NCBI RefSeq assembly: GCF_055900595.2 | Contig: NZ_CM148325.1 | Length of the DNA: 64,000 nt | Reading direction: 5' to 3' (one strand) | In this document: piece by piece, positions 1-64,000 of the stretch | Layout: every line of letters starts with the position of its first letter | How positions within the stretch are numbered: position 1 is the first letter of the stretch | Program-made: the position numbers and the translations under genes | Notes under the pieces: generated by a model | Databases searched by the model: none | What the model was told of the DNA's origin: nothing | What the model saw: the letters and a program-made list of their open reading frames with translations, nothing else

Positions 1-519
1 TAATTCCCACAATAATTCGAAATCAGCCGTCGAGAGCGAGATTTCAGCATTAGCCAGAGTGACTACGCGGTTGATGGGATCGATAGTCAACGTGCCGAAA
101 TGCAGGGCTTTGTAGGGAGTCAGCGTCGTTTCCTGAAGACCTTTGCTCAGTGTGGCTTGCTCATTCTGACGTAAATGCAAACGTAAACGCGCTAACAAAA
201 CAGCAGGGGGCGTCGTTTTGAGAATATAGTCGCAGGCACCCATTTCTAGTGCCAGGATGTGGTTCATATCGCTATCGAGAGAGGTTAGAAGAACAATCGG
301 TCCGGACCACTTTGCGCGTAAATCACGACAAATGGTCATGCCGTCCTTGCCTGGTAGCATGATATCGAGTAACACCAAATCCGGATTTTCTCGCAGAATA
401 GTTTCTTCGGCCTGGTCGCCGCGCGGCTCTACGGTAACCTGCATATCATGTTTTGCCAGGTACGCGGCAATCAGTGAACCGACTTCCGCATCATCTTCCA
501 CAAATACGATAGTGTTCAT
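1..519 (-). CDS. rstA: Response regulator RstA (partial; C-terminal end lies beyond window start)
   Basis: Minus-strand ORF with ATG at 517-519; translation MNTIVFVEDDAEVGSLIAAYLAKHDMQVTV... is a CheY-like receiver domain matching E. coli RstA; followed by ydgC-folM as in E. coli. Confidence 0.9.
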   Translation of the reverse strand, partial: MNTIVFVEDDAEVGSLIAAYLAKHDMQVTVEPRGDQAEETILRENPDLVLLDIMLPGKDGMTICRDLRAKWSGPIVLLTSLDSDMNHILALEMGACDYILKTTPPAVLLARLRLHLRQNEQATLSKGLQETTLTPYKALHFGTLTIDPINRVVTLANAEISLSTADFELLWEL

Positions 520-647
520 ATTATTCACGGTAGATATAAAAACGTCACAATACACCGCGCTGTTTTTACTTACTATCAATCGTTTCTAAACAAGGTTTCA
601 TCAGGTATTCTACTGGTGACTTGTTATGGAAGTGTTAAGGTAAAAAG

Positions 648-983
648 ATGGGGCTGGTAATCAAAGCCGCGCTCGGTGCGCTGGTAGTGCTGTTGATTGG
701 TGTATTAGCAAAAACGAAAAATTATTATATCGCCGGACTGATTCCGCTTTTTCCGACTTTTGCGCTCATCGCGCATTATATTGTTGCCAGCGAACGCGGC
801 ATTGAAGCCTTACGTGCAACAATCATTTTTAGTATGTGGTCGATAATTCCCTATTTTGTTTACCTGGTGTCGCTGTGGTATTTCACCGGAATTATGCGCT
901 TGTCCGCCGCTTTTATCGGTTCTGTAGTGTGCTGGGGACTAAGCGCATGGGTGTTGATTATATGCTGGATTAAGCTGCATTAA
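648..983 (+). CDS. ydgC: GlpM-family inner membrane protein YdgC
   Basis: 111-aa hydrophobic ORF MGLVIKAALGALVVLLIGVLAKTKNYYIAGLIPLFPTF...; position between rstA and folM. Confidence 0.85.
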   Translation: MGLVIKAALGALVVLLIGVLAKTKNYYIAGLIPLFPTFALIAHYIVASERGIEALRATIIFSMWSIIPYFVYLVSLWYFTGIMRLSAAFIGSVVCWGLSAWVLIICWIKLH

Positions 984-1702
984 CGCAGATGACGACCGCC
1001 ATCAAGTGGGAAACTGCGTCCGGTGACAAAGCAACTGGTAAGTAAGTAATCGACCAGGTCGATCACTTCTTTCTCGCCAGGCGCGGTTTTCATCAGTGAT
1101 TTATTCAGCGCCTGTTGTCGATATTCGGCATCATCATGCTCATTAAACAGGATCAGCGATGGCGCAATAGAATTCACTTTCACTTCCGGTGCCAGCTTGC
1201 GGGCAAACGAGCGGGTCATATTATCCAGTGCCGCTTTGCTTGCAGCATAGGCAATATGTTTGTCGCTACCGCGCTCCACCACATAATCGGTAAAGTGAAT
1301 GATATCGCTGGCGGCGTGTCCGTGCCCACGCAGTAATCTTTCCAGCGCGTGGTTAAGTAGGTATGGGGCATTAACGTGGATCTGCATCATGCAGGCCAGT
1401 ACGTCGGTGAGTGGCATACCTGGTTTTTCTGCCATCCACGCACTGGCATTGTGCAACACCGCACGCAGGCCGTGGGTGCTTTTTAGCACTTCATCGGCAA
1501 ACGCCATCACACCGTCGTTGGTCGAAAAATCAGCCTGAATACACAGCGCACCCGCATTCATCAGCCCATCAATGGCAGGATAGTGTGTCCGATAGCTGAC
1601 TATCACCGGTTGCTTTTGATTAATGAAATGCCATGCGAGGGCGAGGCCGATGCGACGGCCGCCTCCAGTAATTAATATTGGCAAGGGCTGGGTTTTACCC
1701 AT
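980..1702 (-). CDS. folM: Dihydromonapterin/dihydrofolate reductase FolM (short-chain dehydrogenase)
   Basis: 240-aa ORF MGKTQPLPILITGGGRRIGLALAWHF... with Rossmann TGGGRRIG motif; 4-bp overlap with ydgC end. Confidence 0.9.
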   Translation of the reverse strand: MGKTQPLPILITGGGRRIGLALAWHFINQKQPVIVSYRTHYPAIDGLMNAGALCIQADFSTNDGVMAFADEVLKSTHGLRAVLHNASAWMAEKPGMPLTDVLACMMQIHVNAPYLLNHALERLLRGHGHAASDIIHFTDYVVERGSDKHIAYAASKAALDNMTRSFARKLAPEVKVNSIAPSLILFNEHDDAEYRQQALNKSLMKTAPGEKEVIDLVDYLLTSCFVTGRSFPLDGGRHLR

Positions 1703-1738
1703 CGTTATCTCCTTTGCTATCCAACGATGGGATGAACG

Positions 1739-3121
1739 TTATCCCACCAGCATCCAGGTCGCCGGAACTGAGGCAATTAACAGCATGCCAATCAGCACCA
1801 TTTCCTGACGATTCAGTACATTATCATGTGTATGCGTTTTACGCGCGTACAGGAAGACCAGTAGCCCTGGCGCATACAGAACGACGGACAACAGCAGATG
1901 CATTGGACCAGAGGCGTACAATAACCATAAGCCATAAATGCAGGCACCGACACCTACCGCTTTATGCAGTGGACGGGTTGCAATTTTCAGCAAGAACGCG
2001 CCGACCAGGAAATAAGGTACCAGAATCATTTCTGAGGCGATGGTCAGCAACGTGTTGTAATCGGAACCGGTCAGCCAGATCAGTACCAGACAAATTTGCA
2101 CGCAGATATTGGTCAGCCACAGTGAGGCGGATGGCGCGGCTTGTGCGTTCTGGCGCGCAAAAATGCGCGGGAATGCTTTATGGGTGGCTGCCAGGAACGG
2201 AACTTCTGCCGCCATGATGGTCCAGCTTAAGTACGCACCGCAAACGGAAACGATCAAACCGGCAGCGATGATGATTTCGCCCCACGGTCCCATCATTTCC
2301 ACCATCAGACCGGCCATTGACGGGTTACGAATTTCAGCCAGTTCAGGACGTGCTACCACGCCCAGCGAAAGCAGCGTTACCAGCAAGTAAACGCCCAGAG
2401 CGGAGAGAACCGCCAGCAGTGTTGCTTTACCTACATCACGTTTATTACGCGCACGCGCCGAAACGACCACAGCACCTTCCACACCAATGAAAACCCACAG
2501 GGTGATCAGCATGGTGTTTTTCACCTGTTCCCATACCGGTACGCCAAGTGCAAGGCCAGTAAAGTCGAGCTTGAAGGTGTCCAGTTTGAACATCATCATC
2601 GCCAGCACAATAAACAGGCCCAGCGGCAACAATTTTGCCAGTGTCGCCACCAGGTTAATGCTGGCAGCGGTTTGTACCCCGCGCAGGATCAAAAAGTGAA
2701 CAATCCACAATAAAGCCGAGGCACCGACGATCGATTGCCAGGTATTGCCATCGCCAAACAGACGCAATTCCGGCGTGTCCGTAAAAAAGCTTAACGCGGA
2801 AAAAACGATCACCAGATAGGAGACGTTGGCGATAACCGCGCACAGCCAGTACCCCCATGCGGAACAAAAGCCGATTAACTCACCAAACCCTTCGCGGGCA
2901 TAGGTAAAGATGCCGCCGTCAAGCTCGGGGCGAATGCGTGTGAGGATCAGCATGGCAAAGGCCAGCAATAAAATGCCAGCACCAGTAATGCTCCAGCCGA
3001 TGAGCAGTGCTGCCGGGCTGGCAACTGCCGCCATATTTTGCGGCAGACTGAAAACACCCGCGCCCAGCATTGAGCTTAATACCAGCGCGGTGAGTGCGCT
3101 CAGTCCCAGTTTCTTTTCCAT
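1739..3121 (-). CDS. ydgI: APC-family amino acid transporter (arginine:ornithine antiporter-like) YdgI
   Basis: 460-aa polytopic membrane ORF MEKKLGLSALTALVLSSMLGAGVFSLPQNMA... with the GAGVFSLP transporter signature. Confidence 0.9.
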   Translation of the reverse strand: MEKKLGLSALTALVLSSMLGAGVFSLPQNMAAVASPAALLIGWSITGAGILLLAFAMLILTRIRPELDGGIFTYAREGFGELIGFCSAWGYWLCAVIANVSYLVIVFSALSFFTDTPELRLFGDGNTWQSIVGASALLWIVHFLILRGVQTAASINLVATLAKLLPLGLFIVLAMMMFKLDTFKLDFTGLALGVPVWEQVKNTMLITLWVFIGVEGAVVVSARARNKRDVGKATLLAVLSALGVYLLVTLLSLGVVARPELAEIRNPSMAGLMVEMMGPWGEIIIAAGLIVSVCGAYLSWTIMAAEVPFLAATHKAFPRIFARQNAQAAPSASLWLTNICVQICLVLIWLTGSDYNTLLTIASEMILVPYFLVGAFLLKIATRPLHKAVGVGACIYGLWLLYASGPMHLLLSVVLYAPGLLVFLYARKTHTHDNVLNRQEMVLIGMLLIASVPATWMLVG

Positions 3122-3306
3122 CGATATCCAGTGGTTAAAACGTGATTAGAAGAATAAATATTAGGGCAAAACGCATAAAAATGGAGTTTGCCACTGAAGC
3201 GCGGGATTTTACGAAGAGATGTGTCTGCATGCAATGGTCGTGGGGAAATTTGTGACTAAAAATGCGAAAGGCGGCATTAAGCCGCCTTATAGTGGTAACT
3301 GAATAG

Positions 3307-3385
3307 TTATTTATACAGATCTGCGCTAACGGTGAGGTTATTACCTCGTTCCTGCCACTGGCGGGTGATGTGGTAATACTTAGCG
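3307..3385 (-). pseudogene. ydgH: Displaced 3' end of ydgH (last ~22 codons plus native TAA stop), separated from the gene body by IS10
   Basis: Reverse complement of 3307-3385 reads in the ydgH frame ...K G A K Y Y H I T R Q W Q E R G N N L T V S A D L Y K stop; the 9-bp duplicated target at 3377-3385 repeats the codons that end the truncated gene at 4715-4723. Confidence 0.75.
3377..3385. repeat. IS10 target-site duplication, left copy (TACTTAGCG)
   Basis: Identical 9-mer directly flanks both IS10 termini (3377-3385 and 4715-4723); near-match to the IS10 hotspot NGCTNAGCN. Confidence 0.9.
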
Positions 3386-4714
3386 CTGAGAGATCCCCTC
3401 ATAATTTCCCCAAAACGTAACCATGTGTGAATAGATTTTGAGTAAGCAGGGTTGCAGCCACGAGTGAGTCTTCCCTTGTTATTGTGTAGCCAGAATGCCG
3501 CAAAACTTCCATGCCTAAGCGAACTGTTGAGAGTACGTTTCGATTTCTGACTGTGTTAGCCTGGAAGTGCTTGTCCCAACCTTGTTTCTGAGCATGAACG
3601 CCCGCAAGCCAACATGTTAGTTGAAGCATCAGGGCGATTAGCAGCATGATATCAAAACGCTCTGAGCTGCTCGTTCGGCTATGGCGTAGGCCTAGTCCGT
3701 AGGCAGGACTTTTCAAGTCTCGGAAGGTTTCTTCAATCTGCATTCGCTTCGAATAGATATTAACAAGTTGTTTGGGTGTTCGAATTTCAACAGGTAAGTT
3801 AGTTGCTAGAATCCATGGCTCCTTTGCCGACGCTGAGTAGATTTTAGGTGACGGGTGGTGACAATGAGTCCGTGTCGAGCGCTGATTTTTTCGGCCTTTA
3901 GAGCGAGATTTATACAATAGAATTTGGCATGAGATTGGATTGCTTTTAGTCAGCCTCTTATAGCCTAAAGTCTTTGAGTGACTAGATGACATATCATGTA
4001 AGTTGCTGATAGGTTTCCAGTTTTCCGCTCCTAGGTCTGCATATTGTACTTTTCCTCTTACTCGACTTAACCAGTACCAACCCAGCTTCTCAACGGATTT
4101 ATACCATGGCACTTTAAAGCCAGCATCACTGACAATGAGCGGTGTGGTGTTACTCGGTAGAATGCTCGCAAGGTCGGCTAGAAATTGGTCATGAGCTTTC
4201 TTTGAACATTGCTCTGAAAGCGGGAACGCTTTCTCATAAAGAGTAACAGAACGACCGTGTAGTGCGACTGAAGCTCGCAATACCATAAGCCGTTTTTGCT
4301 CACGGATATCAGACCAGTCAACAAGTACAATGGGCATCGTATTGCCCGAACAGATAAAGCTAGCATGCCAACGGTATACAGCGAGTCGCTCTTTGTGGAG
4401 GTGACGATTACCTAACAATCGGTCGATTCGTTTGATGTTATGTTTTGTTCTCGCTTTGGTTGGCAGGTTACGGCCAAGTTCGGTAAGAGTGAGAGTTTTA
4501 CAGTCAAGTAAGGCGTGGCAAGCCAACGTTAAGCTGTTGAGTCGTTTTAAGTGTAATTCGGGGCAGAATTGGTAAAGAGAGTCGTGTAAAATATCGAGTT
4601 CGCACATTTTGTTGTCTGATTATTGATTTTTGGCGAAACCATTTGATCATATGACAAGATGTGTATCCACCTTAACTTAATGATTTTTACCAAAATCATT
4701 AGGGGATTCATCAG
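3386..4714 (-). mobile_element. Insertion sequence IS10 (IS4 family), complete 1,329-bp element
   Basis: Termini CTGAGAGATCCCCTCATAATTTCCCC (3386->) and CTGATGAATCCCCTAATGATTTTGG (reverse complement at 4714<-) form the IS10 inverted repeats; internal 402-aa transposase; length 1329 bp; flanked by 9-bp direct repeats. Confidence 0.95.
3399..4607 (-). CDS. IS10 transposase
   Basis: 402-aa ORF MCELDILHDSLYQFCPELHLKRLNSLTLACHALLDCKTLTLTELGRNLPTKARTKHNIKRIDRLLGNRHLHKERLAVYRWH... matches the IS10/Tn10 transposase as I recall it. Confidence 0.95.
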   Translation of the reverse strand: MCELDILHDSLYQFCPELHLKRLNSLTLACHALLDCKTLTLTELGRNLPTKARTKHNIKRIDRLLGNRHLHKERLAVYRWHASFICSGNTMPIVLVDWSDIREQKRLMVLRASVALHGRSVTLYEKAFPLSEQCSKKAHDQFLADLASILPSNTTPLIVSDAGFKVPWYKSVEKLGWYWLSRVRGKVQYADLGAENWKPISNLHDMSSSHSKTLGYKRLTKSNPISCQILLYKSRSKGRKNQRSTRTHCHHPSPKIYSASAKEPWILATNLPVEIRTPKQLVNIYSKRMQIEETFRDLKSPAYGLGLRHSRTSSSERFDIMLLIALMLQLTCWLAGVHAQKQGWDKHFQANTVRNRNVLSTVRLGMEVLRHSGYTITREDSLVAATLLTQNLFTHGYVLGKL

Positions 4715-5589
4715 TACTTAGCGCCTTTCTTCGCGGCACGTTTCGCAACCTGATAGGAGACTTCGGTCATGTTGCCATAGTTGCCAGAGAATTTGATGCT
4801 GTCGAATGGAACCATCATCGCTGCTGTTGCTTTGTTCAGTTCTTCGACTTTAGTACCATCAGGAAGCGTGACAGTGTAACGCCCGCCTTTTGATGACTGG
4901 GTTTCAAAGAAGCGACCAACTTCAGAACTTGGTGATGCGGTTGTCGCAACCCCTGGGATCTCTACTTTCTTCGCTGCTTCGCCACCCGCAGCCAGAGCTG
5001 CACGTCCCGCTTCGGAATCTGCCGGGATCACATCCGGGCTTTGTACGACGCGTTTCTTAGCATCTTTTTTATAGATGAACGCTGTAATGCGCTGGTTACC
5101 GCCCTGGTTAGCATCGATTTGACGAACAATGTAGAAAGCGTAAGCGCCTTTCGCTTTTGCCGCTTTGGTGATGGCGTCATTGACTTCAGGCTGGCTACGA
5201 TAGAAGCCCTGAACGGTAACCGTATCAAACGGTTCAATCAGAACGGCCTGATCTTTTGGCAGTTCGACAACACCGTTGATAACGCGATTACTTGTTTCTT
5301 CGGCTTTTTCAGCATCGGCTTTATAGAGGTCAGCGACCACACGCCAGTTACCGCTGTTACCAAAATCAGAAGTGTCGACAACATAAAAAGAGGCGGCACC
5401 TTCTTTATCAGCGCGACGAGAAACGGCTTTCACCGCTTCGCCAATAGCATTAAAACGACCGGTAACCACTACACGGTCAAAAGGTTTAACCGCTGCCGCT
5501 TGCTCCGGTGTCAGTTCTGTTGCTGCGTTAACGGAAAAGGCCGTAGCAGAAAGCAGTGCCGACGCCAGGAGGGTGTTCTTAAGCTTCAT
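4711..5589 (-). CDS. ydgH: Periplasmic DUF1471-repeat protein YdgH, C-terminally truncated by IS10 (stop codon supplied by the IS10 terminus)
   Basis: 292-aa ORF MKLKNTLLASALLSATAFSVNAATELTPEQ... with signal peptide; ends ...KKGAKY then TGA at 4711-4713, which lies inside the IS10 terminal repeat; native continuation is found at 3307-3385. Confidence 0.85.
   Translation of the reverse strand: MKLKNTLLASALLSATAFSVNAATELTPEQAAAVKPFDRVVVTGRFNAIGEAVKAVSRRADKEGAASFYVVDTSDFGNSGNWRVVADLYKADAEKAEETSNRVINGVVELPKDQAVLIEPFDTVTVQGFYRSQPEVNDAITKAAKAKGAYAFYIVRQIDANQGGNQRITAFIYKKDAKKRVVQSPDVIPADSEAGRAALAAGGEAAKKVEIPGVATTASPSSEVGRFFETQSSKGGRYTVTLPDGTKVEELNKATAAMMVPFDSIKFSGNYGNMTEVSYQVAKRAAKKGAKY
4715..4723. 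repeat. IS10 target-site duplication, right copy (TACTTAGCG)
   Basis: See left copy; identical 9-mer. Confidence 0.9.
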
Positions 5590-6049
5590 AAAAATAATCC
5601 TTCGCCTTGCGCAAACCAGGTACTGGTATTGTTATTAACGAGAAACGTGGCTGATTATTGCATTTAAACGGTGTAACTGTCTGCGTCATTTTTCATATCA
5701 CATTCCTTAAGCCAATTTTAATCGTGCTCAAATGACCGTCTATGCTTAAAAAACAGCCGTATCAGCATCAATACTACTGAAGCAACTGAATTGTATAAGT
5801 TAATTTAATGTTAAGTAGTGATTCGTGCCGGGGCGATGTCTCGTTTTACCCGACCGTCGAAGACAATTATCAGTCTTTATCCAGCGTTCTAAGGTGTTTA
5901 TCCCACTATCACGGCTGAATCGTTAATATTTTGCGAGTTCACGCCGAAATACTGATTTTTGGCGCTAGATCACAGGCATAATTTTCAGTACGTTATAGGG
6001 CGTTTGTTACTAATTTATTTTAACGGAGTAACATTTAGCTCGTACATGA

Positions 6050-7645
<1,596 letters not shown>

Positions 7646-7652
7646 GGGGTAA

Positions 7653-9044
<1,392 letters not shown>

Positions 9045-9047
9045 CCC

Positions 9048-9075
9048 TGACGGCCTCTGCGGAGGCCGTCACTCT
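9048..9075. terminator. Hairpin between convergent pntB and tqsA (bidirectional terminator candidate)
   Basis: GACGGCCTC-tgcg-GAGGCCGTC perfect 9-bp stem followed by T-rich tract. Confidence 0.5.
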
Positions 9076-10103
9076 TTATTGAGATCGCTTAACAGAACGG
9101 CGATGCTTTGACCTCCCGCTGTTTGTTCAAGCGCAATTTTGACAATAATTGTTAACGGCACGGAAAGCAGCATACCCACCGGTCCTAACAACCATCCCCA
9201 AAAAATCAACGACAAAAATACCACCAATGTGGAAAGCCCCAGCCCACGTCCCATGATGCGCGGCTCCAGAATATTGCCGAAGACCAGATTAATTAGCAGA
9301 TATCCCGCCAGCACCAGCAACGCTTCGTAGAAGCCATTAAACACCAGTACCTGAGCGATAGGGGGGATTGCCGCGAGAACTGAACCAATATTCGGGATGT
9401 AATTAAGCGCAAAGGCCAGCAATCCCCAGACAAAAGCGAAGCGAACATCGAGTGCGGCGAGCATCGCCCAGGCGACCAGGCCGGTGATGATGCTGATGGC
9501 TGTTTTCAGCACCAGATAATGAGACACACTGTCAATCGCGCGCTGAATCGCCGCCATCCCTTCAACCGGACGCGCCATCATTTGCTGAAATTTTCCGGGC
9601 AATTGTGGCACTTCGAGCAGCATAAACAGCACCGTCAGCAGCAATAAAAATATTGATGACATGGCATTAGATAACTGCGTCAATAAGTTGGTGAGCAACG
9701 TCATCGCCGCGTTCGGGTCAATGTAATGAGCCAGTTGGTCAACTGAGACATCAATCCCTACGCGTTGCAACAACGGTTCAATAGCTTGAAGTGGTGTCAT
9801 AATGGAGTTGCGATATTGCGGCAACGTCCTCGTTAATTCATTGAGCGCGGACCCCAGATAAGCTAGCAGCAACACCATTGCCATCACGATGATGGTCATC
9901 AAAATCGACACCGCCAGTACACGCGGCACTCGCCAGCGGACCATGTGTTGCACCAGCGGGTTAAGAATAACAGCAATAAATAATGCGAGAATAAACGGCA
10001 CGATGATCTCGGCGGCAAAACGGATACCGCAGAGAATAATGACCAGCATTCCCAACATAATGACGATTTTTAGGCCATTGAGCGTGATGATCGGCTTTGC
10101 CAT
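9069..10103 (-). CDS. tqsA: AI-2 exporter TqsA (AI-2E family transporter)
   Basis: 344-aa membrane [40 protein letters not shown]... Confidence 0.9.
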
Positions 10104-10514
10104 GCTTGTCCCCGTTTTTTCTTCCTTTGCTAATAATAATGTCTTTTTCGCTCCGTCATCATAACGAAAATCAAACCGCTCAGGTAAAGAAGTGAAAATA
10201 TTTTGAGTTAATTCTTAAGCTATGATACAAATCAGGCGTGTTCAACTACCGAGGACAATTATCATCCGCGATGATGAGAAGCAACACTGCGGATAATTGT
10301 AATATTATGGACAATTTGTTCAGGACGTTATTTTCTACATTTACCCATCTTCGTACCTCATCCACTATCTTGCTCGTAGGTGAGCAGCACTGGCGCAACG
10401 CGCTTTAGTCCTTTCTTCTGCCTAACCTTGCGCTATGCGCGGGGCTTGATCACTTTGCTCTGGTTTCGCTGAATTGAGCGAAAGATAAAATAATTCTCTT
10501 GCAGGAGAAGGACG

Positions 10515-10880
10515 ATGTATATTTATTGGATTTTATTAGGTCTGGCTATTGCTACGGAAATTACCGGCACGCTGTCAATGAAATGGGCGAGCGTCAGTGA
10601 GGGTAATGGCGGTTTTATTTTAATGCTGGTGATGATTTCTCTGTCGTATATATTTCTCTCCTTCGCCGTTAAAAAAATCGCCTTAGGCGTAGCTTATGCG
10701 CTGTGGGAAGGTATCGGTATTTTATTGATTACCTTGTTTAGCGTTTTGTTATTCGATGAAAGTTTATCGCTGATGAAAATTGCCGGGTTAACGACCCTGG
10801 TGGCTGGGATTGTATTAATCAAATCAGGTACCCGTAAAGCGTGTAAACCTGAGCCGGAGGTGAACCATGGCGCAGTTTGA
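10515..10880 (+). CDS. mdtJ: Spermidine export protein MdtJ (SMR family)
   Basis: 121-aa [33 protein letters not shown]...; overlaps mdtI start. Confidence 0.9.
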
Positions 10881-11196
10881 ATGGGTACACGCCGTCTGGC
10901 TGGCATTGGCAATCGTGCTGGAAATCGTTGCTAATGTCTTTTTGAAATTTTCTGACGGCTTTCGTCGCAAAATCTATGGTTTGCTCTCCCTGGCGGCGGT
11001 GCTGGCTGCCTTTAGTGCGCTTTCTCAAGCCGTTAAAGGGATTGACTTGTCTGTAGCCTATGCATTGTGGGGCGGATTTGGTATTGCCGCCACGTTAGTC
11101 GCAGGTTGGGTTTTGTTTGGTCAACGTTTAAATCGCAAAGGCTGGATTGGCCTGGTCTTGCTGTTGGCTGGAATGATTATGGTGAAGTTTGCCTGA
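10867..11196 (+). CDS. mdtI: Spermidine export protein MdtI (SMR family)
   Basis: 109-aa [34 protein letters not shown]... Confidence 0.9.
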
Positions 11197-11234
11197 TGAA
11201 CACGCTGCCCGTGCTGTCGGGCAGCGTTTGAATG

Positions 11235-12056
11235 CTATTTTTGCAAAAGTTGGTCTAGCTTGTCGCGAAAACCAGTGACAGAAATGGCCCGGTTATCGGC
11301 ACGCCAGCGATCTTTCGCGGCAGGAGCCGAACTTTGCACGCCAATTAACTGACAGCCGTTATCGGTATGCAACATCAGAGGCGAACCGCTATCACCCGGC
11401 AAAGTATCGCACTGATGCGACATCACCGACGTTTGCGCCCAGCCAGTTACTTCGCAATTTTGATGACTGTATAGCGTATCGAGGTGATCTTCAGGATATC
11501 CCGCTTGAGTCACTTTTCGACCTGCCGCTTTTAATGCGGCGGTAAGTGCGGCTTTATCTCCCGCAAATAACGGCAACGGTGTAATGCCAGAAGGGGGATT
11601 ACGTAGCACAATCAAACCGAAGTCCCACGGCGCAGCTGCGGGAGGAACAATCCAACCATCCCCATCTGCTTTTAACCGCTTTCCCAGTGTCGGGTCAACG
11701 CGGCCTTCTATGTCGTGGATCTCATAGCGCCAAAGACCTTTATTTGACACAAAACGCAGCGCCACCGCTTTATCGGCTTTACCCTTTGGCGGCATCAATA
11801 AACAGTGTCCTGCCGTTAATGCCAGATTGGGTGCAATCAGCGTCGCCGTACATAAATTGCCGCTGGCCGTTTCCAGTTGCCCAACCGCATCCCACGGTGA
11901 TTGGGTCGTGTCATTCACTGGCACACGATCATCATGACCAAAAAACAGGGTGCTGACCTCATCGTTTGCCGATTTGGCAACGTCTGGTTTATCTGCAAAC
12001 ACAAAAGCAGACGTCAAACTAATTGCACCCAACACTACAGCAATGGTTGTACGCAT
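11235..12056 (-). CDS. ydgD: Secreted trypsin-like serine protease YdgD
   Basis: 273-aa ORF with signal peptide [21 protein letters not shown], catalytic TAGHC and GDSGSP motifs. Confidence 0.85.
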
Positions 12057-12331
12057 ATCACACTCTGGTGGGTAATTATGATTATTAAAAGCAAACCCTC
12101 ATAAATACTATAGACGGGACGGGATGAAAGTGGGAGTAAAATCAGATAACTACGATCAGGAAAGATAAAAACGGGTGGCAATCAGTGCGCATAAAATAAG
12201 GATGATAAGAATGAACTCAAAGCGATAACGGCCCACCATACTACCCTCCGCTTAAGGCGGTGCTAAACGTTACCCGCTTAGCACCGTAATTTTCAGGCGC
12301 GAGGGGGCGCGCCAGCATTACTGTTGAAAAC

Positions 12332-12640
12332 TTACGCTGCGGGTTGTGCAGCAGGTTTTGCCGGTTGCTGATGGCTGTGTTTCTTGGCGTGTTTCTTCGC
12401 TGCCTGCGCTTTTTGTTCAGGGGCTTTCTGTTCAGCTTTCGCATTTTTATGATGCTTTTTAGCCGCCTGCGCTTTCTGGGCAGGTGCTGCTTTATGCTGT
12501 TTTTTATGATGTGTAGTTTTCGCCGGCGCTGCTTTGGTGGTCGTCGCAGTCGGAGCAGGTGTGGTCGCAGTCTCTGCAGCAAAGGCGGCAGAAGACAGAC
12601 CCATAGCAGCGGCAACAACCAGAGCTAATACTTTTTTCAT
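12332..12640 (-). CDS. asr: Acid shock protein Asr
   Basis: [26 protein letters not shown]... followed by Lys/Ala/His-rich repeats (QKAQAAKKH x2); start taken at the ATG (12638-12640) matching the Asr N-terminus, not the upstream in-frame ATG. Confidence 0.85.
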
Positions 12641-13062
12641 TGTCATACCCTCAATTTGTTTTTTCATTTAACCCCACTGCGGGGCCGTTGAAATAACTAT
12701 ATCCCTGGGAATGGCAGACTTCCGTGAGTGGTTGGTTTCAGCGTGTAACGATATGTACAATAGCAGAACAAATTACAGAATTGATAATAACGTATTGTGA
12801 CTTAAGGAAAATTCAGCTACCAATAATAGTAGTCTTGATCGGGTTAACTATTTTACTACGTACAAAGCAGTACAATACCTGCGCATCAGTAATAAATGAC
12901 ACACAGCAAAATGAATCCGTTTCTTTGGATATTTATAATCCTGATGACACTAGATGCGCTGCGGGAATTGGCTGGCGCTTCGTCTATTTTAGGATGGCTA
13001 TTAACGTTGGTTTGAGCAGGCAATAAGTCCGGATGGGTATTTACCGCAGTCCGGACTTATTT

Positions 13063-14316
13063 TTAGGCGTGCAGACGACGATGCAAACGCGTCCCGACCA
13101 GCAGAGCAATGACCAGCATCAGAGCAATAAATGCGCCGACGCCGTTCCAGCCATAGTTATGCCAGAAAACACCACCCAGCGTCCCGGCAATACTCGACCC
13201 CAGATAGTAACTGAACAGATACAGCGAGGAGGCCTGGCCTTTAGCGCGTTTTGCGCGGGGGCCGATCCAGCTGCTGGCAACGGAGTGGGCTGCGAAGAAT
13301 CCGGCTGAGAAGAGTAACATTCCGGCAAAGATTAGCCACAGCGAGCTGAATAAGGTCATCAGTAAACCAAACAGCATAACCCCCGTCGAAAACAACATCA
13401 CTGGACCGCGCCCATAGCGGGTGGTCATGGTTCCGGCTTTGGGTGAGCTCCATGTACCGGTCAAATAAGCCAGCGATAATAAGCCAACCACGGCCTGACT
13501 GACATGCCAGGGGGAAAGCATCAACCGATAGCCGATGTAATTAAACAGCGTGACGAACGACCCCATCAGCAAAAAGCCTTCTGCGAACAATAACGGCAAT
13601 CCCCGGTCACGCCAGTGCAGACGAAAGTTGATAAATAACGTCTTTGGTCGCAGGGAAGTCGGGCGAAAATGGCGTGATTCCGGGAGGATTTTCCAGAACA
13701 TCAACGCCGAGGCCAGCGCGAAACAGCCGATAGCCGCCAGAGCAATTCGCCAGTTGAAAAAGTCCGTGAAGACACCGCTAATTAAGCGTCCGCTCATGCC
13801 GCCAATTGAGTTGCCGCTGATATACAACCCCATCGAAAAGGCCACGAAACTGGGGTGGATTTCCTCGCTAAGATAAGTCATGCCAACAGCTGCCACGCCA
13901 CTTAACGAAAGCCCAATCAAGGCGCGCATAATCAAAATGCCGTGCCAGCTGGTCATCATTGTCGAAAGTAACGTACAAATGGAGGCCAACAGTAGCGCCG
14001 TGACCATCACTGGTTTGCGACCAATGGCATCGGATAGCGGGCCAGTAAACAGCAAACCGATAGCCAACATCGCCGTTGAAATGGACAGTGAAATACTACT
14101 GTTCGCAGGCGTTAAGCCAAACTCCTGCGAAAGCACCGGAAGGATAGGTTGCACACAATAGAGAAGTGCGAAGGTTGCCAGTCCGGCAGAGAAAAGCGCC
14201 AGGGTGACGCGCATAAATTGCGGCGTACCGCGTTTAATAAATTGATTTGGCTGAGAAATGCTTTGCTTGTCAGTGACGCTTGCCGGAGCGCCATCAACAG
14301 TTGTAGTACGGCTCAC
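13063..14316 (-). CDS. ynfM: MFS transporter YnfM
   Basis: 417-aa 12-TM-like ORF MSRTTTVDGAPASVTDKQSISQPNQFIKRG... Confidence 0.9.
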   Translation of the reverse strand: MSRTTTVDGAPASVTDKQSISQPNQFIKRGTPQFMRVTLALFSAGLATFALLYCVQPILPVLSQEFGLTPANSSISLSISTAMLAIGLLFTGPLSDAIGRKPVMVTALLLASICTLLSTMMTSWHGILIMRALIGLSLSGVAAVGMTYLSEEIHPSFVAFSMGLYISGNSIGGMSGRLISGVFTDFFNWRIALAAIGCFALASALMFWKILPESRHFRPTSLRPKTLFINFRLHWRDRGLPLLFAEGFLLMGSFVTLFNYIGYRLMLSPWHVSQAVVGLLSLAYLTGTWSSPKAGTMTTRYGRGPVMLFSTGVMLFGLLMTLFSSLWLIFAGMLLFSAGFFAAHSVASSWIGPRAKRAKGQASSLYLFSYYLGSSIAGTLGGVFWHNYGWNGVGAFIALMLVIALLVGTRLHRRLHA

Positions 14317-14422
14317 TTGAAATCCTTGCTAAATATGCCTGTGGATCAGGCTTATGAATAGATTAGGAAAATCGAATTGTTCTGTCTAATATATTAATAA
14401 TCTCAAATAAGATGTTTTAAAT

Positions 14423-15316
14423 ATGAATATTGAACTTCGTCATCTGCGTTACTTTGTTGCTGTTGCGGAAGAGCTGCATTTCGGGCGCGCCGCTGCCCGC
14501 CTGAATATTTCGCAACCACCGCTAAGTCAGCAGATTCAGGCGCTGGAGCAACAAATTGGTGCCCGACTGCTGGCACGGACCAATCGCAGTGTATTGCTGA
14601 CGGAAGCAGGAAAACAGTTTCTTGCAGATAGTCGGCAAATCCTGTCTATGGTGGATGACGCTGCCGCTCGCGCTGAAAGGCTGCATCAGGGCGAAGCGGG
14701 GGAGTTGCGCATTGGTTTTACTTCGTCCGCTCCTTTTATTCGGGCGGTGTCCGATACGTTATCGCTGTTTCGTCGTGATTATCCCGATGTCCATTTACAA
14801 ACCCGCGAAATGAACACTCGCGAGCAAATCGCTCCGCTCATTGAAGGAACGCTGGATATGGGATTGCTGCGTAACACAGCGTTACCGGAGACGCTTGAAC
14901 ACGCAGTCATCGTCCATGAACCGCTTATGGCGATGATCCCGCACGATCATCCCCTGGCAAATAACCCGAGTGTAACGCTGGCTGAACTGGCGAAAGAACC
15001 CTTTGTCTTTTTTGATCCGCACGTAGGGACAGGGCTGTATGACGATATTCTCGGGCTGATGAGACGTTACAATTTGACGCCCGTCATCACTCAGGAGGTG
15101 GGTGAGGCAATGACCATCATCGGTCTGGTTTCCGCTGGTCTGGGTGTTTCAATTTTGCCTGCGTCATTTAAACGTGTTCAGCTCAACGAAATGCGCTGGG
15201 TGCCGATTGCTGAAGAGGATGCGGTTTCTGAAATGTGGTTGGTCTGGCCGAAACACCATGAACAAAGTCCGGCTGCGCGTAACTTTCGTATTCATCTGCT
15301 GAATGCTCTCAGGTGA
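14423..15316 (+). CDS. ynfL: LysR-family transcriptional regulator YnfL
   Basis: 297-aa ORF MNIELRHLRYFVAVAEELHFGRAAARLNISQPPLSQQIQALE... (LysR HTH); divergent from ynfM. Confidence 0.9.
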   Translation: MNIELRHLRYFVAVAEELHFGRAAARLNISQPPLSQQIQALEQQIGARLLARTNRSVLLTEAGKQFLADSRQILSMVDDAAARAERLHQGEAGELRIGFTSSAPFIRAVSDTLSLFRRDYPDVHLQTREMNTREQIAPLIEGTLDMGLLRNTALPETLEHAVIVHEPLMAMIPHDHPLANNPSVTLAELAKEPFVFFDPHVGTGLYDDILGLMRRYNLTPVITQEVGEAMTIIGLVSAGLGVSILPASFKRVQLNEMRWVPIAEEDAVSEMWLVWPKHHEQSPAARNFRIHLLNALR

Positions 15317-15450
15317 GGGAAATTTCAGCGAAAAAGCCCGAAAAATGTGCTGTTAATCACATGCCTAAGTAAAAATTTGACGACACGTATTGAAGTGCTT
15401 CACCATAGCCTACAGATTATTTCGGAGCGCGAAAATATAGGGAGTATGCG

Positions 15451-16671
15451 GTGGTTGCTGAAAACCAGCCTGGGCACATTGATCAAATAAAGCAGACCAA
15501 CGCGGGCGCGGTTTATCGCCTGATTGATCAGCTTGGTCCAGTCTCGCGTATCGATCTTTCCCGTCTGGCGCAACTGGCTCCTGCCAGTATCACCAAAATT
15601 GTCCGTGAGATGCTCGAAGCACACCTGGTGCAAGAGCTGGAAATCAAAGAAGCGGGGAACCGTGGCCGTCCGGCGGTGGGGCTGGTGGTTGAAACTGAAG
15701 CCTGGCACTATCTTTCTCTGCGCATTAGTCGCGGGGAGATTTTCCTTGCTTTGCGCGATCTGAGCAGCAAACTGGTGGTGGAGGAGTCGCAGGAACTGGC
15801 GTTAAAAGATGACTCGCCATTGTTGGATCGTATCATTTCCCATATCGATCAGTTTTTTATCCGCCATCAGAAAAAACTTGAGCGTCTGACTTCGATTGCC
15901 ATTACCTTGCCGGGAATTATTGATACGGAAAATGGTATTGTACATCGCATGCCGTTCTACGAGGATGTAAAAGAGATGCCGCTCGGCGAGGCGCTGGAGC
16001 AGCATACCGGCGTACCGGTTTATATTCAGCATGATATCAGCGCATGGACGATGGCTGAGGCCTTGTTTGGTGCCTCACGCGGGGCGCGCGATGTGATTCA
16101 GGTGGTTATCGATCACAACGTGGGGGCGGGCGTCATTACCGATGGTCATCTGCTACACGCAGGCAGCAGTAGCCTCGTGGAGATTGGTCACACGCAGGTC
16201 GACCCATATGGGAAACGCTGTTATTGCGGGAATCACGGCTGCCTCGAAACCATTGCCAGTGTGGACAGTATTCTTGAGTTGGCACAGCTGCGTCTCAATC
16301 AATCCATGAGCTCGATGTTACATGGACAGCCGTTAACCGTGGACTCATTGTGTCAGGCGGCATTGCGCGGCGATCTGCTGGCAAAAGACATCATTACCGG
16401 GGTGGGCGCGCATGTCGGGCGCATTCTTGCCATCATGGTGAATTTATTTAACCCACAAAAAATACTGATTGGCTCACCGTTAAGTAAAGCGGCAGATATC
16501 CTCTTCCCGGTCATCTCGGACAGCATCCGTCAGCAGGCCCTTCCTGCGTATAGTCAGCACATTAGTGTTGAGAGTACTCAATTTTCTAACCAGGGTACGA
16601 TGGCAGGGGCTGCGCTGGTAAAAGACGCGATGTATAACGGTTCTTTGTTGATTCGTCTGTTGCAGGGTTAA
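15451..16671 (+). CDS. mlc: ROK-family global regulator Mlc (DgsA)
   Basis: 406-aa ORF, GTG start, (M)VAENQPGHIDQIKQTNAGAVYRLIDQLGPVSRIDLSRLAQ...; ROK zinc motif CYCGNHGCLE. Confidence 0.9.
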   Translation: MVAENQPGHIDQIKQTNAGAVYRLIDQLGPVSRIDLSRLAQLAPASITKIVREMLEAHLVQELEIKEAGNRGRPAVGLVVETEAWHYLSLRISRGEIFLALRDLSSKLVVEESQELALKDDSPLLDRIISHIDQFFIRHQKKLERLTSIAITLPGIIDTENGIVHRMPFYEDVKEMPLGEALEQHTGVPVYIQHDISAWTMAEALFGASRGARDVIQVVIDHNVGAGVITDGHLLHAGSSSLVEIGHTQVDPYGKRCYCGNHGCLETIASVDSILELAQLRLNQSMSSMLHGQPLTVDSLCQAALRGDLLAKDIITGVGAHVGRILAIMVNLFNPQKILIGSPLSKAADILFPVISDSIRQQALPAYSQHISVESTQFSNQGTMAGAALVKDAMYNGSLLIRLLQG

Positions 16672-16795
16672 CATTTTTTAACTGTTCTACCAAAATTTGC
16701 GCTATCTCAATTTGGGCCAGGAAAGCATAACTTAGACTTTCAAGGTTAATTATTTTCCTGGTTTATATTTGTGAAGCATAACGGTGGAGTTAGTG

Positions 16796-17491
16796 ATGCT
16801 GAAGCGTTTCTTTATTACCGGTACAGACACTTCTGTAGGGAAAACGGTGGTTTCCCGCGCATTGCTACAAGCGTTAGCCTCCCAGGGAAAAACGGTTGCG
16901 GGATATAAACCCGTAGCGAAGGGGAGCAAAGAGACACCCGAAGGGCTGCGTAATAAAGATGCCCTGGTGTTGCAGAGTGTTTCAACCATCGAACTGCCTT
17001 ATGAAGCAGTTAATCCTATCGCGTTAAGCGAAGAAGAAAGTAGCGTGGCGCACAGTTGCCCAATCAATTACACCCTCATTTCAAACGGCCTGGCAAACCT
17101 GACCGATAAAGTCGATCATGTCGTGGTAGAAGGGACTGGCGGCTGGCGCAGTCTGATGAATGATTTACGTCCGCTCTCTGAATGGGTGGTGCAGGAACAA
17201 CTGCCGGTGTTGATGGTTGTCGGTATTCAGGAAGGTTGCATTAACCATGCACTGCTGACAGCTCAGGCGATTGCCAACGACGGGCTGCCGCTCATTGGCT
17301 GGGTGGCTAACCGAATCAACCCAGGACTGGCGCATTATGCGGAAATCATTGATGTGCTGGGTAAAAAACTTCCAGCACCGCTCATTGGTGAACTGCCTTA
17401 TTTACCGCGCGCCGAACAGCGTGAACTGGGGCAATACATTCGCCTATCCATGCTGCGCAGTGTGCTGTCGGTAGATAGAGTCACGGTGTAA
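16796..17491 (+). CDS. ynfK: Dethiobiotin synthetase paralog YnfK (BioD2)
   Basis: [30 protein letters not shown]... with P-loop GTDTSVGKT; ATG at 16796 preferred (RBS GGTGGAG) over upstream GTG at 16784. Confidence 0.85.
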
Positions 17492-18700
17492 CGTCCGCGA
17501 AATTACCGACGCAATTACGCAGGCAATCAATAAACCGGGGAGTAGCTGATACTCCCCGGTCATTTCACATATCATCAACGTCGACATAATCGGCGCGTGC
17601 GTGGTCGCCGCCAACAGTGTCGCCATCCCGGTTAATCCGAGTAAGAGTGTCATTTCTTCGCCGTCAGGAAACCATAACCCCAGGCTACGTCCATACAACA
17701 TGCCAATGGCAAGACCGATAAAGAGTGTTGGTGTAAACACACCACCAGGCGCGCCGGAACCGCTACTCGCCAGAACGGCAAACAGTTTGCAAAGGAAGAT
17801 CCCGGCAATGATCATAAACAGTGGCGGGGCGGTTAAAAAGGATTGTACGGTGCTATAGCCGTTGCCCCACACGGCAGGGGTGAACAGGGAAAGCAGACCC
17901 ACGATCAACCCGCCGAGTGCCAGTTGCCAGGGGGGCGCAAGTTTGAGAATAACAAATCCTCGATGACTGGCGTTCATTAACGTTAACAACACTGGTCCGC
18001 ATAGACCTGCCAGCACACCAGTACTGATAATCAGCGCATAGTCACGAGCTTGAACCGTCACTGAGAGTTGCACGCTGTAGAGTAATGCATCGCTATGATT
18101 AATCAGATTGCTAATCAGCAACGCCACGACAGCAGAAATAACCACCGGTCCGAGAGAGGCCAACATCATAGTGCCAAACAGCACTTCGGCTATAAATAAA
18201 CTGCCAGCAAGCGGGGCGCGGTAAGCCGCAGCCATTCCCGCCGCAGCTCCACAGGCAATCCATAATTTCCACTCCTGGCGTGGCGTAAAACGCTGAGCAA
18301 AACAGGAGGCGGCAAGGGCAGCTAAAAGAATCATCGCACCTTCGCGACCAATTGCGCTGCCGCTAGTTACTACCAGCAGAGAGGCAAGCGATTTAACCAG
18401 GCTTGCTGCGTAATCGAATTTACCATCGGTTTGCAACGCTTCCATGTAATCGGTCGGCGCATGAGGGCGTTGCTGGGTAAATTTCTGCCAGCCCATCAAC
18501 AACAAACCCGCCGCCAGTCCGCCGAGCGCCGGAGTTAGCAGCCGTCGCCACGGAGAAAGATTCGTCGCTGCATTGACCAGACTGCCGGAGTCATTATTGA
18601 GGAACAGCCATTCCAGTAGCAGCATCGCGTGACGAAACGCGGCAACGGCAAAGGCCGCAAGAATACCGACTATTGTTGCGATAAGCAGACGGCGAAACAT
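17444..18700 (-). CDS. clcB: Voltage-gated ClC-type chloride channel ClcB
   Basis: Membrane [34 protein letters not shown]... with GREGA motif; start taken at the internal ATG matching the ClcB N-terminus; 3' end overlaps ynfK convergently. Confidence 0.85.
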
Positions 18701-18893
18701 AGTACGCAGATCCGGATAGCTGTGTAGATGGTGCATGAGCAGAAATGGACAATGAAACACGAGCGACTATTTTGCGGCAAAACAGGTTATCGGCAAAAGC
18801 AGTGCGTGCTTAAAGCGATAAAATACGTGACGTTGTAACGTATTATTGCCGAATAACGCGTGATTGTCGCCATCCGGCAATATTGCGGCAACT

Positions 18894-19508
18894 TTATCGA
18901 AACAGTGGTTTAACCGCGACAGGAATCAACAGTTGTGATTGCCATTGCGCCAGCGTTAAGCGAGCCAGTTCACCCAGCGCACGGTAGAAAGGGTGTTCTG
19001 CTTTTTCGATAAAAACGTCGAGAAAACGTGTTGACCACGGAAAAAGATGCCATGCCAGCAATTCTTCGCATTCTGTCTGGCGACCATTCTCCGCCAACCA
19101 TGCAACCATCAACAGCAGTGAGCCAAAATGATCTTCCGGTTCATTTTGCTTCATCTCAAACTGAATGCCTTTCTCGCGCATCCACTGACGAAGTGCCAAT
19201 GTTGAATCGCCAAACAGCACAGATTCGCGATCCAGCCAGACAGATCCCCATGGAGGAGACGGCAGAGCCCACGGGCCGACAAATAGACGCTGCCAGGCCT
19301 GGGTTCGAGTCTCTTCACTCTGTGTTTGAAACGCCGTCACCAGCGGTGTTAATGATGCTTCTGGTAGCGGCCACTGGTTTTCCCAGCCGTCGCTGGTGAG
19401 TACCGTAACCAGAGGGGCGGCTTCCGTACTCTCTGGGGCGTAATAAAACAGTGCGCCCAACACGCGCGCCGCGACAGAAAAATTATCTTGCTGTGAAAAA
19501 TGGGTCAT
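18894..19508 (-). CDS. dmsD: Tat proofreading chaperone DmsD
   Basis: ORF MTHFSQQDNFSVAARVLGALFYYAPESTEAAPLV... (TorD/DmsD family). Confidence 0.85.
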   Translation of the reverse strand: MTHFSQQDNFSVAARVLGALFYYAPESTEAAPLVTVLTSDGWENQWPLPEASLTPLVTAFQTQSEETRTQAWQRLFVGPWALPSPPWGSVWLDRESVLFGDSTLALRQWMREKGIQFEMKQNEPEDHFGSLLLMVAWLAENGRQTECEELLAWHLFPWSTRFLDVFIEKAEHPFYRALGELARLTLAQWQSQLLIPVAVKPLFR

Positions 19509-19550
19509 TCCTAACATCCTGAAATGTGCGGGTTGCCCCGCACCAATTTG

Positions 19551-20405
19551 TTAACCTGCAATAGCCATTCCTACCGTCATGTGCAGGCCATAAAAGAGCA
19601 CACGCCCGATCATCTCACCGCCAAGTATGAGGATTAGCCCCAGAATAAGTCCGGCAACGTGAGGTTCACGGCGACGAATGAGCGGACAAAGCCAGCATCC
19701 TAGACCTGTGCATAACAATACCACACGCCAGACCTGTAAGGAGGCGTAATCTGGTACCAGTGTGCTGGCTTGTTGTACGGATGAGTGAATAGACGCCAGA
19801 GACAAACCTTGCAGCACAATCACCCCGGCACAAGCGATCAGCGCCAGAACGCTAATGATGGCAAATGGTGTGGTATTAAATGTACCGCGGGCTGCCCGCA
19901 GAATTGCGGCAGCAAGTATTGGACCGCTCAATAATACTGTCAGGAAGAAAGCCAGCGTAGTGTAACCGTTATGCCAGGTTGGCACAGTGTCGATTTGATA
20001 CACGCCGGTCATCATCCAGACGAAAATGACGCCGAGCGCCATGCTGACAAGTAACCAGAGTTTCCCCAACGCTTGCGGCATTTTACCGATGACCGCCACC
20101 AGCCACCATAATCCGCCAACGGCAAAAAATATTGAACCGGCAGCAATCTCGTTACTCAGACCAGAAGCACCGATTCGATTCAGCGAGTTAAACGCCCGCA
20201 GTGGCGATCCCAGGTGCATGACAGAGGCAATAAACCCGATGCCCATCAACAGCCAGAGGAAAAACATGCCACGAACAATGTGCTGACGGTCTGCGTCATT
20301 TTTGGCGGCGAACCAGCCAATTCCGCTAACAATCAGCGCGCCTACTACGCATTGACCCAATACGGTAAAGATAACCAGTGGCCATTCATGCCATCCATTT
20401 CCCAT
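19551..20405 (-). CDS. ynfH: DMSO-reductase-type membrane anchor subunit YnfH (DmsC paralog)
   Basis: 284-aa polytopic ORF MGNGWHEWPLVIFTVLGQCVVGALIV... Confidence 0.9.
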   Translation of the reverse strand: MGNGWHEWPLVIFTVLGQCVVGALIVSGIGWFAAKNDADRQHIVRGMFFLWLLMGIGFIASVMHLGSPLRAFNSLNRIGASGLSNEIAAGSIFFAVGGLWWLVAVIGKMPQALGKLWLLVSMALGVIFVWMMTGVYQIDTVPTWHNGYTTLAFFLTVLLSGPILAAAILRAARGTFNTTPFAIISVLALIACAGVIVLQGLSLASIHSSVQQASTLVPDYASLQVWRVVLLCTGLGCWLCPLIRRREPHVAGLILGLILILGGEMIGRVLFYGLHMTVGMAIAG

Positions 20406-20406
20406 T

Positions 20407-21024
20407 TTACACTTCCTCCGGATTAGCCAGATAACCAGTGGTATCGCCGGTCGGGCGGCTGTTGGCGTTAGGTTTGATTACGATATTAGGTTTTGTGAAA
20501 TGCGCGCGCGGCAGTGGCGCGACGGCAGCCAGAGTACCGTGTTTCTGGCGCAGCTCTTCAATTGGACCGAACTCAAGTGCACGCAGCGGGCAGGATTCGA
20601 CACAGATGGGTTGTTTCCCTTCGGCGACGCGCGAATAACAACCATCGCACTTCGTCATGTGTCCTTTTTCAGCATTGTACTGTGGCGCGCCGTACGGACA
20701 AGCCATGTGGCAGTAGCGGCAGCCGATACAAACATCTTCATCAACCACCACAAAGCCATCTTCACGCTTATGCATTGCGCCGCTGGGGCAGACTTTTGTA
20801 CATGCGGGGTCATCGCAATGGTTACAGGAGATGGAGAGATAATAAGCGAACACGTTCTGGTGCCAGACGCCATTATCTTCCTGCCAGTCGCCGCCAGCAT
20901 ATTCATAAACACGGCGGAAACTGACTTCCGGGCCAAGATCTTTAAAATCTTTGCACGCCAGTTCGCAGGTTTTACAGCCTGTACAGCGGCTGGAATCGAT
21001 AAAAAATCCATATTGTGTGGTCAT
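20407..21024 (-). CDS. ynfG: 4Fe-4S electron-transfer subunit YnfG (DmsB paralog)
   Basis: 205-aa ORF with four CxxCxxCxxxCP ferredoxin motifs. Confidence 0.9.
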   Translation of the reverse strand: MTTQYGFFIDSSRCTGCKTCELACKDFKDLGPEVSFRRVYEYAGGDWQEDNGVWHQNVFAYYLSISCNHCDDPACTKVCPSGAMHKREDGFVVVDEDVCIGCRYCHMACPYGAPQYNAEKGHMTKCDGCYSRVAEGKQPICVESCPLRALEFGPIEELRQKHGTLAAVAPLPRAHFTKPNIVIKPNANSRPTGDTTGYLANPEEV

Positions 21025-21034
21025 GGGCTACTCC

Positions 21035-23458
21035 TTAAACCTTTTCGATCTGGACGAGATTGCTGTGCGACGGGTTTCCCTTTGCCAGCGGTGAAGGGCG
21101 GTGAGAGGTCAGAATATTGATGCTGCCACCGTGATCGACCCGGTCACCAAACATATCCGCTTTAAGCCACGCACCTTGCCCGATGGCGGTAACGCCAGGC
21201 AGAATACGCGGAGTCACTTTTGCGACAATGCGCATTTCTCCATTATTGTTAAATACCCGCACTGTATCGCCATGACGGATACCACGTGCCTGAGCATCAA
21301 TGGGGTTGATCCACACCTCTTGTGGGCAGGCCTGCTGTAACACATCAATATTGCCGTAGCTGGAGTGGGTACGCGCTTTGTAGTGGAAGCCCGTTAGCTG
21401 CAGTGGATAGGTTTTCCGCAGGGGATCGTCCCAGCCATCAAAACCTGGGGTATACGCAGGAAGGGGATGAATAATTTCATCTTTTTTCAATTCCCAGGTA
21501 TCCGCAATCGTCGCCAGTCGTTCAGAATAAATTTCGATTTTTCCCGAAGGTGTTTTCAACGGGTTTGCCTGTGGATCTTCACGGAATGCGCGGAAAGCGA
21601 CGTAATGTTCTTCCGGGCATTTTTTCTTAAAGATCCCGGTCGTTTTCATCTCCTCGTAGTCCGGCATCTCAGGGTTACGTTCCTTCGTTTTCGCATGGAG
21701 ATATTTGATCCATTCATGCTGGCTGCGACCTTCAGTAAAAGTTTGATAAACGTCTGGTCCTAAGCGTTTCGCGACTTCACTCAGCATCCAGTAGATGGGT
21801 TTGCGTTCAAATTTTGCCGAGGTGGCGGGTTGGGCGAGGATCACATAGCCCATATTCCCTGCAGATTCATGAGAGATAAGGTCTTCTTGCTCTGTTGGCA
21901 TCAGGTCGGGCAACAGGATATCGCAATACTTAGCCGAGGCCGTCATGAAGTGGTCAATGCCAACAATCATCTCGCACTTGCTGTCATCCTGAAGCACATC
22001 ATGGGTGTGATTGATGTCGCCATGTTGATTGATCAATGTGTTACTGGCGTAGCACCATAAAAACTTGATGGGGACATCCAGTTTTTCTTTTCCACGAATA
22101 CCATCACGGGTCGCGGTCATTTCCGTACCGTGGTCGATGGCATCTGTCCATGTAAAGACGGAAATCTGCGTTTTAACGGGATTATCAAGCATCGGGAACC
22201 ATTCGACCCCCAGATCCCAGCTACCTTCGCGTACACCTGAGTTGCCGCCGTTTATGCCGACGTTACCGGTGAGAACGGAAAGCATGGCAATAGCGCGGGA
22301 CGTTTGCTCACCGTTGGAGTGTCGTTGTGGCCCCCAACCCTGACAAATATAAGCAGGTTTTGCTGAACCGATCTCTCGTGCCAACTGGATAATTTTTTCT
22401 GCCGGGATGCTGGTGATTTTTGCTGCCCATTCCGGCGTTTTAGCAATGCCGTCAGGCCCTTCGCCCAGAATATAGGCTTTATAATGCGCGTTACGTGGTG
22501 CGCTGGGGGGCAGCGTTTTTTCATCGTAACCAACACAATATTTGTCGAGAAATGGCTGATCGACCATGTTTTCCGTAATTAGTACCCAGGCAATCGCACA
22601 GGCCAGTGCGCCATCGGTGCCAGGGCGAATGGGTAGCCATTCATCTTCACGCCCGGCAGCTGTGTCGTTATAACGTGGATCAATGACGATCATGCGTGCG
22701 TTTGAACGTTCGCGGGCTTGCTCGACGTAGTAAGTGACACCACCGCCGCTCATCCGCGTTTCTGCCGGGTTATTTCCGAACATAACGACCAGCTTCGTAT
22801 TGGCGATATCATCCGGGCTGTTGCCATCATTGGCACCGAACATATAACTCATTGCGGCACTGATCTGTGCGGTACTGTAGCTGCCATAGCGACTGAGAAA
22901 ACCACCACAAGAGTTCATCAGACGGTACGGGACGTTTGAGTTGGTGATGTTTCCGCCATCTACGCCTGTTCCGTACAGGACATGTACAGCCTCATTTCCG
23001 TAATCTTTTAGGATCCGCCGAAGATTATCACTGATGGTATCCAGGGCTTCGTCCCAACTTATCCGTTCAAATTTACCTTCACCGCGCTTGCCGACGCGCT
23101 TCATGGGATATTTCAGCCGATCAGGATGATTCATCCGTCGGCGGATAGAGCGCCCGCGTAAACAGGCCCGAACCTGATGATTACCGTAAACGTCGTCACC
23201 TGTCGTATCAGACTCCACCCAGTACACAGTGTCATCTTTCACATGCAAACGTAACAGACAGCGGCTCCCGCAGTTAACGGTGCAGGAACTCCAGACCGCT
23301 TTCTCTTCTACCGGAGCCTCTGCCGCTCGGACCATTTGGGAAAATGGCAGAGTGAAAGCACTGCTTGCCAGCGCGAGACTGCCAAGTGCGGAGGTTTTCA
23401 TCAGACTTCTACGGCTGATTTCAGCCTTCATGAGCGCCTCTGTGGTATGGATTTTCAT
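21035..23458 (-). CDS. ynfF: Molybdopterin oxidoreductase catalytic subunit YnfF (DmsA paralog)
   Basis: ORF MKIHTTEALMKAEISRRSLMKTSALGSLALASSAFTLPF... with Tat twin-arginine signal and N-terminal Cys cluster CTVNCGSRC. Confidence 0.9.
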   Translation of the reverse strand: MKIHTTEALMKAEISRRSLMKTSALGSLALASSAFTLPFSQMVRAAEAPVEEKAVWSSCTVNCGSRCLLRLHVKDDTVYWVESDTTGDDVYGNHQVRACLRGRSIRRRMNHPDRLKYPMKRVGKRGEGKFERISWDEALDTISDNLRRILKDYGNEAVHVLYGTGVDGGNITNSNVPYRLMNSCGGFLSRYGSYSTAQISAAMSYMFGANDGNSPDDIANTKLVVMFGNNPAETRMSGGGVTYYVEQARERSNARMIVIDPRYNDTAAGREDEWLPIRPGTDGALACAIAWVLITENMVDQPFLDKYCVGYDEKTLPPSAPRNAHYKAYILGEGPDGIAKTPEWAAKITSIPAEKIIQLAREIGSAKPAYICQGWGPQRHSNGEQTSRAIAMLSVLTGNVGINGGNSGVREGSWDLGVEWFPMLDNPVKTQISVFTWTDAIDHGTEMTATRDGIRGKEKLDVPIKFLWCYASNTLINQHGDINHTHDVLQDDSKCEMIVGIDHFMTASAKYCDILLPDLMPTEQEDLISHESAGNMGYVILAQPATSAKFERKPIYWMLSEVAKRLGPDVYQTFTEGRSQHEWIKYLHAKTKERNPEMPDYEEMKTTGIFKKKCPEEHYVAFRAFREDPQANPLKTPSGKIEIYSERLATIADTWELKKDEIIHPLPAYTPGFDGWDDPLRKTYPLQLTGFHYKARTHSSYGNIDVLQQACPQEVWINPIDAQARGIRHGDTVRVFNNNGEMRIVAKVTPRILPGVTAIGQGAWLKADMFGDRVDHGGSINILTSHRPSPLAKGNPSHSNLVQIEKV

Positions 23459-23518
23459 CATTACTCACTTATTGCTTTTCAAACAAAATGTCATGTCAAA
23501 ATTTATGGTCGTAGTGGG

Positions 23519-25945
23519 TTATATTTTGTCGATCTCGACCAGATTAGTGTGCTGCGGGTTTCCCTTCGCCAGTGGTGAAGGGCGCAGAGTGGTTAGCGTA
23601 TTCACACAGCCGCCGTGGTCGATTTTATCGCCAGACATATCGGCTTCGTGCCAGGCTCCCTGGCCCATAGCGCTAACTCCAGGGAGAATGCGTGGTGTCA
23701 CTTTGGCTGGTAGCCGAACTTCGCCACGATGGTTAAACACTCGCACCATATCGCCGTTGGCAATCCCACGTTTCTGTGCATCTATAGGGTTGATCCACAC
23801 TTCCTGACGGCAGGCTGCCTTCAGGACATCAATGTTGCCGTAGGTCGAGTGAGTACGGGATTTGTAATGGAAACCAAACAGTTGTAGCGGGAAGGTACTA
23901 CGTTCAGGGGCGTCCCAGCCTTCAAAGGTTGAGGCATAAACCGGCAGTGGGCTTATCACTTCATCTTTTTCCAGTTCCCAGGTACGGGCAATTTCCGCCA
24001 GCTTGCTGGAATAAATTTCAATCTTACCGGAAGGCGTTTTAAGTGGATTTGCCTCGGGGTCGTCACGAAATGCTTTGTAGGCGACAAAATGACCATTGGG
24101 ATCCTTACGCTTATAGATACCCATTTTTTTCAGTTCGTCGTAAGACGGTAACGCCGGATCTTTGGCAAGCATTTTGGCGTACAGATGTTGTAACCATTGT
24201 TCCTGAGTGCGGCCTTCAGTGAATTTTTGATAGACGTCAGGGCCAAGACGTTTCGCGACTTCACTTAGGATCCAGTAAATCGGTTTGCGTTCGAATTTTT
24301 CGCTGGTGACTGGCTGGAGGAAAATGAGATATCCCATGTTACCGGCGTAATCGTTAGGAATAATATCTTCCTGCTCAACGGTCATCAGGTCTGGCAGCAG
24401 AATGTCGGCATATTTCGCCGATGAGGTCATAAAGTTTTCGATGACCACAATCATTTCGCATTTCGATTCGTCCTGCAGAATTTCATGCGTTTTGTTAATG
24501 TCAGAATGCTGATTAACCAGGGTATTTCCCGCGTAGTTCCAGATGAACTTAATGGGCACATCCAGTTTATCTTTGCCGCGGACGCCGTCGCGGATTGCCG
24601 TCATTTGCGGGCCATGATCGATAGCATCCGTCCAGCTGAAGCAGGAGATTGATGTTTTGACCGGATTATCCAGCACCGGCAGGCGTTCTATGGTAATGGT
24701 ATAGGTGGATTCACGCGCGCCACTATTTCCGCCGCTGATGCCGACATTGCCCGTCAGAATAGGCAACATCGCAATAGCGCGTGCAGTCAGCTCGCCGTTT
24801 GCCTGGCGTTGCGGTCCCCAGCCCTGGCAGATATAAGCGGGTTTTGCTGTGCCAATTTCACGCGCCAGTTTGATGATACGGTCCACCGGGATACCGGTAA
24901 TTTGCGAAGCCCACTGCGGCGTTTTCGCTGTTTTGTCGTCTCCTTCACCAAGAATATAGGCTTTATAGTGACCATTTTTTGGTGCATCTGCGGGTAAGGT
25001 TTTTTCGTCATAGCCGACGCAGTATTTATCGAGAAAAGGTTGATCAACGAGATTTTCGTTAATCAATACCCAGGCAATGCCCGCTACCAGCGCGGCATCA
25101 GTGCCCGGGCGAATAGGAATCCACTCGTCTTCACGACCGGCAGCCGTATCGGTATATCGCGGATCGATAACAATCATTTTTGCGTTCGATTTCTCGCGCG
25201 CTTTTTCAAGAAGATAAGTGATGCCACCACCGCTCATGCGGGTTTCTGCCGGGTTGTTACCAAACATCACGACCAGCTTGCTGTTTTCAATATCCGTGGT
25301 GCTGTTGCCATCATTACTGCCGTAGGTGTAGGGCATGGCACAGGAAATTTGCGCAGTGCTGTAGGAGCCATACTGGTTGAGTGAACCGCCGTAGCAGTTC
25401 ATCAGGCGTTTGACCGCCGAGGCCGATGGCGAAGAGCGGGTCATATTGCCGCCAACGATCCCCGAAGAGTACTGAATATATACAGCCTCATTGCCATATT
25501 GTTCGACGGTTTTCTTCAGGCTACTGGCGATAGTATCCAGGGCTTCATCCCAGCTAATCCGTTCGAATTTGCCTTCGCCACGTTTGCCCACGCGTTTCAT
25601 TGGGTAATTCAAGCGATCGGGATGATTAATACGTCGACGAATGGACCGACCGCGCAAACAGGCGCGTACTTGATGATTGCCATACTCGTCGTTGCCGGTG
25701 TTGTCAGTTTCCACCCAGGTGACTTCATTATCTTTAACATGTAGACGAAGTGCACAGCGGCTACCACAGTTGACGGAACAGGCACCCCAGACCACTTTTT
25801 CGCTGGCCTGTTGTACCGCTGCCGCTGCACTGCGCAGGGTGAACGGTAAAGAAAAACCGCCTGCAGCCAGCGCCAGAGAACCTATCGCGGTAGATTTAAC
25901 GAGTGTTCTGCGGCTGATGCCCACCATTTGTTCATTTTTGGACAT
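23519..25945 (-). CDS. ynfE: Molybdopterin oxidoreductase catalytic subunit YnfE (DmsA paralog)
   Basis: 808-aa ORF MSKNEQMVGISRRTLVKSTAIGSLALAAGG... Tat signal; tandem paralog of ynfF. Confidence 0.9.
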   Translation of the reverse strand: MSKNEQMVGISRRTLVKSTAIGSLALAAGGFSLPFTLRSAAAAVQQASEKVVWGACSVNCGSRCALRLHVKDNEVTWVETDNTGNDEYGNHQVRACLRGRSIRRRINHPDRLNYPMKRVGKRGEGKFERISWDEALDTIASSLKKTVEQYGNEAVYIQYSSGIVGGNMTRSSPSASAVKRLMNCYGGSLNQYGSYSTAQISCAMPYTYGSNDGNSTTDIENSKLVVMFGNNPAETRMSGGGITYLLEKAREKSNAKMIVIDPRYTDTAAGREDEWIPIRPGTDAALVAGIAWVLINENLVDQPFLDKYCVGYDEKTLPADAPKNGHYKAYILGEGDDKTAKTPQWASQITGIPVDRIIKLAREIGTAKPAYICQGWGPQRQANGELTARAIAMLPILTGNVGISGGNSGARESTYTITIERLPVLDNPVKTSISCFSWTDAIDHGPQMTAIRDGVRGKDKLDVPIKFIWNYAGNTLVNQHSDINKTHEILQDESKCEMIVVIENFMTSSAKYADILLPDLMTVEQEDIIPNDYAGNMGYLIFLQPVTSEKFERKPIYWILSEVAKRLGPDVYQKFTEGRTQEQWLQHLYAKMLAKDPALPSYDELKKMGIYKRKDPNGHFVAYKAFRDDPEANPLKTPSGKIEIYSSKLAEIARTWELEKDEVISPLPVYASTFEGWDAPERSTFPLQLFGFHYKSRTHSTYGNIDVLKAACRQEVWINPIDAQKRGIANGDMVRVFNHRGEVRLPAKVTPRILPGVSAMGQGAWHEADMSGDKIDHGGCVNTLTTLRPSPLAKGNPQHTNLVEIDKI

Positions 25946-26143
25946 AACTCACTCCCTGTTCTTTATCGTTATATAAAAGTTTATATATTGAATATTTAGC
26001 GCGCTAACAATAGAGGGAGTCTACCCATTTTGGGTTAAGAATTATTAATCCATATCAATAGAACGGTATGAGTAATAAGGCGGGATTATGTTGTATGTTC
26101 ATATCGCCGGACCTGTTGAATCCGGCGTTTAGTCAATAATGTG

Positions 26144-26449
26144 TTACTGCGGTTCGGCAGGCGCGCCATCCTGAGTAGACTGCGCGGGGGCAGAGACGTT
26201 ACCGCTGGTGGTGCGGGTGTAAAGAATTTTATGCGTATCATTGGCGCAATGCCCGACGACCTGGGAATCAGGCTGATCAACCTGGTCATTGGGTACAATA
26301 CTTAACGTGAAGCTGCTTTCAGGTACGCCATTATTGATAATACGCTGTAATATATCGCTCTGTATGCGCTCACAGGAAACCGGGACGGCGAGTACCGCGG
26401 GTGAGGTGAGTGCGAGCAGAAGCGCGGCACAGCAGGTTGAGAGTTTCAT
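26144..26449 (-). CDS. ynfD: DUF1161 periplasmic protein YnfD
   Basis: ORF MKLSTCCAALLLALTSPAVLAVPVSCERIQSDILQRIINNG... with signal peptide; start at the internal ATG. Confidence 0.8.
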   Translation of the reverse strand: MKLSTCCAALLLALTSPAVLAVPVSCERIQSDILQRIINNGVPESSFTLSIVPNDQVDQPDSQVVGHCANDTHKILYTRTTSGNVSAPAQSTQDGAPAEPQ

Positions 26450-26556
26450 CATAAGCTCCTTACGCGAAGATAACTTCTTTAAGCATAGCATTTAACGTGT
26501 AAAGTACTGTATTTGCTATTATGATTGAGAATCATCTCTACTGTCTGGTGACTGTT

Positions 26557-27267
26557 GTGAAATACAAATTACTACCATGCTTACTCGCGATATTACTCAC
26601 AGGATGTGACCGCACAGAGGTAACACTTTCATTTACCCCTGAGATGGCCAGTTTCTCTAATGAATTCGATTTTGATCCGCTGCGTGGTCCGGTAAAAGAT
26701 TTCACTCAGACATTAATGGATGAGCAAGGGGAAGTAACGAAGCGTGTTTCGGGGACTTTGTCGGAAGAAGGCTGTTTTGATTCACTCGAATTACTGGATC
26801 TGGAAAATAATACCGTGGTTGCCCTGGTACTGGACGCCAATTATTACCGTGATGCCCAGACACTGGAGAAAAGAGTTCGTTTGCAGGGAAAATGCCAGCT
26901 AGCAGAATTACCTTCTGCCGGGGTGAGTTGGGAAACCGATGATAATGGCTTCGTGATTAAAGCCAGCAGCCAACAAATGCAGATGGAATATCGCTATGAT
27001 GAGCAGGGGTATCCGCTGGGTAAAACCACGAAAAGTAACGACAAAACATTATCTGTCAGCGCCACGCCATCAACGGATCCGATCAAAAAATTAGATTACA
27101 CCGCGGTTACTTTACTGAATAATCAACGGGTAGGTAATGTAAAACAGAGCTGTGAATATGACAGTCACGCCAATCCGGTGGACTGTCAGCTAATCATTGT
27201 TGATGAAGGAGTAAAACCCGCCGTCGAACGGGTTTATACCATCAAAAATACAATAGATTATTATTAA
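26557..27267 (+). CDS. ynfC: UPF0257 lipoprotein YnfC
   Basis: ORF (GTG start) VKYKLLPCLLAILLTGCDRTEVTLSF... with lipobox LTGC. Confidence 0.8.
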   Translation: MKYKLLPCLLAILLTGCDRTEVTLSFTPEMASFSNEFDFDPLRGPVKDFTQTLMDEQGEVTKRVSGTLSEEGCFDSLELLDLENNTVVALVLDANYYRDAQTLEKRVRLQGKCQLAELPSAGVSWETDDNGFVIKASSQQMQMEYRYDEQGYPLGKTTKSNDKTLSVSATPSTDPIKKLDYTAVTLLNNQRVGNVKQSCEYDSHANPVDCQLIIVDEGVKPAVERVYTIKNTIDYY

Positions 27268-27269
27268 TG

Positions 27270-27830
27270 CTATTGTGCGGTCGGCTTCAGGAGAGTCTGC
27301 CCCGGTGTTTTGTGCTCTGCCAGATACTGATGCTGGAATATGCACATACGAATGGCATTACGATATTGACCATTAATAAAGAACTCATGCATCAATTCAC
27401 CTTCAACCGTAAAGCCAAGCTTACGGTAAATGTGAATTGCTTTTTCGTTCTCTTTATCGACGATCAGATACAGCTTATAAAGATTGAGAACGGTGAAGCC
27501 ATAGTCCATTGCTAATTTTGCGGCGCGGGTAGCCAGACCTTTCCCCTGATACTCCGGGGAGATAATTATCTGAAATTCTGCGCGGCGATGGACATGGTTA
27601 ATTTCCACCAGCTCCACCAGACCGGCTTTTTCGCCGTCACATTCCACCACGAAGCGCCGCTCGCTCTGATCGTGAATATGCTTATCATACAGATCAGAGA
27701 GTTCAACGAAGGCTTCGTAGGGTTCCTCAAACCAGTAACGCATCACACTGGCGTTATTGTCGAGTTGATGTACATAGCGTAAATCTTCACGCTCCAGCGG
27801 ACGTAGCTTAACACTGTGGGCGCTTGGCAT
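27270..27830 (-). CDS. speG: Spermidine N1-acetyltransferase SpeG (GNAT)
   Basis: 186-aa [47 protein letters not shown]... Confidence 0.9.
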
Positions 27831-27864
27831 AACGTGTCCTTACATTCCTTAAATCAATAACAGG

Positions 27865-28206
27865 TTAGGGGGTAATAACGCGGCCAGTTCGACGGTCCAG
27901 GCAGCGCAATGTATTTGGCTCCCAGTAGGCATTGATGTTGGCACTTTGCTCGCATTTATCGCGGTTATCAAAAGCGGCGTCGGCTTTATCCCACTCTTTT
28001 TCAGTGCGTTTATTCACTTTCTGTCGCAGATTGCGCGTGTCATTCCATTGTTCTTTTTCCATTGCAGCGTGCTGGCGGCTTTGTGCACTGTCTCCAGACT
28101 CAATCACCAGTTTGTTAGTTTCGGCATGGGCCGTTGTGCTCAATGCCAGTGCGCAAGGCAGCAGAAAAGCGAGCAGGCCGATTCGTTTGCTGAGAGTGAC
28201 TTTCAT
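27865..28206 (-). CDS. ynfB: UPF0482 secreted protein YnfB
   Basis: 113-aa [36 protein letters not shown]... with signal peptide. Confidence 0.85.
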
Positions 28207-28340
28207 AATTCATTCCTTGTGTGAATGATTAAAGGCGATTCTACACCATCCACTGTGAACGCAAAACGCACCGGGAGGATGTTTATATTGATGATATTAT
28301 GTCGCCCTATAACTATACATGATGTCAATAAGTGACAAAG

Positions 28341-28667
28341 ATGATTAAAACAACGTTACTGTTTTTTGCTACTGCGCTGTGTGAAATTATTGGATGCTTT
28401 CTGCCTTGGTTGTGGTTAAAACGAAACGCCAGTATCTGGCTGTTGCTTCCGGCGGGGATTTCACTGGCGCTATTTGTCTGGTTGTTAACGTTGCATCCTG
28501 CGGCGAGTGGGCGTGTTTACGCGGCTTATGGTGGCGTTTATGTCTGCACGGCGTTGATTTGGCTGCGCGTTGTGGATGGCGTGAAACTGAGTCTTTATGA
28601 CTGGACGGGGGCGTTGATTGCGCTTTGCGGCATGTTGATCATTGTTGCGGGCTGGGGGCGCGCGTAA
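28341..28667 (+). CDS. ynfA: UPF0060 small membrane protein YnfA
   Basis: [36 protein letters not shown]... Confidence 0.85.
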
Positions 28668-28872
28668 GGACATAAATCCATTTTATCAATAAGATACAAG
28701 GAAGTGTCAGCTGACAAAAGGTATTCTATTTCATCTTTTGTCAACCATTCACGGCGCAAATATACGCCTTTTTTTGTGATCACTCCGGCTTTTTTCGATC
28801 TTCATACTTGTATGGTAGTAGCTCAGTTGCGTAGATTTCATGCATCACGACAAGCGATGCAAGGAATCGAAC

Positions 28873-30087
28873 ATGAAGATCGTAAAGGCTGAAGTTTTTG
28901 TTACCTGTCCGGGGCGTAATTTCGTCACATTAAAAATCACCACTGAGGACGGTATTACGGGCCTTGGGGATGCCACCCTCAATGGACGTGAGCTTTCCGT
29001 GGCCTCTTATTTGCAGGATCACCTTTGTCCGCAGCTTATTGGTCGCGATGCACAGCGTATCGAAGATATCTGGCAGTTTTTCTATAAAGGTGCGTACTGG
29101 CGTCGCGGTCCGGTGACGATGTCGGCCATTTCAGCGGTTGATATGGCGCTGTGGGATATTAAAGCCAAAGCTGCCAACATGCCGCTTTACCAGTTACTCG
29201 GCGGCGCGTCTCGTGAAGGGGTGATGGTTTATTGCCATACCACCGGTCACAGTATTGATGAAGCTCTGGATGATTATGCCCGTCATCAGGAGCTGGGATT
29301 CAAAGCCATCCGCGTGCAGTGCGGAATCCCTGGTATGAAAACCACCTACGGCATGTCGAAAGGCAAAGGTCTGGCTTATGAACCCGCAACCAAAGGACAG
29401 TGGCCGGAAGAGCAGCTGTGGTCGACGGAGAAATACCTCGATTTCATGCCGAAATTGTTTGACGCGGTACGTAACAAGTTTGGTTTTAATGAACATTTGC
29501 TGCATGACATGCACCATCGCTTAACGCCTATTGAAGCGGCGCGCTTTGGTAAAAGCATTGAAGATTATCGCATGTTCTGGATGGAAGACCCGACGCCTGC
29601 GGAAAACCAGGAATGCTTCCGCCTGATTCGCCAACACACCGTCACGCCAATTGCAGTGGGTGAAGTCTTCAACAGCATCTGGGACTGCAAACAGCTGATT
29701 GAAGAGCAACTTATCGACTATATCCGCACCACGCTGACTCACGCGGGGGGGATTACCGGTATGCGCCGGATTGCCGATTTTGCTTCGTTGTATCAGGTAC
29801 GTACTGGCTCACACGGTCCTTCCGATTTGTCACCAGTCTGCATGGCTGCGGCGCTGCACTTTGATCTGTGGGTCCCCAATTTCGGTGTCCAGGAATACAT
29901 GGGCTATTCCGAACAAATGCTTGAAGTCTTCCCGCACAACTGGACTTTCGATAACGGCTATATGCATCCGGGAGACAAACCGGGTCTTGGCATCGAATTC
30001 GATGAAAAGCTGGCGGCGAAATATCCCTATGAACCTGCTTATCTGCCAGTCGCACGTCTGGAAGATGGCACGCTGTGGAACTGGTAA
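28873..30087 (+). CDS. rspA: Starvation-sensing protein RspA (enolase superfamily, mannonate dehydratase-like)
   Basis: [43 protein letters not shown]... Confidence 0.9.
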
Positions 30088-30098
30088 GGAGTAAGATA

Positions 30099-31118
30099 AT
30101 GAAAAGCATTTTAATTGAAAAACCGAATCAACTGGCAATTATCGAACGCGAAATACCCACCCCGTCAGCGGGTGAAGTACGAGTAAAAGTGAAACTTGCC
30201 GGAATTTGTGGTTCAGATAGCCATATTTATCGTGGGCATAATCCTTTTGCGAAATATCCGCGCGTCATTGGACATGAATTCTTTGGCGTCATTGATGCAG
30301 TGGGTGAAGGCGTGGAAAGCGACAGAGTCGGTGAACGCGTTGCTGTCGATCCGGTGGTCAGCTGTGGGCATTGCTATCCGTGCTCTATAGGTAAGCCGAA
30401 CGTTTGTACGACACTGGCTGTATTAGGTGTGCACGCTGACGGTGGTTTCAGTGAATATGCCGTGGTGCCGGCAAAAAATGCGTGGAAAATTCCTGAAGCA
30501 GTGGCCGATCAATATGCGGTGATGATCGAACCTTTTACCATTGCGGCTAACGTTACCGGTCATGGTCAACCGACTGAAAATGATACCGTTCTGGTTTACG
30601 GTGCAGGTCCAATCGGCCTGACAATCGTTCAGGTATTAAAAGGCGTCTATAACGTTAAGAATGTGATTGTTGCCGATCGCATTGATGAACGACTGGAAAA
30701 AGCGAAAGAGAGCGGGGCAGACTGGGCGATTAATAACAGCCAGACACCGCTTGGCGAGATTTTCGCTGAAAAAGGCATAAAGCCGACATTAATTATCGAT
30801 GCGGCTTGTCATCCTTCAATCCTGAAAGAAGCCGTAATGCTGGCTTCTCCAGCGGCACGTATTGTATTGATGGGCTTCTCCAGTGAACCGTCTGAGGTGA
30901 TTCAGCAAGGAATTACCGGAAAAGAACTCTCTATTTTCTCTTCACGCTTAAATGAAAATAAATTCCCGGTCGTTATCGACTGGTTAAGTAAAGGGTTAAT
31001 TAAACCAGAAAAACTAATTACCCATACGTTTGATTTCCAGCATGTTGCTGATGCCATTAGTTTATTTGAACAGGATCAAAAGCATTGCTGCAAAGTCTTA
31101 CTCACTTTTTCTGAATAA
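30099..31118 (+). CDS. rspB: Zn-dependent alcohol dehydrogenase-family protein RspB
   Basis: ORF MKSILIEKPNQLAIIEREIPTPSAGEVRVKVKLAGICGSDSHIYRGHN... with zinc-ADH GHE signature and GAGPIG NAD motif. Confidence 0.9.
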   Translation: MKSILIEKPNQLAIIEREIPTPSAGEVRVKVKLAGICGSDSHIYRGHNPFAKYPRVIGHEFFGVIDAVGEGVESDRVGERVAVDPVVSCGHCYPCSIGKPNVCTTLAVLGVHADGGFSEYAVVPAKNAWKIPEAVADQYAVMIEPFTIAANVTGHGQPTENDTVLVYGAGPIGLTIVQVLKGVYNVKNVIVADRIDERLEKAKESGADWAINNSQTPLGEIFAEKGIKPTLIIDAACHPSILKEAVMLASPAARIVLMGFSSEPSEVIQQGITGKELSIFSSRLNENKFPVVIDWLSKGLIKPEKLITHTFDFQHVADAISLFEQDQKHCCKVLLTFSE

Positions 31119-31175
31119 TACCAATAACGGCGAGTAAGTAGTACGCATCTTACCTCTTTTTTAGAGATAACCATT

Positions 31176-31268
31176 ATGACAATAGAAAAACACGAAAGAA
31201 GCACTAAGGATTTGGTGAAAGCAGCAGTATCGGGATGGCTGGGCACTGCGCTTGAATTTATGGATTTC
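31176..31268 (+). pseudogene. ydfJ: 5' fragment of MFS transporter gene ydfJ, interrupted by prophage integration
   Basis: ORF MTIEKHERSTKDLVKAAVSGWLGTALEFMDF matches the YdfJ N-terminus then diverges into 12 unrelated codons and a stop; integrase gene ends 38 bp further on. Confidence 0.65.
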
Positions 31269-31305
31269 AAGAGTCATACGTGTCAACTATTTGATAAATA
31301 TTAAA

Positions 31306-32586
31306 TTAATTTTTCATTGCTTCGTTATGGGGCATGGTTGGGGCAAACTCGCTTAACTGTGTATTTAACAAAGCTACCTGTGCATTATTGTTTTCAGACA
31401 TCCATTTTCCGTATACCTGAAATACCATTTGCGCATCTGCATGGCCCATCTGGTTTGCTATAAATGCCGGATTAGCACCAGCTGTCAGCGACCAGCAGGC
31501 ATAAGTATGTCTCGACTGATATGATTTTCGATGGCGGAGTCCGGCACGTTTTATCGCTGCGTCCCACATCTGCCTTATTGAGTCAACGGTAAAATGGTCA
31601 CCATAATTTTTTACTCTCGCTGACACTTCAGGTTGAAAAACAAAGGTGCATTTTTGTTTTTCTGTTCTGCCATACTCTCTGAGGTGAACATCAATGATAT
31701 GCTCTTTGCTCAGTCTCGTTAATGTCATCTGACTCCGGAGAGCGTCGATTGCTGGCTTAATAAGATGAATGACCCGATTGGTTCCCGCCTGTGTTTTTGG
31801 TACCGTGAAACGGTCTTTTGCTAAATTTCTCCTGATCATCATTGTTCCATTTTTCAGATCTATGTCCTCCCATCCAAGTGCACACAGCTCACCAGGGCGA
31901 ACGCCAGTATAAACAGAAACACACCATAAATTTTTTGCTTGCTGATTTCTGCACGCATCGATAAGACGGATAAATTCCTCCCGCGAAAGAGGATCCGGAA
32001 TGGTTCTTGATTCCTTTAATGGCGAGATCCCCTTAAACGGATTATCTGGCAGGTAACCGTTATCAACACCAAACTGGAACACGGCGTTAAGATTTGTCAT
32101 GTAATTATTTACAGTTACAGCCGATCTCCCTGGTTGTGTAACAATATAGTTACTTTTGGGGATCTGGTATCCAGTCAGTAGCTCTTTACGAACCTCCAGT
32201 AATTTTTCTTTATTAATCGATGAGGCAAGATTTTTTTCACCGATTATGCTCAGGATATTTTTGATGACGGCACGGTATGTGTTGAGTGATGTTTTGGCGA
32301 CTTCAGTTTCTTTCAGTGCCAGAAATTTTTCAGCCAGTTCTTTTATGGTTAAATCTTGTCGGGCCTCACCAAATTTTTCCAGATTGCGTGAGGAGGGAAA
32401 CTGTTTTGCATAGTCGAAAACACCAGTTTTTATTGCGTAACAAACAGAGGCGCGTAGTTCACCTGCAACGCGCCTGTTTTTTGCTGTGTCAGGAACCCCC
32501 AGATTTTCCCTGACTCTTACGCCTTTATAAACAAACCAGATACGTAATTTCCCTCCATGGTTTTCCACGCCTGTCGGATATTTCAT
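31306..32586 (-). CDS. Prophage tyrosine integrase (IntQ/IntR-like)
   Basis: ORF MKYPTGVENHGGKLRIWFVYKGVRVRE... with C-terminal catalytic region ...RHTYACWSLTAGANPAFIANQMGHADAQMVFQVYGKW; start at ATG 32584-32586 with RBS GAGAGAGG. Confidence 0.9.
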   Translation of the reverse strand: MKYPTGVENHGGKLRIWFVYKGVRVRENLGVPDTAKNRRVAGELRASVCYAIKTGVFDYAKQFPSSRNLEKFGEARQDLTIKELAEKFLALKETEVAKTSLNTYRAVIKNILSIIGEKNLASSINKEKLLEVRKELLTGYQIPKSNYIVTQPGRSAVTVNNYMTNLNAVFQFGVDNGYLPDNPFKGISPLKESRTIPDPLSREEFIRLIDACRNQQAKNLWCVSVYTGVRPGELCALGWEDIDLKNGTMMIRRNLAKDRFTVPKTQAGTNRVIHLIKPAIDALRSQMTLTRLSKEHIIDVHLREYGRTEKQKCTFVFQPEVSARVKNYGDHFTVDSIRQMWDAAIKRAGLRHRKSYQSRHTYACWSLTAGANPAFIANQMGHADAQMVFQVYGKWMSENNNAQVALLNTQLSEFAPTMPHNEAMKN

Positions 32587-32620
32587 TTCAACCTCTCTCA
32601 TTAGTTAGTGTGGCTTTTAG

Positions 32621-32872
32621 TCAAGTAAGATGACGTCTTGGTCTCGCTGATGCCTGGCGCTCAATCCAGCGATCAATTTCTTCCAGGTTGTAAAAGCATG
32701 GACTGTTATCCCATGGCATACCGTCATGAGCGACATGCTTATATTCCCTTCCTTCCATAAACGATTTTTCCCGGGCCTTTTTTAACGTACCTTTTTTTAT
32801 TCCTTTCAGCGCAATTAACTGCTCTTCGGATACCCATTTGCCGGGAGAGACAATCATGATTACTTCGCTCAT
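32621..32872 (-). CDS. Putative excisionase / small DNA-binding protein
   Basis: 83-aa basic ORF immediately upstream of int, same strand. Confidence 0.55.
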   Translation of the reverse strand: MSEVIMIVSPGKWVSEEQLIALKGIKKGTLKKAREKSFMEGREYKHVAHDGMPWDNSPCFYNLEEIDRWIERQASARPRRHLT

Positions 32873-32944
32873 CGATTTCTTTATCTCTTACATCAGACGA
32901 GCGCCGGTTGCAGAATACCAGTCACAACCGGCGACAGTTGAACA

Positions 32945-35416
32945 TTAAGAATCAGCCTGACTCGGGATCAGTTTTTGCCAGATAACTGAAACGTATTTTG
33001 CCTGGTAACGGGCGTCATCAAGTGCATTATGCCGCTCACCTTCGAATGGAATAGCCGTTCTGGCATCGAAGTCTATGGCTTTCCCCAGCTCAACGATTGT
33101 GCGTACATCGCGATCGTTGTAGTAACGCCACGGGCAGGGGATCCCCTGCCGTTCGTATGAACGGCGCAAAATCGTGTTGTCGAAGTTGGCTCCATTTCCC
33201 CAGACCTGAACAAAAAATTCACCGGAGTTTTCGTCGATAAATTCCCGCAATTGTAACAGTGCATCATCTAACGGGATTTCATCGGTCATAATGGCAGACT
33301 GCGCTTCACGTGATTGCTTCAGCCACCATTTAATGACGTCACGATCAATGACTCCGCCAGCAGTATTCAGATCTATGGTCTTGCTAAATTCCGGTCCCAT
33401 ATCTCCGGTTTGTGGATCGAAAAATATTGCGCCTATTGAGATAATCGGGGCATCAGGATTTTTTCCCATGGTTTCAAGGTCGATCATTAGATGGTCACAC
33501 GTCCTGCTGGTGGATGTGATAACGTGATGACCGTTCACCGTAATTAAGGGATCTGCCGTCTCGCCAGTTTCACTATCGCTGGCGTGATCCTGAGCGCTGC
33601 CAGCATTCTCCTTGTGTGGATGTTCAGCGCCTTCCATTTTCTCCGAATCGTCTTCCTGAACTTCAACCTGGTTCTTGTCATCGAATGTTTCCTGGTATGT
33701 TGCGTCGCCCATCACCGCACCACATTCAGGGCAGTTGCCGCCGCCGGTCTGACCGTAGGCGGTGCAGATTTTTTCCGCTTCCTGTTGCGCTACTGGCTCA
33801 GGTTGTTTCGTTTCTGGCTCGTTTTGTAACGCATTTGGGCTGTTTTGTTCCGCTTTCTGGTCGTTCTGTTCCGTTTCTTGCTGGTTCTGGTTCACTGAAT
33901 CGCGGGTTTCAATCCCCTTCACCCATTTCGGATCATTCGGATCGCTAATCCCTGCAACAAATTCACCACGTGATACAGCAAGCAACTGATTGGCGTCAGG
34001 CTGGCTGATATTGGCTGCCTGCATAATTTTGTTTACTTCGTCAGCGGTAATTTTTACCGGCTCTGGTTGTGCGGTCGTGTCAGATGCACCAGTATTTTGT
34101 TGTGAACCTGAGTATGTACCGTTTTTGCGGGCGAAATATTCTTCTTTCGTGATTTCAGTAGCCCCGGCAGCCAGCGCCTTATCCAGACCAGAAAGTTTGT
34201 TTGCGCGACCGTATTTTTCGCCATCCTTGTCGGTAAAGAGGAAGTAGAACGGCCCCTCACGCTCTACAGATGGTTCGACTTCCACTTTGCATTCAGTTTT
34301 TTCGTTGCCCGGAATTGCCGTTTCCACTGCATCAGTTTCTGGTACTGGCGACGAGAGAGTATCAGTTGCGCTCTGATTTGTTCCTTCATCTTCAAACACG
34401 CCCTTTGTAGTCAGGTATTTAGTAATGTATTTGTTCAGTGCCACAGGGTCTTTGTGAATGTCGATCGGACGTTCACGGACAAGGCCAAAAATAGTCTGGC
34501 GGTCGTAGCGAAGGGCATCAGGCTGTTTGCGCATTGATGCCGAGATACGCTTCCAGTCTTCGCGGTCGTTGTCGATAACTTCATTTTTTGCCCAGCGATG
34601 GATGCTGCCGTCAATGTTTCCGGCATCCACATCACCAGGCCAGAGAGCGTAGGCCAGTTCGTCATCCAGTGTTTTCCATGTCTGCTTGTATTCGCGATGA
34701 GTGGCAGCAATGACCGGGTTGATTTTTCCTGTTGAATTTTCAGTGTGCTGTTGATTGGCTCTGGCGCGGGCGAGATCAACAACAGACGTGTATTTTCCGG
34801 TTTCCTTGCGTTCATTTTCGCGACGTTTTTTCCAGATGCGCATCTCTGCCTGAATTTCGGGCCATTTAGCTCCAGGATTACATTTATGTTTAACCCACCC
34901 GATGGCATGCAGCTTAAGCTCCGGATACATGGCGTTAACTTCTGGCATTTTCATCAACGCTTCAACGATATGTCCGTCGAATGTTGCCATGTCTTCCTGC
35001 AACAATTCCTGCGCGCTAATCACCATATCAACGGTGATGTTTTCACATGTGTCGAACTTAACCATGACAGCGTTCTGTACTTCAGGGGCCAGCTTGTCAA
35101 AAGTGACGTTCATCGGATCTGATTCAGTCTCAACCGGGACAAAGGAAGCAGACTCCTCATCCCAGCGGTTTTCCTGCATATATTCAGCATCCCAGGAATC
35201 GAGGGCAGGGCGGGGTATACCGGGTTTATCCTCGCAAACAAGAAATTTATAAGCGCAGTCCTGAGCAACCGGATAATGTTCCAGGAATTGCCAGTGAAAT
35301 TTTGCGCGGGCGCGACGTTCATCACCGGCTTCAATGGCAGTGGCTACAGCGATTGCACCTTCTTCCTTTATTGCCTGTTCGTCCGGAATGGCGGCGCAAA
35401 TAAAGACTTTACTCAT
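32945..35416 (-). CDS. Large RecE-like prophage exonuclease-family protein with C-terminal DnaQ-like (DEDDh) 3'-5' exonuclease domain
   Basis: 823-aa ORF; central segment ...LLAVSRGEFVAGISDPNDPKWVKGIETRDSV... resembles the RecE/YdfE family as I recall it; C-terminus has Exo I (MIDLETMG), Exo II and Exo III (ERHNALDDARYQ) DEDDh motifs. Confidence 0.7.
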   Translation of the reverse strand: MSKVFICAAIPDEQAIKEEGAIAVATAIEAGDERRARAKFHWQFLEHYPVAQDCAYKFLVCEDKPGIPRPALDSWDAEYMQENRWDEESASFVPVETESDPMNVTFDKLAPEVQNAVMVKFDTCENITVDMVISAQELLQEDMATFDGHIVEALMKMPEVNAMYPELKLHAIGWVKHKCNPGAKWPEIQAEMRIWKKRRENERKETGKYTSVVDLARARANQQHTENSTGKINPVIAATHREYKQTWKTLDDELAYALWPGDVDAGNIDGSIHRWAKNEVIDNDREDWKRISASMRKQPDALRYDRQTIFGLVRERPIDIHKDPVALNKYITKYLTTKGVFEDEGTNQSATDTLSSPVPETDAVETAIPGNEKTECKVEVEPSVEREGPFYFLFTDKDGEKYGRANKLSGLDKALAAGATEITKEEYFARKNGTYSGSQQNTGASDTTAQPEPVKITADEVNKIMQAANISQPDANQLLAVSRGEFVAGISDPNDPKWVKGIETRDSVNQNQQETEQNDQKAEQNSPNALQNEPETKQPEPVAQQEAEKICTAYGQTGGGNCPECGAVMGDATYQETFDDKNQVEVQEDDSEKMEGAEHPHKENAGSAQDHASDSETGETADPLITVNGHHVITSTSRTCDHLMIDLETMGKNPDAPIISIGAIFFDPQTGDMGPEFSKTIDLNTAGGVIDRDVIKWWLKQSREAQSAIMTDEIPLDDALLQLREFIDENSGEFFVQVWGNGANFDNTILRRSYERQGIPCPWRYYNDRDVRTIVELGKAIDFDARTAIPFEGERHNALDDARYQAKYVSVIWQKLIPSQADS

Positions 35417-35509
35417 TTTGTTTTAACCTCATGACAGATTTAAGGGTGAACAAATCCCTGCCATTGCTGGCATATAAGAATGAAATCGGATGTTTATTAC
35501 GGAACTGTT

Positions 35510-35701
35510 TTAAAGACCTGCCGGGATTTCGTTATTATCCTGGTGAATAACTTTATCGACAGGGTAACAGTTACCGGGAATTTTCTGTTCGGTTGCTGCA
35601 GTCACACACTCCTGCATTGTCCTGTGAACACTGACTGCAATATCAACTGGTTCTCCGGAAACAAGAAAAACTGTCAGAACAAGTGCAAATGCTGTATTCA
35701 T
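35510..35701 (-). CDS. ydfD: Small lysis-associated membrane protein YdfD
   Basis: 63-aa ORF MNTAFALVLTVFLVSGEPVDIAVSVHRTMQECVTAATEQKIPGNCYPVDKVIHQDNNEIPAGL; overlaps dicB stop by 4 nt. Confidence 0.8.
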   Translation of the reverse strand: MNTAFALVLTVFLVSGEPVDIAVSVHRTMQECVTAATEQKIPGNCYPVDKVIHQDNNEIPAGL

Positions 35702-35886
35702 TGCCAGCATCCTTTTTGTATCGGACGTAAACGGGCCAGCATTGAAAGAATGCATACTTTATTTAATAGCTCCCGTTCTTGTTTTCTCTTGTTAATGGCA
35801 TCTTCAGTAAATACTGGGTTACTGATAGTGACACCAATTTCAAAACAACCTTCAGACGTATTAACGTTTGGTAATAACGTTTTCAT
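35698..35886 (-). CDS. dicB: Cell division inhibitor DicB (MinC activator; functional analogue of lambda Kil)
   Basis: 62-aa ORF MKTLLPNVNTSEGCFEIGVTISNPVFTEDAINKRKQERELLNKVCILSMLARLRPIQKGCWQ. Confidence 0.85.
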   Translation of the reverse strand: MKTLLPNVNTSEGCFEIGVTISNPVFTEDAINKRKQERELLNKVCILSMLARLRPIQKGCWQ

Positions 35887-36060
35887 TATCGCGTCCTCAA
35901 CAATGAATTTTGTGATGCAGTGCCTGGTGCCTCCAGGTGACGTTAACCAGTTAACAATTAACGTCGGATACAGAGAATCCACCCATAACACTGTTTTTGG
36001 TTTTAACTGTTCCGCGTGCGCTCAGCCGCATTCACCGCATCACAAAATTCACTTTAAAAA

Positions 36061-36113
36061 CGGCGGCAGAGCAGTCACGGAGTAAAACTGATACCGCTAA
36101 ACGTCACCAGAAA
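36061..36113 (-). ncRNA. dicF: DicF small regulatory RNA (ftsZ-targeting sRNA)
   Basis: Reverse complement TTTCTGGTGACGTTTAGCGGTATCAGTTTTACTCCGTGACTGCTCTGCCGCCG followed by T-run; near-identical to the 53-nt DicF sequence as I recall it; located just upstream of dicB. Confidence 0.75.
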
Positions 36114-36372
36114 ATTGATAACAGAGGGCGTTGCAGCGGGGTTGTCACTTAAGCGTATGGTCAACCTGACAACCCGGTGTCCTCAACGGGGAAGGAATAA
36201 CCCCGCCATACTTACCGCCGCGCCATTTCGCGGGTTGCCACAACCGGAAGCGCACGGTCGAATTAAATTTAACGACACCGTACAGTGAGACGAACTTCGC
36301 CGTGCGCTTTCGTGTTGTGTGCCTGCTTTTAACCACGTCAGGCGAGGTGGTATCCTTAAAATCACCACAGTT

Positions 36373-36948
36373 TTAAGGATTCATTAAGCAATGTCGCAAC
36401 CACCAATAAATCCGCTTAAGAACATGAAAATTGATTACTGGTATAAAGCGCTTACAGTTGTTGGCGCTGCGTTGTTTGTCTTTAATGGAACGTCTTTTTT
36501 TGACAGATATTCCGTTGTTCCATTGGGTTTTTTGTCCTCCGGCATCTTTTTTATTGGTTTGGGGGAGTGGATTAATCACCCTCTCAAAGTGAGATTTATT
36601 GGTCCTGGAGTTTGGACTCGTGGATATAATCGTTCTTCGTGCGCACTCGGTATCATCTTCGACATACTTGGTTGTTTCCTGATTGTTACAGGAGTCGTCA
36701 AGTTCTTCTGATGTAAAACCGCAAATGGGGCACGTAACGGGAATTTTGAAAAGCGTTTCTCCGGGTTCCAGAACAAAATTTTCTGCGGTCTGATTTTGCT
36801 TCTCATATTTGTGCTCCGCGTCATTGTGAGAGCACATTCTTATTCTGAGGGCCTGTTTAAACTCACTGAAGCTGAGAGCTTCTTCGCCTTCGGCAAGGCC
36901 TTCGAAGTATTCTTCGTAAGCCTTTTCCATGATTGTGTCGAAATCCAT
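36373..36948 (-). CDS. Hypothetical protein, ydfB-like N-terminus continuing as a long ORF
   Basis: ORF MDFDTIMEKAYEEYFEGLAEGEEALSFSEFKQAL... starts 1 nt after the ydfA stop; contains CPICGF motif; distal part looks low-quality and an antisense membrane-like ORF overlaps it, so extent is uncertain. Confidence 0.35.
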   Translation of the reverse strand: MDFDTIMEKAYEEYFEGLAEGEEALSFSEFKQALRIRMCSHNDAEHKYEKQNQTAENFVLEPGETLFKIPVTCPICGFTSEELDDSCNNQETTKYVEDDTECARRTIISTSPNSRTNKSHFERVINPLPQTNKKDAGGQKTQWNNGISVKKRRSIKDKQRSANNCKRFIPVINFHVLKRIYWWLRHCLMNP

Positions 36949-36949
36949 A

Positions 36950-37105
36950 TCACTCACCTGAGTTTCTTTCCAGCCAGCGACGGGCACCATTTTCGGTTTT
37001 AAACGTTTTGCTTTTGGTATACGTCATCGCGGTGAACGTGCCGTCCTGGTTGGGAAACACGCCGTACACCAGAGATTCGCTGTTGCCAAGATCGATAGTA
37101 TCCAT
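36950..37105 (-). CDS. ydfA: Small prophage protein YdfA
   Basis: 51-aa ORF MDTIDLGNSESLVYGVFPNQDGTFTAMTYTKSKTFKTENGARRWLERNSGE. Confidence 0.75.
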   Translation of the reverse strand: MDTIDLGNSESLVYGVFPNQDGTFTAMTYTKSKTFKTENGARRWLERNSGE

Positions 37106-37397
37106 GCTGACCTCATTTCCCCTTAACGCCGGGGTAGCGGAACAAAAACCTGCTGCATAGTTATTAAAGTTGAACCCTGCCGTCATGTTCTTACGCCTCG
37201 GGCTGGCTACTTAACCCCTGACCACTGCCTGGTAACTCGACGTATTGCCCTGCATTCTGTGGGGCGGGGTGAGGGAATGAATGAAGTTTAGAAAAATGAA
37301 CATTTAAGGTCAATGTTTTTTTATCAAAACATTTTAAGCAGGCAGCTGTTACGCCATCACTACGATGGCATACAGTTAATCAAATAGATGAGGTTGG

Positions 37398-38036
37398 TTA
37401 AATATCTTTTTGAATTTTAAAGCATACTCCCAATATGCAAGATAGATCATCCAGCATAATTGAAGGGTAGCGAGGATTCGTGGGGACTAAAAGAATATCC
37501 GGCCCTTCTATCTCCAGTTTGCGAATGACAGGCGTTGTGGTCCCTTTGGGTAAGGCAAGGACAATATTTCCTGGTTGTACGATTCGATCGGGATCAACAA
37601 AAACTGTTGAACCATTTGGGATGGAAACTCCACCACCAGATGTCGACATACTGTCACTCTCTAGAACAACAGCAAAGGTATTGGCCGGGATTTCTCCGAC
37701 AAGCTGCACACAAGAGGTTATTGAGGAATTTTTCATATAATCACTCCAGCTTGCTGCCTGCTGAAGTGATAGTAGCGGAACCGTTTTTATCGGCGGTAAA
37801 GATAGATCAAGCGAATCACCTGTATTTAACTCTCCTCCATTAAGAAGCCAATTTTCGTTTACTTTCAATATCTTTGCCAGTGAGCTTATGTAACGCGAGG
37901 ACGGCGCTCCTCCACCGTTCATCCATTGACTTACGGAGCCTTTTGATGCGCCAGTGGCATTGACAAGGTCTTTGCCTTTCAAGTTTAGCGCATGCATACG
38001 TTGGGTTATGCGTTCAGATATTGTTTGCTTGTTCAT
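37398..38036 (-). CDS. CI-like prophage repressor (XRE HTH + LexA/S24 autopeptidase domain)
   Basis: 212-aa ORF; N-terminal HTH (...LKGKDLVNATGASKGSVSQWMNGG...) and C-terminal S24 fold with ESDSMSTSGGG serine motif; divergent from the Cro-like gene. Confidence 0.85.
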   Translation of the reverse strand: MNKQTISERITQRMHALNLKGKDLVNATGASKGSVSQWMNGGGAPSSRYISSLAKILKVNENWLLNGGELNTGDSLDLSLPPIKTVPLLSLQQAASWSDYMKNSSITSCVQLVGEIPANTFAVVLESDSMSTSGGGVSIPNGSTVFVDPDRIVQPGNIVLALPKGTTTPVIRKLEIEGPDILLVPTNPRYPSIMLDDLSCILGVCFKIQKDI

Positions 38037-38127
38037 GTTTTGATTTTAAAACACAGATGGTTTTGTTTCTTGACTTTCTTTGGTTTTGATTATTAAACTT
38101 TTGGCGTTCAGTTTTATGGAGCGAATC
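38037..38127. promoter_or_regulatory. Divergent repressor/cro promoter-operator region with three phased GTTTTG(A/T)TT repeats
   Basis: GTTTTGATTTT (38037), GTTTTGTTTC (38060), GTTTTGATT (38083) at 23-bp spacing between divergent start codons; TTGACT -35-like hexamer at 38070. Confidence 0.45.
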
Positions 38128-38370
38128 ATGAAAAAATCAGAAGTATTAGGCTATTTTGGCGGAGTTGTTAAAACAGCCGCCGCTCTAGGAACGTCAAAAA
38201 CCACAGTCAGCATGTGGGGGGAAGACGTTCCGTGGAAATGGGCGTTGCTAATTCAGGCAGTCACTGCCGGGGCGCTCAAATATGAGTTACACATACCGAC
38301 GGTTGTCATTCCCGGTTCTGATCATAATCCGCCTTCTAACCAAGGGGGGATTCATGAAAATCAAGCATGA
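38128..38370 (+). CDS. Cro/YdaS-like small HTH regulator
   Basis: ORF MKKSEVLGYFGGVVKTAAALGTSKTTVSMWGEDVPWKWALLIQ...; RBS GGAG 5 nt upstream of ATG 38128; divergent from the repressor. Confidence 0.7.
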   Translation: MKKSEVLGYFGGVVKTAAALGTSKTTVSMWGEDVPWKWALLIQAVTAGALKYELHIPTVVIPGSDHNPPSNQGGIHENQA

Positions 38371-38779
38371 ACACATCCGCATGGCGATGAATGCCTGGGC
38401 ACGTCCTGATGGCGAAAAAGTTCCGGCAGCTGGAATAACCCAGGCTTATTTTGAGTTGGGTATGACGTTTCCTAAACTGTACGACGACAGCCATCCGGAA
38501 GCCCTGGCTCGCAATACCCAGAAAATTTTCCGCTGGATAGAGAAAGACACCCCTGATGCAGTTGAAAAAATTCAGGCGTTGTTACCAGCGATCGAAAAGG
38601 CAATGCCACCTTTGCTGGTGGCCAGAATGCGCAGCCACAGTTCAGCTTATTTTCGGGAGCTGGTGGAGACGCGGGAGCGACTGGTGAGAGACGCTGATGA
38701 TTTTGTCGCAGTGGCAATCGCCGGTTTCAATCAGATGAACCGTGGTGGCCCGGCTGGAAATGCTGTGGCAGTACATTGA
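38354..38779 (+). CDS. YdaT-like early regulatory protein (CII-position gene)
   Basis: 141-aa ORF MKIKHEHIRMAMNAWARPDGEKVPAAG...; N-terminus matches Rac YdaT (MKIKHEHI...) as I recall it; RBS AAGGGGGG. Confidence 0.6.
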   Translation: MKIKHEHIRMAMNAWARPDGEKVPAAGITQAYFELGMTFPKLYDDSHPEALARNTQKIFRWIEKDTPDAVEKIQALLPAIEKAMPPLLVARMRSHSSAYFRELVETRERLVRDADDFVAVAIAGFNQMNRGGPAGNAVAVH

Positions 38780-38850
38780 CTGACAATAGCCATATCGAAT
38801 CGCTTCCGGCAACTCGTGAGTAAAAAGATTCGGTATCAGAAGAGGTGAGT

Positions 38851-39921
38851 ATGGCTAACGCCTGGCTCAGATTATGGCATGACATGCCAAATGACCCTAA
38901 GTGGCGAACAATTGCCAGGGTGTCAGGGCAGCCAATTGCAACAGTGATGGCAGTGTATATCCACCTCCTGGTGAGCGCGTCACGAAATGTCACGCGAGGT
39001 CACATTGATGTCACGACAGAAGATTTGGCAAGTGCGCTCGACGTGACAGAAGAGGTAATTGATTCAATTTTGCAGACGATGCAGGGGCGGGTACTTGATG
39101 GTGATTTAATCACTGGATGGGAAAAACGCCAGGTGCTGAAAGAGGACAACGGTAATATTTCGCAAACCGCAAAATCTCCGGCAGAGCGCAAGAGGGCGCA
39201 GCGAGAGAGGGAAAGAAAGCGGGAACAAAATGGCGATTGTCACGGCGAGTCACGAAATGTCACGCACATGTCACGACGAGTCACGACAGATAAAGATACA
39301 GATAAAGATACAGATCAAGAAGATCAAAACACTATGGTCCATGGCGTAAAAAACGCCGCGAACCAGGCAGGGGATGTTCAGACCGTCAATCTTGGTCAGC
39401 CAGCAGGCACGACACCGGAAGCCGATTCAGCGTATGCGCTGAAAGCCGATTCGGGCGCTGTGCAGCAGGTGATGACCGCAAGGCAGGAGCAATCACACCA
39501 ACTTCAGCAGCCTGAAGCCGATTCCGCCATTCAGCGGGAAGCCGATCGGGTAGTCCCGGAAAACACCGGGCAGCCTGTGGGACGAGTGGATTATCCTGAT
39601 GTGTTCGAACAGGTCTGGCGGGAATACCCGTTGCGTGCCGGGGCAAACCCGAAGAAATCCGCTTTCAGTGCCTGGAAGGCCAGATTACGCGAGGGGGTGC
39701 CACCAGAGGCCATGCTGGATGGCGTGAGGCGTTACGCAAGATACCTGGCGGCTACCGGGAAAACGGGAACGGAATTTGTTCAGCGAGCGACGACGTTTTT
39801 TGGACCGGACCGGAATTTTGAAAACCCCTGGTTGCTCCCGGTAAGCGGTACGAACAACCAGCGTTGTGTGAATCATATTTCTGAACCGGATACCGAAATT
39901 CCACCGGGCTTCAGGGGGTAA
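38851..39921 (+). CDS. Phage replication initiation protein (DUF1376/YdaU-like, lambda O-position) containing internal iterons
   Basis: ORF MANAWLRLWHDMPNDPKWRTIARVSGQPIATVMAVYIHLLV...; position after the cro/cII-like genes; internal phased GTCACG repeats. Confidence 0.6.
   Translation: MANAWLRLWHDMPNDPKWRTIARVSGQPIATVMAVYIHLLVSASRNVTRGHIDVTTEDLASALDVTEEVIDSILQTMQGRVLDGDLITGWEKRQVLKEDNGNISQTAKSPAERKRAQRERERKREQNGDCHGESRNVTHMSRRVTTDKDTDKDTDQEDQNTMVHGVKNAANQAGDVQTVNLGQPAGTTPEADSAYALKADSGAVQQVMTARQEQSHQLQQPEADSAIQREADRVVPENTGQPVGRVDYPDVFEQVWREYPLRAGANPKKSAFSAWKARLREGVPPEAMLDGVRRYARYLAATGKTGTEFVQRATTFFGPDRNFENPWLLPVSGTNNQRCVNHISEPDTEIPPGFRG
38979..39015. repeat. Iteron cluster A (4 x GTCAC(G/A) at 10-11 bp phasing) inside the replication gene
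   Basis: GTCACG at 38979, 38989, 39010 and GTCACA at 38999; shares 17-mer GTCACGAAATGTCACGC with cluster B. Confidence 0.55.
39239..39330. repeat. Iteron cluster B (5 x GTCACG at 10-11 bp phasing) plus adjacent A-rich tract; candidate phage ori
   Basis: GTCACG at 39239, 39249, 39259, 39270, 39280 followed by GATAAAGATACAGATAAAGATACAGATCAAGAAGATCAAAAC. Confidence 0.55.
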
Positions 39922-39961
39922 GTGTGTATTTCAGGTCATGAGGTAATTTTCAGGAGGACTT

Positions 39962-40387
39962 GTGGCAAAAGTTTTTACACAAGAAGAGCGAGAAAAAATT
40001 AAGGGGCAGGTTGTTGAACTTGTACGTCTGAGTGGTCGCGAGACGTTACGGGCTCTGGAGGCTAAAACCGGTGCATCAAGGTATTACATAAGCACTCTCG
40101 CCAGAGAGCTGGTTGCCAGCGGCGATGTATACAACTCTGGTTACGGATTATTCCCGTCTGAACAGGCTCGTAAGGACTGGCAAAATGCCCGCAAAAAACT
40201 CTCAAGGGCAAAGCTGAAGAAAAAAACATCTGTGGTTGATCCGGACCTTATCTGGTCATTACCTGACGGAGAAATACGTCGCTACGACAGTCGTCTAAAC
40301 ATAATCTGTCGCGAGTGCCGGAAGAGCGAAGTTATGCAGCGCATACTGGCATTTTATCAGGGAAATGTTTGGTATTTATTGAAATGA
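39962..40387 (+). CDS. Hypothetical prophage early protein
   Basis: 141-aa ORF (GTG start) (M)AKVFTQEEREKIKGQVVELVRLSGRETLRALEAKTGASRYYISTLARELV... ; basic, possible HTH. Confidence 0.45.
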   Translation: MAKVFTQEEREKIKGQVVELVRLSGRETLRALEAKTGASRYYISTLARELVASGDVYNSGYGLFPSEQARKDWQNARKKLSRAKLKKKTSVVDPDLIWSLPDGEIRRYDSRLNIICRECRKSEVMQRILAFYQGNVWYLLK

Positions 40388-40627
40388 CGAGATTAAAGAG
40401 CATTAGTTCAGATATTAATTGACACTTCGGTTGCATAAGACTAGAACTAGTGTGATTGGCATCTTTGTACCAAAAACGGACATTACAGTGTATGGTTAAT
40501 TCTGCCTGTCAAATAACTTACATTCATCAAATGATCGAAATTATGACTTAGCTCAACAATTAGGTTTAGCATGGGTCATATGACTAGAGTGTAGCAACTT
40601 TCTGCTATAATTTAATAAGGATAAAAA

Positions 40628-40855
40628 ATGCCAGCTTATGCTAATAAAGGCGGTAATTCGGGTATAGTGTTTTATGAGATTACTCCAGATGCTATCACAG
40701 TACAGTTTAAAGATGGATGGAAATACGTTTACGATTCTACAAAACCAGGGGCTTCAACGGTCTCTAGGATGAAAGAGTTAGCCCAGGCTGGGCATGGGCT
40801 AAATAGTTTTATTAGTAGTGTGGTTAAGAAAAATTTCTCACGTAAATACCTTTAA
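40628..40855 (+). CDS. KTSC-domain small protein
   Basis: 75-aa ORF MPAYANKGGNSGIVFYEITPDAITVQFKDGWKYVYDSTKPGASTVSRMKELAQAGHGLNSFISSVVKKNFSRKYL fits the KTSC pattern; RBS TAAGGA; followed by hairpin GAGGGTG...CACCCTC. Confidence 0.6.
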   Translation: MPAYANKGGNSGIVFYEITPDAITVQFKDGWKYVYDSTKPGASTVSRMKELAQAGHGLNSFISSVVKKNFSRKYL

Positions 40856-41008
40856 TTTTAATTGAGGGTGGGAAGGACTATCACCCTCATAATTCTTCAC
40901 CATTCAATCAAGAGCAATTCAAGGTGATTTGCTCTGTACATAGTCGGTTAGTTAGCACTTCGTAATTTATTGAATAGAAGGCTTTTGGAACAGTATCTTC
41001 ACTCGTGC

Positions 41009-41257
41009 TTATCGCCCAGCAGATTTAGCAAGAATAGTCTCGAGCATTTCTGGTACGTTGCCTTTAGCATTGATAGTTGCTGTTCGGTAAGCTAGTTGAT
41101 TTTTTGAGAGATTGATTCCTGTAAGTGCTTCAATTTCGTTGCAGGCCTTACCCCATTCTACCCAGTTTTCAGACAAAAAAGATTCAAGATGATCCGCAAA
41201 TATAGCAATATCATTAGTAACTGTTGCAGCTGGAATATAGACTATGCGAAAAGCCAT
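41009..41257 (-). CDS. Hypothetical protein (convergent with KTSC gene)
   Basis: 82-aa ORF MAFRIVYIPAATVTNDIAIFADHLESFLSENWVEWGKACNEIEALTGINL...; no recognisable motif. Confidence 0.4.
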   Translation of the reverse strand: MAFRIVYIPAATVTNDIAIFADHLESFLSENWVEWGKACNEIEALTGINLSKNQLAYRTATINAKGNVPEMLETILAKSAGR

Positions 41258-41579
41258 TGGTTGACTACTTCAATGTATCCTGTATCAACAATGAAAATGT
41301 CCGTTCTTCGCTCACAGAATTAGTGCGACAGCTTCGCACCAAGAGCTGACATTGTAATATCCGACAGGCTATTGCCTGTCAGTTAACAGTTACGTGTTAT
41401 AAAAGGTCAGGCGGGATCCTGACTAGGTGTGTTTAAAGAAGTGCTGGTGGTGAGCGGGTGTTGTGTCCAATTTCCACAGAAAAAAATCTGAGAAACTATA
41501 CCCAATAGTTGTATTGAATCACTGACGAGACAGCCTCATATTTATCAGGACTGGTGTACTTCCAATTCAGGAGGTTGTC

Positions 41580-41669
41580 GTGCTGGTTCTCAAATGTGCG
41601 CTAGCTATTGCGGCTGTAATGGCAATTTATTGTCTTGCTGTTGTTCTTACGGATCGCCTTTCTGATTGA
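41580..41669 (+). CDS. Candidate small hydrophobic peptide (29 aa), possible small membrane toxin
   Basis: Perfect SD AGGAGG (41569-41574), 5-nt spacer, GTG start; translation (M)LVLKCALAIAAVMAIYCLAVVLTDRLSD = single predicted TM helix with charged tail. Confidence 0.35.
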   Translation: MLVLKCALAIAAVMAIYCLAVVLTDRLSD

Positions 41670-41823
41670 TTTTATATTGGCGAGGTGACGTGAGTTAAGT
41701 AGAATTGCTGCGGGTGCTTGAGGCTATCTGCCTCAGGCATGAACACCAACGGCAGATAGAGAAAAGCCCCAGTTAACATTACGCGTCCTGCAAGACGCTT
41801 AACATTAATCTGAGGCCAATTTC

Positions 41824-42036
41824 ATGCTAGACACATGTAGGTTAGCCTCTTACGTGCCGGAAGGCAAGGAGAAGCAGGCTATGAAGCAGCAAAAGGCGAT
41901 GTTAATCGCCCTGATCGTCATCTGTTTAACCGTCATAGTGACGGCACTGGTAACGAGGAAAGACCTCTGCGAGGTACGAATCCGAACCGGCCAGACGGAG
42001 GTCGCTGTCTTCACAGCTTACGAACCTGAGGAGTAA
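41824..42036 (+). CDS. mokD: Mok-like leader frame (N-terminally extended hok reading frame)
   Basis: ATG at 41824, MLDTCRLASYVPEGKEKQA-MKQQK...; same frame as hok, as in annotated mok/hok pairs. Confidence 0.5.
   Translation: MLDTCRLASYVPEGKEKQAMKQQKAMLIALIVICLTVIVTALVTRKDLCEVRIRTGQTEVAVFTAYEPEE
41881..42036 (+). CDS. hokD: Hok-family type I toxin (HokD/RelF-like)
   Basis: 51-aa ORF MKQQKAMLIALIVICLTVIVTALVTRKDLCEVRIRTGQTEVAVFTAYEPEE. Confidence 0.9.
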   Translation: MKQQKAMLIALIVICLTVIVTALVTRKDLCEVRIRTGQTEVAVFTAYEPEE

Positions 42037-42104
42037 GAGACTAAGCGGGGGAGAAATCCCTCGCCACCTCTGATGAGTCAGGCATCCTCAATGCACCCGC
42101 GCTT

Positions 42105-42126
42105 AACCCGCTTCGGCGGGTTTTTC
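42105..42126 (+). terminator. Rho-independent terminator after hok
   Basis: CCCGC-ttcg-GCGGG stem-loop followed by TTTTT. Confidence 0.7.
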
Positions 42127-42202
42127 TAGCATCTACCTGGTTGACAAAGTCGATGTTAAATGGAAATATGGTTGACACCAAAACAACAAGGATATTACGG
42201 TC

Positions 42203-42817
42203 ATGCAGAATTTATCTCAACAGTTGTTAGAAGCATATGACAAGGAGTGCCGCAAAGAGCTTTCGATCGCGTTAGCACAGGCTTATCTTCATTCGCATAT
42301 GAAGGCAAAAGAGTTTGGTTCTTTTTGGGCTCAAGCACAGTCATATTTGCGCTGGTTTTATGCCGATGCATTGCTTGAGAATGCGGCTAAGCGTGTGGGG
42401 CTGGATTTTGAAGTCGGTAGCAATGCTGCTAAAAATTGTAAACACATTGCGATTCACTCGAACAACTGGAAAATGACGGCACATCATTTATCGGGTAATG
42501 CGCCACTTCCTAAGCAGGCATTGTATAGAGCTGTTTACGCTAATCAAAATTATGAATTGAATTTTGGGGATGAAAATGCCGACTCCCTGGATGGGAGAGC
42601 GTCTGGTGGACATGTTTATATGTTACATGATGGCAGTAATCAGCACTTGTCCAAACTGAATTTAACTGTTCCTTCTTCGGATAATTACGGGATTCTTTAT
42701 ACTGAGTCTTTACCAATTATGACGATGGTAGAAGTTGAAGCAGAAAATGTGGATTCTGAGATTGAAGATAAAATCAAGATTCTTACCGAACAAATAATTA
42801 AATCACAGCAATCATGA
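42203..42817 (+). CDS. Uncharacterised protein, upstream partner of the HTH-peptidase gene (candidate toxin/effector)
   Basis: 204-aa ORF MQNLSQQLLEAYDKECRKELSIALAQAYLHSHMKAKEFGSFW...; RBS AAGGA; stop overlaps the next gene's start (ATGA); no motif recognised; AT-rich. Confidence 0.7.
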   Translation: MQNLSQQLLEAYDKECRKELSIALAQAYLHSHMKAKEFGSFWAQAQSYLRWFYADALLENAAKRVGLDFEVGSNAAKNCKHIAIHSNNWKMTAHHLSGNAPLPKQALYRAVYANQNYELNFGDENADSLDGRASGGHVYMLHDGSNQHLSKLNLTVPSSDNYGILYTESLPIMTMVEVEAENVDSEIEDKIKILTEQIIKSQQS

Positions 42818-43959
42818 GCATGAATATCGCACAAACACCATTTACTGATAAATCGTTTAATCCTCGTCGCCTTGAGGAGGCAAGAGAGGCAAAAGGGTTG
42901 ACGATGGCTGAACTTGCCAGAGTGCTCAATATTTCAAGACAAGCTATTTCGTCATTTGAGAAGGGGTTGAAGTCTCCCTCTGCTGATACACTTTCTGCAA
43001 TAGCCAAGGTGTTAGGATTTCCAGAACGATTTTTCTTAGCCTCCAGTGCTTCTCCATCTCTGGAGGGGGCGATTCATTTTAGAAGTCGTTCAACTGCGAC
43101 CAAAAAGGCTCGAGTTACAGGGAAAACACGTGGGCGTTGGGCGGCATTAATATTGGATGAATGTCTAAAATATGCTCAATTACCAGATGTGGTTCTGCCT
43201 GAATTCGATATTATTGATTTTGAGGTTCTGTCTCTATCTGATATTGAGGATATGTCCACCCAATTAAGGCGTTTTTGGGGGTTAGGTGATGGTCCAATAC
43301 TCAATTTAACTAGACTTGTTGAAAATAAAGGAATCGTGGTTTCTCATTTACCTTCTGGTGAGAAAGTTGATGCCTTTTCGTTCTGGCATAATGGGCGGCC
43401 TTTAATTATGTTAGATAGCTCGAAGACGGCTGTTCGCATGCGATTTAGTCTTGCTCATGAACTTGGCCATTTAATTATGCATAGGGCAGTGGAGGATGAC
43501 TACCTGAATGATAAAGAATTATTCGACCTGGTGGAGTTGCAGGCCGATTATTTTGCCTCCAGCTTTTTAATGCCAGCCACCACTTTCGGGCGTGAATTTT
43601 ATAGTCCAAATTTATCAGCGTTAGAACGATTAAAACTACGTTGGATTACATCTATCGGTAGTATTGCCATGAGGAGTCATAGCCTTAAGTTAATCAGCGA
43701 TAATCAGAAAAGCTATATATTTAAGCAATTAGCGCCATTCCATCGTAGGGAGCCGTTAGATGATGCAATCCCAAAAGAAGAGCCTGAGTTACTTAATAAG
43801 TTACTTTTACTTCTTGATAAGCATTCAATCATAAAGGTAACTGAGTTAACTGATATCTTTGCTCTTCCCTTAAATGAGTTATCTGCAATTACACGATTTA
43901 AAGAATCAGATATGATTCATTCTGACAATGTTATTTCATTTACCATAAAACAAAAATAA
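42814..43959 (+). CDS. XRE-family HTH fused to ImmA/IrrE-type zinc metallopeptidase
   Basis: 381-aa ORF; N-terminal HTH (...LTMAELARVLNISRQAISSFEKGLKSPSADTLSAIAKVLGF...) and HExxH motif in ...RFSLAHELGHLIMH...; translationally coupled to upstream gene. Confidence 0.8.
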   Translation: MSMNIAQTPFTDKSFNPRRLEEAREAKGLTMAELARVLNISRQAISSFEKGLKSPSADTLSAIAKVLGFPERFFLASSASPSLEGAIHFRSRSTATKKARVTGKTRGRWAALILDECLKYAQLPDVVLPEFDIIDFEVLSLSDIEDMSTQLRRFWGLGDGPILNLTRLVENKGIVVSHLPSGEKVDAFSFWHNGRPLIMLDSSKTAVRMRFSLAHELGHLIMHRAVEDDYLNDKELFDLVELQADYFASSFLMPATTFGREFYSPNLSALERLKLRWITSIGSIAMRSHSLKLISDNQKSYIFKQLAPFHRREPLDDAIPKEEPELLNKLLLLLDKHSIIKVTELTDIFALPLNELSAITRFKESDMIHSDNVISFTIKQK

Positions 43960-43970
43960 TTCTCATTCAT

Positions 43971-43994
43971 ACCCGCCTCGGCGGGTTTTTGTTT
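43971..43994 (+). terminator. Rho-independent terminator after the HTH-peptidase gene
   Basis: CCCGCC-tc-GGCGGG stem followed by TTTTTGTTTT. Confidence 0.75.
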
Positions 43995-44065
43995 TACGTA
44001 TTCTGGTTTACAATCCACAGGCCAGCCTGAACAACTGGCACCTGCTGCGCCAGCAGAGACAACCG

Positions 44066-44344
44066 ATGGCGCACGATACCAAATTACACAATTCTGATGA
44101 TTCTGCCGTCTTTGCCAGCAGGCACGGGCGGCGCTCTCACGCATTTAAATCTGATTGGTACCAGCATCCCCCATGCACTGAAGAACAGGCCGAATGGCTG
44201 ATTCATTCTTACCGCAGGCGCGGGTTCGAGGTTAAGAAAGCTCTCAGTCTCGACTATCGGCACTGGATAATCTCTGTCAGGCTGCCTTATTCCGAACGCC
44301 CACCACGTGCGTCCCGCACTTTCCAGCAACGGATCTGGAGGTAA
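44066..44344 (+). CDS. Hypothetical prophage protein (upstream of ydfU-like gene)
   Basis: 92-aa basic ORF MAHDTKLHNSDDSAVFASRHGRRSHAFKSDWYQHPPCTEEQAEWLIHSYRRRGFEV... Confidence 0.4.
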   Translation: MAHDTKLHNSDDSAVFASRHGRRSHAFKSDWYQHPPCTEEQAEWLIHSYRRRGFEVKKALSLDYRHWIISVRLPYSERPPRASRTFQQRIWR

Positions 44345-44345
44345 C

Positions 44346-45395
44346 GTGCGGGTATTACTTAGACCTGTTCTGGTGCCAGAGCTTGGGCTGGTGGTCCTTA
44401 AACTAGGCCGTGAATCCATGCCGGTATTCCACAATACCCGGGTACTGGTGGAGCCGGAACCGAAAAGCATGCGTAATCTGCCGTCCGGGGTCGTTCCTGC
44501 CGTTCGCCAGCCGCTGGTGGAAGACAAAACATTGCTGCCGTTTTTCAGTAACGCACGGGTGATTCGTGCTGCTGGTGGTGCTGGTGCATTGTCTGACTGG
44601 CTGTTGCGCCATATTAAATCCTGCCAGTGGCCGCACGGCGATTATCATCACAGCGAAACCGTCATTCACCGTTATGGTACCGGCGCAATGGTGTTGTGCT
44701 GGCACTGCGACAACCAACTGCGTGACCAGACATCCGAATCACTCGAGCAACTTGCTCATCAAAACCTGTCAGCATGGATGATTGACGTCATCGGTCACGC
44801 AATAAGCGGTACGCAGGAGCGTGAATTATCTCTGGCTGAATTATCCTGGTGGGCGCTCCGCAATCAGGTGGCGGACGCGCTACCGGAAGCGGTATTACGT
44901 CGTTCGCTGGGATTACCAGCGGAAAAAATCTGCTCGGTGTACCGCGAGAGCGACATCGTACCGGGAGAGCAGACCGCCACCAGCATATTGAAACAACGCA
45001 CAAAAAATCTTGCACCGTTGCCTTACGCCCACCAGCAACAAAAACCACCACAGGAAAAGACGGTGGTAAGCATCACCGTTGATCCAGAGTCTCCGGAATC
45101 TTTCATGAAGCTGCCTAAACGTCACCGTTGGGTTAAGGAGAAATACACACGCTGGGTTAAGACACAGCCGTGTGCTTGCTGCGGGATGCCAGCCGACGAT
45201 CCGCATCATCTGATTGGTCACGGGCAGGGCGGAATGGGAACCAAAGCACATGATCTCTTTGTGTTGCCTTTGTGCAGAAAGCATCACGACGAGTTGCATA
45301 CGGATACCGTGGTATTTGAAGAGAAGTATGGCTCCCAACTGGAGCTGATTTTTCGATTTATCGATCGCGCGCTGGCAATTGGTGTGCTGGCCTAA
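44346..45395 (+). CDS. ydfU: YdfU-like prophage protein (DUF968; HNH-like Cys/His motif)
   Basis: ORF (GTG start after GGAGG) (M)[32 protein letters not shown]...; C-terminal [21 protein letters not shown]...CRKHHDELH. Confidence 0.8.
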
Positions 45396-45412
45396 TTTTG
45401 TGGAGTAAGTTG

Positions 45413-45790
45413 ATGCGTGATATTCAGATGGTTCTTGAGCGTTGGGGGGCATGGGCGGCTAATAATCATGAAGATGTGACCTGGTCGTCCATTGCCGCTG
45501 GTTTTAAGGGATTAATTCCTTCAAAAGTAAGATCTCGTCCGCAATGCTGTGACGATGACGCGATGATCATTTGTGAATGTATGGCTCGCCTGAGAAAAAA
45601 CAACAGCGATTTACATGGTTTATTGGTGGACTATTATGTCGGCGGCATGACTTTTATGGCGCTTGCACGTAAGCATGGGCGATCTGATTGTTGGGTTGGC
45701 AGGATGCTCCAGAAAGCTGAGGGCGTAGTGGAGGGCATGCTGATGGTATTGGATCTCCGATTGGAGATGGATGCTGATTGTTCGAAATAA
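45413..45790 (+). CDS. Late-gene antiterminator Q (short QuuD-type)
   Basis: [79 protein letters not shown]...; RBS GGAG. Confidence 0.85.
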
Positions 45791-45888
45791 TTAAAGGAAA
45801 AGTTGCTGTCTGATTGTCATTAGTCTAACATTTTAAATGTTGGAATCGCAACGTAGTTATTATCATATAACAGCTTGTTTCCTGATTT

Positions 45889-45918
45889 AGCCAGCCTCCC
45901 CAAAGGCTGGTTTTTTTC
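45889..45918 (+). terminator. Rho-independent terminator downstream of Q (tR'-like)
   Basis: CCAGCC-tccccaaa-GGCTGG stem followed by TTTTTTT. Confidence 0.55.
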
Positions 45919-45945
45919 TAATAAGTATCATTTCGGGTAGGGATT

Positions 45946-46476
45946 TTATTGTTTAACCCATAATAATTCATTGACATTGAATCCCAACTTTTGAGCGGTT
46001 CGCACATAGTCTGCTTTTACTTTATCTGGAATAGTTGGGGTCCTTGCCAGAATCCATAGGTATTCTCTGTTCGAACCACTAACAAGAGCATACTTATACT
46101 CATCATCCAGTTTGATTACATTATAGCCACCATAGAAGGGGCCAAAAAACGAAACCTTCAACGCTGCAGTTTTAGTATCTCCAGTAAAGTATGCTTTACC
46201 TTCGCTCTCGCTCCATTTATTTTTCGTTGGATCGTATCCACGGTTAAGTACACGAATCCCTCCGTCGTTCCGTTTTCCATAAGTAGCGCTGACCTGCTCC
46301 AGACCACGTTCGAACCGGTTCTCGAGGCGAGCTATTTCATACCATTTTCCGAGGTAGCGGTTGGCGTCAAAATTTGTAATCGGCTGCACACCTTTAGGTG
46401 GTGTCGGGGCCTTACATGCTATAAGAGTGAAAGAGAGTGCAATGCCAGTCAACACAGGCCATAACTTCATAATCAA
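45946..46476 (-). CDS. Outer-membrane lipocalin (Blc homolog) lipoprotein, prophage moron
   Basis: 176-aa ORF with lipobox (...SFTLIAC) and lipocalin core FDANRYLGKWYEIARLENRFERGLE...YLWILARTPTIP; opposite strand to flanking late genes. Confidence 0.85.
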   Translation of the reverse strand: MIMKLWPVLTGIALSFTLIACKAPTPPKGVQPITNFDANRYLGKWYEIARLENRFERGLEQVSATYGKRNDGGIRVLNRGYDPTKNKWSESEGKAYFTGDTKTAALKVSFFGPFYGGYNVIKLDDEYKYALVSGSNREYLWILARTPTIPDKVKADYVRTAQKLGFNVNELLWVKQ

Positions 46477-46662
46477 TCCTGTACTTTTGATAGTTGAGAG
46501 TAAGTATGAAAGATAGATGATTACGACCGATCACTTAAAGAACTTTCATACTATATTAGGAATAGTCCATAACAGAAAAATTGTCAGTGATGACGTCAGA
46601 AAGGCAATTTATTCCGTGCACTACACAGTTTATGTGTTAATGAATTAGTCAAGGGGGAGGAT

Positions 46663-47622
46663 ATGATAAAAAAACCTGTGATTGGAATCAGCGGTTGTTT
46701 GGCCGGTTCTGCTGTTCGTTTTGATGGTGGTCACAAAAGAGCTGACTTTTTAATGGACAAATTAGTGGAATGGGTAACATTCAGACCAGTATGTCCGGAA
46801 ATGGCTATAGGGCTGCCAGTTCCGCGTCCTGCTCTACGTCTTGTGCGCTCGAAGCAAGGAAATATACGGATGTGTTTCAGCCACGACCAGAATGAGGATG
46901 TGACAGAGAGAATGACAGAGTTTAGTCGTTCTTATATGCACAAATTAAAGGATGTATCGGGGTTTGTGGTTTGTGCTAAATCTCCCAGCTGTGGCATGGA
47001 GCGCGTGCGTGTCTATGATGAAAATGGTAATCGAGGTCGTAAAGATGGAGTGGGACTATTTACGAGCACTTTGATGGAAAAGTTTTCCTGGCTACCGGTT
47101 GAAGAGGATGGGCGATTACATGATCCAGTGCTTCGTGAGAATTTTGTTGAAAGAGTTTTTGCTTTGCATGAGCTCAATCACCTTTACAAGGAGAAATTAT
47201 CAAGAAGAGAGTTATTAGCTTTTCATAGTCGTTATAAGCTTCAGTTGTTGGCGCATAGTCAGGCAGGCTATAAAGATATGGGACCATTTGTGGCTGCAAT
47301 ACACGAGTGGGCGGACCTTGAATCATACTTTGAGGTGTATCGTGATAAGCTGATGGCGATTCTCAGAAAACCTGCATCACGTAAAAATCACACGAATGTG
47401 CTGATGCATATACAGGGGTATTTTAGTAATTACTTAAGTACACGCCAGCGTAAAGAGTTGACCGAGGTTATACTTAACTATCGCTTTGGCACATTGCCTC
47501 TTCTTGCGCCGTTGACTCTGCTGAAGCATTATCTGGGTGAGTATCCTAATGATTACTTGCTTACACAGAATTACTTCGATCCCTATCCGGAAGAACTGGC
47601 TCTAAGACTGATGGTGAATTAA
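46663..47622 (+). CDS. DUF523 (TudS-like Fe-S) / DUF1722 (YbgA-like) fusion protein, prophage moron
   Basis: 319-aa ORF; N-terminus MIKKPVIGISGCLAGSAVRFDGGHKRADFL... with conserved cysteines; C-terminal half resembles YbgA/DUF1722; RBS AAGGGGGAGG. Confidence 0.7.
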   Translation: MIKKPVIGISGCLAGSAVRFDGGHKRADFLMDKLVEWVTFRPVCPEMAIGLPVPRPALRLVRSKQGNIRMCFSHDQNEDVTERMTEFSRSYMHKLKDVSGFVVCAKSPSCGMERVRVYDENGNRGRKDGVGLFTSTLMEKFSWLPVEEDGRLHDPVLRENFVERVFALHELNHLYKEKLSRRELLAFHSRYKLQLLAHSQAGYKDMGPFVAAIHEWADLESYFEVYRDKLMAILRKPASRKNHTNVLMHIQGYFSNYLSTRQRKELTEVILNYRFGTLPLLAPLTLLKHYLGEYPNDYLLTQNYFDPYPEELALRLMVN

Positions 47623-48028
47623 CTGTATGCGATATCATCTGAAAGTGATGAGTTCCTGTATGCAGGATATTTACAATCGTAAAAACTACACTATGATACC
47701 CATAGTGTCAGTTTGTATAAAAATCCTGTTCACGCTGAAGAAAACATTGAGATGCAATTTAATGTTGGTAAACATACCAGCCCCAAAAGATTTTATTCAA
47801 TCTGTTTTTATATGAAGATATTTCAAGTGAATATTAAGAGTATATAATATTATTATTGCACGCAGCTATTATAATATAACAGATTAGTTTAATGATTTGT
47901 TTTTTGTGAGTTAAACACATGGTTTTATAGTTGTGATGCAATGAGATTTTCCTTATTGTTGAACTGGCGAATATTGATTTTCCACCTATACTTACCTGGT
48001 GTAACCCCAGTGATATCAGGTGGATAAT

Positions 48029-48742
48029 ATGCCATACATATGTTCTGTCATTTTGGTGTTGAACTCGTTTGGTGTCCGAATTGGTAAAGAAGATATTTTG
48101 TTTAAAAAAGGAAGTGCTGTCCTCATCGAATACAATTTAAAAGATCTTTTTTCGTCAAATACAGATCATCTAATGATCGTAGATGTTGAGGAGAAAACAG
48201 TTAATGATTTCTTTAAAAACTACACACTCTCACCTTTTTCTGTAAGAAGGTTTTATCCGTCATACTTGATAGTAGAATGTGAAGATTTTTCATTGTTAAG
48301 GAACTTGGTTGCATGCTTGAATTGTGATAGCAAAACCGTGGATGTAGTTAGAAATCAAATATCACTTGCATGTCTTGCTGTCTTATCTTCAGAGAAAATA
48401 GTGCAAAGTTTTTTGTTCGGAAGTCTTAATAGCTTAGGTTGTAAAGTTAAGGCTATTATTCACTCGGATATCTCAGCGTCATGGAGACTTTGTGATATAT
48501 CTTCAAGATTATATATGAGCGAGAGTTTGTTAAAAAGAAAATTAAAAGACGAAGGATTATCGTTTAGTAAATTAATTCTTGAAGAACGAATGATGATGGC
48601 GCAAAGATTATTGATCTACAGTAACCATACTGTCGGCAAGGTGGCGGGAATATGCGGGTATGACAATGCATCATATTTTGTAAGTGTTTTTAGAGGATAT
48701 TTTGGTGTGCCTCCGCACCAATATTTATCAAGATTTTCTTAG
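48029..48742 (+). CDS. AraC/XylS-family transcriptional regulator (prophage-encoded), in AT-rich block
   Basis: ORF MPYICSVILVLNSFGVRIGKEDILFKKG...; C-terminal AraC HTH (...SESLLKRKLKDEGLSFSKLILEERMMMAQRLLIYSNHTVGKVAGICGYDNASYFVSVFRGYFGVPPHQY); RBS AGGTGG. Confidence 0.8.
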   Translation: MPYICSVILVLNSFGVRIGKEDILFKKGSAVLIEYNLKDLFSSNTDHLMIVDVEEKTVNDFFKNYTLSPFSVRRFYPSYLIVECEDFSLLRNLVACLNCDSKTVDVVRNQISLACLAVLSSEKIVQSFLFGSLNSLGCKVKAIIHSDISASWRLCDISSRLYMSESLLKRKLKDEGLSFSKLILEERMMMAQRLLIYSNHTVGKVAGICGYDNASYFVSVFRGYFGVPPHQYLSRFS

Positions 48743-48932
48743 AAGATATGATGTGATGGCATTTTATAAAGTTATTTTTTGAAGTGTAAGATTATACGAT
48801 ATTTTTAGCTACGCCAGAATAATTGCTGGCGTTTTTCTTTTTGAATAGATGTTCGGGCCTTACGCTAATGTAACTTCTTTCCTTCTTCGAACCAAACCGT
48901 GTACACCATCCGTTATCTGCGGAGGTGAGGCT

Positions 48933-49148
48933 ATGAAATCCATGGATAAGTTAACAACGGGCATCGCCTACAGCACCTCTGCAGGCAGTGCTGGCTACTG
49001 GTTTTTACAGTTGCTCGATAAAGTCACGCCCTCACAGTGGGCGGCAATAGGTGTATTGGGTAGTCTGGTATTTGGCATGCTGACGTATCTGACAAACCTT
49101 TATTTCAAGATTAAAGAAGACAGGCGTAAGGTTGCGAGAAGAGAGTAA
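48933..49148 (+). CDS. Holin (EssD/lambda S-like class)
   Basis: 71-aa [74 protein letters not shown]; RBS GAGGTGAGG. Confidence 0.85.
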
Positions 49149-49152
49149 TCCA

Positions 49153-49704
49153 ATGACTCAAGACTATGAACTGGTTGTGAAAGGAGTTCGCAATTTTGAG
49201 AATAAAGTGGCGGTAACTGTAGCCTTACGGGACAAAAAACACTTTGACGGTGAAATTTTTGACCTGGACATCTCGCTGGACCGTGTTGAAGGTGCCGCGC
49301 TGGAGTTTTATGAGGCAGCAGCCAGAAGGAGCATCAGACAGGTCTTCCTGGATGTTGCTGCCGGGTTATGTGAAGGGGATGAGCAGTCGCCGGAAAAGCG
49401 CCCCATAATTTTAGAGGCGCAGAATGTGTGGATAACCTACAAAGGAAAGCTACCGGGAAGAATTACTGGTTCTCTGAAGACGCCACCGACGGCATTGCGG
49501 TCAGAAAAAGATGATATTGAATCGCCCATTGAAAAACTGGAGGGCAGCGTCGCTGATCTGAATAAAAAATTGTCGGTGCTGATTCCTTCTGAAGATGAAA
49601 AAAAACGCCGCGATGAGCAGTTTGCGGCGTTTTACGATTATTGCATTGAAGTTACTCGCAGGAATTTTGTGAAGATTTTTGAGGAGGGTAAATCTCTTCA
49701 GTAA
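49153..49704 (+). CDS. Hypothetical protein inserted between holin and endolysin
   Basis: 183-aa ORF MTQDYELVVKGVRNFENKVAVTVALRDKKHFDGEIFDLDISLDRVEG...; RBS GAGAG; no recognisable motif. Confidence 0.5.
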   Translation: MTQDYELVVKGVRNFENKVAVTVALRDKKHFDGEIFDLDISLDRVEGAALEFYEAAARRSIRQVFLDVAAGLCEGDEQSPEKRPIILEAQNVWITYKGKLPGRITGSLKTPPTALRSEKDDIESPIEKLEGSVADLNKKLSVLIPSEDEKKRRDEQFAAFYDYCIEVTRRNFVKIFEEGKSLQ

Positions 49705-49912
49705 GCTTATTGGCGGACGCTGCAATTAATTCAGGAAGGTCCGCAAGGTCATCTGTCAGTGGATATGATGAAAAATCGGCGGCAGTTCTGTTAAGAAGCG
49801 CTTTAACTAATTCCTTTTCCTTCTCCGGCAACAAGTTGATTAGAGCTACGACTGCTTGCCTGAGTGCGATTAAATCAGCAAAAGTTTGTTTAGGTAGATT
49901 TGTGTAATCCAT
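49652..49912 (-). CDS. Hypothetical protein, convergent and 3'-overlapping the preceding gene
   Basis: 86-aa ORF MDYTNLPKQTFADLIALRQAVVALINLLPEKEKELVKALLNRTAADFSSYPL...; RBS GAGG 7 nt upstream; 53-nt 3' overlap with the plus-strand ORF. Confidence 0.35.
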   Translation of the reverse strand: MDYTNLPKQTFADLIALRQAVVALINLLPEKEKELVKALLNRTAADFSSYPLTDDLADLPELIAASANKLTEEIYPPQKSSQNSCE

Positions 49913-50025
49913 AGTCGCCTCTGTGTTTATCAGATTGACATCCTCCTCCCGCCAGTGCCCATCACTGGTGAGGTAAGATTTAACATATCCGGGGATTTGA
50001 AGCCGATAAATCCTGATAAATATCC

Positions 50026-51053
<1,028 letters not shown>

Positions 51054-51416
51054 ATTAATATTAAATCGGATTATTTTTAGCGCTGAATGTGAAATTTAAA
51101 TAAAAAGGACTCTTCCATGAGTCAAAATCCTTGAAATCTTAAGGGTAAGATAAAAGGTCATTAGACAGAATGACACGTTTTATTAATAAATAAAGCTATT
51201 GTTTCATTCGTGTGTTTTTCTTTACAAAAGTAATCCTTGCTATGGTTGGTTAATCATGCGTTAATGGTGTTCTGGTTTGTTACAAAATTATCTGAAGCAG
51301 TCATTGTTATAATTTTATTATTTGTACCTCTTGAGATTTCCTTGTTGGTTTTTCTCTCTGATATTTTTTTTCGGACCATTCTGCCCAAGGGCTAACTTCT
51401 TCAAAAGGTAATAATG

Positions 51417-51629
51417 ATGTCTAACAAAATGACTGGTTTAGTGAAATGGTTTAACCCTGAAAAAGGTTTTGGTTTCATCACGCCGAAAGATGGTAGCAAA
51501 GATGTGTTTGTCCATTTCTCAGCTATTCAGAGCAACGATTTCAAAACGTTAACTGAGAATCAGGAAGTCGAATTTGGTATTGAGAACGGACCTAAAGGCC
51601 CCGCGGCTGTTCATGTTGTGGCACTTTGA
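51417..51629 (+). CDS. cspI: Cold-shock protein (CspA family; CspI-like)
   Basis: 70-aa [73 protein letters not shown]; preceded by ~360-bp untranslated AT-rich leader. Confidence 0.85.
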
Positions 51630-51828
51630 GGTAGATAATATTACAAACCATATTCACTTTAGATGCCCGTGTTGCCATGGTTCTCAGTATAGAACATCAT
51701 CTTTTGATGTTTCTGACAGGAATCCTTTCGGGGCAAAATGTATCTTTTGTAAATCAATGATGATTACATTTGATAATATTTCACAATACTTAAATGTTAG
51801 CCGTCTATCGTTAGATTTAAGAAAGTGA
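51613..51828 (+). CDS. Candidate small zinc-ribbon-like protein (CPCC...CxxC)
   Basis: [51 protein letters not shown]...; overlaps csp 3' end; weak RBS; followed by terminator. Confidence 0.25.
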
Positions 51829-51833
51829 AAATG

Positions 51834-51858
51834 AAGGCTCCTTCGGGAGCTTTTTTTC
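51834..51858 (+). terminator. Rho-independent terminator
   Basis: GCTCC-ttcg-GGAGC stem followed by TTTTTTT. Confidence 0.65.
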
Positions 51859-51900
51859 TTAGTGTCTAGTCGATGGATACTCACATAATACGGTAACATT

Positions 51901-52131
51901 ATGAAAAAAATAATAGTTTTTTTTAACTCTGAACCAGCAATGGTAGTGCCAGTGATGACCGGAGTTAACACCATCATGCGTGAATATCCAAATGGCGAAA
52001 CAACACACCTCACTGTAATGGCTGCAGGGTTTCCATCTCTGACCGGAGATCATAAAATCATTTATGTAGCAGCGGATCGACATGTAACTTCAGAAGAAAT
52101 TCTGGAAGCAGCAATGAGACTCTTGAATTGA
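51901..52131 (+). CDS. Small prophage protein (YdfK/YnaE-like, tentative)
   Basis: 76-aa ORF MKKIIVFFNSEPAMVVPVMTGVNTIMREYPNGETTHLTVMAAGFPSLTGDHKIIYVAADRHVTSEEILEAAMRLLN; family assignment from memory. Confidence 0.45.
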   Translation: MKKIIVFFNSEPAMVVPVMTGVNTIMREYPNGETTHLTVMAAGFPSLTGDHKIIYVAADRHVTSEEILEAAMRLLN

Positions 52132-52303
52132 TTTGATTCTAATGCATTGATAATAAATGATAATCATCTTTATCTGTTTGTGTGAAATTTAGACCGTCGT
52201 ATGTTGATTATTGCGATGTTTCATCTTATCTTTTATACGTTTGCTCCATATAATTGACACTACTGTGTACCAGGAAAGTCATAACAGACTAAAAGAGGAA
52301 ATG

Positions 52304-52477
52304 ATGAACATTGAAGAGTTAAAAACAAAAACAGAAGCAGATATTTCTGAATATATAACAAAAAAAATCATTGAGCTTAAGAAAAAGACCGGGAAAGAAG
52401 TTACCAGTATCCAGTTTACTGCACGGGAAAAAATGACTGGTCTTGAAAGCTATGATATCAAGATTGATTTAATCTAG
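52304..52477 (+). CDS. gnsB: GnsA/GnsB-family protein
   Basis: 57-aa ORF MNIEELKTKTEADISEYITKKIIELKKKTGKEVTSIQFTAREKMTGLESYDIKIDLI; RBS AGAGGA. Confidence 0.8.
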   Translation: MNIEELKTKTEADISEYITKKIIELKKKTGKEVTSIQFTAREKMTGLESYDIKIDLI

Positions 52478-52770
52478 TCTGTTTAGTATTAGCATCAATT
52501 TCTCATCAGATGCTATTCAACAATACAAATTACCCATAAACCTCGTTTTTACGGGGTTTTGTTATATTTAAACATTACCGAATAGGTATAAATCTCGATT
52601 GTCGATGGTATTGGTTGTGTGACAATACCTAGTCTTTCCGGTATGCCTGATGAGAATACAAACGACAGATTATGTAAGGGAAACGCGCTGAATCTTTAAC
52701 TCTTTCATGCTGAGTGATTTGACGTTATATTTTTAGCCGTAAGTGAAGAGCAAACGCATGGAGCGACAAA

Positions 52771-52977
52771 ATGCATAAAGATCAATACACTGATGCCCCC
52801 TCCCAGGAGCAGGTTCGTGTAAAAACTATGCTTAATAGCACCATTTCGATGGGTTACCCGGATGTTGTAATTGCATGTATAGAACATCAAGTGTCTCTGG
52901 AAGCATTCAGGGCAATTGAGGCCGCGTTAGTAAAGCACGATAAGAATACGAAGGATTATTCCCTGGTGGTTGACTGA
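52771..52977 (+). CDS. Hypothetical small protein
   Basis: 68-aa [71 protein letters not shown]; no motif recognised. Confidence 0.3.
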
Positions 52978-53539
52978 TCACCATAACTGCTAACCATTCT
53001 GACCATTTCACAAGTGACAGAGTCAATATCGTATTCTGTCACTGTCAGGCTAATACAGCAATGCAATTCAACTACAGCAATGCCTCGTATTTAGGTGAAT
53101 TTACAATATCGTCCAGTTCGGATGCCGGCTGCATTTCTGAAGATAAGGCATTTCGGTTCTCGTATTTTCCCCTCATGCTCGTCAGTCCTGCGCGTAGTAA
53201 GAAACAGGACACTCACACTAATTTGTGTGGGCATGCTGTGATGTCCTTCTGAATTATCCCCATGCCATTATGTAAAGCTCTGTTACAGATGCTCGTCACG
53301 GTTGTCAGGCTGTCGGGTCCTCCCAGTGGGGGGCCCTGCCACGGGGCGGGAGCGTCGCGGAAAAAGGCTAGTTTTTGCATTTCCATGGCGGCGGCAGCAT
53401 GTTTGGTAATTTATTGATAATTAAAAGTTATTTCCCTTTTCACCTGTACAATATTTTTTTCTTCCTGTCATTAGACCAGTTTGCAATTAATTGAAATATA
53501 TAAATAAACCTGATTTTCACCTGCCAGATGGAGTTGCTT

Positions 53540-54067
53540 ATGTCAAATGTGAGCGGGATCGGTGATGCTTATTACTGGAGTGTTTTTAAAATCGCCGAGG
53601 CCTTTGGGCTTCACCGGGACACAGTAAAAAAACGGCTCCTCGCGGCCAACACTCCTGTGGCTGCGACTGTCAGGGGGAACCCCGTTTACGCCCTGCAGCA
53701 TGTCGGGCCCGCCCTGTTTAGTGTGAAGCATGAGGCAGCAGACTCTGTTCATGATCCATCCCGTATGGAGCCGAAAGAGAGAAAGGACTGGTACCAGTCT
53801 GAAAATGAAAGGATCAAGCTGGAAAAGGAGCAGCGAAAACTCATCCCAGTTGATGAAGTAGTCATCGTCTATTCGTCCATGAGAAAGGCTGTCGTCCAGG
53901 TTCTGGAGACAATTCCGGATGTTCTTGAACGCGATTGCGCTCTGACTCCTCAGGCCGTCGGCGTTGTACAGCAGGCCATTGATGACCTGCGATACACTCT
54001 TCAGGAAAAATCCTACGAGGCTTGTGCTGCTGAATTAATTCCTGATGAGGAAGGAGAGAGTCTCTAG
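53540..54067 (+). CDS. Terminase small subunit (putative)
   Basis: ORF MSNVSGIGDAYYWSVFKIAEAFGLHRDTVKKRLLAANTPVAATVRGNPVYALQHV... with N-terminal HTH-like segment; directly upstream of large terminase; RBS GGAG. Confidence 0.65.
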   Translation: MSNVSGIGDAYYWSVFKIAEAFGLHRDTVKKRLLAANTPVAATVRGNPVYALQHVGPALFSVKHEAADSVHDPSRMEPKERKDWYQSENERIKLEKEQRKLIPVDEVVIVYSSMRKAVVQVLETIPDVLERDCALTPQAVGVVQQAIDDLRYTLQEKSYEACAAELIPDEEGESL

Positions 54068-54075
54068 GAGGAATA

Positions 54076-56175
54076 ATGGGTTTTTCATCAGCCCGAAATT
54101 TGGGAAGGGACATATCGGCAGGATTTTCCCCACCACGTCGCATGCCGATTTCGGAGGCTGTTAAAAAATTCATGCGTGTTCCCAAGGGGGCTGGTAACTC
54201 GGTGCCATGGGATCCTGAACTGACACCCTACATCATTGAGCCCATGAACTGCCTGGCATCGCGTGAATACGATGCGGTGATTTTTGTTGGTCCTGCGCGA
54301 ACAGGGAAGACCATTGGTCTGATCGATGGATGGATTGTCTATACCATCGTTTGCGATCCTTCGGACATGCTCGTTGTGCAGATGACCGAAGATAAGGCCC
54401 GCGAGCATTCTAAAAAGCGCCTCGACAGAACGTTCAGAAGCAGTGCGGCGGTAAAGAAAAGAATGAGTCCACGTCGTAACGACAATAATGTCCATGATAA
54501 GACGTTCAGGGATGGCTCGTTCCTTAAAATTGGTTGGCCCTCGGTCAACATTATGTCGTCGTCGGATTACCGGTTTGTCGCCTTAACCGATTACGACCGT
54601 TTTCCGGAGAATATCGACAGCGAGGGTGATGGTTTCTCCCTGGCCTCAAAACGTACCACCACATTTATGTCCGCCGGGATGACTCTGGTGGAGAGCTCGC
54701 CGGGACGTGACATCTGCGACAGCAAATGGCGACGTAAGTCGCCTCATGAAGCGCCACCGACGACTGGTATTCTTTCCCTTTACAATCGTGGTGACCGCCG
54801 CCGCTGGTACTGGCCATGTCCGCACTGCGGTGAATATTTTCAGCCAGCTATGGATGCCATGACCGGCTACCGTAATGAACCGGATCCCTTTAAAGCCAGT
54901 GAGGCGGCGTATCTACTTTGCCCGCACTGCAGCGGCATTATCACTGCGGAGAAAAAGCGTGAGCTCAATAGTGCAGGAGTCTGGTTGCGTGAAGGTCAGG
55001 TCATTGATCGTAACGGCAACGTTTCCGGTGAACCGCGCCGCTCCCGTATCGCCAGTTTCTGGATGGAAGGGCCAGCTGCTGCGTATCAGACCTGGGCGCA
55101 ACTGGTTTACAAATTACTGACTGCAGAACAGGAGTATGAAGCGACAGGAAGCGAAGAAACACTCAGGGCGGTTATCAACACCGACTGGGGATTGCCTTAT
55201 CTTCCTCGTGCCAGCATGGAGCAACGAAAAAGTGAACTGCTTGAGCAGCGGGCAGAGCCAGTTCCTTCCTGCAGTGTGCCGGATGGCGTTAATTTCCTTG
55301 TGGCGACAGTGGATGTGCAGGCGGGACGTCATCGCCGTTTTGTGGTTCAGGTAACTGGCTATGGCAGTCGTGGCGAACGCTGGATTATTGATCGTTACAA
55401 TATCACGCAGTCATTGCGCAGTGACTGCGACGGGGAGAGCCAGCGAATTGATCCGGCCAGCTATCCGGAAGACTGGGATGTCCTGCTGACGGATGTTTTT
55501 CATAAAAGCTGGCCGCTGGCCTCCGATCCTTCTCAACAAATGCGACTGATGGCAATGGCGGTGGACTCCGGCGGTGAAGACGGGGTCACTGATAATGCCT
55601 ATAAATTCTGGCGTCGTTGCCGTCGTGATGGCCTTGGTAAACGTATTTACCTGTTTAAGGGCGACAGCATCCGGCGCGCAAAACTGATCACCCGTACATT
55701 CCCTGATAACACCGGACGAACGGGCCGACGGGCGCAGGCCGCAGGTGATGTGCCGCTCTGGCTTCTTCAGACGGATGCACTGAAAGACCGGGTGAATAAC
55801 GCGTTATGGCGTGACTCGCCAGGTCCCGGCTATGTGCATTTCCCTGACTGGCTGGGGAGCTGGTTTTACGACGAACTGACGTATGAAGAGCGGAGCAGTG
55901 ACGGGAAATGGAGTAAGCCGGGTCGCGGTGCCAACGAAGCTTTTGACCTGATGGTGTATGCCGAGGCTCTGGTCATTCTGCATGGATACGAAAAGATCCG
56001 CTGGCCGGATGCACCGGAGTGGGCGAGCCGGGAAACCTGGCTGGAGTGTGTCCCGGACAGTACCGAACCGTCACCCTCACCGGAACCGGTATCCACGCCT
56101 GTTAAAAAACAAAAACGGAAGAAAACAGTAACTGACGATGTTAACCCCTGGCTGACTTCCGGAGGATGGTTATGA
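54076..56175 (+). CDS. Terminase large subunit (lambda gpA-like)
   Basis: 699-aa ORF with Walker A (VGPARTGKT) and C-terminal nuclease region; RBS AGGAGG. Confidence 0.9.
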   Translation: MGFSSARNLGRDISAGFSPPRRMPISEAVKKFMRVPKGAGNSVPWDPELTPYIIEPMNCLASREYDAVIFVGPARTGKTIGLIDGWIVYTIVCDPSDMLVVQMTEDKAREHSKKRLDRTFRSSAAVKKRMSPRRNDNNVHDKTFRDGSFLKIGWPSVNIMSSSDYRFVALTDYDRFPENIDSEGDGFSLASKRTTTFMSAGMTLVESSPGRDICDSKWRRKSPHEAPPTTGILSLYNRGDRRRWYWPCPHCGEYFQPAMDAMTGYRNEPDPFKASEAAYLLCPHCSGIITAEKKRELNSAGVWLREGQVIDRNGNVSGEPRRSRIASFWMEGPAAAYQTWAQLVYKLLTAEQEYEATGSEETLRAVINTDWGLPYLPRASMEQRKSELLEQRAEPVPSCSVPDGVNFLVATVDVQAGRHRRFVVQVTGYGSRGERWIIDRYNITQSLRSDCDGESQRIDPASYPEDWDVLLTDVFHKSWPLASDPSQQMRLMAMAVDSGGEDGVTDNAYKFWRRCRRDGLGKRIYLFKGDSIRRAKLITRTFPDNTGRTGRRAQAAGDVPLWLLQTDALKDRVNNALWRDSPGPGYVHFPDWLGSWFYDELTYEERSSDGKWSKPGRGANEAFDLMVYAEALVILHGYEKIRWPDAPEWASRETWLECVPDSTEPSPSPEPVSTPVKKQKRKKTVTDDVNPWLTSGGWL

Positions 56176-56384
56176 ACCAGAATGATATCGAAGCCATGAT
56201 TCAGCGTTATACGGAAGCTGAAATGGCGGTGCTGGACGGAAAATCCGTCACCTTTAATGGTCAGCAGATGACCATGGAAAACTTATCTGAGATCCGGCAG
56301 GGACGGCAGGAGTGGGAGCGCCGCCTTGCGGCTCTGATTACACGACGACGGGGGCATCCCGGGTACCGGCTGGCGAGGTTCTGA
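56172..56384 (+). CDS. Head-tail joining protein (lambda gpW-like)
   Basis: 70-aa ORF MNQNDIEAMIQRYTEAEMAVLDGKSVTFNGQQMTMENLSEIRQGRQEWERRLAALITRRRG...; start overlaps terminase stop (ATGA). Confidence 0.6.
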   Translation: MNQNDIEAMIQRYTEAEMAVLDGKSVTFNGQQMTMENLSEIRQGRQEWERRLAALITRRRGHPGYRLARF

Positions 56385-57892
56385 TGGCAATTCTTGATGA
56401 TGTGATTGGCGTTTTTTCACCAGGATGGAAAGCGGCAAGGCTGCGTTCCCGGGCGGTGATCCAGGCTTATGAGGCCGTAAAAACGACGCGGACACACAAA
56501 GCCCGGCGGGAAAACCGAACTGCCGACCAGTTAAGCCTCTACGGGGCCGTGTCGTTACGTGAGCAGGCCCGTTACCTTGATAACAACCACGATCTGGTCA
56601 TTGGTGTATTTGACAAGCTGGAAGAACGGGTGGTGGGGAAAAACGGGATTATTGTCGAGCCACATCCGGTATTACGCAATGGGGCCATTGCCCGTGATCT
56701 GGCAGCGGAGATACGCACCCGATGGAGTGAATGGTCTGTCAGTCCGGAAGTTACCGGGCAGTTTACCCGTCCGATGCTGGAACGTCTGATGCTGCGTACC
56801 TGGCTGCGCGATGGTGAGGTGTTTGCCCAGATGGTTTCCGGGCGCATAAACAGCCTGACGCCTTCTGCCGGTGTTCATTTCTGGCTGGAGGCACTCGAGC
56901 CAGACTTTATTCCCATGACCAGTGATGAGAGCAACAGGCTGAATCAGGGCGTGTTTGTTGATGACTGGGGGCGTCCCGAAAAATATCTGGTGTATAAAAG
57001 TCGTCCTGTATCCGGACGGCAGATGGAAACCAAAGAAGTGGATGCAGAGCGAATGCTGCATCTTAAATTTGTTCGCCGTCTGCACCAGATGCGCGGGACG
57101 TCTTTATTGTCCGGTGTGCTGATCCGCCTCAGTGCCCTGAAAGAATATGAAGATTCTGAGCTGACTGCAGCAAGGATCGCTGCTGCTCTGGGGATGTACA
57201 TCCGCAAAGGCGACGGACAGAGCTATGAAACGGATGGTAATGACAGCAAGGAGAATGAACGCGAGCTTACCATTCAGCCAGGCATTATTTACGACGATCT
57301 GAAACCCGGCGAAGAAATCGGAATGGTGAAGTCGGATCGCCCCAATCCTAACCTTGAAACTTTTCGTAATGGTCAGTTGCGTGCCGTGGCGGCGGGCAGT
57401 CGTCTGAGTTTTTCCAGTACAGCGCGCAACTATAACGGCACTTACAGCGCCCAGCGTCAGGAGCTGGTTGAATCCACTGATGGCTACCTGATCCTGCAGG
57501 ACTGGTTTATTGGTGCCGTCACCCGCCCGATGTATCGTGCCTGGCTGAAACAGGCTGTGGCATCCGGTGTTATCAGGCTACCCCGCGATCTTGACCGTTC
57601 TTCACTGTATACCGCGGTGTATTCCGGACCGGTGATGCCGTGGATTGACCCTGTTAAGGAGGCTGAGGCCTGGAAAATTCAGATTCGTGGTGGAGCGGCG
57701 ACAGAATCAGACTGGGTACGTGCAGGTGGTCGTAATCCGGATGATGTCAAACGTCGGCGCAAGGCAGAAATTGATGAAAACCGCAAGCTGGATCTGGTAT
57801 TTGATACCGATCCGGCCAGTGATAAAGGAGGCAGCAGTGCCGCAACGAAACGACAGGAGCCGCAGCACACCGACGACCAGTCCGAAGAATAA
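56384..57892 (+). CDS. Portal protein (lambda gpB-like)
   Basis: 502-aa ORF MAILDDVIGVFSPGWKAARLRSRAVIQAYEAVKT...; start overlaps gpW-like stop. Confidence 0.85.
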   Translation: MAILDDVIGVFSPGWKAARLRSRAVIQAYEAVKTTRTHKARRENRTADQLSLYGAVSLREQARYLDNNHDLVIGVFDKLEERVVGKNGIIVEPHPVLRNGAIARDLAAEIRTRWSEWSVSPEVTGQFTRPMLERLMLRTWLRDGEVFAQMVSGRINSLTPSAGVHFWLEALEPDFIPMTSDESNRLNQGVFVDDWGRPEKYLVYKSRPVSGRQMETKEVDAERMLHLKFVRRLHQMRGTSLLSGVLIRLSALKEYEDSELTAARIAAALGMYIRKGDGQSYETDGNDSKENERELTIQPGIIYDDLKPGEEIGMVKSDRPNPNLETFRNGQLRAVAAGSRLSFSSTARNYNGTYSAQRQELVESTDGYLILQDWFIGAVTRPMYRAWLKQAVASGVIRLPRDLDRSSLYTAVYSGPVMPWIDPVKEAEAWKIQIRGGAATESDWVRAGGRNPDDVKRRRKAEIDENRKLDLVFDTDPASDKGGSSAATKRQEPQHTDDQSEE

Positions 57893-57905
57893 TTCCTGGT
57901 TCAGG

Positions 57906-59864
57906 ATGCAGGCTGGTCACCAGAGTGACGCGGATATTTATATTTATGACGAGATTGGTTTCTGGGGTGTTACAGCGAAGCAGTTTATCAGTGATCTGAA
58001 TGCACTGGGCGATATCACCCACATTAATCTCCATATCAATTCACCGGGTGGCGATGTCTTTGAAGGCATCGCCATTTTTAATGCGCTGAAAACACATGGT
58101 GCGTCCATTACCGTTTATGTCGACGGTGTGGCGGCGTCAATGGCGTCGGTCATTGCGATGGTGGGAAACCCGGTCATTATGCCGGAAAACACCTTCATGA
58201 TGATTCATAAACCATTTGGCTTTACGGGCGGTGATGCGGAGGACATGCGCACCTATGCCGACCTGCTCGATAAGGTTGAGGCGGTTCTGTTACCCGCTTA
58301 TGCACAGAAAACCGGGAAAACCACCGATGAAATTGCTGCCATGCTGGCGGATGAGACCTGGATGTCCGGTGCCGAATGTCTGGCACATGGATTTGCTGAT
58401 CAGGTGACGCCAGCCGTTAAGGCAATGGCATGTATTCAGTCAAAACGTACAGAGGAATTTAAAAAGATGCCGGAATCCATTCGAAACATGATTACTCCGC
58501 CACGCAACAGTGCTCCACGCGTACAGGATGATGAACCTGCAGCCTCCCGGACGCCAGTGCAGGCAGCAGCACCCGTGGTGGATGAAAACAGTATCCGTGC
58601 GCAGGTACTGGCAGAGCAAAAAGCGCGTGTAAACGGTATTAATGATCTGTTTGCCATGTTTGGCGGGCGTTATCAGACGCTGCAGGCTCAGTGTCTTGCC
58701 GATCCTGAGTGTTCGCTGGAGCAGGCCCGCGAAAAGCTGTTGAACGAGATGGGGCGCGAGTCCACGCCATCCAATAAAAATACACCGGCTCATATTTATG
58801 CTGGTAACGGTAATTTTGTGGGGGACGGGATCCGCCAGGCGCTGATGGCGCGTGCCGGATTTGAAAAAACCGAACGTGATAATGTCTACAACGGGATGAC
58901 CCTGCGTGAATATGCCCGTATGTCACTGACTGAACGGGGTATTGGGGTTTCCGGTTATAACCCGATGCAGATGGTCGGTGCGGCGTTCACCCACAGTACG
59001 TCTGACTTCGGTAATATTCTGCTGGATGTTGCGAACAAAGCCATTCTGCAGGGCTGGGAAGATGCTCCTGAAACCTATGAACAATGGACGCGGAAAGGTC
59101 AGTTGTCTGATTTTAAAATTGCCCATCGTGTGGGTATGGGGGGCTTCAGTGCTCTGCGTCAGGTGCGTGAAGGGGCGGAATATAAATACGTCACCACCGG
59201 AGATAAACAGGCCACTATTGCACTGGCGACCTATGGCGAGCTGTTCAGTATCACCCGTCAGGCCATTATCAATGATGATCTGAATATGCTGACCGATGTC
59301 CCGATGAAACTGGGCCGTGCGGCGAAATCCACTATTGCCGATCTGGTTTATGCCATTCTGACGTCTAACCCGAAAATCTCCACAGATAATGTAAGTCTGT
59401 TCGATAAAGCGAAACATGCAAACGTACTGGAGAGCGCTGCAATGGACGTGGCATCGCTGGATAAAGCCCGCCAGTTGATGCGCGTTCAGAAAGAGGGGGA
59501 GCGTCATCTGAATATTCGTCCTGCGTTCGTACTGGTACCGACGGCGATGGAGTCTGTTGCTAACCAGGTCATTCGCTCCTCAAGTGTCAAGGGGGCTGAC
59601 ATTAACGCCGGTATTATTAACCCGGTGAAAGATTTTGCGACCGTTATTGCAGAGCCTCGTCTTGATGATAACAGCCAGACCACCTTCTACCTGGCTGCGT
59701 CAAAAGGCTCCGATACGATTGAAGTGGCTTATCTCAACGGTGTGGATACGCCATATATTGATCAGATGGAGGGCTTCAGTGTGGATGGCGTGACAACGAA
59801 AGTGCGTATTGACGCCGGTGTCGCGCCAGTTGATCACCGCGGTCTGGTGAAATGTACGGCGTAA
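57906..59864 (+). CDS. Fused prohead protease (ClpP/S49-like) - scaffold - major capsid protein
   Basis: 652-aa ORF; N-terminal ClpP-like segment (...IYIYDEIGFWG...INSPGGDVFEGIAIFNALKTH...MMIHKPF...) and C-terminal capsid-like domain. Confidence 0.8.
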   Translation: MQAGHQSDADIYIYDEIGFWGVTAKQFISDLNALGDITHINLHINSPGGDVFEGIAIFNALKTHGASITVYVDGVAASMASVIAMVGNPVIMPENTFMMIHKPFGFTGGDAEDMRTYADLLDKVEAVLLPAYAQKTGKTTDEIAAMLADETWMSGAECLAHGFADQVTPAVKAMACIQSKRTEEFKKMPESIRNMITPPRNSAPRVQDDEPAASRTPVQAAAPVVDENSIRAQVLAEQKARVNGINDLFAMFGGRYQTLQAQCLADPECSLEQAREKLLNEMGRESTPSNKNTPAHIYAGNGNFVGDGIRQALMARAGFEKTERDNVYNGMTLREYARMSLTERGIGVSGYNPMQMVGAAFTHSTSDFGNILLDVANKAILQGWEDAPETYEQWTRKGQLSDFKIAHRVGMGGFSALRQVREGAEYKYVTTGDKQATIALATYGELFSITRQAIINDDLNMLTDVPMKLGRAAKSTIADLVYAILTSNPKISTDNVSLFDKAKHANVLESAAMDVASLDKARQLMRVQKEGERHLNIRPAFVLVPTAMESVANQVIRSSSVKGADINAGIINPVKDFATVIAEPRLDDNSQTTFYLAASKGSDTIEVAYLNGVDTPYIDQMEGFSVDGVTTKVRIDAGVAPVDHRGLVKCTA

Positions 59865-59885
59865 ACGTCGCAGACAACAACTCTG

Positions 59886-59908
59886 ATGGCCCGTAAGGGC
59901 TTTTTTTG
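59886..59908 (+). terminator. Hairpin plus T-run after capsid gene (partial terminator candidate)
   Basis: GGCCC-gtaa-GGGC followed by TTTTTTT. Confidence 0.5.
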
Positions 59909-59950
59909 TACCTGAAATCAGCCCCTGAACGGGGCTGTGCGGAGACAGTT

Positions 59951-60274
59951 ATGGCAAAGAATTTTGTAGAAGAAGGAAAAACGGTGGCGATTGTTGCCAG
60001 TGCAGCCATCAGCAGCGGAGAGCTGGTGCAGGTGGGTGATGTTTTTGCGGTGGCGCTGACCGATATTCCACAGGGTGAAACAGGCGACGGCATGACCGAA
60101 GGTGTGTTTATGCTGCCTAAGCTGAAAACGGATGACATGAAAACGGGTAAGAAGGTTTATCTGAAGTCCGGAAAAGTTCAGCTGACTAACAGCGGCTCTG
60201 ATCCGCTGGTCGGGGTTGTCTGGGCAGATGCCGGAACCAGTGCAGAAGAAGTGCCGGTAAAACTCAATGTCTGA
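59951..60274 (+). CDS. Small head protein (head completion/decoration candidate)
   Basis: 108-aa ORF MAKNFVEEGKTVAIVASAAISSGELVQVGDVFAVALTDIPQGETGDGMTEG...; RBS GGAGA; position after capsid gene. Confidence 0.5.
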   Translation: MAKNFVEEGKTVAIVASAAISSGELVQVGDVFAVALTDIPQGETGDGMTEGVFMLPKLKTDDMKTGKKVYLKSGKVQLTNSGSDPLVGVVWADAGTSAEEVPVKLNV

Positions 60275-60542
60275 TCCCTTTTCCCGGCTGGCAGCGCGTA
60301 TGGATGCGATCACGGTCAGAAAGATGGGAAAGACAGCCTCGATTAATGATGTCGATATGACTGTGATCCCGGGAGAAACACTGGCAGAGCTGAATGCTCT
60401 GTCCGGACCTGCGGTCTCTCTGGTGGTGTTTTCTTCGGGATACCGCCCACGGCGCGGGGATCGCGTTGTTTATGACGGACAACAATGGACGGTCACACGG
60501 CATGAACGCTTTAACGGTAAGCCAATGATCTTTATTGAGTAA
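60267..60542 (+). CDS. Head-tail connector protein (lambda gpFII-like)
   Basis: 91-aa ORF MSDPFSRLAARMDAITVRKMGKTASINDVDMTVIPGETLAELN...RRGDRVVYDGQQWTV... Confidence 0.55.
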   Translation: MSDPFSRLAARMDAITVRKMGKTASINDVDMTVIPGETLAELNALSGPAVSLVVFSSGYRPRRGDRVVYDGQQWTVTRHERFNGKPMIFIE

Positions 60543-60553
60543 AGAGGTGTGGG

Positions 60554-61144
60554 ATGAAGGGGCTTGAGAATGCCATCCGCAATCTGAACAGCCTTGATAC
60601 CCGTATGGTGCCACAGGCCAGCGCATGGGCGATAAACCGTGTGGCACAGAAAGCGGTCTCGGTTGCCACCCGGCAGGTTGCCGGGAATACCGTTGCGGGA
60701 GATAACCAGGTGAAAGGGATCCCCCTGAAACTGGTACGTCAGCGTGTCCGGGTGTTTAAAGCCAGTCCGTCAGGAAAAATGACGGCCAGGATCCGCGTTA
60801 ACCGGGGCAATCTGCCCGCCATCAAACTGAACACAACACGGCGGCGTGCTGGTGAAGGACTGAGAGTGGGAAAATACTTTTTCCGGGGGGCATTTGTTCA
60901 GCAACTGGCGAATGGCCGCTGGCATGTTCTGAGGCGTCTTCCTGAAGCGCGTTTTGCAACAGGGCATGACCATCAGGGCAGGCCAAGAAAAAATCGTCTT
61001 CCTGTGGAGGTAGTGAAAATCCCGCTGTCCGGACCGCTGACACAGGCATTTGAAGATGCCCGCGACCACATCATTGCTGCGGAAATGCCGAAACAGCTGG
61101 GGTATGCACTGAAACAACAACTGAGGTTATGGCTGACCCGATGA
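60554..61144 (+). CDS. Tail completion protein (lambda gpZ-like)
   Basis: 196-aa ORF MKGLENAIRNLNSLDTRMVPQASAWAINRVAQKAVSVATRQVAGN... Confidence 0.65.
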   Translation: MKGLENAIRNLNSLDTRMVPQASAWAINRVAQKAVSVATRQVAGNTVAGDNQVKGIPLKLVRQRVRVFKASPSGKMTARIRVNRGNLPAIKLNTTRRRAGEGLRVGKYFFRGAFVQQLANGRWHVLRRLPEARFATGHDHQGRPRKNRLPVEVVKIPLSGPLTQAFEDARDHIIAAEMPKQLGYALKQQLRLWLTR

Positions 61145-61542
61145 ACCGACATACACAAATCCGCCAGGTCGTACTGGCACGCCTTCGGGAACAGTGTGGA
61201 GACAGCGCCACGTTTTTTGACGGGCTTCCGGCATTTATTGATGCGCAGGAACTGCCTGCCGTGGCGGTGTGGCTGAGTGATGCTCAGTACACCGGAAAAA
61301 TGACGGATGAAGATGACTGGCAGGCTGTTCTGCATATTGCCGTCTTCATCCGGGCACAGGCACCGGATTCAGAGCTGGATATGTGGATGGAGAGCACCAT
61401 TTTCCCGGCCCTGAATGATGTACCGGCACTTTCCGGACTCATCGACACCCTGAACCCACTCGGTTTTAACTATCAACGTGATAATGAGATGGCCACCTGG
61501 GCGATGGCGGAAATCACGTACCAGATCACGTACACGAATTAA
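61141..61542 (+). CDS. Tail terminator protein (lambda gpU-like)
   Basis: ORF MNRHTQIRQVVLARLREQCGDSATFFDGLPAFIDAQELPAVAVWLSDAQYTGK... aligns with lambda gpU (…ATFFDGRPAVFDEADFPAVAVYLTGAEYTGE…) from memory; start overlaps gpZ stop. Confidence 0.8.
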   Translation: MNRHTQIRQVVLARLREQCGDSATFFDGLPAFIDAQELPAVAVWLSDAQYTGKMTDEDDWQAVLHIAVFIRAQAPDSELDMWMESTIFPALNDVPALSGLIDTLNPLGFNYQRDNEMATWAMAEITYQITYTN

Positions 61543-61552
61543 GGAGGTGGTA

Positions 61553-62296
61553 ATGACCACACCAAATCCACTGGCAAAGACGAAAGGTGCGGGGACGACG
61601 TTCTGGATGTATACCGGCAACGGCGATGCGTTTGCGAACCCTTTGTCGGACACTGACTGGCTGCGTCTTGCGATGGTGAAGGATCTGCAACCTGGCGAAA
61701 TGACCGCTGATGCAGAAGATGACACTTATCTCGATGATGAAGATGCAGACTGGAAAACGACAACCCAGGGGCAGAAATCCGTTGGTGATACTTCGGCGAC
61801 GCTGGCCTGGCGTCCGGGTGACAGCGGGCAGAAAAAACTGGTTCAGTTGTTCGACTCCGGTGAAGTCTGCGCGTTTCGTATCAAATATCCCAACGGCACT
61901 GTTGATGTTTTCCGTGGCTGGCTGAGCTCACTGGGTAAAACCATTGCCTCAAAAGACGTGATGACCCGCACTGTGAAAATCAGCGGTGTGGGGCGTCCGT
62001 ATCTGGCAGAGGAAGGCACTGAAACCGTGAGCGTTACCGGGCTGACAGTATCACCGGCGTCTGCCAGTGTAAAAGTGGGAGCAACCACCACGCTGACCTT
62101 TACAGTAAAACCTGACGGAGCCAGTGACAAAGCGATCAGTGTGCATTCGTCAGATCCACAGACTGCCACGGTTACCCTGAACGGACTTGTGGCCACGGTA
62201 AAAGGCGTGAAGCAGGGCAGTGTCAGCATTGTGGGCATGACCGCTGACGGGAATTTTGTGGCTGTGACTGCGGTGACTGTCAGCGCAGCAGGTTAA
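61553..62296 (+). CDS. Major tail protein (lambda gpV-like) with C-terminal Ig-like domain
   Basis: ORF MTTPNPLAKTKGAGTTFWMYTGNGDAFANPLSDTDWLRLAMVKDL...YLDDEDADW...NGTVDVFRGW...; RBS AAGGAGG. Confidence 0.85.
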   Translation: MTTPNPLAKTKGAGTTFWMYTGNGDAFANPLSDTDWLRLAMVKDLQPGEMTADAEDDTYLDDEDADWKTTTQGQKSVGDTSATLAWRPGDSGQKKLVQLFDSGEVCAFRIKYPNGTVDVFRGWLSSLGKTIASKDVMTRTVKISGVGRPYLAEEGTETVSVTGLTVSPASASVKVGATTTLTFTVKPDGASDKAISVHSSDPQTATVTLNGLVATVKGVKQGSVSIVGMTADGNFVAVTAVTVSAAG

Positions 62297-62315
62297 CAGG
62301 ACGATACTCATCATT

Positions 62316-62341
62316 TGCCCCGGTTATGCGGGGCTTTTTTG
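62316..62341 (+). terminator. Rho-independent terminator after major tail gene
   Basis: GCCCCG-gttatg-CGGGGC stem followed by TTTTTT. Confidence 0.6.
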
Positions 62342-62353
62342 CAGGTGGAGAAC

Positions 62354-62743
62354 ATGATGTTTCTGAAACAGGACACGTTTAATTATGAAAAACAGTCCGT
62401 GGTGCTCAGTGAGCTGTCCGGGCTGCAGAGAATTGAATATCTGACGTTTGTTCAGCAGCGAACGGCAAAGTTTGATGCCGTGGAGGGAGAACTGCCGGAG
62501 GCTGAACGACAGATTGCTTTTCTGCGGATGGGGATGGATATCAATGCCTGGCTGGTTTCCCGCTCACTGTGGAATGCGGATCAGTCTAAGGATGTAGAGA
62601 CGCTTTGCGCATCCGTTATTACAACATGGTCGTATGATGCCCTGGGTGCGGGGGCGGAGATGGTTCTGTCGCTGAGCGGTATGGGGGCCATTGATAATGC
62701 CGTGGATGATGAGCATGAGGCGCTGACGCCGGAAAAGTCCTGA
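62354..62743 (+). CDS. Tail assembly chaperone (lambda gpG-like)
   Basis: ORF MMFLKQDTFNYEKQSVVLSELSGLQRIEYLTFVQQ... aligns with lambda gpG (MFLKTESFEHNGVTVTLSELSALQRIEHL...) from memory; RBS GGAG. Confidence 0.8.
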   Translation: MMFLKQDTFNYEKQSVVLSELSGLQRIEYLTFVQQRTAKFDAVEGELPEAERQIAFLRMGMDINAWLVSRSLWNADQSKDVETLCASVITTWSYDALGAGAEMVLSLSGMGAIDNAVDDEHEALTPEKS

Positions 62744-63081
62744 CGCGGGAAATGCAGTTTGTCATGCGGCTTGCCCGGGAGTTCCGGCGGGCAGACTGGC
62801 GGCGGATGCTGTCGGAAATGTCGGCCACTGAGCTTGGTGAGTGGGGCGATTATTTCCGGATGCAGAGCTTCAGTGATGTGTGGATGGATGCGCAGTTTGC
62901 CTCGCTGAAGGCATTGATCGTGAGAATGGTGTCCGGCAGCAGTGATGCTGCGGTGGCTGATTTCAGCCTTTTACCGGAAGAGAACGGGATACCGGAGCGA
63001 ACGGACGAAGAACTGATGCATCTTGGGGAAGGTATTTCCGGAGGTGTGCGTTATGGACCAGATAGCCAACCTGGTCATTGA
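62719..63081 (+). CDS. Tail assembly chaperone T segment (expected to be expressed as G-T fusion by -1 frameshift)
   Basis: -1 frame relative to G is open from 62719 (after TGA at 62716-62718) to 63081 and overlaps the last 8 codons of G; candidate slip site GGAAAAG at 62731-62737. Confidence 0.6.
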   Translation, partial: GADAGKVLTREMQFVMRLAREFRRADWRRMLSEMSATELGEWGDYFRMQSFSDVWMDAQFASLKALIVRMVSGSSDAAVADFSLLPEENGIPERTDEELMHLGEGISGGVRYGPDSQPGH

Positions 63082-64000
63082 TTTGGGGATTGATGCGGCA
63101 GAGTTTAAAAATGAAATTCCCCGTATCAAAAACCTTCTGAATGGTGCAGCCAGCGATGCAGAACGGTCTTCTGCCCGTATGCAGCGTTTTATGGAGCGTC
63201 AGACTCAGGCCGCCCGGCAGACAACGCAGGCAGCTTCTTCGGCTGCAACAGCCGCATCCGTCCATGCGCAGACGGTGGAGAAGAACGCACAGGCTCATGA
63301 ACGCATGGCCCGCGAGGTGGAGAAAACCCGCCAGCGCATGGAGGCACTGAGCCAGAAAATGCGCGAGGAACAGGCGCAGGCCATCGCTCTGGCGGAGGCT
63401 CAGGATAAAGCGGCTGCTGCGTTTTATCGTCAGATTGACAGTGTGAAACAGGCCAGTGCGGGGCTGCAGGAATTACAGCGTATTCAGCAGCAGATCCGAC
63501 AGGCCAGAAACAGTGGCGGGATTGGTCAGCAGGATTATCTGGCGCTGATTTCTGAGGTTACGGCGAAAACCCGTGTTCTTACGCAGGCTGAGGCAGAGGC
63601 TACCCGACAGAAAGTGGCGTTTATCCGTCAGCTTAAAGAGCAGGCAACCCGCCAGAATCTTTCTTCTTCTGAGTTGCTTCGTGCCAGGGCTGCCCAGCTG
63701 GGGGTAAGCAGTGCTGCAGAAGTGTATATCCGCAAAATGGAGCGGGCAGGAAAAGCCACGCATTCGCTGGGTCTGAAAAGTGCAGCGGCCCGCCAGGAGA
63801 TAGGCGTTCTGATAGGTGAACTGGCCCGCGGCAATTTAGGGGCGCTGAGGGGATCCGGGATAACGCTGGCTAACCGTGCCGGATGGATAGACACACTGAT
63901 GTCACCGAAAGGCATGATGCTGGGCGGGGTTATTGGCGGTATTACCGCGGCCGTCTATGGTCTGGGTAAAGCCTGGTATGACGGTCAGAAGGAGGGGGAA
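63053..64000 (+). CDS. Tail tape measure protein (lambda gpH-like), 5' portion; continues beyond window
   Basis: Open frame from ATG 63053 (RBS GGAGG) to window end: MDQIANLVIDLGIDAAEFKNEIPRIKNLLNGAASDAERSSARMQRFMERQTQAARQ...; Ala/Gln-rich coiled-coil character. Confidence 0.8.
   Translation, partial: MDQIANLVIDLGIDAAEFKNEIPRIKNLLNGAASDAERSSARMQRFMERQTQAARQTTQAASSAATAASVHAQTVEKNAQAHERMAREVEKTRQRMEALSQKMREEQAQAIALAEAQDKAAAAFYRQIDSVKQASAGLQELQRIQQQIRQARNSGGIGQQDYLALISEVTAKTRVLTQAEAEATRQKVAFIRQLKEQATRQNLSSSELLRARAAQLGVSSAAEVYIRKMERAGKATHSLGLKSAAARQEIGVLIGELARGNLGALRGSGITLANRAGWIDTLMSPKGMMLGGVIGGITAAVYGLGKAWYDGQKEGE

Follow-up and report, generated by a model that had tools for sequence, protein, structure and literature searches.

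At the 3′ end of ydgH, a conserved gene of the E. coli envelope, the window (the whole stretch of DNA analyzed here, 64 kb) carries a complete insertion sequence of the IS10 type. The element is 1,329 bp long and occupies positions 3386..4714 on the minus strand, with its outside end at 4714 and its inside end at 3386. Its left edge, the inside end, reads CTGAGAGATCCCC, and its right edge finishes in ...GGGGATTCATCAG, the reverse complement of the outside end CTGATGAATCCCC. The terminal inverted repeats at the outside end (4692..4714, minus strand, IS bp 1–23) and the inside end (3386..3408, plus strand) are imperfect, with 17 of their first 23 bases identical, and over the bases compared (IS bp 1–23 and the last 20 bases) they are the same as those of the R100 IS10 arms. 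The transposase gene, 402 codons plus a stop, runs from 4607 to 3399 (3399..4607, minus strand; start codon at 4605–4607). Its product matches the NCBIfam IS4-family model NF033591 at 402 bits, against a cut-off of 152, and keeps the catalytic DDE residues D97, D161 and E292 as well as Y285, R288 and K299 of the YREK signature. An earlier note, made from the letters alone, had described a complete 1,329-bp IS10-type element with an intact 402-aa transposase and both terminal repeats, and every coordinate of that description proved correct.

An antisense RNA gene, RNA-OUT, lies at 4600..4669 on the plus strand and matches Rfam RF00240 over its full length (positions 1–70 of 70) at 97.3 bits, against a gathering score of 41. 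It overlaps the transposase start codon at 4605–4607, and its transcription runs toward the outside end. Within the element, GATC occurs only at IS bp 67, in the −10 region of pIN (window 4645–4648), and at IS bp 1320, in the inside-end repeat (3392–3395). Dam sites at these two places, the pIN −10 region and the inside end, have a regulatory role in IS10. At IS bp 30–42 (window 4673–4685) lies AATCATTAAGTTA, an IHF-like site whose placement is carried over from what is established for IS10. A simple sigma-70 consensus scan returned no consensus promoter within the element and fewer hits than shuffled sequences; because it missed pIN and pOUT, we counted it neither for nor against promoters. 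The presence of both pIN and pOUT is suggested by IS bp 1–82 and 108–409, which are the same as in IS10-Right, together with the Rfam match to RNA-OUT. In a transcript reading through from ydgH, a fold-back pairs the transposase AUG in the minimum-free-energy structure, although not in the centroid (z = −2.0); such a predicted hairpin could mask the AUG in read-through transcripts.

The element is flanked by two copies of the 9-mer TACTTAGCG, at 3377..3385 on the left and 4715..4723 on the right. These are the only copies across the 64-kb window when both strands are searched, and a 9-mer match at exactly that position has a chance probability of about 4e-6. A repeat finder returned a 10-bp repeat (TACTTAGCGC), because the first base of the IS and the base after the right copy are both C; taking the established ends of IS10 gives a 9-bp duplication. 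E. coli E200086 (NZ_CM128605.1) supplies the empty site: its near-identical locus is IS-free, with an uninterrupted ydgH and a single TACTTAGCG. When the IS and one 9-mer are taken out of the window, the sequence equals that of E200086 exactly over 600 bp, and the flanks differ from it by 6 mismatches in 14.6 kb. This alignment to an IS-free locus, which the earlier note had called for, upholds its claim of a perfect 9-bp duplication, with two copies in the window against one in E200086. The resemblance to the IS10 hotspot that it had also seen is real, as the target fits 5 of the 6 specified positions of NGCTNAGCN, a score matched by 0.41% of window positions. In addition, TACTTAGCG complies fully with the relaxed IS10 target consensus NRCNNNGYN (PMC4574204).

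Insertion sequences are often misassembled, and cloned DNA is known to acquire IS10 from its cloning host (PMC4574204), so that a copy misplaced by an assembler or acquired in a cloning host has to be weighed. However, both junctions are base-perfect and bear the 9-bp duplication of a genuine transposition. A Logan short-read assembly of the sequencing run SRR27886137 contains the same ydgH/IS junction, with 3,904 of 3,904 bases matching the window; this independently assembled contig crosses the same right junction and ends 28 bp into the IS. Furthermore, the cloning strains XL1-Blue, DH10B and JM109 carry IS10-Right copies (PMC11148124) and ET12567 a different mosaic, and the window haplotype matches neither. 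We therefore regard an artefact of assembly or cloning as extremely unlikely.

The insertion splits ydgH 22 codons before its native stop. The intact gene of E200086 encodes 314 aa; the ORF in the window (4711..5589, minus strand, 292 codons plus TGA) has the same first 292 aa, ending in KGAKY and followed by TGA, and it matches the NCBIfam YdgH model NF040471 at 503 bits over profile positions 1–297 of 319. The IS itself supplies the last base of codon 292 and the stop codon, at 4711–4714, read as C-TGA from the outside end. The orphaned 3′ end at 3307..3385 (minus strand) comprises the 9-mer copy plus one further base, then the final 22 codons and the original TAA stop (3307–3309); it agrees with the end of the 314-aa YdgH that E200086 encodes. 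Comparison with the intact gene thus agrees in full with the initial account of a split gene, a stop supplied by the IS, and an orphaned remnant. The tail lost from the protein is YHITRQWQERGNNLTVSADLYK, 22 aa in length.

Intact YdgH contains three DUF1471 domains (Pfam PF07338), at residues 35–90, 119–174 and 259–314, and PDB entry 4EVU covers residues 244–314. The DUF1471 fold has the strand order 2-4-3-1 (PMC4092069). Since the third domain spans residues 259–314 of the intact protein, its last 22 residues are absent here; they form beta-3 and beta-4, the pair of strands in the middle of its four-stranded sheet. The locus therefore encodes a 292-aa product in place of a full-length YdgH of ~314 aa with three complete PF07338 domains. 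DUF1471-C is needed for YdgH function (PMC11705850). Because two core strands are gone from this domain, the allele is probably null. The 292-aa protein might nevertheless keep partial function; the published constructs dropped all of domain C rather than 22 residues. Engineered ydgH deletion and truncation mutants of Serratia marcescens and E. coli O157:H7 also lack this third domain, on which complementation depends, whereas the present allele arose by a natural IS insertion that removes only the last 22 of about 56–70 domain residues. Deletion of ydgH lowers cephalosporin susceptibility in Serratia and E. coli O157 (bioRxiv 10.1101/2021.04.16.440252). By analogy with the published deletion mutants, the strain would be expected to be slightly less susceptible to cephalosporins and more susceptible to cationic detergent.

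The name IS10, used for the element in the earlier note, holds at the level of the family but not in the sense of canonical IS10-Right. With IS10-Right of Tn10 (R100, NC_002134.1) the element shares its length of 1,329 bp, a 402-aa DDE transposase, RNA-OUT, the 9-bp duplication and the target preference. Base pairs 1–82, which include the outside end, the IHF-like site, and pIN with its Dam site, are identical, as is the pOUT region. Across the remainder, however, neither the DNA nor the transposase is identical: 11 nucleotides differ (bp 83, 107, 410, 425, 903, 1249, 1268, 1271, 1272, 1281 and 1300), with four amino acid changes from IS10-Right to the window (V266I, L381S, A389T and A398V), all away from the catalytic residues. 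The transposase is instead identical to that of IS10-Left of Tn10 (R100), as are bp 48 to 1329. The four differences from IS10-Left fall at bp 24, 25, 27 and 47, where the window has the Right-type G, G, A and G and IS10-Left has T, A, C and A; unlike IS10-Left, moreover, the copy here stands alone, outside any composite transposon. Judged by these positions, the haplotype looks like a Right-type outer tip (bp 24–47) on a Left-type body (bp 83–1300), either a mosaic or an intermediate.

Two of the differences from IS10-Right fall within the stretch where RNA-IN and RNA-OUT pair: bp 83, which is RNA-IN base 3 and part of the RNA-OUT loop, and bp 107, which immediately precedes the AUG. Changes at these positions of the duplex might place the copy in an antisense specificity group that is partly insulated from IS10-Right. 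Searching GTDB species representatives for the outside-end sequence yielded 20 stretches, most of them cut at contig ends, in which Right, Left and mosaic IS10 haplotypes were found in many genera. On these stretches, the haplotype may be either recombinant or ancestral in origin.

IS10 is familiar chiefly as the arms of Tn10, and stray copies are present in many K-12 cloning strains (PMC4574204, PMC11148124). The earlier note had taken the element as a mark of Tn10/IS10 history. A rival reading on this line sees in it a canonical IS10-Right that Tn10 left in a K-12-type strain manipulated in the laboratory, and recombination between ancestral Tn10 arms could yield the Right/Left mosaic look. 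Yet an intermediate or ancestral form without recombination would account for the pattern just as well, and the 11 nucleotide and four amino acid differences from R100 IS10-Right speak against a canonical copy. The Tn10 composite comprises two inverted IS10 copies around tetR/tetA(B)/tetC/tetD and the jem genes; the 64-kb window contains no tet or jem DNA and no second IS10, and BLAST of R100 Tn10 against it returned a single IS copy, with just one end of each type, outside and inside. Human stool isolates, for example E200086 from Mali, match the flanks at 99.96% identity, and clinical isolates have a prophage region identical to the window's second half, whereas identity over ydgH to most E. 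coli genomes, K-12 strain EMG2 included, is only ~95%. The surroundings are those of natural human and animal isolates, not K-12, and we rejected a laboratory strain because of their match to wild isolates. Finally, IS10-type sequences occur in 1,967 of the 5,426 complete RefSeq E. coli genomes surveyed (36%), so the element says little about strain history. A Tn10 remnant in a laboratory strain is thus very improbable, and the 64-kb window gives no sign of a Tn10 history.

Copies identical to this one exist elsewhere. In the enteroaggregative E. coli 55989 (NC_011748.1), a copy between dkgB and yafC is identical at 1,329 of 1,329 bp and is also flanked by a 9-bp duplication (GGCTTAATC); it is intergenic and truncates no gene, whereas the window copy truncates ydgH. 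NCBI labels it 'IS4-like element ISVsa5 family transposase' (WP_001352368.1). AF56 carries a further identical 1,329-bp copy with its own 9-bp duplication, CACTTTGTT. Identical copies thus occupy three loci in three strains (the window, 55989 and AF56), each with its own 9-bp duplication. The two other loci, with their separate duplications, point to recent transposition of the identical copies and are an indirect hint that the copy in the window may itself be capable of transposition.

Whether the copy moves under its own power is a separate matter. Its protein is identical to the R100 IS10-Left transposase, which PMC11148124 describes, at second hand, as inactive or defective, IS10-Right being the functional arm (PMC5006887). 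The Left-type transposase could then be too weak, and the element may have been moved by a Right-type transposase acting in trans from another IS10 or Tn10. Both ends share their terminal 23 bp with IS10-Right and hence should be substrates in trans. On the other hand, the catalytic residues are all intact, with the four substitutions elsewhere, and the identical copies at three loci in three strains, along with Left-type copies in many species, argue that this type of protein spreads in nature. We hold a non-autonomous copy to be doubtful, though it is a serious candidate.

On the inside-end flank, the downstream neighbor ydgI (an amino acid permease of 460 aa; 1739..3121, minus strand) is intact by the annotation of the colinear E200086 locus. 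Its ATG at 3121 lies 264 bp from the IS inside end at 3386, against the ~265 bp first estimated. Between the two sits the intact native intrinsic terminator of ydgH, a hairpin at 3268..3288 (minus strand) with an 8-pair stem of which 6 are G-C pairs, followed by a T-run with the tail TCGCATTTTT. From its sequence, the retained terminator is predicted to shield ydgI. In the pOUT direction, the first gene is pntA, placed at 6113..7645 on the plus strand by transferring the E200086 coordinates with an offset of 714; RNA-OUT starts ~1.5 kb away from it. Because RNA-OUT is on the plus strand and adjoins the outside end at 4714, pOUT fires antisense into ydgH, toward pntA. The proposal that the element carries an outward, antisense system is supported by the Rfam match to RNA-OUT, but its extension to ydgI fails, as pOUT faces ydgH and pntA, and it is the inside end that looks toward ydgI. 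Transcription of RNA-OUT normally stops at IS bp 47, within the element (PMC5006887). At second hand, PMC4574204 gives outward promoter activity at both ends of IS10 and activation of adjacent genes. Any effect of the insertion on neighboring expression is inferred.

The exact ydgH insertion was found in 0 of the 5,426 complete genomes, and its junction was found in one public sequencing run, SRR27886137. Among these genomes, the four full-coverage hits have their IS elsewhere, in the gap from ydgH to pntA. In DETEC-S560, PS1Phumofeces1 and E166, IS10 copies in this ydgH-pntA intergenic region share the neighborhood and the orientation relative to ydgH, but they are pure Left-type, lie 229 bp upstream of an intact ydgH with the duplication TGTTAAGTA, and have pOUT directly facing pntA.

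These three strains bear on the idea that the insertion was positively selected, either because YdgH loss brings cephalosporin tolerance or because outward transcription from the IS alters pntAB or ydgI. The lowered cephalosporin susceptibility of ydgH deletions in Serratia and E. coli O157 (bioRxiv 10.1101/2021.04.16.440252) and the requirement for domain C (PMC11705850) would agree with such selection, as would the outward promoters at both IS10 ends and the adjacent-gene activation reported in PMC4574204. We nonetheless consider positive selection unlikely. Apart from the window, a single sequencing run has the allele, and none of the 5,426 complete genomes carries it. In 5,421 of these genomes, at least 80% of ydgH forms one contiguous stretch, and such near-universal integrity argues for purifying selection. 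RNA-OUT normally ends at IS bp 47 inside the element (PMC5006887), pntA is 1.5 kb off, and the ydgH terminator should shield ydgI. Moreover, the near-consensus target means that site preference alone explains the location. The narrower claim that ydgH::IS10 is adaptive in a clinical lineage, through lower cephalosporin susceptibility or pOUT read-out over ydgH antisense toward pntAB, strikes us as slightly less probable still.

Taken together, we are highly confident that an IS10-type element of the IS4 family entered a near-consensus target in the ydgH 3′ end by normal cut-and-paste transposition in a natural E. coli lineage. In this scheme, transposase would have cut 9 bp apart at TACTTAGCG, and gap repair would have duplicated the 9-mer. 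With the element in place, ydgH is read into the IS outside end, where C-TGA stops the protein at residue 292 of 314, and loss of the last 22 residues most probably disables the third DUF1471 domain and with it YdgH function. The element brings its whole self-regulation set, namely pIN/RNA-IN, pOUT/RNA-OUT, two Dam sites and the fold-back hairpin, with RNA-OUT directed into ydgH and toward pntA and ydgI presumably shielded by the retained terminator. We infer that the event was recent and roughly neutral.

The insertion is an ordinary mobile-element event, and its significance beyond annotation is small. For annotation, ydgH here is an IS-interrupted pseudogene, and the element is best labeled as an IS10-family copy with the Left-type class of protein, neither IS10-Right nor a Tn10 remnant. 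As a marker, the junction sequence is specific to the strain: to date, the window and SRR27886137 are its only known occurrences. Read-out from pOUT toward pntAB, if true, would parallel the independent IS10 insertions upstream of pntA in the three other strains. The allele is also a natural C-terminal truncation of ydgH, and it could be used to probe the claimed need for the third DUF1471 domain in normal beta-lactam and detergent susceptibility.

An ordinary IS10-family insertion interrupts ydgH near its 3′ end. The earlier note's reading of window positions 3377–4723 is correct and fully confirmed. The IS10-type element spans 3386–4714 (1,329 bp), starting with CTGAGAGATCCCCTCATAATTTCCCC, the IS10 inside end, and finishing ...CCAAAATCATTAGGGGATTCATCAG, the reverse complement of the IS10 outside end; the two ends agree at 17 of 23 terminal bases. 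Its sole long ORF (4607..3399, minus strand) encodes a 402-aa transposase. Directly abutting each end is a copy of TACTTAGCG (3377–3385 and 4715–4723), with no further copies on either strand across the 64-kb window. A repeat finder reported a 10-bp repeat at these flanks, since a C both opens the IS and follows the right copy; given the known IS10 termini, the target duplication is 9 bp. Of the six specified positions of NGCTNAGCN, the target site agrees with five; 0.41% of window positions score as well as this. The site is also compatible with the relaxed IS10 target consensus NRCNNNGYN (PMC4574204).

Several natural isolates match the flank from 4715 to 12000 at 100% identity, among them E. 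coli E200086 (NZ_CM128605.1; human stool, Mali), in which ydgH is an uninterrupted 945-bp gene adjoining ydgI. Alignment to this IS-free locus bears out the insertion: an empty site built in silico from the 300 bp up to 3385, with the left repeat copy, and the 300 bp from 4724 is exactly present in E200086 as a joined 600-bp string. There, TACTTAGCG is single-copy at the empty site, and the flanks differ from those of the window by only 6 mismatches across 14.6 kb. Looking up the exact sequence of the interrupted gene's 292-aa product returned one public short-read assembly, Logan SRR27886137, whose contig carries the same ydgH/IS junction, ends 28 bp inside the IS and agrees with the window at 3,904/3,904 bases. 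The insertion is therefore real, and an assembly artefact is excluded. The same insertion was absent from all 5,426 complete RefSeq E. coli genomes searched.

By sequence, all features that define IS10 are found in the element at 3386–4714. The transposase scores 402 bits against the NCBIfam IS4-family model NF033591 (cut-off 152) and retains D97, D161 and E292 as well as Y285, R288 and K299. RNA-OUT, the IS10 antisense RNA, is full-length on the plus strand at 4600–4669 (Rfam, 97.3 bits; gathering score 41) and overlaps the transposase AUG at 4605–4607. Only two GATC sites occur in the IS: numbered from the outside end (window 4714), one is at bp 67, in the pIN −10 region, and the other at bp 1320, in the inside end.

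For typing, the two arms of Tn10 on plasmid R100, IS10-Right and IS10-Left, served as reference, with positions again counted from the outside end. Against IS10-Right the element shows 11 differences (bp 83, 107, 410, 425, 903, 1249, 1268, 1271, 1272, 1281 and 1300), against IS10-Left only four (bp 24, 25, 27 and 47). Thus, its outer tip is Right-type and its body Left-type. The transposase is identical to that of R100 IS10-Left and departs from that of IS10-Right by V266I, L381S, A389T and A398V. Positions 83 and 107 fall within the RNA-IN/RNA-OUT duplex, where the bp 107 change converts a stem C-G pair of RNA-OUT to U-G. The haplotype may have arisen by recombination or may be an ancestral intermediate. 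Many genera have the pure Right type or the pure Left type, and mosaics that break at other points are seen in ET12567 as well as on one Xenorhabdus and one Aggregatibacter contig. The laboratory E. coli strain ET12567 and the 2.2-kb Xenorhabdus szentirmaii contig (NZ_NIBV01000010.1) share the same Left-outer/Right-inner mosaic (TACACACGA/TAAGTC), which on the latter could be contamination from laboratory E. coli or genuine transfer. IS10-Left is called defective in secondary literature (PMC11148124; PMC5006887). The identical 1,329-bp sequence is present in 55989, between dkgB and yafC, and in AF56, in cdgI, each with its own 9-bp duplication (GGCTTAATC and CACTTTGTT, respectively), so this haplotype has been mobile recently; the movement may have been either autonomous or helped in trans.

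A Tn10 history, which the earlier note had proposed, finds no support: no Tn10 interior lies within the 64-kb window, the chromosome is of wild-isolate type, and IS10-type DNA is common, with a match in 1,967 of 5,426 complete E. coli genomes and a near-full-length copy in 1,173. The wild-isolate type of the chromosome also led us to reject a laboratory origin. Judged from its matches, this wild-isolate chromosome is itself a recombination mosaic. Window 1 to ~23.7 kb is 99.8–100% identical to E200086-type genomes and only 93–99% to JNE25-001; from ~30.7 kb onward (rspA/rspB and the adjacent prophage), identity is 99.6–100% to JNE25-001/Ecol_316-type genomes and only 83–97% to E200086, with the transition zone at ~23.7–30.7 kb. 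In E200086, the closest relative, clcB is truncated by an IS200/IS605-family tnpA insertion (2180–2883 of the retrieved locus); the window's clcB region is uninterrupted at 17528–17534, without that insertion. Some 1.28 kb of the ynfE/ynfF paralogue region (window 23712–24990) is lacking in E200086, where the only annotation given to ynfE is a 1,143-bp 'molybdopterin-dependent oxidoreductase'; E200086 has probably lost the segment by deletion between the two paralogues. In the prophage beside rspB, Rfam matches to DicF sRNA (36061–36112, minus strand, 64.8 bits), to a sok antitoxin belonging to a hok/sok module (41712–41886, plus strand, 115.8 bits) and to a thermoregulator 5′ UTR of the cspA type (51259–51675, plus strand, 112.8 bits) are consistent with a Qin/lambdoid-type prophage. 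The whole window yielded no tRNA genes.

The transposase and ydgH share the minus strand; hence, ydgH transcription runs into the IS via its outside end. The minimum-free-energy fold of the read-through RNA pairs the AUG and bases upstream with IS bp 52–68, the pairing known as IS10 fold-back protection, but it is missing in the centroid structure. RNA-OUT and its promoter, pOUT, lie on the plus strand and point toward 4714, not toward ydgI, running antisense through ydgH and then toward pntA at 6113. The usual 3′ end of RNA-OUT is IS bp 47, ~window 4668 (PMC5006887). On the other side, ydgI (3121..1739, minus strand) faces the inside end, with the native ydgH terminator hairpin (3268–3288, minus strand) retained between them, and outward promoter activity is reported at both IS10 ends (PMC4574204). 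An effect of the IS on neighbouring genes is possible. IS10 also occurs in the ydgH–pntA intergenic region of three other strains (four genome records), at a site that differs from the window's. The sole typed record of the four, DETEC-S560 (NZ_CP116094.1), has a pure Left-type IS10 (2895–4223 of the retrieved locus) that lies 229 bp upstream of ydgH and leaves it intact, with the duplication TGTTAAGTA and pOUT directed toward pntA, ~300 bp off.

Comparison with the intact 314-aa YdgH of E200086 upholds the claim of an early stop supplied by the IS10 terminus. ORF 4711–5589 (minus strand) encodes 292 residues identical to the start of YdgH (...KGAKY) and then a TGA built from IS bases, as is the third base of codon 292. 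The missing tail is YHITRQWQERGNNLTVSADLYK, and its coding remnant is orphaned at 3307–3376, beside the left repeat copy. A search blind to small frameshifts and nonsense mutations found at least 80% of ydgH in one contiguous piece in 5,421 of 5,426 complete genomes, so large insertions or deletions in the gene are rare. The window allele (4711–5589) is itself unusual in sequence, reaching at least 99% identity in only 17 of 5,423 records; another 2,159 are only 90–95% identical to it. For a core gene, this nucleotide diversity is high.

YdgH has three DUF1471 domains by Pfam, at residues 35–90, 119–174 and 259–314, and crystal structure 4EVU covers residues 244–314 of the Salmonella protein, nearly identical in sequence. 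The DUF1471 fold is a four-stranded sheet of strand order 2-4-3-1, with a long helix joining strands 2 and 3 (PMC4092069). Judged from the sequence, the truncation would fall just past this helix, removing strands 3 and 4 from the sheet centre. Constructs without DUF1471-C fail to complement a ydgH deletion (PMC11705850); the deletion decreases cephalosporin susceptibility and increases detergent susceptibility, and its effects in E. coli O157:H7 include ceftriaxone and benzethonium chloride (bioRxiv 10.1101/2021.04.16.440252). Given this requirement for DUF1471-C and the deletion phenotypes, loss of YdgH function through truncation is likely. We record the insertion as ydgH::IS10 (Left-type transposase, Right-type outer tip), a probable null allele of ydgH.

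Follow-up and report, generated by a model that had tools for sequence, protein, structure and literature searches.

The window analysed here comprises the whole 64,000-nucleotide stretch of DNA. Positions 1-31118 are ordinary E. coli chromosome (tqsA ... ynfEFGH, speG, rspA, rspB), and beyond them ydfJ is interrupted after codon 31 by an insertion at a conserved att core, as at the site of prophage Qin. The features that define the junction are as follows.

30099-31118, plus strand: rspB, the last intact chromosomal gene upstream of the junction, annotated so in the aligned references (open reading frame 30075-31118)
31176-31268, plus strand: 5' fragment of ydfJ, codons 1-31, equal to the N-terminus of intact YdfJ, with the promoter region upstream
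31176-31304, plus strand: fusion open reading frame of 42 amino acids, 31 ydfJ codons and 11 phage-derived codons; counterpart of K-12 ynfP
31253-31271, no strand: attL core TGAATTTATGGATTTCAAG, from an alignment of attL, attR, attB and four attP sequences
31269-31305, no strand: first part of the phage P' arm, running from the core to the stop codon of int
31306-32586, minus strand: full-length tyrosine integrase of the IntQ type (Pfam Arm-DNA-bind_2 and Phage_integrase)

The fusion open reading frame (31176-31304, plus strand) translates as MTIEKHERSTKDLVKAAVSGWLGTALEFMDF followed by KSHTCQLFDKY and a stop codon, and its residues 1-31 are the N-terminus of the uninterrupted YdfJ (MTIEK...EFMDF-QLYSLGAALVFHE) of strain Z0117EC0005. 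The last base matching ydfJ is 31268, the final base of ATGGATTTC; a first-pass annotation had placed the break after MDF, at about 31268, and this proves exact to the base. The same annotation had an intact integrase ending 38 bp further on, which is where the int stop codon (31306-31308) puts it. Between the two, 31269-31305 is identical to the right side of the core in the attP of mEp460_ev081 and Tritos, and near-identical to that of HannyBb and PhiR42_1; the P' arm probably runs on into the 3' end of int. A scan of the junction for promoter-like and terminator-like sites returned none above shuffled expectation, and no terminator was found between the ydfJ fragment and int. We are highly confident, on sequence comparison, in reading 31176-31310 as the attL of a lambdoid temperate phage of the Tritos/mEp460 kind, integrated in the 5' end of ydfJ. 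The small open reading frame at 31176 is the gene fragment ydfJ' (the equivalent of K-12 ynfP) and not a new gene, and the strain is left with no functional YdfJ transporter.

The integrase open reading frame (31306-32601, minus strand) has 431 codons for amino acids, or 426 as annotated in relatives, and carries both PF00589 and the arm-binding N-terminal domain PF12167. It is identical to Tritos Int at 425 of 426 residues (99.8%) and 43% identical to IntR. The catalytic Arg, Lys, Arg-His, His and Tyr that mark a tyrosine recombinase align with those of the Tn1549 integrase; the first His position is occupied by Tyr (SYQSRH), a residue also present in Rac IntR, and Tritos Int has the same sequence there. 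With domains and catalytic residues in place, the integrase is indeed full length, as had been proposed. That an IntQ-type integrase lies directly inside attL is again characteristic of the Qin site, and the K-12 intQ pseudogene region aligns with it at 97.4% up to the IS2 breakpoint. Further into the prophage, the recombination, early and immunity genes are arranged as follows.

32621-32872, minus strand: excisionase (Pfam DUF1233, putative excisionase)
32945-35416, minus strand: exonuclease of 823 amino acids, with a RecE-like non-catalytic region and a C-terminal DEDD 3'-5' exonuclease domain
35510-36112, minus strand: ydfD-like gene, dicB and the DicF sRNA, a Qin-type cell-division inhibition cassette (annotation of an identical reference; tblastn against Tritos)
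37398-38036, minus strand: CI-type repressor, with HTH and S24 peptidase domains (Pfam HTH_3 and Peptidase_S24)
38128-38779, plus strand: Cro/DicC-like regulator and YdaT-family protein (reference annotation; Pfam YdaT_toxin)
38851-40387, plus strand: replication initiator/helicase-loader-like protein (PHROG 3729, replication initiation protein) and DUF977 (Ren-like) protein
41712-42036, plus strand: sok antisense RNA (Rfam, 115.8 bits) and hokD toxin gene (100% identical to that of Tritos)
42203-43959, plus strand: RmrT/RmrA pair, RosmerTA anti-phage defence cargo (PADLOC, RmrT E 7.5e-10, RmrA E 5.5e-102)
44346-45790, plus strand: ydfU (DUF968) and antiterminator Q (Pfam DUF968, Phage_antitermQ)

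The excisionase matches Tritos Xis at every residue (100%) and is absent from K-12 Qin. The exonuclease is likewise full length, being 90% identical to the Tritos protein with no stops, which bears out one half of the earlier description of a full-length RecE-like exonuclease; the other half holds only for the non-catalytic middle region and fails for the catalytic domain. In BLASTP against K-12 RecE (exonuclease VIII, from prophage Rac) only residues 262-626 align, to RecE 278-592, very closely over about 480-626, and the catalytic C-terminus of RecE has no counterpart; residues 642-813 form instead a Pfam Rv2179c-like DEDD 3'-5' exonuclease domain. The NCBIfam RecE equivalog PRK09709 scores 268 bits, where the cutoff is 1269, and covers only profile positions 261-603 of 877. 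The protein thus falls outside the RecE/exonuclease VIII family, and on these three grounds we rejected a RecE-family label for its catalytic domain. K-12 ydfE corresponds to the N-terminal part of this exonuclease. No gene for a RecT-like partner or annealing protein lies beside it, an arrangement that fits the 'Tritos' class of Rec module, described as nuclease-only and Chi-rich (PMC12315714); the part of the prophage within the window carries eight Chi sites on the top strand and two on the bottom strand.

DicF is recognised by Rfam at 64.8 bits, and a ydfA-like gene follows it in the gene order, before the CI-type repressor. The repressor scores 21.5 bits for HTH_3, just under the gathering cut-off of 23, and can be aligned with lambda CI and P22 C2 across its two domains, Ser129 and Lys173 being conserved, so that it has the HTH, the S24 domain and the Ser-Lys dyad of a LexA/CI-type repressor. 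The canonical Ala-Gly scissile bond is lacking: in alignments with lambda CI, P22 C2 and the mEp460_4F5 repressor, its position is taken by Ala94-Ala95. The Ala-Ala pair is conserved, together with the catalytic Ser and Lys, across repressor homologues down to 83% identity, and is therefore the native state of this subfamily and not a lesion; we rejected on that basis the idea that it is a private inactivating mutation.

The two genes at 38128-38779 have counterparts annotated as DicC and cII in phage record 640R1, and the replication initiator and DUF977 proteins are 98.9% and 88.7% identical to those of Tritos, respectively, while RmrT and RmrA are 100% identical. The immunity block matches only three prophage-derived records, and among deposited phage records we found no isolated phage with the same immunity region. 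Two of the three (ON470) come from a study of phages located in the genomes of clinical isolates, and because of that origin they give no sign of inducibility. The block running from Q through the morons to the holin is found also in IdasGreatGrand (94.5%) and in lambda-like records of the Lambda_ev/1H12 series (87.8%). The cargo of the phage comprises RosmerTA defence, hok/sok, DicB/DicF, cold-shock genes and a lipocalin/YbgA/AraC moron block; no type III effector genes were seen in the window. The remaining features belong to the late region.

48933-51053, plus strand: lysis cassette of holin (essQ type), truncated ydfR, endolysin and Rz (reference annotation; tblastn against Tritos)
53344-53360, plus strand: cos region GGGCGGGAGCGTCGCGG; the Tritos linear record begins at 53344
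53528-63081, plus strand: packaging, head and tail-shaft genes, full length and stop-free, with 97-100% amino-acid identity to Tritos
63053-64000, plus strand: tape-measure gene, 5' 948 bp only, as the window ends within it (63053-66115 in the composite with JNE25-001; tblastn)

S, R and Rz are full length against Tritos, ydfR retains 74 of 103 residues (tblastn), and cspI, ynfN and gnsB lie between Rz and cos. The sequence GGGCGGGAGCGTCGCGG at 53344 resembles the lambda cohesive end, taking the left end of lambda to be GGGCGGCGACCTCGCGG. The genes that follow are in the order TerS, TerL, W-like adaptor, portal, ClpP-protease/capsid fusion, DUF2190, head completion, neck, U, V, G and T, with Pfam matches to the GpA ATPase/nuclease and to CLP_protease plus Phage_capsid_4, and none of the twelve structural proteins encoded wholly inside the window is shortened, their identity to the Tritos counterparts being 97-100%.

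What lies past the window end has to be read from proxies: an exact match to the chromosomal flank was sought in the genome collection and none was found, the best being 99.6%, and the strains with that match have an empty ydfJ. The most informative proxy is JNE25-001, which carries a 99.96%-identical prophage (8 differences in 31269-52700 and 4 in 50833-64000). In the composite of the two sequences all proteins from TerS to J are full length, H, M, L, K, I and J included, and in JNE25-001 J is followed by Lom, side-fibre genes, pin and ydfK. The side tail fibre there is flagged by PGAP as a pseudogene; we did not count this as a defect, as there is a single stop-free frame with 74% identity to Tritos Stf (tblastn). 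The complete lambda-like morphogenesis module that had been claimed for this locus is therefore seen directly from cos to T and the start of the tape-measure gene, and the distal tail is known only from JNE25-001. Within the window itself int, xis, the CI-type repressor, replication genes, Q, lysis genes, cos and the head and tail genes up to the tape-measure gene are intact.

How widespread is such an insertion? We joined 31080-31268 to the ydfJ sequence past the attR of JNE25-001, and this synthetic empty site of 320 bp gives a 100% single-piece match in 2009 of 5426 complete E. coli genomes, genomes annotated with an intact ydfJ among them. Because the rebuilt site matches intact ydfJ perfectly in so many genomes, the junction cannot be put down to chance. 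A 2.7-kb query for the occupied arrangement (rspB, ydfJ fragment, int) is covered to 80% or more in 2649 of the 5426, and the undamaged int-xis segment is present in 2531; an intact module is therefore the norm at this site, and K-12 the exception. Published work likewise has Qin integrated at the 5' end of ydfJ, gives an occupancy of about 48% of strains for this site, and reports a size range of 11-97 kb (PMC6379469).

While the site is occupied in about half of the genomes, late regions near-identical to the present one occur in only 69. Against JNE25-001 the chromosomal flank is 2.708% divergent and the prophage 0.037%, and the change falls at the junction. Moreover, Z0117EC0005, among the two closest chromosomal relatives (99.6% over the flank), has an intact ydfJ of 455 amino acids and an empty attB. 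On these three observations the prophage appears to have been acquired recently by horizontal transfer rather than to be an old relic, and the contrast of 2.7% with 0.04% illustrates recent spread of a phage between E. coli lineages. The prophage can probably still excise and form virions, which would make it a mobile 47-kb phage in this strain. Its inducibility is no more than plausible, since the immunity module is unlike that of Tritos and the repressor has Ala-Ala at the canonical Ala-Gly site.

The best of the alternatives is that the prophage looks intact but is grounded - domesticated at ydfJ, yielding neither induction nor infectious particles, through an uncleavable repressor or a distal defect, for example. 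Besides the Ala94-Ala95 pair, where lambda CI, P22 C2 and the mEp460_4F5 repressor have Ala-Gly, the immunity allele is one carried by no isolated phage, two otherwise identical copies in other genomes have already received IS2 insertions, and the distal third of the prophage lies outside the window. Weighing against this are the conservation of Ala-Ala to 83% identity with the catalytic Ser and Lys, the full length of every gene checked, and the recent horizontal spread indicated by near-identical prophages in divergent flanks and an empty site in the closest relative. We consider a grounded prophage less likely than not. More speculative still is a reading in which the prophage is active and in current circulation, heteroimmune to its relative Tritos, and has an Ala-Ala repressor with altered RecA-dependent cleavage; were this so, an unusual induction threshold or another route of induction would be expected.

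A second alternative concerns not activity but extent. In O157:H7 and other STEC, ydfJ is known to harbour clusters of two to four prophages (PMC8112680), and Qin-site prophages are reported at up to 97 kb (PMC6379469), so the present prophage might be the first member of a tandem or nested cluster, with attR much further off or belonging to another element. The near-identical copy in JNE25-001 is, however, a single element of 47,235 bp between ydfJ fragments, ending ...GTGAATTATGGATTTC-CAGTTA... ahead of the second fragment (annotated as a 3' pseudogene without an N-terminus), and from int to the tape-measure gene the window holds one unbroken genome in lambda order. A cluster is accordingly improbable. 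By extrapolation from JNE25-001, the prophage here is taken to be a single element of about 47.2 kb with attR about 14.5 kb past the window end, expected at window-equivalent 78495-78503; there ...ACACCTGTGAATTATGGATTTCCAGTTATATTCG... would be followed, from about 78495, by the remainder of ydfJ.

The definition of the core repeat, which had been recommended as a check on the junction, was obtained from an alignment that combined the attL seen here with attR from JNE25-001 and LF82, attB from Z0117EC0005 and attP from four deposited phage genomes. Eleven base pairs, TTATGGATTTC (31258-31268), are exactly common to attL, attR and attP. In this alignment attB reads ...GCGCTTGAATT(T/C)ATGGATTTC-CAGTTATATT... 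and attP reads ...ACACCTGTGAATTATGGATTTC-AAGAGTCATAC..., and a looser shared att of 18 or 19 bp can be written as TGAATT(T)ATGGATTTC(C/A)AG. The latter agrees with the 18- or 19-bp att used by ydfJ prophages, for which the attP sequence was read from a PCR amplicon (PMC8112680). The attP of HannyBb, mEp460_ev081 and PhiR42_1 is exactly the phage arm of the reference attR joined to the phage arm of the attL seen here, and that of Tritos departs from the predicted attP only by a G to C change in the core. In LF82 the two cores are unequal (attL ATGCATTTC, attR ATGGACTTC) and the variant base stays with the right-hand arm in each, which points to strand exchange no further right than the boundary between ATG and G, a few bases before 31268. 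A scan of attP for arm-type repeats gave short two-copy repeats only, none of them convincing.

On this evidence an IntQ-type tyrosine integrase most probably recombined attP ...ACACCTGTGAATT-ATGGATTTC-AAGAGTCAT... with attB ...GCGCTTGAATTT-ATGGATTTC-CAGTTATATT..., splitting ydfJ after codon 31; the ydfJ promoter and first 31 codons were left fused to phage DNA as a ynfP-like open reading frame, and int, xis and the early-left operon came to lie directly inside attL. Truncation of ydfJ through a deletion, or through homologous recombination involving another prophage, with int brought alongside only secondarily, finds a precedent in the inter-prophage recombination and inversions on record at ompW and ydfJ (PMC8112680), but is very improbable given a breakpoint that falls to the base on a core common to attL, attR, attB and the attP of four phage genomes, and that recurs in K-12 and LF82.

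What, then, is the relationship of this site-specifically integrated prophage to known systems? The first-pass annotation described K-12 Qin as a defective prophage in ydfJ with intQ a pseudogene and ydfE interrupted by IS2, and the description is right: Qin occupies 20.5 kb in ydfJ, intQ is a pseudogene, and the ydfE pseudogene abuts an IS2E remnant. Its attL and attR junction sequences in ydfJ are identical to those here, and K-12 ynfP (36 amino acids, MTIEK...MDFKSHAC and a stop codon) is the same ydfJ-5'/phage fusion at the same position, as against 42 amino acids here. In the alignment with Qin that had been proposed, 26014-32465 matches at 97.4%, as far as the IS2 breakpoint; K-12 has nothing equivalent to 32466-34649 (the N-terminus of int, xis and the C-terminus of the exonuclease), and past 34649 it aligns only at scattered early and lysis genes, with no packaging, head or tail-shaft genes. 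The two prophages have in common int, the exonuclease N-terminus (ydfE), ydfD, dicB, DicF, ydfA/B, hokD and ydfU, as well as essQ, rrrQ, rzpQ, cspI, ynfN and gnsB, and the Qin markers (dicB/DicF, hokD, ydfU, essQ-rrrQ-rzpQ, cspI, gnsB) are syntenic. The DicA/DicC immunity genes and relBE are present in Qin and not here; conversely, the present prophage has a different CI/Cro pair, a different Q, and all of the functions that Qin has lost. The att and K-12 alignments thus agree with the original proposal that ydfJ is interrupted here by a prophage at the Qin site, one far more complete than that of K-12, and the locus provides a clean intact counterpart of the K-12 relic.

The PPydfJ prophages of STEC are likewise lambda-like and inserted in ydfJ via an 18- or 19-bp att, but differ in carrying type III effector loci (nleC/nleG), and are often clustered (Nakamura et al. 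2021, PMC8112680). The ydfJ site of Qin (PMC6379469), the att sequence (PMC8112680) and a functional Tritos (PMC9928086) are all already known, so that the element is an ordinary one and its significance beyond correct annotation is slight.

Among deposited phages the nearest is Tritos (46,360 bp), alike in architecture; it is known as prophage 3 of AIEC strain LF82 and sits there in an identical ydfJ junction. Tritos is spontaneously induced (2.8e6 genomes/mL), produces virions, gave a plaque on MG1655 hsdR- and has been imaged as a siphovirus (PMC9928086). The group of Tritos, mEp460_ev081, HannyBb and PhiR42_1 has the same ydfJ junction and attP arms as the present prophage and shares with it the nuclease-only recombination module, the replication genes, RosmerTA, ydfU and cos; over 53344-64000 nucleotide identity to Tritos is 99.2%. 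The segments unlike Tritos are CI/Cro (37271-38349), 40484-41421, and Q with the morons (45395-48904). CI, Cro and Q are alleles non-homologous to those of Tritos, and the moron block between Q and the holin (lipocalin, YbgA-like, AraC-type HTH) replaces the Tritos cspB region. In addition, neither ydfC nor ybcV is present. The truncation of ydfR and the replacement of ydfB/ydfC relative to Tritos may not matter. Taken together, these comparisons identify the element, by its sequence, as a new mosaic variant of the Tritos/mEp460-type phages that integrate at the Qin site.

The differing bases of the att cores in E. coli LF82, whose prophage Tritos shares the ydfJ junction, act as natural markers. 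Its attL core (ATGCATTTC) and attR core (ATGGACTTC) are unlike each other (L010 1463-1471 and L011 1417-1425, the LF82 stretches that hold them), and the differing bases go with the right-hand arms, which suggests that strand exchange takes place within the left portion of the 18/19-bp att. The features considered here, on both sides of the attL junction, are as follows.

Features of the prophage and its chromosomal flank
3399-4607, minus strand: IS4-family transposase ORF (402 aa), between ydgI and ydgH
32945-35416, minus strand: gene commonly annotated as 'exonuclease VIII'
36061-36112, minus strand: DicF sRNA (Rfam), adjoining dicB
36373-36990, minus strand: 205-aa ORF
37398-38036, minus strand: CI-type repressor
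41712-41886, plus strand: sok antitoxin RNA (Rfam), overlapping hokD
42203-43959, plus strand: RmrT/RmrA two-gene pair, RosmerTA anti-phage defence system
45946-48742: moron block, between Q and holin
49153-50016: truncated ydfR and extra segment
51259-51675, plus strand: cspA-type 5'UTR thermoregulator (Rfam), upstream of cspI

The chromosomal flank (8000-31268) is from a sparsely sampled lineage; identity reaches at least 99% in only 8 of 5439 matching records, the majority lying at about 97.3%. The closest chromosomal relative, Z0117EC0005, lacks the IS4-family transposase ORF.

Within the prophage, the 'exonuclease VIII' protein is a chimera, in which a RecE-like non-catalytic region is joined to a DEDD (Rv2179c-like) 3'-5' exonuclease domain, and it is not accompanied by a RecT partner. 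Chi sites in the prophage part of the window number eight on the top strand and two on the bottom strand. The Rfam matches to DicF, sok and the cspA-type thermoregulator exceed the gathering score.

The repressor keeps the catalytic Ser and Lys. At the self-cleavage bond, however, it has Ala94-Ala95, where lambda CI, P22 C2 and the mEp460_4F5 repressor have Ala-Gly, and Ala-Ala is kept across the repressor subfamily, down to 83% identity. In the reference genome, the PGAP call for this gene covers the C-terminal 112 aa only.

The 205-aa ORF opens with 14 in-frame upstream codons, followed by ydfB codons 1-34 and then by unrelated sequence standing in place of ydfC and the C-terminus of ydfB. 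Pfam, PADLOC and NCBIfam give no match to this ORF, and it carries no annotation in the reference genome. The ydfR gene is a truncated form, with 74 of its 103 codons aligning to Tritos, and the approximately 640 bp that follow are missing from both Tritos and K-12. A small minus-strand hypothetical ORF lies in this segment. The genes of the moron block code for a lipocalin, on the minus strand, for a YbgA-like protein (2-thiouracil-desulfurase/DUF1722) and for an AraC-type HTH regulator. Several lambda-like phages with deposited genomes carry the same block, 88-94% identical.

The RmrT/RmrA pair is prophage cargo. RmrA combines HTH and M78 peptidase domains, and in Tritos, the closest deposited phage, both proteins are 100% identical in sequence to those of the window.

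Follow-up and report, generated by a model that had tools for sequence, protein, structure and literature searches.

In phages P22 and lambda and in the Rac prophage, sieB is a small membrane-protein gene that lies by the immunity region within the early-left operon and is oriented against it. The SieB protein aborts infection by superinfecting phages or excludes them, and the gene has an internal in-frame product, Esc. The early transcript is antisense to sieB, which is presumably expressed from the prophage. Work by Ranade and Poteete in 1993 reportedly described P22 sieB together with an antisense RNA, sas.

Antisense arrangements in which both strands are coding have also been reported. 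In the Pseudomonas phage Fc02, olg1 is antisense to gene 10, which comes second in the early lytic operon, and both products were made from expression constructs, with a phenotype (PMC9936078). Antisense overlapping genes are likewise described in E. coli O157:H7 and P. aeruginosa (ano, PMC5960689; the EDL933 candidates, PMC9927249; olg1/olg2, PMC8850804). It is disputed whether any long antisense open reading frames (ORFs) of bacteria or phages are genuine genes, and the claims consist for the most part of single-strain expression data. In the shadow ORF antisense to dnaK (Pfam PF10712), stops are avoided without negative selection on the antisense amino acids (bioRxiv 10.1101/724807).

The locus considered here lies in a 64,000-nucleotide stretch (the window) of contig NZ_CM148325.1 from RefSeq assembly GCF_055900595.2. 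Its plus strand carries at 36391..36711 a conserved gene for a predicted three-helix membrane protein of 106 aa, and the minus strand carries an ORF that runs through the complement of the whole gene. In placement and orientation within the early-left operon by the immunity region, the plus-strand gene resembles sieB. The two differ in that there is no sequence similarity between them, with no Pfam SieB domain in the plus-strand protein and nothing returned by PADLOC, and in that the antisense strand of sieB acts as RNA whereas here it holds a stop-free ORF with a conserved coding N-terminus. The nearest experimentally supported analogue is Fc02, whose layout is the same as that of cro, minus-strand ORF and cII in phage mEp390 and loci L075 and L090: a small gene on the lysogen strand antisense to an early lytic gene. 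The equivalent in the window is the early-left operon with ydfA and ydfB. However, Fc02 is a Mu-like Beetrevirus from another phage group, it has a pellet-fraction protein encoded in the lytic operon where the membrane protein here is on the other strand, and the evidence for the present pair is purely comparative. As to homology, no Pseudomonas phage was among the matches in an indirect test, a tblastn search of phage records with the plus-strand protein. Like the E. coli O157:H7 and P. aeruginosa genes, the pair involves an antisense coding ORF within or across an annotated gene, of a kind usually dropped by annotation pipelines. Unlike those genes, it is supported by comparison and not by expression, the frame is open in at least nine lineages at 40-70% identity, the overlap covers a whole 106-codon gene, and there are unique coding extensions at both ends.

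Immunity region and early-left operon

The interval lies in the immunity region of a lambdoid prophage of the Qin/Rac type, with an early-left operon of the dicBF type. The first gene of the operon is ydfA (36950..37105, minus strand; DUF1391, Pfam PF07151, E=1.7e-26, in agreement with the RefSeq annotation), whose TGA stop codon is read at 36950-36952. Upstream of ydfA, a promoter-like site found as a pattern match in a consensus scan (TTGACC-17-TAAACT, 37285..37313, minus strand) is the candidate early-left promoter. Beyond it the ORF list gives a CI-like repressor of 212 aa (37398..38036, minus strand), with a cro-like ORF to its right; RefSeq annotates the equivalent region as a 'LexA family protein' that has Cro/CI and YdaT-like genes on its right. 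Leftward from the promoter-like site, the order is ydfA, the start of ydfB, the small RNA DicF of the same operon (36061..36112, minus strand; Rfam RF00039, 64.8 bits, E=3e-13), dicB, a DUF1482 gene that corresponds to K-12 ydfD and, last, a large exonuclease gene. In K-12, the dicBF operon is arranged as ydfA-ydfB-ydfC-dicF-dicB (PMC5069750). The window shares with this Qin operon a backbone of ydfA, the first 34 ydfB codons, DicF, dicB and ydfD at 95-98% identity, and differs from it by a cassette in place of ydfC and the end of ydfB.

The limits of the cassette come from a local blastn comparison with K-12 (L002), in which positions 35400-36330 align at 95% and 36848-37143 at 98%, with nothing between. 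Given that no K-12 alignment falls inside 36331..36847, a mosaic cassette of 517 bp missing from K-12 replaces 396 bp that carry ydfC and the last ydfB codons. The ydfC-containing K-12 sequence (positions 2102-2497 of L002) has no counterpart in the window, and the same search gave no YdfC homologue between ydfB and dicF. The K-12 annotation of the interval consists of ydfB (42 aa) and ydfC (72 aa) only, as the preliminary description of this DNA had stated. To the right of the cassette, the first 34 codons of ydfB (36848..36948, minus strand; 98% identity to K-12 ydfB/ydfA) are fused in frame to the cassette ORF. The encoded protein is identical to K-12 YdfB through ...SFSEFKQAL and divergent after, K-12 YdfB ending in ...KQALSSSAKSNG and a stop where the frame in the window continues as ...KQALRIRMCSHND... 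instead. An identity with full-length YdfB (42 aa) was rejected, as only codons 1-34 match and foreign sequence follows; PGAP labels the remnant 'ydfB, missing C-terminus' (incomplete).

The first of two options raised in the preliminary description was that a longer ancestral gene is intact here; taken as a long ydfB lost in K-12 by frameshifts, it would make the plus-strand ORF spurious. The continuous frame whose first 34 codons are those of ydfB fits that idea. However, alignment with K-12, proposed as a way to locate frameshifts, revealed a block replacement and nothing of the frameshift kind: a foreign cassette of 517 bp sits between K-12-homologous flanks. In addition, substitutions in the overlap are of the plus-frame type and anti-coding in the minus frame, and the plus-strand protein has homologues outside phages with 5-17 antisense stops. 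We therefore regard an intact ancestral ydfB as having a negligible chance of being correct.

The slot taken by the cassette is a variable cargo position, since other prophages carry different plus-strand genes there, such as the ECs_2282 gene in L004. The ECs_2282 family zinc-binding protein found in the same slot of other E. coli prophages was rejected as an identity for the present genes, neither ORF having an NCBIfam match to it. Within E. coli there are two independent in-frame joints, one at ydfB codon 34 as in the window and the other at the ydfA start codon (L013, L062).

The plus-strand membrane-protein gene

Judged by sequence comparison, the plus-strand ORF is a real, widely conserved gene for a predicted membrane protein and is under strong purifying selection. 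A protein search recovered about 60 full-length homologues of 100-111 aa, with identity down to 34%, from Yersinia, Herminiimonas, Reinekea and numerous metagenome sequences; some of these homologues are not from phages. Invariant in the family are YWYKA, GxGEWxNHP and two glycines. Pairwise dN/dS in the plus frame is 0.04-0.20, and divergence of the overlap by plus-frame codon position follows p3>p1>p2. The second option in the preliminary description, a real antisense gene opposite the operon, is thus borne out. So is its account of a protein with three hydrophobic helices: the AlphaFold model (pLDDT 85.7, pTM 0.72) has helices at residues 17-32, 42-62 and 85-105, along with a beta-hairpin at 66-78.

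The plus-strand protein has no family match in Pfam, PHROG, NCBIfam or PADLOC, nor were searches by fold and against the PDB informative. With hmmscan against Pfam at E<=1, only two sub-threshold matches were obtained, neither of them SieB. In a tblastn search of 50,697 phage records, matches were confined to five records of three phages (HannyBb, mEp390 and Bcep176), none of them from Pseudomonas, and no conserved partner gene was seen by eye beside the non-phage homologues. This family of (pro)phage immunity-region membrane proteins, with relatives outside phages, is currently without a name or a model.

The gene points against the early operon and may have its own signals. The RBS-like AAGGA of the preliminary description is present (36375..36379, plus strand), but it lies 11 nt upstream of the ATG, a spacing longer than optimal. 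Further upstream, TGgTATCCT (36348..36356, plus strand) is a candidate extended -10 promoter, and the pattern TGgTATCnT occurs at an equal distance 5' of the plus-strand start in the window, L013, L062, L009, L006, L069 and L068. In a second clade of loci, which includes phage mEp390, the conserved -10-like sequence upstream of the gene is TAAAAT/TAGAAT. The conserved position of these -10-like elements suggests that the plus-strand gene has its own promoter, though a consensus scan for promoters and terminators called neither a promoter for the gene nor a terminator downstream of it. Where the cassette ends on the right, folding predicts a hairpin (36810-36836) followed by a U-rich run, a weak candidate terminator of the plus-strand transcript (36810..36846, plus strand); the hairpin is in both the minimum-free-energy and centroid folds, has a regional z-score of only -0.48, and was not called by the terminator scan. 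The second-clade -10-like element adjoins the start of cII, and the layout is, speculatively, reminiscent of that of lambda pRE.

The minus-strand open reading frame

From the ydfB start codon, the minus-strand ORF extends over 191 codons and a TAA stop (36373..36948), with AGGTGA 5-6 nt upstream of the ATG at 36948. It reads MDFDTIMEK... and begins 1 nt after the ydfA stop, in agreement with the position and the approximately 190 codons given in the preliminary description; an upstream ATG at 36990 would yield a 205-aa version (36373-36990). After the ydfB codons comes the non-overlapping coding part of the cassette (36712..36847, minus strand), which holds a conserved mini-domain ...PGETLFKIPVTCPICGFT with CPICGF at 36715-36732. 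The remainder is the tail (36376..36711, minus strand), a stop-free run of 107 codons exactly complementary to codons of the plus-strand gene plus five codons before the stop, which is located 18 nt beyond the plus-strand start.

In each lineage, the minus frame begins in unique DNA, 35-60 codons ahead of the overlap. This unique N-terminal stretch, a mini-domain of about 40 aa in the window, shows in-register conservation across lineages, with the pattern ...PGE.LF.IP..CP(I/V)CGF in enterobacterial prophages and L..L....PGSV..DE..GSVTLIGW in the second clade. Substitutions in the unique stretch fit the minus frame (p3>p1>p2) and dN/dS is 0.2-0.4. By codon position, a kind of scoring that the preliminary description had called for in both frames, the overlap follows the plus frame and the unique N-terminus the minus frame. 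Most lineages have Shine-Dalgarno motifs 5' of the minus-strand starts as assigned in this analysis.

The position of the ORF is also recurrent. In the second clade, the minus-strand ORF (gp39 in mEp390) lies between cro and cII with the plus-strand gene on the cI strand, a layout found in L075, L090, mEp390, L118 and L119. In the cro-cII lineages, the ORF begins 1-34 nt past cro, and 4-36 nt separate its end from the following gene. In Yersinia and other prophages (L006-L013), the plus-strand gene is in the same slot by the immunity region. A profile search with the minus-strand family yielded 130 cluster representatives, of which about 25 are full-length. Across Pfam, PHROGs, NCBIfam and PADLOC, the only family match of the ORF is PHROG 35040 ('unknown function'), which is the minus-strand ORF itself. 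A remark in the mEp390 annotation that gp39 resembles Bcep176 gp33 is unsupported at the protein level. Our literature search found no paper on the gene pair, on mEp390 gp39 or on the long ydfB.

Stop avoidance in the antisense frame

The low coordinates of both frames equal 1 mod 3, which pairs second codon positions with each other and third positions with first ones. Because the frames are codon-aligned, only TTA, CTA and TCA codons in the plus-strand gene produce stops in the minus frame. In the window, none of the 10 Leu and 7 Ser codons of the gene is TTA, CTA or TCA. Pooled over 15 phage lineages, TTA or CTA is used at 0 of 190 Leu codons and TCA at 0 of 52 TCN Ser codons, while the other A-ending codons ACA, GCA, GGA, CCA, ATA and GTA are used at 7-28% in the same lineages. 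Homologues with a closed antisense frame use TTA, CTA and TCA at 43-45%. The stop-free lineages include ones only 40-57% identical to the protein of the window and span GC contents of 0.40-0.53.

Given local codon usage, the probability of having no antisense stop is 0.003 for the window alone. Using codon usage from flanking ORFs for each lineage, the corresponding values range from 0.001 to 0.2, and their product, taking the largest P value of each cluster, is about 1e-16 over nine lineages below 70% identity and about 1e-6 when only four very loose clusters are counted. Even within clusters, synonymous sites are saturated (dS 1.8-2.6). Among 80 viral loci, the frame is stop-free in 26 of 27 divergent full-length copies and in 44 of 48 close ones, the other four close copies, all from E. 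coli, having one stop in the tail. As the loci were gathered via the plus-strand protein alone, there is no ascertainment bias on the minus frame.

Outside this set, the frame is often closed. Most non-phage homologues and two low-GC viral contigs have 5-17 antisense stops, and all other phage and prophage lineages examined have zero; a few non-phage homologues are also stop-free, mostly ones of high GC (L097, L108, L113; GC 0.58-0.64). The overlap itself is missing from L068 and L084. In L068, the minus-strand gene ends ...CPICGFTSE and a stop at the plus-strand stop, which makes the mini-domain the C-terminal end of a protein stopping before the overlap, and the plus-strand gene uses the stop-making codons freely. 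Across related sequences, both frames thus stay open over the overlap to an extent beyond chance, and from these codon counts we conclude that selection keeps the minus-strand frame open in many phages.

An alternative is that only the plus-strand gene is real and the minus-strand ORF is a chance shadow entered by an accidental in-frame junction with ydfB. With just three codons able to make a stop, chance alone does produce long shadow ORFs, and the tail is under no sequence constraint of its own (see below). The ORF is mostly unannotated in RefSeq, and stop avoidance without negative selection has a precedent in the dnaK shadow ORF (bioRxiv 10.1101/724807), which the tail resembles in avoiding stops opposite a conserved gene without antisense amino-acid constraint. 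A shadow would not be expected, however, to have zero stops in 15 lineages with avoidance specific to the three stop-making codons, and the dS values contradict the notion that synonymous sites are near-clonal. Nor does it account for a conserved N-terminus that lies in unique DNA, evolves under purifying selection and has Shine-Dalgarno sites in front of it, for the tight packing of the ORF between cro and cII, or for the closed frame of most non-phage homologues. The unique extension under purifying selection, the ribosome-binding sites and the operon slot likewise set the locus apart from the dnaK shadow, as does the absence of avoidance from most non-phage homologues. A chance shadow is accordingly very improbable.

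It is also conceivable that translation of the minus strand is irrelevant, with the early transcript silencing the membrane gene after induction as an antisense RNA, in the way of P22 sas on sieB. Position and orientation match those of sieB in the pL operon, and convergent transcription is unavoidable in such a layout. Yet silencing by RNA predicts neither the avoidance of exactly one frame's three stop codons nor a conserved coding N-terminus with Shine-Dalgarno sites, and it could coexist with translation rather than replace it. As a full explanation we consider it improbable, if less remote than a shadow.

As the minus frame is selectively maintained and has a conserved coding N-terminus of its own, the evidence points to both strands of the interval being coding. 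The preliminary description had treated the long minus-strand ORF and the antisense membrane-protein ORF as exclusive options, a framing that does not hold; its interpretation as a whole is partly supported.

Constraint within the overlapped tail

The overlap is constrained very differently in its two frames. Its substitution pattern follows the plus frame and is anti-coding for the minus frame, in which apparent dN/dS is 0.8-1.6. Between distant lineages, amino-acid identity of the tail is 0.270, against 0.258 expected when synonymous codons of the plus frame are shuffled (z = 2.6). The tail is strongly hydrophilic (GRAVY -1.2), and AlphaFold predicts the minus-strand protein to be disordered (mean pLDDT 55) apart from a C-terminal helix. 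The preliminary description had found the distal third of the ORF compositionally odd; the odd composition is confirmed by the hydrophilic, predicted disordered tail, but the extent is larger than a third, covering the distal 107 of 191 codons as the complement of the plus-strand gene. Net charge of the tail varies from -4 to +13 with a mean z of 0 against synonymous resampling, and the idea of a selected basic, N-like tail was therefore dropped.

Given the dN/dS, shuffled identity, charge and disorder of the tail, it is probably the open frame and not a particular sequence that is under selection. By frame, purifying selection is seen in the plus frame (0.04-0.20) and, for the minus frame, in the unique N-terminus (0.2-0.4), in the avoidance of stops and possibly in the last eight codons. 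Where most claims for long antisense ORFs concern expression in one strain, the locus gives evidence of the opposite kind, a frame preserved despite saturated synonymous sites while the overlapped sequence is unconstrained, and it separates 'must be translated' from 'must have this sequence'.

Three observations raise the possibility that the far end of the minus-strand protein itself matters. The sole confident element in the AlphaFold prediction is the C-terminal helix (residues 137-152, pLDDT ~89). The eight codons past the plus-strand start have minus-frame periodicity, with p2 (0.38) < p1 (0.58) < p3 (0.72) in a small sample, and a recurring H-hydrophobic-hydrophobic-x-R-hydrophobic pattern. 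Finally, two diverged miniatures of 80-81 aa retain the N-domain and the C-terminal segment without the part in between, opposite a plus-strand ORF of 33 aa with a single helix. Both strands could thus be coding with the minus-strand protein bipartite, an N-terminal mini-domain and a C-terminal amphipathic helix, encoded across from the 5' end and leader of the membrane gene, being joined by a free disordered linker of about 90 residues. Against this, the C-terminal segment complements the most conserved part of the plus-strand gene (NPLxxLxIDYWYK) and its A-rich leader, so its conservation and part of the periodicity may be imposed by the plus strand. The small sample of the periodicity test and the occurrence of the mini-domain at the C-terminal end in L068, in a protein that ends before the overlap, also weigh against it. 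We consider a bipartite protein unlikely, though a close second to the avoidance of a gap in translation, the reason for the open frame discussed next.

Possible role of the open frame

The reading we tentatively favour, at a little short of an even chance, is that the two genes form a conserved, completely overlapping antisense pair in which the minus-strand tail is selected for uninterrupted translation, with avoidance of polarity as the preferred reason. In the window, where the 517-bp cassette replaces ydfC and the end of ydfB, the minus frame is entered from the ydfB start codon, the mini-domain coming first and the complement of the whole membrane gene after it. The early lytic transcript would then be translated straight through the membrane gene embedded backwards in it. 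Most likely this would serve to carry ribosomes across the embedded gene and avoid a long untranslated gap, sparing the downstream early genes Rho-dependent polarity or lost translational coupling. The genes protected would be cII and the replication genes in the cro-cII lineages, and dicF/dicB and the exonuclease gene in the window. The membrane protein, for its part, would be expressed in the lysogen from a promoter of its own, and converging early transcription would shut it off after induction.

Polarity avoidance fits the window less well than the cro-cII lineages, because the minus-strand ORF here stops about 260 nt before DicF, in a stretch that is untranslated in K-12 too. Across the overlap, minus-strand RNA is rich in A, and C does not consistently exceed G in a rut-like manner, a result that neither supports nor excludes an explanation by polarity. 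In its strictest form, in which the tail is a 'translated bridge' whose roughly 107 codons have stayed stop-free over a long evolutionary span solely so that ribosomes can follow RNA polymerase, and the same DNA yields a membrane protein in the lysogen and a different product in the lytic phase, the reading is possible but on balance doubtful. If it were true, selection would act on translatability and not on protein sequence, and expression of one strand would exclude that of the other.

Distribution and annotation

Of 5426 complete E. coli genomes, 805 (~15%) carry the cassette, 786 of them at 99% identity or more, and RefSeq usually annotates neither of the two genes in it. The annotation is also inconsistent: usually only a 'ydfB pseudogene' is given, and the plus-strand protein is called only occasionally. 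In some RefSeq genomes, the 191-aa minus-strand ORF is annotated as WP_000344958.1. The isolated phage HannyBb carries the cassette at 98% identity, and its annotation calls the 205-aa version of the minus-strand ORF.

Variant forms of the overlapping gene pair

The overlap between the 106-aa three-helix membrane-protein gene (+ strand, window 36391-36711) and the antisense ORF (- strand, window 36373-36948), whose tail lies opposite it, takes several forms in other genomes. The smallest is a miniature gene pair located between cro and cII (L118:2592-2837 and L119:3001-3243), in which the - family ORF encodes 80-81 aa and consists of the N-terminal mini-domain and the C-terminal segment without the linker. 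Opposite it, and codon-aligned with it, is an intact 33-aa single-helix ORF (MENPLSKLALDYWYKVLIVAGTALIIFGIIKLF). Longer forms are found in some E. coli prophages, where the - ORF continues in frame into ydfC; this fused frame is open for about 280 codons at L062:1017-1856 and L064:2689-3531, and encodes 245 aa in protein P0068. The two genes do not overlap in a low-GC viral contig (L068:2992-3675), in which the + stop marks the end of the - gene (terminus ...KIPVICPICGFTSE*) and the + gene contains 8 of the codons (TTA, CTA or TCA) read as stops in the - frame.

In the clade carrying the - ORF between cro and cII, a -10-like element is present upstream of the + gene (L075:2935-2994 and the corresponding region of L073, L091, L102 and L116). 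In these five loci the distance between this element and the start codon of cII is 17-23 nt, and any -35 element paired with it would therefore overlap the first codons of that gene. Lambda pRE has a similar layout. By analogy, it is possible that the membrane gene is carried on an establishment transcript running toward cI.

Annotation of the cassette and neighboring ORFs

Public annotations conflict for the DNA of the cassette replacing K-12 ydfC and the ydfB 3' end (window 36331-36847; L001, L120, L121 and L115). Most RefSeq genomes have a ydfB pseudogene as the sole call, some have the 191-aa - ORF, and the version called in phage HannyBb is 205 aa long; the + protein is seldom annotated. 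In the mEp390 database record, gp39, a - family ORF (L116:2456-2911), is described as similar to Bcep176 gp33 (L117:2384-2848), inside which a + family homologue lies; BLASTP found no significant match between gp39 and gp33 (E=0.53).

Elsewhere in the window, a 201-aa + ORF (35480-36085) opposite the region homologous to K-12 ydfD-dicB is probably a shadow ORF. The CI-like repressor ORF (37398-38036, - strand) encodes 212 aa, whereas the annotation of a 99.8%-identical RefSeq genome has no more than a 112-aa "LexA family protein" in the matching place (L001:4099-4437). The dicF-ydfA slot is a variable cargo position, occupied across other E. coli prophages by differing + strand genes: one for a 114-aa protein with many CxxC motifs (L003:2233-2577), one for an ECs_2282-family zinc-binding protein (L004:2571-2771), and one for a 66-aa protein (L005:2090-2290). 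The 3' end of this last gene shares about 30 nt with that of a - strand gene for a 121-aa product.

What the first reader, a model, noticed from the sequence alone, without database searches (positions are those of the whole stretch)
38979..39330. Phased GTCACG iterons plus A-rich tract inside the replication gene: candidate prophage origin
Nine copies of GTCAC(G/A) in two clusters (38979, 38989, 38999, 39010 and 39239, 39249, 39259, 39270, 39280), each spaced 10-11 bp (one helical turn), with a shared 17-mer GTCACGAAATGTCACGC. Cluster B is followed by an A-rich repeat (GATAAAGATACAGATAAAGATACAGATCAAG). This mirrors lambda, where ori iterons and an AT-rich region lie inside the O gene. Here they lie inside a DUF1376/YdaU-like gene, and the iterons also encode a repeated peptide (…RNVT…/…RRVTTD…).
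Basis: partly seen in the sequence, partly recalled or inferred. Interest (0 to 1): 0.55.

Follow-up and report, generated by a model that had tools for sequence, protein, structure and literature searches.

The report
Phage replication origin inside initiator gene
The phased GTCACG repeats and the A-rich tract are real and are most likely the replication origin of a Qin-like E. coli prophage, lying inside the gene of the protein that binds them; this is a familiar phage design, seen here in a large initiator family that has not been described.

Summary
Nine GTCAC(G/A) copies sit on the + strand in two arrays (38979-39015 and 39239-39285) spaced 10-11 bp, with one inverted copy at 39042-39047. 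Ten of the window's 55 copies fall within 310 bp. The gene's lowest-GC stretch (25% GC) follows array B.

The motif occupies all three codon phases. Its third-codon positions are invariant across E. coli, Pseudomonas and Aeromonas phages (14/14 against 28/124 elsewhere), so selection acts on the DNA.

Relatives of the N-terminal domain keep the same layout: two arrays at the same gene offsets, then an A-rich tract. The repeated word changes by lineage (GTCACG, GTAACG, GTGACG, GCAACG, GAACGC). A prophage with the same C-terminal half but an unrelated N-terminal half has no GTCAC at all.

The best reading is an iteron-type origin bound by the N-terminal winged-helix module of its own gene product, analogous to lambda O/ori, SPP1 gp38/oriL and TP901-1 ORF13.

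The label "DUF1376/YdaU-like" is not supported; the N-domain matches no Pfam family above threshold. Binding and origin firing are inferred, not shown. I rate it a new variant of a known kind, of moderate interest.

The parts
38851..39921 (+). Replication initiator gene (356 aa). It has an N-terminal winged-helix module (aa 1-~126), a disordered linker (aa ~127-165) and a C-terminal module with a DnaT-like tail.
   Evidence: The ORF is, and PGAP annotates the same CDS in an identical strain. PHROG 3729 'replication initiation protein' matches at E=1e-256 over 1-356/356. There is no Pfam hit above threshold.
38851..39135 (+). Coding sequence of the winged-helix domain (aa 1-95), the presumed iteron-binding module.
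38979..39015 (+). Iteron array A: 4 x GTCAC(G/A), spaced 10, 10, 11 bp. It encodes aa 43-55, the H1-S1-H2 connection of the winged helix.
   Evidence: The hexamers are invariant in the E. coli, Pseudomonas and Aeromonas phage alignment. The array is expanded to 6 copies (+21 bp, +7 aa) in L004 and absent in relative L099.
39042..39047 (-). A single inverted GTCACG copy between the arrays. It overlaps the conserved codons for D-V-T.
   Evidence: It is present at the same offset (+193) in L002, L003 and L004. It is not general across other iteron types, so its significance is uncertain.
39239..39285 (+). Iteron array B: 5 x GTCACG, spaced 10, 10, 11, 10 bp. It encodes aa 130-145 of the disordered linker and is the presumed core of the origin.
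   Evidence: TRF period 10/11. It is present in every relative examined, including L099, which lacks array A.
39286..39330 (.). A-rich, low-GC tract (ACAGATAAAGAT x2.9, two GATC sites at 39313 and 39322). It is the presumed DNA unwinding element, encodes TDKDTDKDTDQEDQN, and is also the junction between exchangeable N- and C-modules.
   Evidence: It holds the lowest-GC 40-mer of the gene (25%). The same position holds the lowest-GC 40-mer in 9 of 11 family members. AGATAAAGATA is invariant from E. coli to Aeromonas. Homology to L004-type genes ends, and homology to L005-type genes begins, within 39309-39326.
39859..39918 (+). Coding sequence of the C-terminal 20 aa (QRCVNHISEPDTEIPPGFRG), which resembles the C-terminal tail of host DnaT. 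It is a presumed docking motif for host replication proteins.
   Evidence: BLASTP against E. coli K-12 DnaT gives 14/20 identical at the extreme C-termini. Supporting hits come from the NCBIfam DnaT model positions 156-179 and PDB DnaT chains 6aep, 2ru8 and 9zbt.
38070..38099 (+). A pR-like promoter candidate upstream of the cro-like, YdaT/cII-like and rep genes. It could provide transcription through the origin (context only).
   Evidence: A consensus scan matches 9/12, which is no more than shuffles give. The evidence is weak.

Best explanation
The region 38979-39330 is a two-part, iteron-type origin of theta replication for a Qin-like lambdoid prophage, embedded in the gene of its own initiator.

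Shown by sequence and comparison:
- Two arrays of a 6-bp core (GTCACG) repeat once per helical turn, all on the coding strand.
- Array B is followed at once by the least stable (25% GC, A-rich) stretch of the gene.
- The element sits at the boundary between the N-terminal module and an exchangeable C-terminal module.
- The repeated word changes with the lineage of the N-terminal domain, while the positions of the arrays stay fixed.

Inferred mechanism:
1. The early rightward transcript (cro-like, YdaT/cII-like, rep) produces the initiator.
2. Its N-terminal winged-helix module binds the iterons head-to-tail along one face of the DNA at both arrays.
3. The two arrays interact, wrapping or looping the 229-bp spacer into an O-some-like complex that melts the adjoining A-rich tract. 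Array B plus the A-rich tract is the core; array A is auxiliary, because one relative lacks it.
4. The C-terminal module, ending in a DnaT-like tail, recruits host helicase-loading proteins. This replication module contains no phage helicase or loader gene.
For: Clustering and phasing:
- Ten copies fall in 310 bp against 0.27 expected.

Selection on the DNA rather than the protein:
- The motif occupies all three codon phases.
- Third-codon positions within shared iterons are invariant in 14/14 cases, against 28/124 elsewhere in the N-domain, among E. coli, Pseudomonas and Aeromonas phages (Fisher p=1e-8).
- 76 near-identical IMG/VR loci have 23 variable sites in the first 480 nt, none of them in an iteron.

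Co-variation with the N-terminal domain:
- Relatives carry the same two arrays at about +130 and +350-430 of the gene but with different words: GCAACG (Ralstonia phage Firinga), GAACGC, GTAACG, GTGACG, AACGCG.
- Loop and linker peptide footprints agree within a protein in 122 of 125 classifiable representatives.
- L005 has the same C-terminal half and a different N-terminal half; it has zero GTCAC and instead carries AAGGGGCTT arrays.

Unwinding tract and modularity:
- The A-rich minimum follows array B in 9 of 11 family members.
- The module junction lies at 39309-39326.
- The array grows by two iterons (21 bp, 7 aa) in L004. This parallels the two extra iterons and 13 extra aa in Stx-phage O proteins (PMC7466680).

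Protein and context:
- The N-domain is a winged helix of DnaD-NTD type.
- The gene is the PHROG 'replication initiation protein' and sits where lambdoid phages keep O.
- Seven records deposited as phage genomes hold the whole 1301-nt query (rep gene and its flanks) at 96-98.5% identity.

Precedents for an origin inside the initiator gene:
- lambda, SPP1 gp38/oriL, and TP901-1 ORF13 and Tuc2009 Rep2009.
Against: - No experiment exists for this family; I found none in the held literature.
- Binding by the N-terminal domain is inferred from co-variation only.
- The best structural match, the DnaD N-terminal domain, is an oligomerisation scaffold in DnaD rather than its main DNA-binding part.
- The putative recognition helix and wing (AMQGRVLDG..GW) are nearly the same in lineages with different iteron words, so the specificity determinants are not identified.
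- The conserved spacing between arrays is tied to the length of the protein domain, so it is not independent evidence.
- In the strain with identical sequence, the integrase and cro genes are annotated as frameshifted. This particular copy may therefore never fire.
Confidence: 0.75

Rival explanations
1. The arrays are binding sites for the gene's own product but serve control rather than initiation (autoregulation, copy-number handcuffing, or exclusion of related phages). The true start site would lie elsewhere in the prophage.
For: Two separated arrays resemble control or incompatibility iterons of plasmids (own knowledge). Array A is dispensable in one lineage. Cloned phage origins act as titrating 'Per' elements.
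Against: No other GTCAC cluster exists in the 64-kb window. Array B is always followed by the least stable tract of the gene, which is typical of an unwinding element and not needed for control. The characterised precedents with repeats inside the initiator gene are origins.
Confidence: 0.12
2. The repeats are sites for another regulator. One candidate is the upstream YdaT/cII-like activator, by analogy with lambda CII, which binds direct repeats 10 bp apart (own knowledge). Another is a host protein driving an antisense promoter inside the rep gene.
For: The cII-like gene lies immediately upstream. A weak promoter-like match on the - strand overlaps array B (39263-39236).
Against: The YdaT proteins of the window and of L005 are 88% identical although their rep genes carry unrelated iterons. 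Relatives with the same layout have no YdaT gene. The promoter-like count equals the shuffle expectation. The word follows the rep N-domain, not the neighbouring genes.
Confidence: 0.04
3. The repeats are a by-product of a repeated peptide, or of slippage and recombination in a low-complexity linker, with no DNA-level function.
For: The arrays encode similar peptides (RNVT, RRVT). Array B and the A-rich tract lie in a disordered linker, and copy number varies between strains.
Against: The motif is read in all three frames. Third-codon positions are frozen. Array A lies inside a well-folded domain. The same offsets carry different words in different lineages, and those words match between the two arrays of each gene.
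Confidence: 0.03

Closest known systems
Bacteriophage lambda O protein / ori-lambda (and the Stx-phage variants)
   Same: The origin lies in the middle of the initiator gene. Iterons are followed by an AT-rich tract. The origin sits at the boundary between an origin-specific N-terminal part and a C-terminal part that deals with helicase delivery. Extra iterons lengthen the protein. The gene sits downstream of cro/cII in the rightward operon (gene order).
   Different: There is no sequence relationship: no Pfam Phage_rep_O hit. From my own knowledge, lambda has one cluster of four roughly 19-bp inverted-repeat iterons bound by O dimers. Here there are two arrays of short direct repeats at 10-11 bp, 229 bp apart, with array A inside the DNA-binding domain's coding sequence. 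No P-like gene follows in this prophage.
SPP1 gp38 (replisome organizer) / oriL; lactococcal TP901-1 ORF13 and Tuc2009 Rep2009
   Same: The initiator binds direct repeats located within its own gene, next to an AT-rich unwinding element. The N-terminal winged-helix-type module has a weak full-length match to Pfam Phage_rep_org_N (model positions 1-119 of 121).
   Different: The Pfam match is below threshold (E 0.036-0.24; 0 of 76 members at E<=1e-3). hhalign of the family profile against SPP1 gp38 finds nothing. The SPP1 gene 38 repeats found here (a 9-bp-period AACAATGAT array) have a different layout. SPP1 has a second origin elsewhere in its genome; none is seen in this window. The hosts are Gram-positive.
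DnaD N-terminal domain (Bacillus replication initiation protein)
   Different: Sequence identity is about 10%. The DnaD N-terminal domain is mainly an oligomerisation scaffold, and DnaD is not known to have its binding sites inside its own gene (own knowledge).
E. coli DnaT (primosomal protein I)
   Same: The last 20 residues are 70% identical to the DnaT C-terminus. Sister genes with the same N-module carry the DnaT C-terminal ssDNA-binding domain (58% identity; Pfam DnaT in 7 of 76 members).
   Different: The window protein lacks the DnaT N-terminal and C-terminal domains proper. The function of the DnaT tail was not found in the literature read.

Membership tests
Iteron-type theta origin embedded in its initiator gene (functional class) | Three or more direct repeats of one word, phased about one helical turn apart | tested here: met
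   There are 4 + 5 copies at 10-11 bp.
Iteron-type theta origin embedded in its initiator gene (functional class) | An adjacent A+T-rich, easily melted tract | tested here: met
   A 25% GC 40-mer follows array B directly. The same holds in 9 of 11 relatives.
Iteron-type theta origin embedded in its initiator gene (functional class) | The repeat word is specific to, and co-evolves with, the initiator encoded in cis | tested here: met
   Six different words track lineages of the N-domain. L005, with another N-domain, has none of them.
Iteron-type theta origin embedded in its initiator gene (functional class) | The initiator binds the repeats, and the fragment supports replication | not testable with these tools
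   This needs EMSA or footprinting and an ori-cloning assay.
Lambda O family (Pfam Phage_rep_O) | Sequence homology to the O N-terminal domain | tested here: not met
   There was no Pfam hit for the protein or for any of 76 family members.
Lambda O family (Pfam Phage_rep_O) | A partner P-type helicase loader encoded downstream | tested here: not met
   The next gene is DUF977/Ren-like. A sister gene (L004) does have 'replication protein P' downstream.
   No hit for the window protein, for 76 relatives, or for the L005 protein.
Phage replisome organizer, N-terminal domain (Pfam PF09681; SPP1 gp38 type) | A significant match to the family profile | tested here: inconclusive
   E is 0.24 for the full protein and 0.036 for the N-domain alone, but the alignment spans the whole model. 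0 of 76 members reach E<=1e-3. hhalign against SPP1 gp38 gives probability 0.2%. PHROG 'replisome organizer' families 4880 and 5968 hit at 5e-6 and 1e-4.
Phage replisome organizer, N-terminal domain (Pfam PF09681; SPP1 gp38 type) | A winged-helix fold of the DnaD-NTD kind | tested here: met
DnaT (primosomal protein I) | The DnaT C-terminal ssDNA-binding domain (Pfam PF17948) | tested here: not met
   It is absent from the window protein. Only the last 20-24 residues match.

The most novel reading that the evidence does not exclude
This could be the signature of a large, un-annotated family of phage initiators (over 2000 clusters at 50% identity, no Pfam family). In this family the origin's iterons are written into two fixed places of the initiator's own gene, one of them inside the winged-helix domain. 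A change of iteron word would then necessarily rewrite a loop of the protein that reads it. If the iteron-encoded loop (aa 43-55) or linker takes part in DNA recognition or oligomerisation, site and reader would be physically coupled in one stretch of DNA, which would give a built-in route to new origin specificities. Separately, the DnaT-like tail could mean that a loader-less initiator fires its origin by borrowing the host replication-restart machinery.
Probability: 0.15. Interest if true: 0.7.

Novelty: new variant of a known kind. Interest (0 to 1): 0.42.

Why it matters
It gives a precise, testable origin (about 350 bp) and cognate initiator for a replication module present in roughly 30% of complete E. 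coli genomes (1645 of 5426) and in phages of Pseudomonas, Aeromonas, Ralstonia and others. The family-wide rule is two arrays at fixed gene offsets, a lineage-specific word of the form NNN-ACG, then an A-rich tract. With it, origin position and specificity can be read directly from sequence for more than a thousand uncharacterised phage initiators. The natural word switches (GTC/GTA/GTG/GCA/CGA + ACG) form a ready-made series for studying how initiator-origin specificity evolves. The DnaT-like tail and the absence of a loader gene point to a route of host helicase recruitment that could be tested.

Tried and rejected
- **The search for related loci on IMG/VR.** It returned only 99-100% identical loci. 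They were useful for copy-number variation but not for diversity. Diversity came from tblastn on phage records and from representative proteins plus look-up of encoding contigs.
- **DUF1376/YdaU label.** Rejected by Pfam.
- **Homology to SPP1 gp38.** hhalign found nothing.
- **RNA element.** No Rfam match at E<=1.
- **Peptide-repeat origin of the DNA repeat.** Rejected because of the frame changes.
- **YdaT/cII-like protein as the binder.** Rejected.
- **DnaA-box-like TATATCCAC at 38955-38963, just upstream of array A.** It is not conserved in the Pseudomonas and Aeromonas sequences, so I treat it as chance.
- **Cyanophage relatives (L089-L091).** They showed no clear phased exact 5-mer arrays. 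Either the layout is not universal or the repeats are too degenerate for an exact-word scan.
- **Rac oriJ literature.** Not followed, because the gene is not YdaU-like.
- **TP901-1 and r1t primary papers.** Not held in the library.
- **Function of the DnaT C-terminal tail.** Not found in the 2017 review or the 2026 preprimosome paper.
- **ParR/parC-type centromere (two sets of phased direct repeats).** Considered from memory and rejected: there are no partition genes, and the arrays sit in a replication gene of an integrated lambdoid prophage.

Full report
**1. Observation**

The sequence and a pattern search show GTCAC(G/A) on the + strand at two sets of positions:
- array A: 38979, 38989, 38999, 39010;
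- array B: 39239, 39249, 39259, 39270, 39280.

These are exactly the positions reported. A tenth, inverted copy lies at 39042-39047.

The window as a whole has the number of GTCACR expected by chance (55 against 55.2 in shuffles). However, ten copies lie within 310 bp, where 0.27 are expected. None of 20,000 random placements put more than six copies in such a span.

Other details also check out:
- Spacings are 10-11 bp.
- The 17-mer GTCACGAAATGTCACGC is shared by both arrays.
- Tandem Repeats Finder reports the period 10/11 array, and directly after it ACAGATAAAGAT x2.9 at 39286-39320.
- The 40-mer starting at gene offset 440 has 25% GC in a gene of 54% GC. It is the minimum of the gene.

**2. 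The repeat is selected as DNA, not as peptide**

The G of the motif falls in codon phases 3,1,2,1 in array A and 2,3,1,3,1 in array B. The similar peptides (SRNVT, RRVT) are therefore a consequence of the DNA repeat.

I aligned the N-terminal 414 nt from the window, an E. coli variant (L004), Pseudomonas phage phita81A (L002) and Aeromonas phage pAEv1818 (L003). These are about 70% identical at the DNA level. All 14 third-codon positions inside the shared hexamers are invariant, against 28 of 124 elsewhere (Fisher p = 1e-8).

Among 76 near-identical IMG/VR loci, 23 sites vary in the first 480 nt and none lies in an iteron. No Rfam family matches the region.

**3. The gene**

The repeats lie in the 356-aa ORF 38851-39921. 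An identical strain annotates it as 'hypothetical protein'. The surrounding region is a Qin-like lambdoid prophage next to rspB. Its gene order is: RecE-like exonuclease, dicB, ydfA-C, repressor, cro/DicC-like, YdaT/cII-like, this gene, DUF977/Ren-like.

On family assignment:
- PHROG 3729 'replication initiation protein' matches end to end at E = 1e-256.
- Pfam gives no significant hit. In particular there is no DUF1376 and no Phage_rep_O. There is only a sub-threshold, full-length alignment to Phage_rep_org_N (E 0.24, or 0.036 for the N-domain alone).
- None of 76 diverse relatives reaches E<=1e-3 for that family, and none hits DUF1376.

An AlphaFold2 model of aa 1-165 has pLDDT above 90 for aa 11-95 and is a winged helix. 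In this model array A encodes the H1-S1-H2 connection (aa 43-55). Array B and the A-rich tract encode a disordered linker (aa 130-160).

The last 20 residues are 70% identical to the C-terminus of E. coli DnaT.

**4. Comparative evidence that the arrays belong to the N-terminal module**

Within E. coli, megablast shows that the gene is a mosaic:
- Some genomes share only query 1-609 (N-module through the A-rich tract).
- Others share only query 627-1227 (C-module).
- The junction therefore lies at window 39309-39326, inside the A-rich tract.

L004 shares the N-module and carries 6 + 5 iterons. The two extra copies add 21 bp and 7 aa.

L005 shares the C-module but has an unrelated N-terminal half. 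It has no GTCAC at all, and instead has two arrays of AAGGGGCTT about 256 bp apart.

The N-domain family is large: 2252 representative clusters at E<=1e-3. In distant members whose DNA I could fetch, the layout is the same: an array at about +130 and an array at about +350-430 of the gene, all on the coding strand. The word differs by lineage:

| Word | Loci |
|---|---|
| GCAACG | Ralstonia phage Firinga (L088) |
| GAACGC | L086, L095 |
| GTAACG | L092-L094 |
| GTGACG | L100 |
| AACGCG | L087 |

All words share an ACG core.

In 9 of 11 members the lowest-GC 40-mer of the whole gene follows array B. L099 lacks array A but keeps three GTCACGC copies and the A-rich tract. This points to array B plus the A-rich tract as the core element.

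At the protein level, the loop and linker 'footprints' of the word agree within a protein in 122 of 125 classifiable representatives.

The neighbouring YdaT/cII-like proteins of the window and of L005 are 88% identical, although their iterons are unrelated. Several relatives have no YdaT gene. The word therefore follows the rep N-module and not its neighbours.

**5. Mechanism**

What is shown is the anatomy, its conservation and the co-variation. The following steps are inferred:
1. The N-terminal winged-helix module binds the iterons head-to-tail on one face of the helix at both arrays.
2. The two arrays cooperate across the 229-bp spacer to form an O-some-like complex.
3. That complex melts the adjacent A-rich tract.
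4. The C-terminal module brings in the helicase.

In relatives, the same N-module is fused to other C-modules (DnaT domain, Phg_2220_C). It is followed by different partner genes: P-like, DnaC-like ATPase, DnaB, or primase-helicase. This fits a division of labour between origin recognition and helicase recruitment.

In the window no helicase or loader gene follows. Seven records deposited as phage genomes hold the whole query (38700-40000: the end of the YdaT/cII-like gene, the rep gene, the 40-nt spacer and the first 39 nt of the DUF977 gene) at 96-98.5% identity, so they show the same rep-to-DUF977 arrangement. The DnaT-like tail suggests that the protein docks onto host replication-restart or helicase-loading proteins. 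The role of that tail in DnaT itself was not found in the papers read, so this step is speculative.

**6. Comparison with known systems**

An origin inside the initiator gene, made of iterons plus an AT-rich tract, is classical:
- lambda and Stx phages (PMC7466680);
- SPP1 gp38/oriL (PMC6316719);
- TP901-1 ORF13 and Tuc2009 Rep2009 (PMC8965321).

The present element works like these but is not a demonstrable member of their protein families. Its layout also differs: short direct repeats once per turn, two arrays, one of which lies inside the coding sequence of the DNA-binding domain, and a word that switches between lineages at fixed positions. I found no description of this family or its iterons in the held literature. 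That library is incomplete, so an earlier description cannot be excluded.

**7. Verdict**

The origin interpretation is well supported computationally, with confidence about 0.75 that it is the origin and higher that it is the initiator's binding array. The DUF1376/YdaU label is wrong. I rate it a new variant of a known kind, of moderate interest. In the strain with identical sequence, the prophage has frameshifted integrase and cro annotations, so this particular copy may be a relic of a module that works in related phages.

Noticed in passing
L005:2165-2197 and L005:2421-2455 (E. coli O157:H7 prophage rep gene 1981-3072): This rep gene has the same C-terminal half as the window's gene but an unrelated N-terminal half with no Pfam hit. 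It carries its own two arrays of 3 x AAGGGGCTT at 11-bp spacing, about 256 bp apart. The two-array design therefore recurs with a different N-domain.
   Followed up: partly
window 39859-39918: The last 20 residues of the initiator (QRCVNHISEPDTEIPPGFRG) are 70% identical to the extreme C-terminus of host DnaT. The Aeromonas phage homologue, with a different C-module, also ends in ..KPPGFN. This may be a short docking motif copied from the host.
   Followed up: partly
window 39922-40387, compared with L005:3079-4617: In the window the rep gene is followed directly by DUF977/Ren-like. In L005 the same C-module is followed by a DnaC-like ATP-binding protein and a DUF1627 gene before DUF977. The window's module is therefore loader-less.
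   Followed up: partly
L004:2780-2837 (E. coli strain 3059): Array A has 6 iterons instead of 4. The extra 21 bp add 7 aa (TCHGVSL) in a loop of the winged-helix domain. This parallels the two extra iterons and 13 extra residues in the O proteins of Stx phages.
   Followed up: yes
proteins P0017, P0047, P0059, P0072, P0077: Some family members have a greatly expanded linker with many more ..VT..VT..VT.. footprints. This suggests that array B has grown to a dozen or more iterons or has been duplicated.
   Followed up: no
L099:305-1312: This family member lacks array A (its loop reads VSEVRGTLSSWED) but keeps 3 x GTCACGC and the A-rich tract at the array B position.
   Followed up: yes
window 42203-43959: Two overlapping + strand ORFs lie downstream of hokD. 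One is a 204-aa protein of unknown function. The other is a 381-aa protein with an N-terminal HTH and an HExxH motif (SLAHELGHLIMH), resembling an ImmA/IrrE-type metallopeptidase. They may form a regulatory or defence pair.
   Followed up: no
window 40628-40855: This 75-aa ORF matches internal segments of large PHROG families, including one annotated as virion structural protein (phrog_17428 positions 67-138 of 768; phrog_24656). Such a match is odd for a gene in the early region.
   Followed up: no
window 37398-38036 (- strand), compared with L001:6700-7038: The window has an intact 212-aa repressor-like ORF (DicA-like HTH plus LexA/UmuD-like peptidase domain). PGAP annotates only the C-terminal 113 aa in the identical strain. 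It also marks the cro-like gene and the integrase as frameshifted.
   Followed up: no

Follow-up and report, generated by a model that had tools for sequence, protein, structure and literature searches.

A decayed OLD-nuclease cassette with an intact KTSC-fold small gene in a Qin-type lambdoid prophage of Escherichia coli

Class 1 nucleases of the OLD family are stand-alone enzymes, with the phage-excluding Old protein of P2 as their prototype. In Gabija (GajA–GajB) and PARIS (AriA–AriB), proteins with a comparable ATPase/TOPRIM core are paired with a second component: a helicase of the GajB type in the former, AriB in the latter. Morons, as Hendrix and colleagues reportedly described them, are autonomous cargo units that lie between the backbone genes of a phage.

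Here we describe a locus of an E. coli prophage that we read as a decayed moron cassette of 2.6 kb, composed of an intact small gene (ORF-A) and an OLD nuclease gene destroyed by a deletion, in the slot between the DUF977 gene and hokD; we give this reading a probability of roughly 0.85. An intact sister of the nuclease gene is found in a prophage of strain SCU-113 and in a Yersinia island. Like class 1 OLD, it encodes an ABC-type ATPase followed by a TOPRIM domain, is prophage-borne, has Old as its best PADLOC match and comes without a helicase partner. Unlike class 1 OLD, the window (by which we mean the whole stretch of 64,000 nucleotides analysed, from contig NZ_CM148325.1 of assembly GCF_055900595.2) keeps only the last 74 codons. 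The sister gene resembles Gabija and PARIS as well, matching the GajA and AriA models through its ATPase/TOPRIM core, but no GajB-type helicase or AriB adjoins it, its best match remains Old, and it is a member of neither system: its neighbours are ORF-A and hokD, or island genes, with no UvrD-like GajB adjacent.

The cassette resides in an E. coli prophage of Qin type, a lambdoid element: E. coli chromosomes match the 64-kb window with 100% identity, and the surrounding annotation places the prophage beside rspB/ynfA. Its genes run through integrase, excisionase, exonuclease, dicB, repressor/cro, YdaT and replisome organiser and continue with DUF977, the 75-aa ORF, the 82-aa ORF, hokD, two more genes, DUF968 and the Q antiterminator. 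Megablast against a phage collection gave no match, and an Rfam scan reported only sok near hok, with no match inside the islet that concerns us here. A previous, sequence-only reading of this DNA had recognized two small convergent ORFs in an AT-rich islet between the replication genes and hok, and in these respects it was right. ORF-A and ORF-B face each other, the replisome-organiser and DUF977 genes lie on one side and hokD on the other (Table 1), and the GC content is 0.33–0.42 over about 40350–41550, against about 0.50–0.60 in the replication genes.

Table 1. Positions of genes, remnants and signals in and around the cassette (window numbering; L002, prophage of strain SCU-113; L005, Yersinia island).
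Feature	Positions	Strand	Details
Replisome-organiser gene	38845-39921		
DUF977 gene	39962-40387		PHROG 'Ren-like exclusion protein'
Motif 1, CATAAGACTAGA	40434-40445	+	Backbone sequence of the prophage, beyond the cassette (left edge 40464)
Cassette remainder (ORF-A and OLD remnant)	40464-41317		Limits of the L002/L005 block, mapped onto the window
Conserved non-coding blocks upstream of ORF-A	40512-40563, 40570-40593	+	Alignment of 8 loci from 8 contexts
Motif 2, CATATGACTAGA	40577-40588		Inside the second conserved upstream block
Extended -10-like element, TGCTATAAT	40603-40611	+	17 nt upstream of the ORF-A ATG; read from the sequence
Shine-Dalgarno sequence of ORF-A	40618-40622		AAGGA
ORF-A	40628-40855	+	75-aa KTSC-fold protein WP_001557863.1, intact
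First stem-loop	40863-40889	+	9-bp stem, weak U tract AUAAUUCUUC; 8 nt past the ORF-A stop
Arms of the first stem-loop	40863-40871, 40881-40889		TGAGGGTGG, UCACCCUCA
Second stem-loop	40911-40935	-	About 74 nt past the OLD stop; kept in L002 and L005
ORF-B	41009-41257	-	82 aa
OLD gene remnant	41009-41235	-	Codons 553-626, part of codon 552, stop codon
Deletion junction	41235..41236		GCTGGAA/TATAGAC; L002 6857-8581 (1,725 bp) absent from the window
Chance ATG, the six codons after it and two bases of codon 8 (ORF-B)	41236-41257	-	Once 72-93 nt upstream of the OLD start
Remaining kept upstream region of the former OLD gene	41258-41317	-	Ends at the right edge of the cassette
hokD	41881-42036		

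ORF-B, previously listed as a protein of unknown function, is what remains of the 3' end of a gene for an OLD-family nuclease, and its start codon is a chance one. A first sign lay in its few database relatives, a partial 'ATP-dependent endonuclease' among them. Over residues 8–82, 74 of 75 positions agree with residues 552–626 of WP_044866928.1, the 626-aa protein of strain SCU-113, and from residue 9 onwards, corresponding to 553–626, the two are identical throughout. Strand, position and flanks are likewise those of the SCU-113 prophage, which establishes the OLD descent of the fragment.

The complete protein, annotated as an 'ATP-dependent nuclease', occupies the same prophage, site and strand in three E. 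coli genomes. It carries an AAA_15 ATPase domain (residues 1–383) with the Walker A motif GPNGAGKS and an OLD-like TOPRIM domain (residues 444–510), and its best PADLOC match is Old (1.3e-55). In ORF-B we found no ATPase, Walker A motif or TOPRIM domain, and its Pfam and PADLOC scans were empty. The TOPRIM residues fall inside the deleted segment, and the part retained as ORF-B lies beyond them. As the ATPase and TOPRIM domains are both missing, nothing at this locus can act as a nuclease.

The fragment could still have been put to use, for example as a C-terminal-domain protein through which OLD-type nucleases are modulated or blocked: the reading frame, with its ATG, is undamaged in 22 genomes, PGAP calls it a CDS (WP_001557861.1), and part of the former OLD upstream region is kept in front of it. 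We nevertheless consider such a function highly improbable. The relatives of ORF-B fall into two groups: one is the same remnant, altered by a point change or a frameshift, truncated by IS3 or called from a different start, the other consists of pieces of broken or partial OLD genes, so that an 82-aa protein family does not exist. No clear Shine–Dalgarno sequence precedes the ATG, the copies are nearly identical and thus give no sign of selection, an IS3 insertion is tolerated in two genomes, and what is left of the protein comes after its TOPRIM domain. ORF-B is almost certainly a pseudogene fragment without function and, since it is an OLD remnant, there is no functional convergent small-gene pair at this locus. 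WP_001557861.1, 'hypothetical' in RefSeq, should be counted neither as a small gene nor as an anti-defence candidate.

On either side of a 1.7-kb gap, the window is collinear with the SCU-113 prophage. The missing 1,725 bp comprise 71 bp upstream of the OLD start, codons 1–551 and part of codon 552, and the junction is blunt. Parsimony favours a deletion here over a gain in the other lineage, because the remnant keeps the reading frame in which the complete gene ends.

The cassette is mobile. The SCU-113 prophage (L002 6085–8663) and the Yersinia island (L005 5836–8420) share a 2,585-bp block at 93.7% identity, whose limits lie 164 nt upstream of ORF-A at one end and 153 nt upstream of the nuclease gene at the other. 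The Yersinia element is a CP4-like island whose copy of ORF-A is 95% identical, its protein being recorded from Yersinia enterocolitica. Among 5,426 complete E. coli genomes, 33 possess the ORF-A module. The deleted form seen in the window accounts for 22 of these 33, the same form with an IS3 inside the remnant for two, and the intact nuclease for three. In the remaining six, the ORF-A copy sits in another lambdoid prophage, downstream of tail-fibre genes, and a 592-aa dCTP-deaminase defence gene (PADLOC 2.2e-127) stands in place of the nuclease, the breakpoint being 60 nt into the 3' end of the OLD gene. The nuclease was therefore lost at least twice.

To the right of the cassette, the sequence upstream of hok is common backbone, present in 1,740 of the 5,426 genomes, and in strain NU14 the DUF977–hokD slot is filled by two unrelated hypothetical genes. 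Other cargo within a common flanking backbone identifies the slot as a cargo hotspot and the cassette as a moron-type insertion. Like lambdoid morons, the cassette has a lower GC content than the backbone (0.33–0.40 against about 0.50), sits between conserved backbone genes, is present or absent among related prophages and has its own terminator; unlike a typical one, it is half destroyed, and its promoter is only a candidate. The locus holds a defence moron in decay, a known kind of element and nothing unusual in prophage biology. It also provides a natural example of rapid turnover of defence cargo in a single prophage slot, where the nuclease is intact, deleted, hit by IS3 or swapped. Of the sequence-only interpretation, we uphold the AT-rich accessory cargo, sited in a variable slot of this lambdoid prophage, and KTSC at the level of fold for the 75-aa protein, but not the functional pair of small genes. 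Of the two roles it had suggested for the pair, the OLD nuclease agrees with defence of the superinfection-exclusion type, while anti-defence finds no support.

We now propose how the locus may have reached its present state. The complete cassette would have consisted of two convergent units: ORF-A with its own signals and, on the opposite strand, a gene for a 626-aa class 1 OLD nuclease. By analogy with P2 Old, the intact nuclease would be expressed in the lysogen, opposite to the early operon, and would exclude other phages. The deletion of 1,725 bp would then have removed its ATPase and TOPRIM domains and fused the last 74 codons in frame to a chance ATG, and the phage-exclusion activity of the nuclease would be gone in the window. 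ORF-A is presumably made from its own signals and, because it is co-oriented with the early operon, also by read-through from that operon on induction. We suppose that it rides along with the defence cargo, possibly assisting or modulating it. It is no obligate subunit of the nuclease.

Homology searches and structure prediction, the check suggested together with the sequence-only reading, separate the two ORFs: ORF-B has no family of its own, and ORF-A belongs to a conserved one with a KTSC fold. Judged by its sequence record, ORF-A is a real gene under purifying selection across the family, with pairwise dN/dS values of 0.07–0.32 between eight loci, and it is probably still expressed. Its 29 close homologues (65–95% identity), 26 of them exactly 75 aa long, come from Yersinia, Pectobacterium, Citrobacter, Kosakonia, Buttiauxella, Erwinia and Ewingella. 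When 1.84 billion representative proteins were searched with a profile, 1,698 clusters were retrieved at E<=1e-3 and 745 at E<=1e-10, mostly stand-alone proteins of 74–76 aa. At a clustering level of 50% identity, the family thus numbers at least 1,698 clusters, distributed over Proteobacteria, Campylobacterota (Arcobacter), Bacteroidota and Cyanobacteria.

Every named relative of ORF-A is labelled 'hypothetical' and lacks a precomputed Pfam domain; in particular, a precomputed PF13619 annotation is absent among the 120 relatives listed. Direct scans of ORF-A against Pfam, NCBIfam and PADLOC were all empty. Widespread, selected and unnamed in these three collections, the ORF-A family is the sole part of the locus with a potential for discovery, and a cheap candidate for assays beside OLD-type systems.

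ORF-A ends in a terminator of its own. The hairpin UGAGGGUGG/UCACCCUCA just past its stop codon has a predicted stability of -13.9 kcal/mol, and 3 of 200 shuffled sequences were as stable. When folded locus by locus, which is the basis of this count, a stem-loop is present 7–15 nt past the ORF-A stop in 11 of 18 loci, including 7 of the 8 in the close enterobacterial group. The stem sequences vary by locus (GAGGGTG, GAAGGGGAG, GGGGGCA, AGGGCGGAT, GAGGGCGG, AAGGCGGA), and some of them are followed by good U tracts. RNAalifold, applied to a MAFFT alignment of the 3' region, proposed no pairs because the stems are misaligned there. As a covarying stem-loop recurs at the same place in other contexts, the hairpin belongs to ORF-A as its terminator; it had been reported as an element separating the convergent pair and is indeed where it was seen, but should not be ascribed to the pair. 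The second stem-loop, on the opposite strand, probably served the OLD gene as its terminator.

Upstream of ORF-A, two non-coding blocks are conserved, with a majority fraction of 0.71–0.86, compared with 0.73 at third codon positions and 0.2–0.6 further upstream. They contain the near-palindrome TGAyyTAGCTCA and, on the strength of this conservation, probably represent the promoter, operator or 5' leader of ORF-A. In a sigma-70 consensus scan of the region upstream of ORF-A no promoter passed and TGCTATAAT was not reported, and no convincing -35/-10 pair could be placed in the conserved blocks. The TGCTATAAT element itself occurs only in close relatives, in a stretch of low conservation. With upstream blocks and a terminator of its own, ORF-A behaves as a moron.

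We discarded the idea that the upstream block encodes a leader peptide (MIEIMT in the window), as the reading frame is lost in Erwinia and Buttiauxella. We also revisited the two similar motifs, CATAAGACTAGA and CATATGACTAGA, that had been put forward as possible regulatory sites. Both are present, 143 bp apart and matching at 11 of 12 positions, and the second falls into a conserved block; the first, however, lies outside the cassette. The same 1.1 kb holds 15 other repeat pairs of similar size, and a chance test is circular here because the pattern was taken from these very copies. We therefore reject them as paired regulatory sites: one is outside the cassette, and their similarity is no better than that of many short repeats nearby.

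The designation of ORF-A as a KTSC-domain protein holds for its fold and central motif, but not at the threshold of Pfam PF13619. Searched against Pfam, ORF-A gave no KTSC match even at E<=10 and did not attain the PF13619 gathering threshold of 25 bits. Among 40 distant relatives, KTSC was the only repeatedly matched family (7 of 40, best E 0.0099, all sub-threshold), and UniRef names one homologue 'KTSC domain-containing'. The AlphaFold2 model of ORF-A has a mean pLDDT of 90.5, and Foldseek relates it with a probability of 0.99 to KTSC-annotated phage proteins. Its fold is that of PDB 7x8c, the KTSC crystal structure from Methanolobus vulcani, at only 11% sequence identity. A central Y-x-Y, conserved in a domain of about 60 residues, is the KTSC motif; in ORF-A it is formed by Y33 and Y35, invariant in 30 sequences and nearly so in 40 more distant ones.

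A Foldseek search of the model against the PDB produced no match with E<=0.001, the top entry being the SIR2–HerA complex 8wiv, which is unconvincing, and a profile search of PDB sequences returned only noise. The signature of the ORF-A family differs from PF13619 in the N-terminal M-x-x-Y-x-N-x-x-G-x-S-G and the additional A-x-x-G-x-G-L-N. ORF-A therefore shares its fold and the Y-x-Y motif with KTSC proteins but, giving no Pfam-level match, is placed in a separate sequence family.

KTSC has been termed a DNA-binding domain by Aravind's group (PMC9503650); binding to DNA or RNA is a proposal and is not established (PMC9503650, PMC7824862). This literature, together with the fold of ORF-A, its net charge of about +5 and a helix-GxG-helix element, leads us to favour the idea that it may bind a nucleic acid or a ligand. 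Across the family, the basic residues are not maintained, and a few members have signal-peptide-like N-termini and look exported, which weakens a universal role in DNA binding.

ORF-A relatives are met next to a variety of defence genes. In E. coli and the Yersinia island, ORF-A lies beside the convergent OLD nuclease. In Citrobacter it is placed between a Type II restriction-modification system on one side and DUF2130 with an 80%-identical OLD on the other; in Arcobacter, a distant gene of the OLD family, the ORF-A homologue (after a gap of 17 nt) and GmrSD form one operon. Elsewhere the neighbours are the PDC-S06 candidate defence ATPase (Kosakonia, E 8e-281), an EcoRII-type restriction-modification system in a P2-like prophage (Erwinia), an FtsK-like protein matching the SspH and mad8 models (Ewingella), an AbiJ-like protein (locus L027) and a HerA-like ATPase (locus L033). 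One relative carries a fused TIR domain. Other copies are carried by P4-like or capsid-encoding satellite-like elements, lie beside integrases or terminases, belong to phage operons or occupy seemingly ordinary chromosomal positions. The contexts sampled suggest an association of ORF-A with defence genes; they do not prove it.

One may ask whether ORF-A and OLD form an obligate two-component defence system, in which ORF-A would act as sensor, adaptor or immunity factor and of which the window would retain an orphaned partner. The two genes travel as one 2.6-kb block in E. coli and Yersinia, the Citrobacter OLD remains linked to an ORF-A that is itself 80% identical, and the Arcobacter operon joins a 40%-identical ORF-A to an OLD-family gene. 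However, co-occurrence fails across OLD orthologues: none of nine loci on viral contigs (69–74% identity) has an ORF-A homologue in the flanks covered, which extend over 4 kb on both sides in six and less in three, with only about 100 bp downstream in one. Moreover, many of the contexts listed above provide ORF-A homologues with quite different neighbours or none, and here ORF-A, convergent to OLD, is equipped with an upstream region and a terminator of its own. We hence judge an obligate partnership unlikely and reject ORF-A as a necessary partner of OLD. Their linkage was seen only in the E. coli/Yersinia cassette, Citrobacter and Arcobacter; given its absence from the nine loci, it is recurrent rather than obligatory.

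A broader proposal would make the ORF-A family a hitherto unrecognised accessory of anti-phage loci, serving as a portable sensor or modulator and binding a nucleic acid or a ligand. We put it forward only tentatively, as a possibility on the doubtful side. The observations on which it is based are the OLD linkages, the HerA-like and other defence neighbours, the TIR fusion and a domain shared with jumbo-phage virions.

The closest viral relatives of ORF-A are virion structural proteins of phiKZ-like jumbo phages, namely B3FJW3 of 201phi2-1, I7CN88 of PA7, a protein of Phabio and gp375 of PhiPA3 (PHROG 17428 and 24656). They align over all 75 residues at 32–38% identity and TM scores of 0.91–0.94. 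In these phages it is one domain of proteins of 233–768 aa, whereas ORF-A is free-standing.

Such virion proteins are possibly injected, and ORF-A is a small, autonomous and fast-spreading gene of prophages, satellites and islands. Both points would suit an anti-defence or counter-defence factor that binds, for instance, a host nuclease or a signalling molecule, its defence neighbours then reflecting nothing but shared cargo hotspots. Yet ORF-A matches no known anti-defence family, it is also found in chromosomal, seemingly non-mobile contexts, in Arcobacter it sits within a host defence operon, and the TIR fusion of one relative is an architecture of the defence type; an anti-defence role is thus quite unlikely. 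For the window we retain the decayed moron cassette, with ORF-A as its intact member.

Finally, systems composed of a HerA-like ATPase, a KTSC protein and an endoDNase are mentioned, on the basis of unpublished observations, in PMC9503650. Unlike the window, which has no HerA-like gene, the ORF-A relative at locus L033 resembles these systems, being adjoined by a HerA-like ATPase and an unknown protein of 227 aa.

The prophage that carries the cassette of the 75-aa KTSC-fold gene has a second cargo slot, downstream of hokD. The two overlapping genes found there match the RosmerTA defence system: the match to RmrA is strong (E-value 5.5e-102), with HTH and peptidase M78/ImmA-like domains, while that to RmrT is weak (7.5e-10). 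The system is apparently intact. The pair, encoding proteins of 204 and 381 aa, occupies the interval between hokD and the DUF968 gene.

The hok/sok locus is complete, comprising a sok element matched by its Rfam model (115.8 bits), a mok-like frame and hokD. In the prophage backbone 5' of it, an unannotated 29-codon ORF with a strong AGGAGG Shine-Dalgarno sequence encodes a hydrophobic peptide. The 261 bp around this ORF are found, without an annotated feature, in 1,740 of the 5,426 E. coli genomes; the product of the ORF could be a small membrane peptide or resemble type I toxins. The interval from the cassette to the hok locus contains a palindromic GC-rich stem.

Features of the window and of comparison loci from other genomes (L003, L012, L053, L057, each in its own coordinates)
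Feature	Sequence	Position	Strand	Basis or call
ORF with YdaT toxin domain	window	38282-38779	+	longest ORF
Palindromic GC-rich stem, GGTCAGGCGGGATCCTGACT	window	41405-41424	both	terminator-like
29-codon ORF, VLVLKCALAIAAVMAIYCLAVVLTDRLSD	window	41580-41669	+	unannotated
hok/sok locus	window	41712-42036		Rfam sok model and ORFs
sok	window	41712-41886		Rfam model
mok-like frame	window	41824 (start)		
hokD	window	41881-42036		
RosmerTA-like gene pair	window	42203-43959	+	RosmerTA match
Site equivalent to the IS3 insertion point of L003	window	~41113-41116		
IS3 in OLD remnant	L003	5737-6995		
OLD nuclease and DUF2130 genes	L012	6621-10120		
NU14 DUF977-hokD slot	L053	345-2324		
Arcobacter gene row	L057	1-8402		

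Elsewhere in the window, at 38282-38779, the longest ORF spans 165 aa and includes a YdaT toxin domain; the RefSeq product at this locus is shorter (141 aa) and overlaps the cro-like gene.

In E. coli NU14, the slot between the DUF977 gene and hokD is occupied by a pair of hypothetical genes that share one orientation and encode 320 and 333 aa. PADLOC matches neither, and they may represent uncharacterised cargo in a defence hotspot. The remnant of the OLD-family nuclease gene is interrupted by an IS3 element in two E. coli strains, SWHEFF_68 and CUVET21-1780.

Citrobacter freundii has an 80%-identical OLD nuclease, and the gene after it in its operon encodes a 538-aa DUF2130 protein without PADLOC match; the two may constitute a two-gene OLD variant. 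Arcobacter sp. CECT 8983 carries defence-type genes in one co-oriented row: an SbcC-like ATPase, a 97-aa ORF, an OLD-family ATPase-TOPRIM, a 75-aa KTSC-fold gene, GmrSD and DUF2779. Very short gaps separate its KTSC-fold gene from the neighbouring genes.

Relatives of the 75-aa protein include fusions. In the metagenomic P0181 (265 aa), the 75-aa-type domain occupies residues 1-73 and is joined to a TIR domain at residues 88-200 (TIR_2 match, 2.2e-18); another relative, P0141, is a DUF4177 fusion. A few relatives have signal-peptide-like or lipoprotein-like N-termini.
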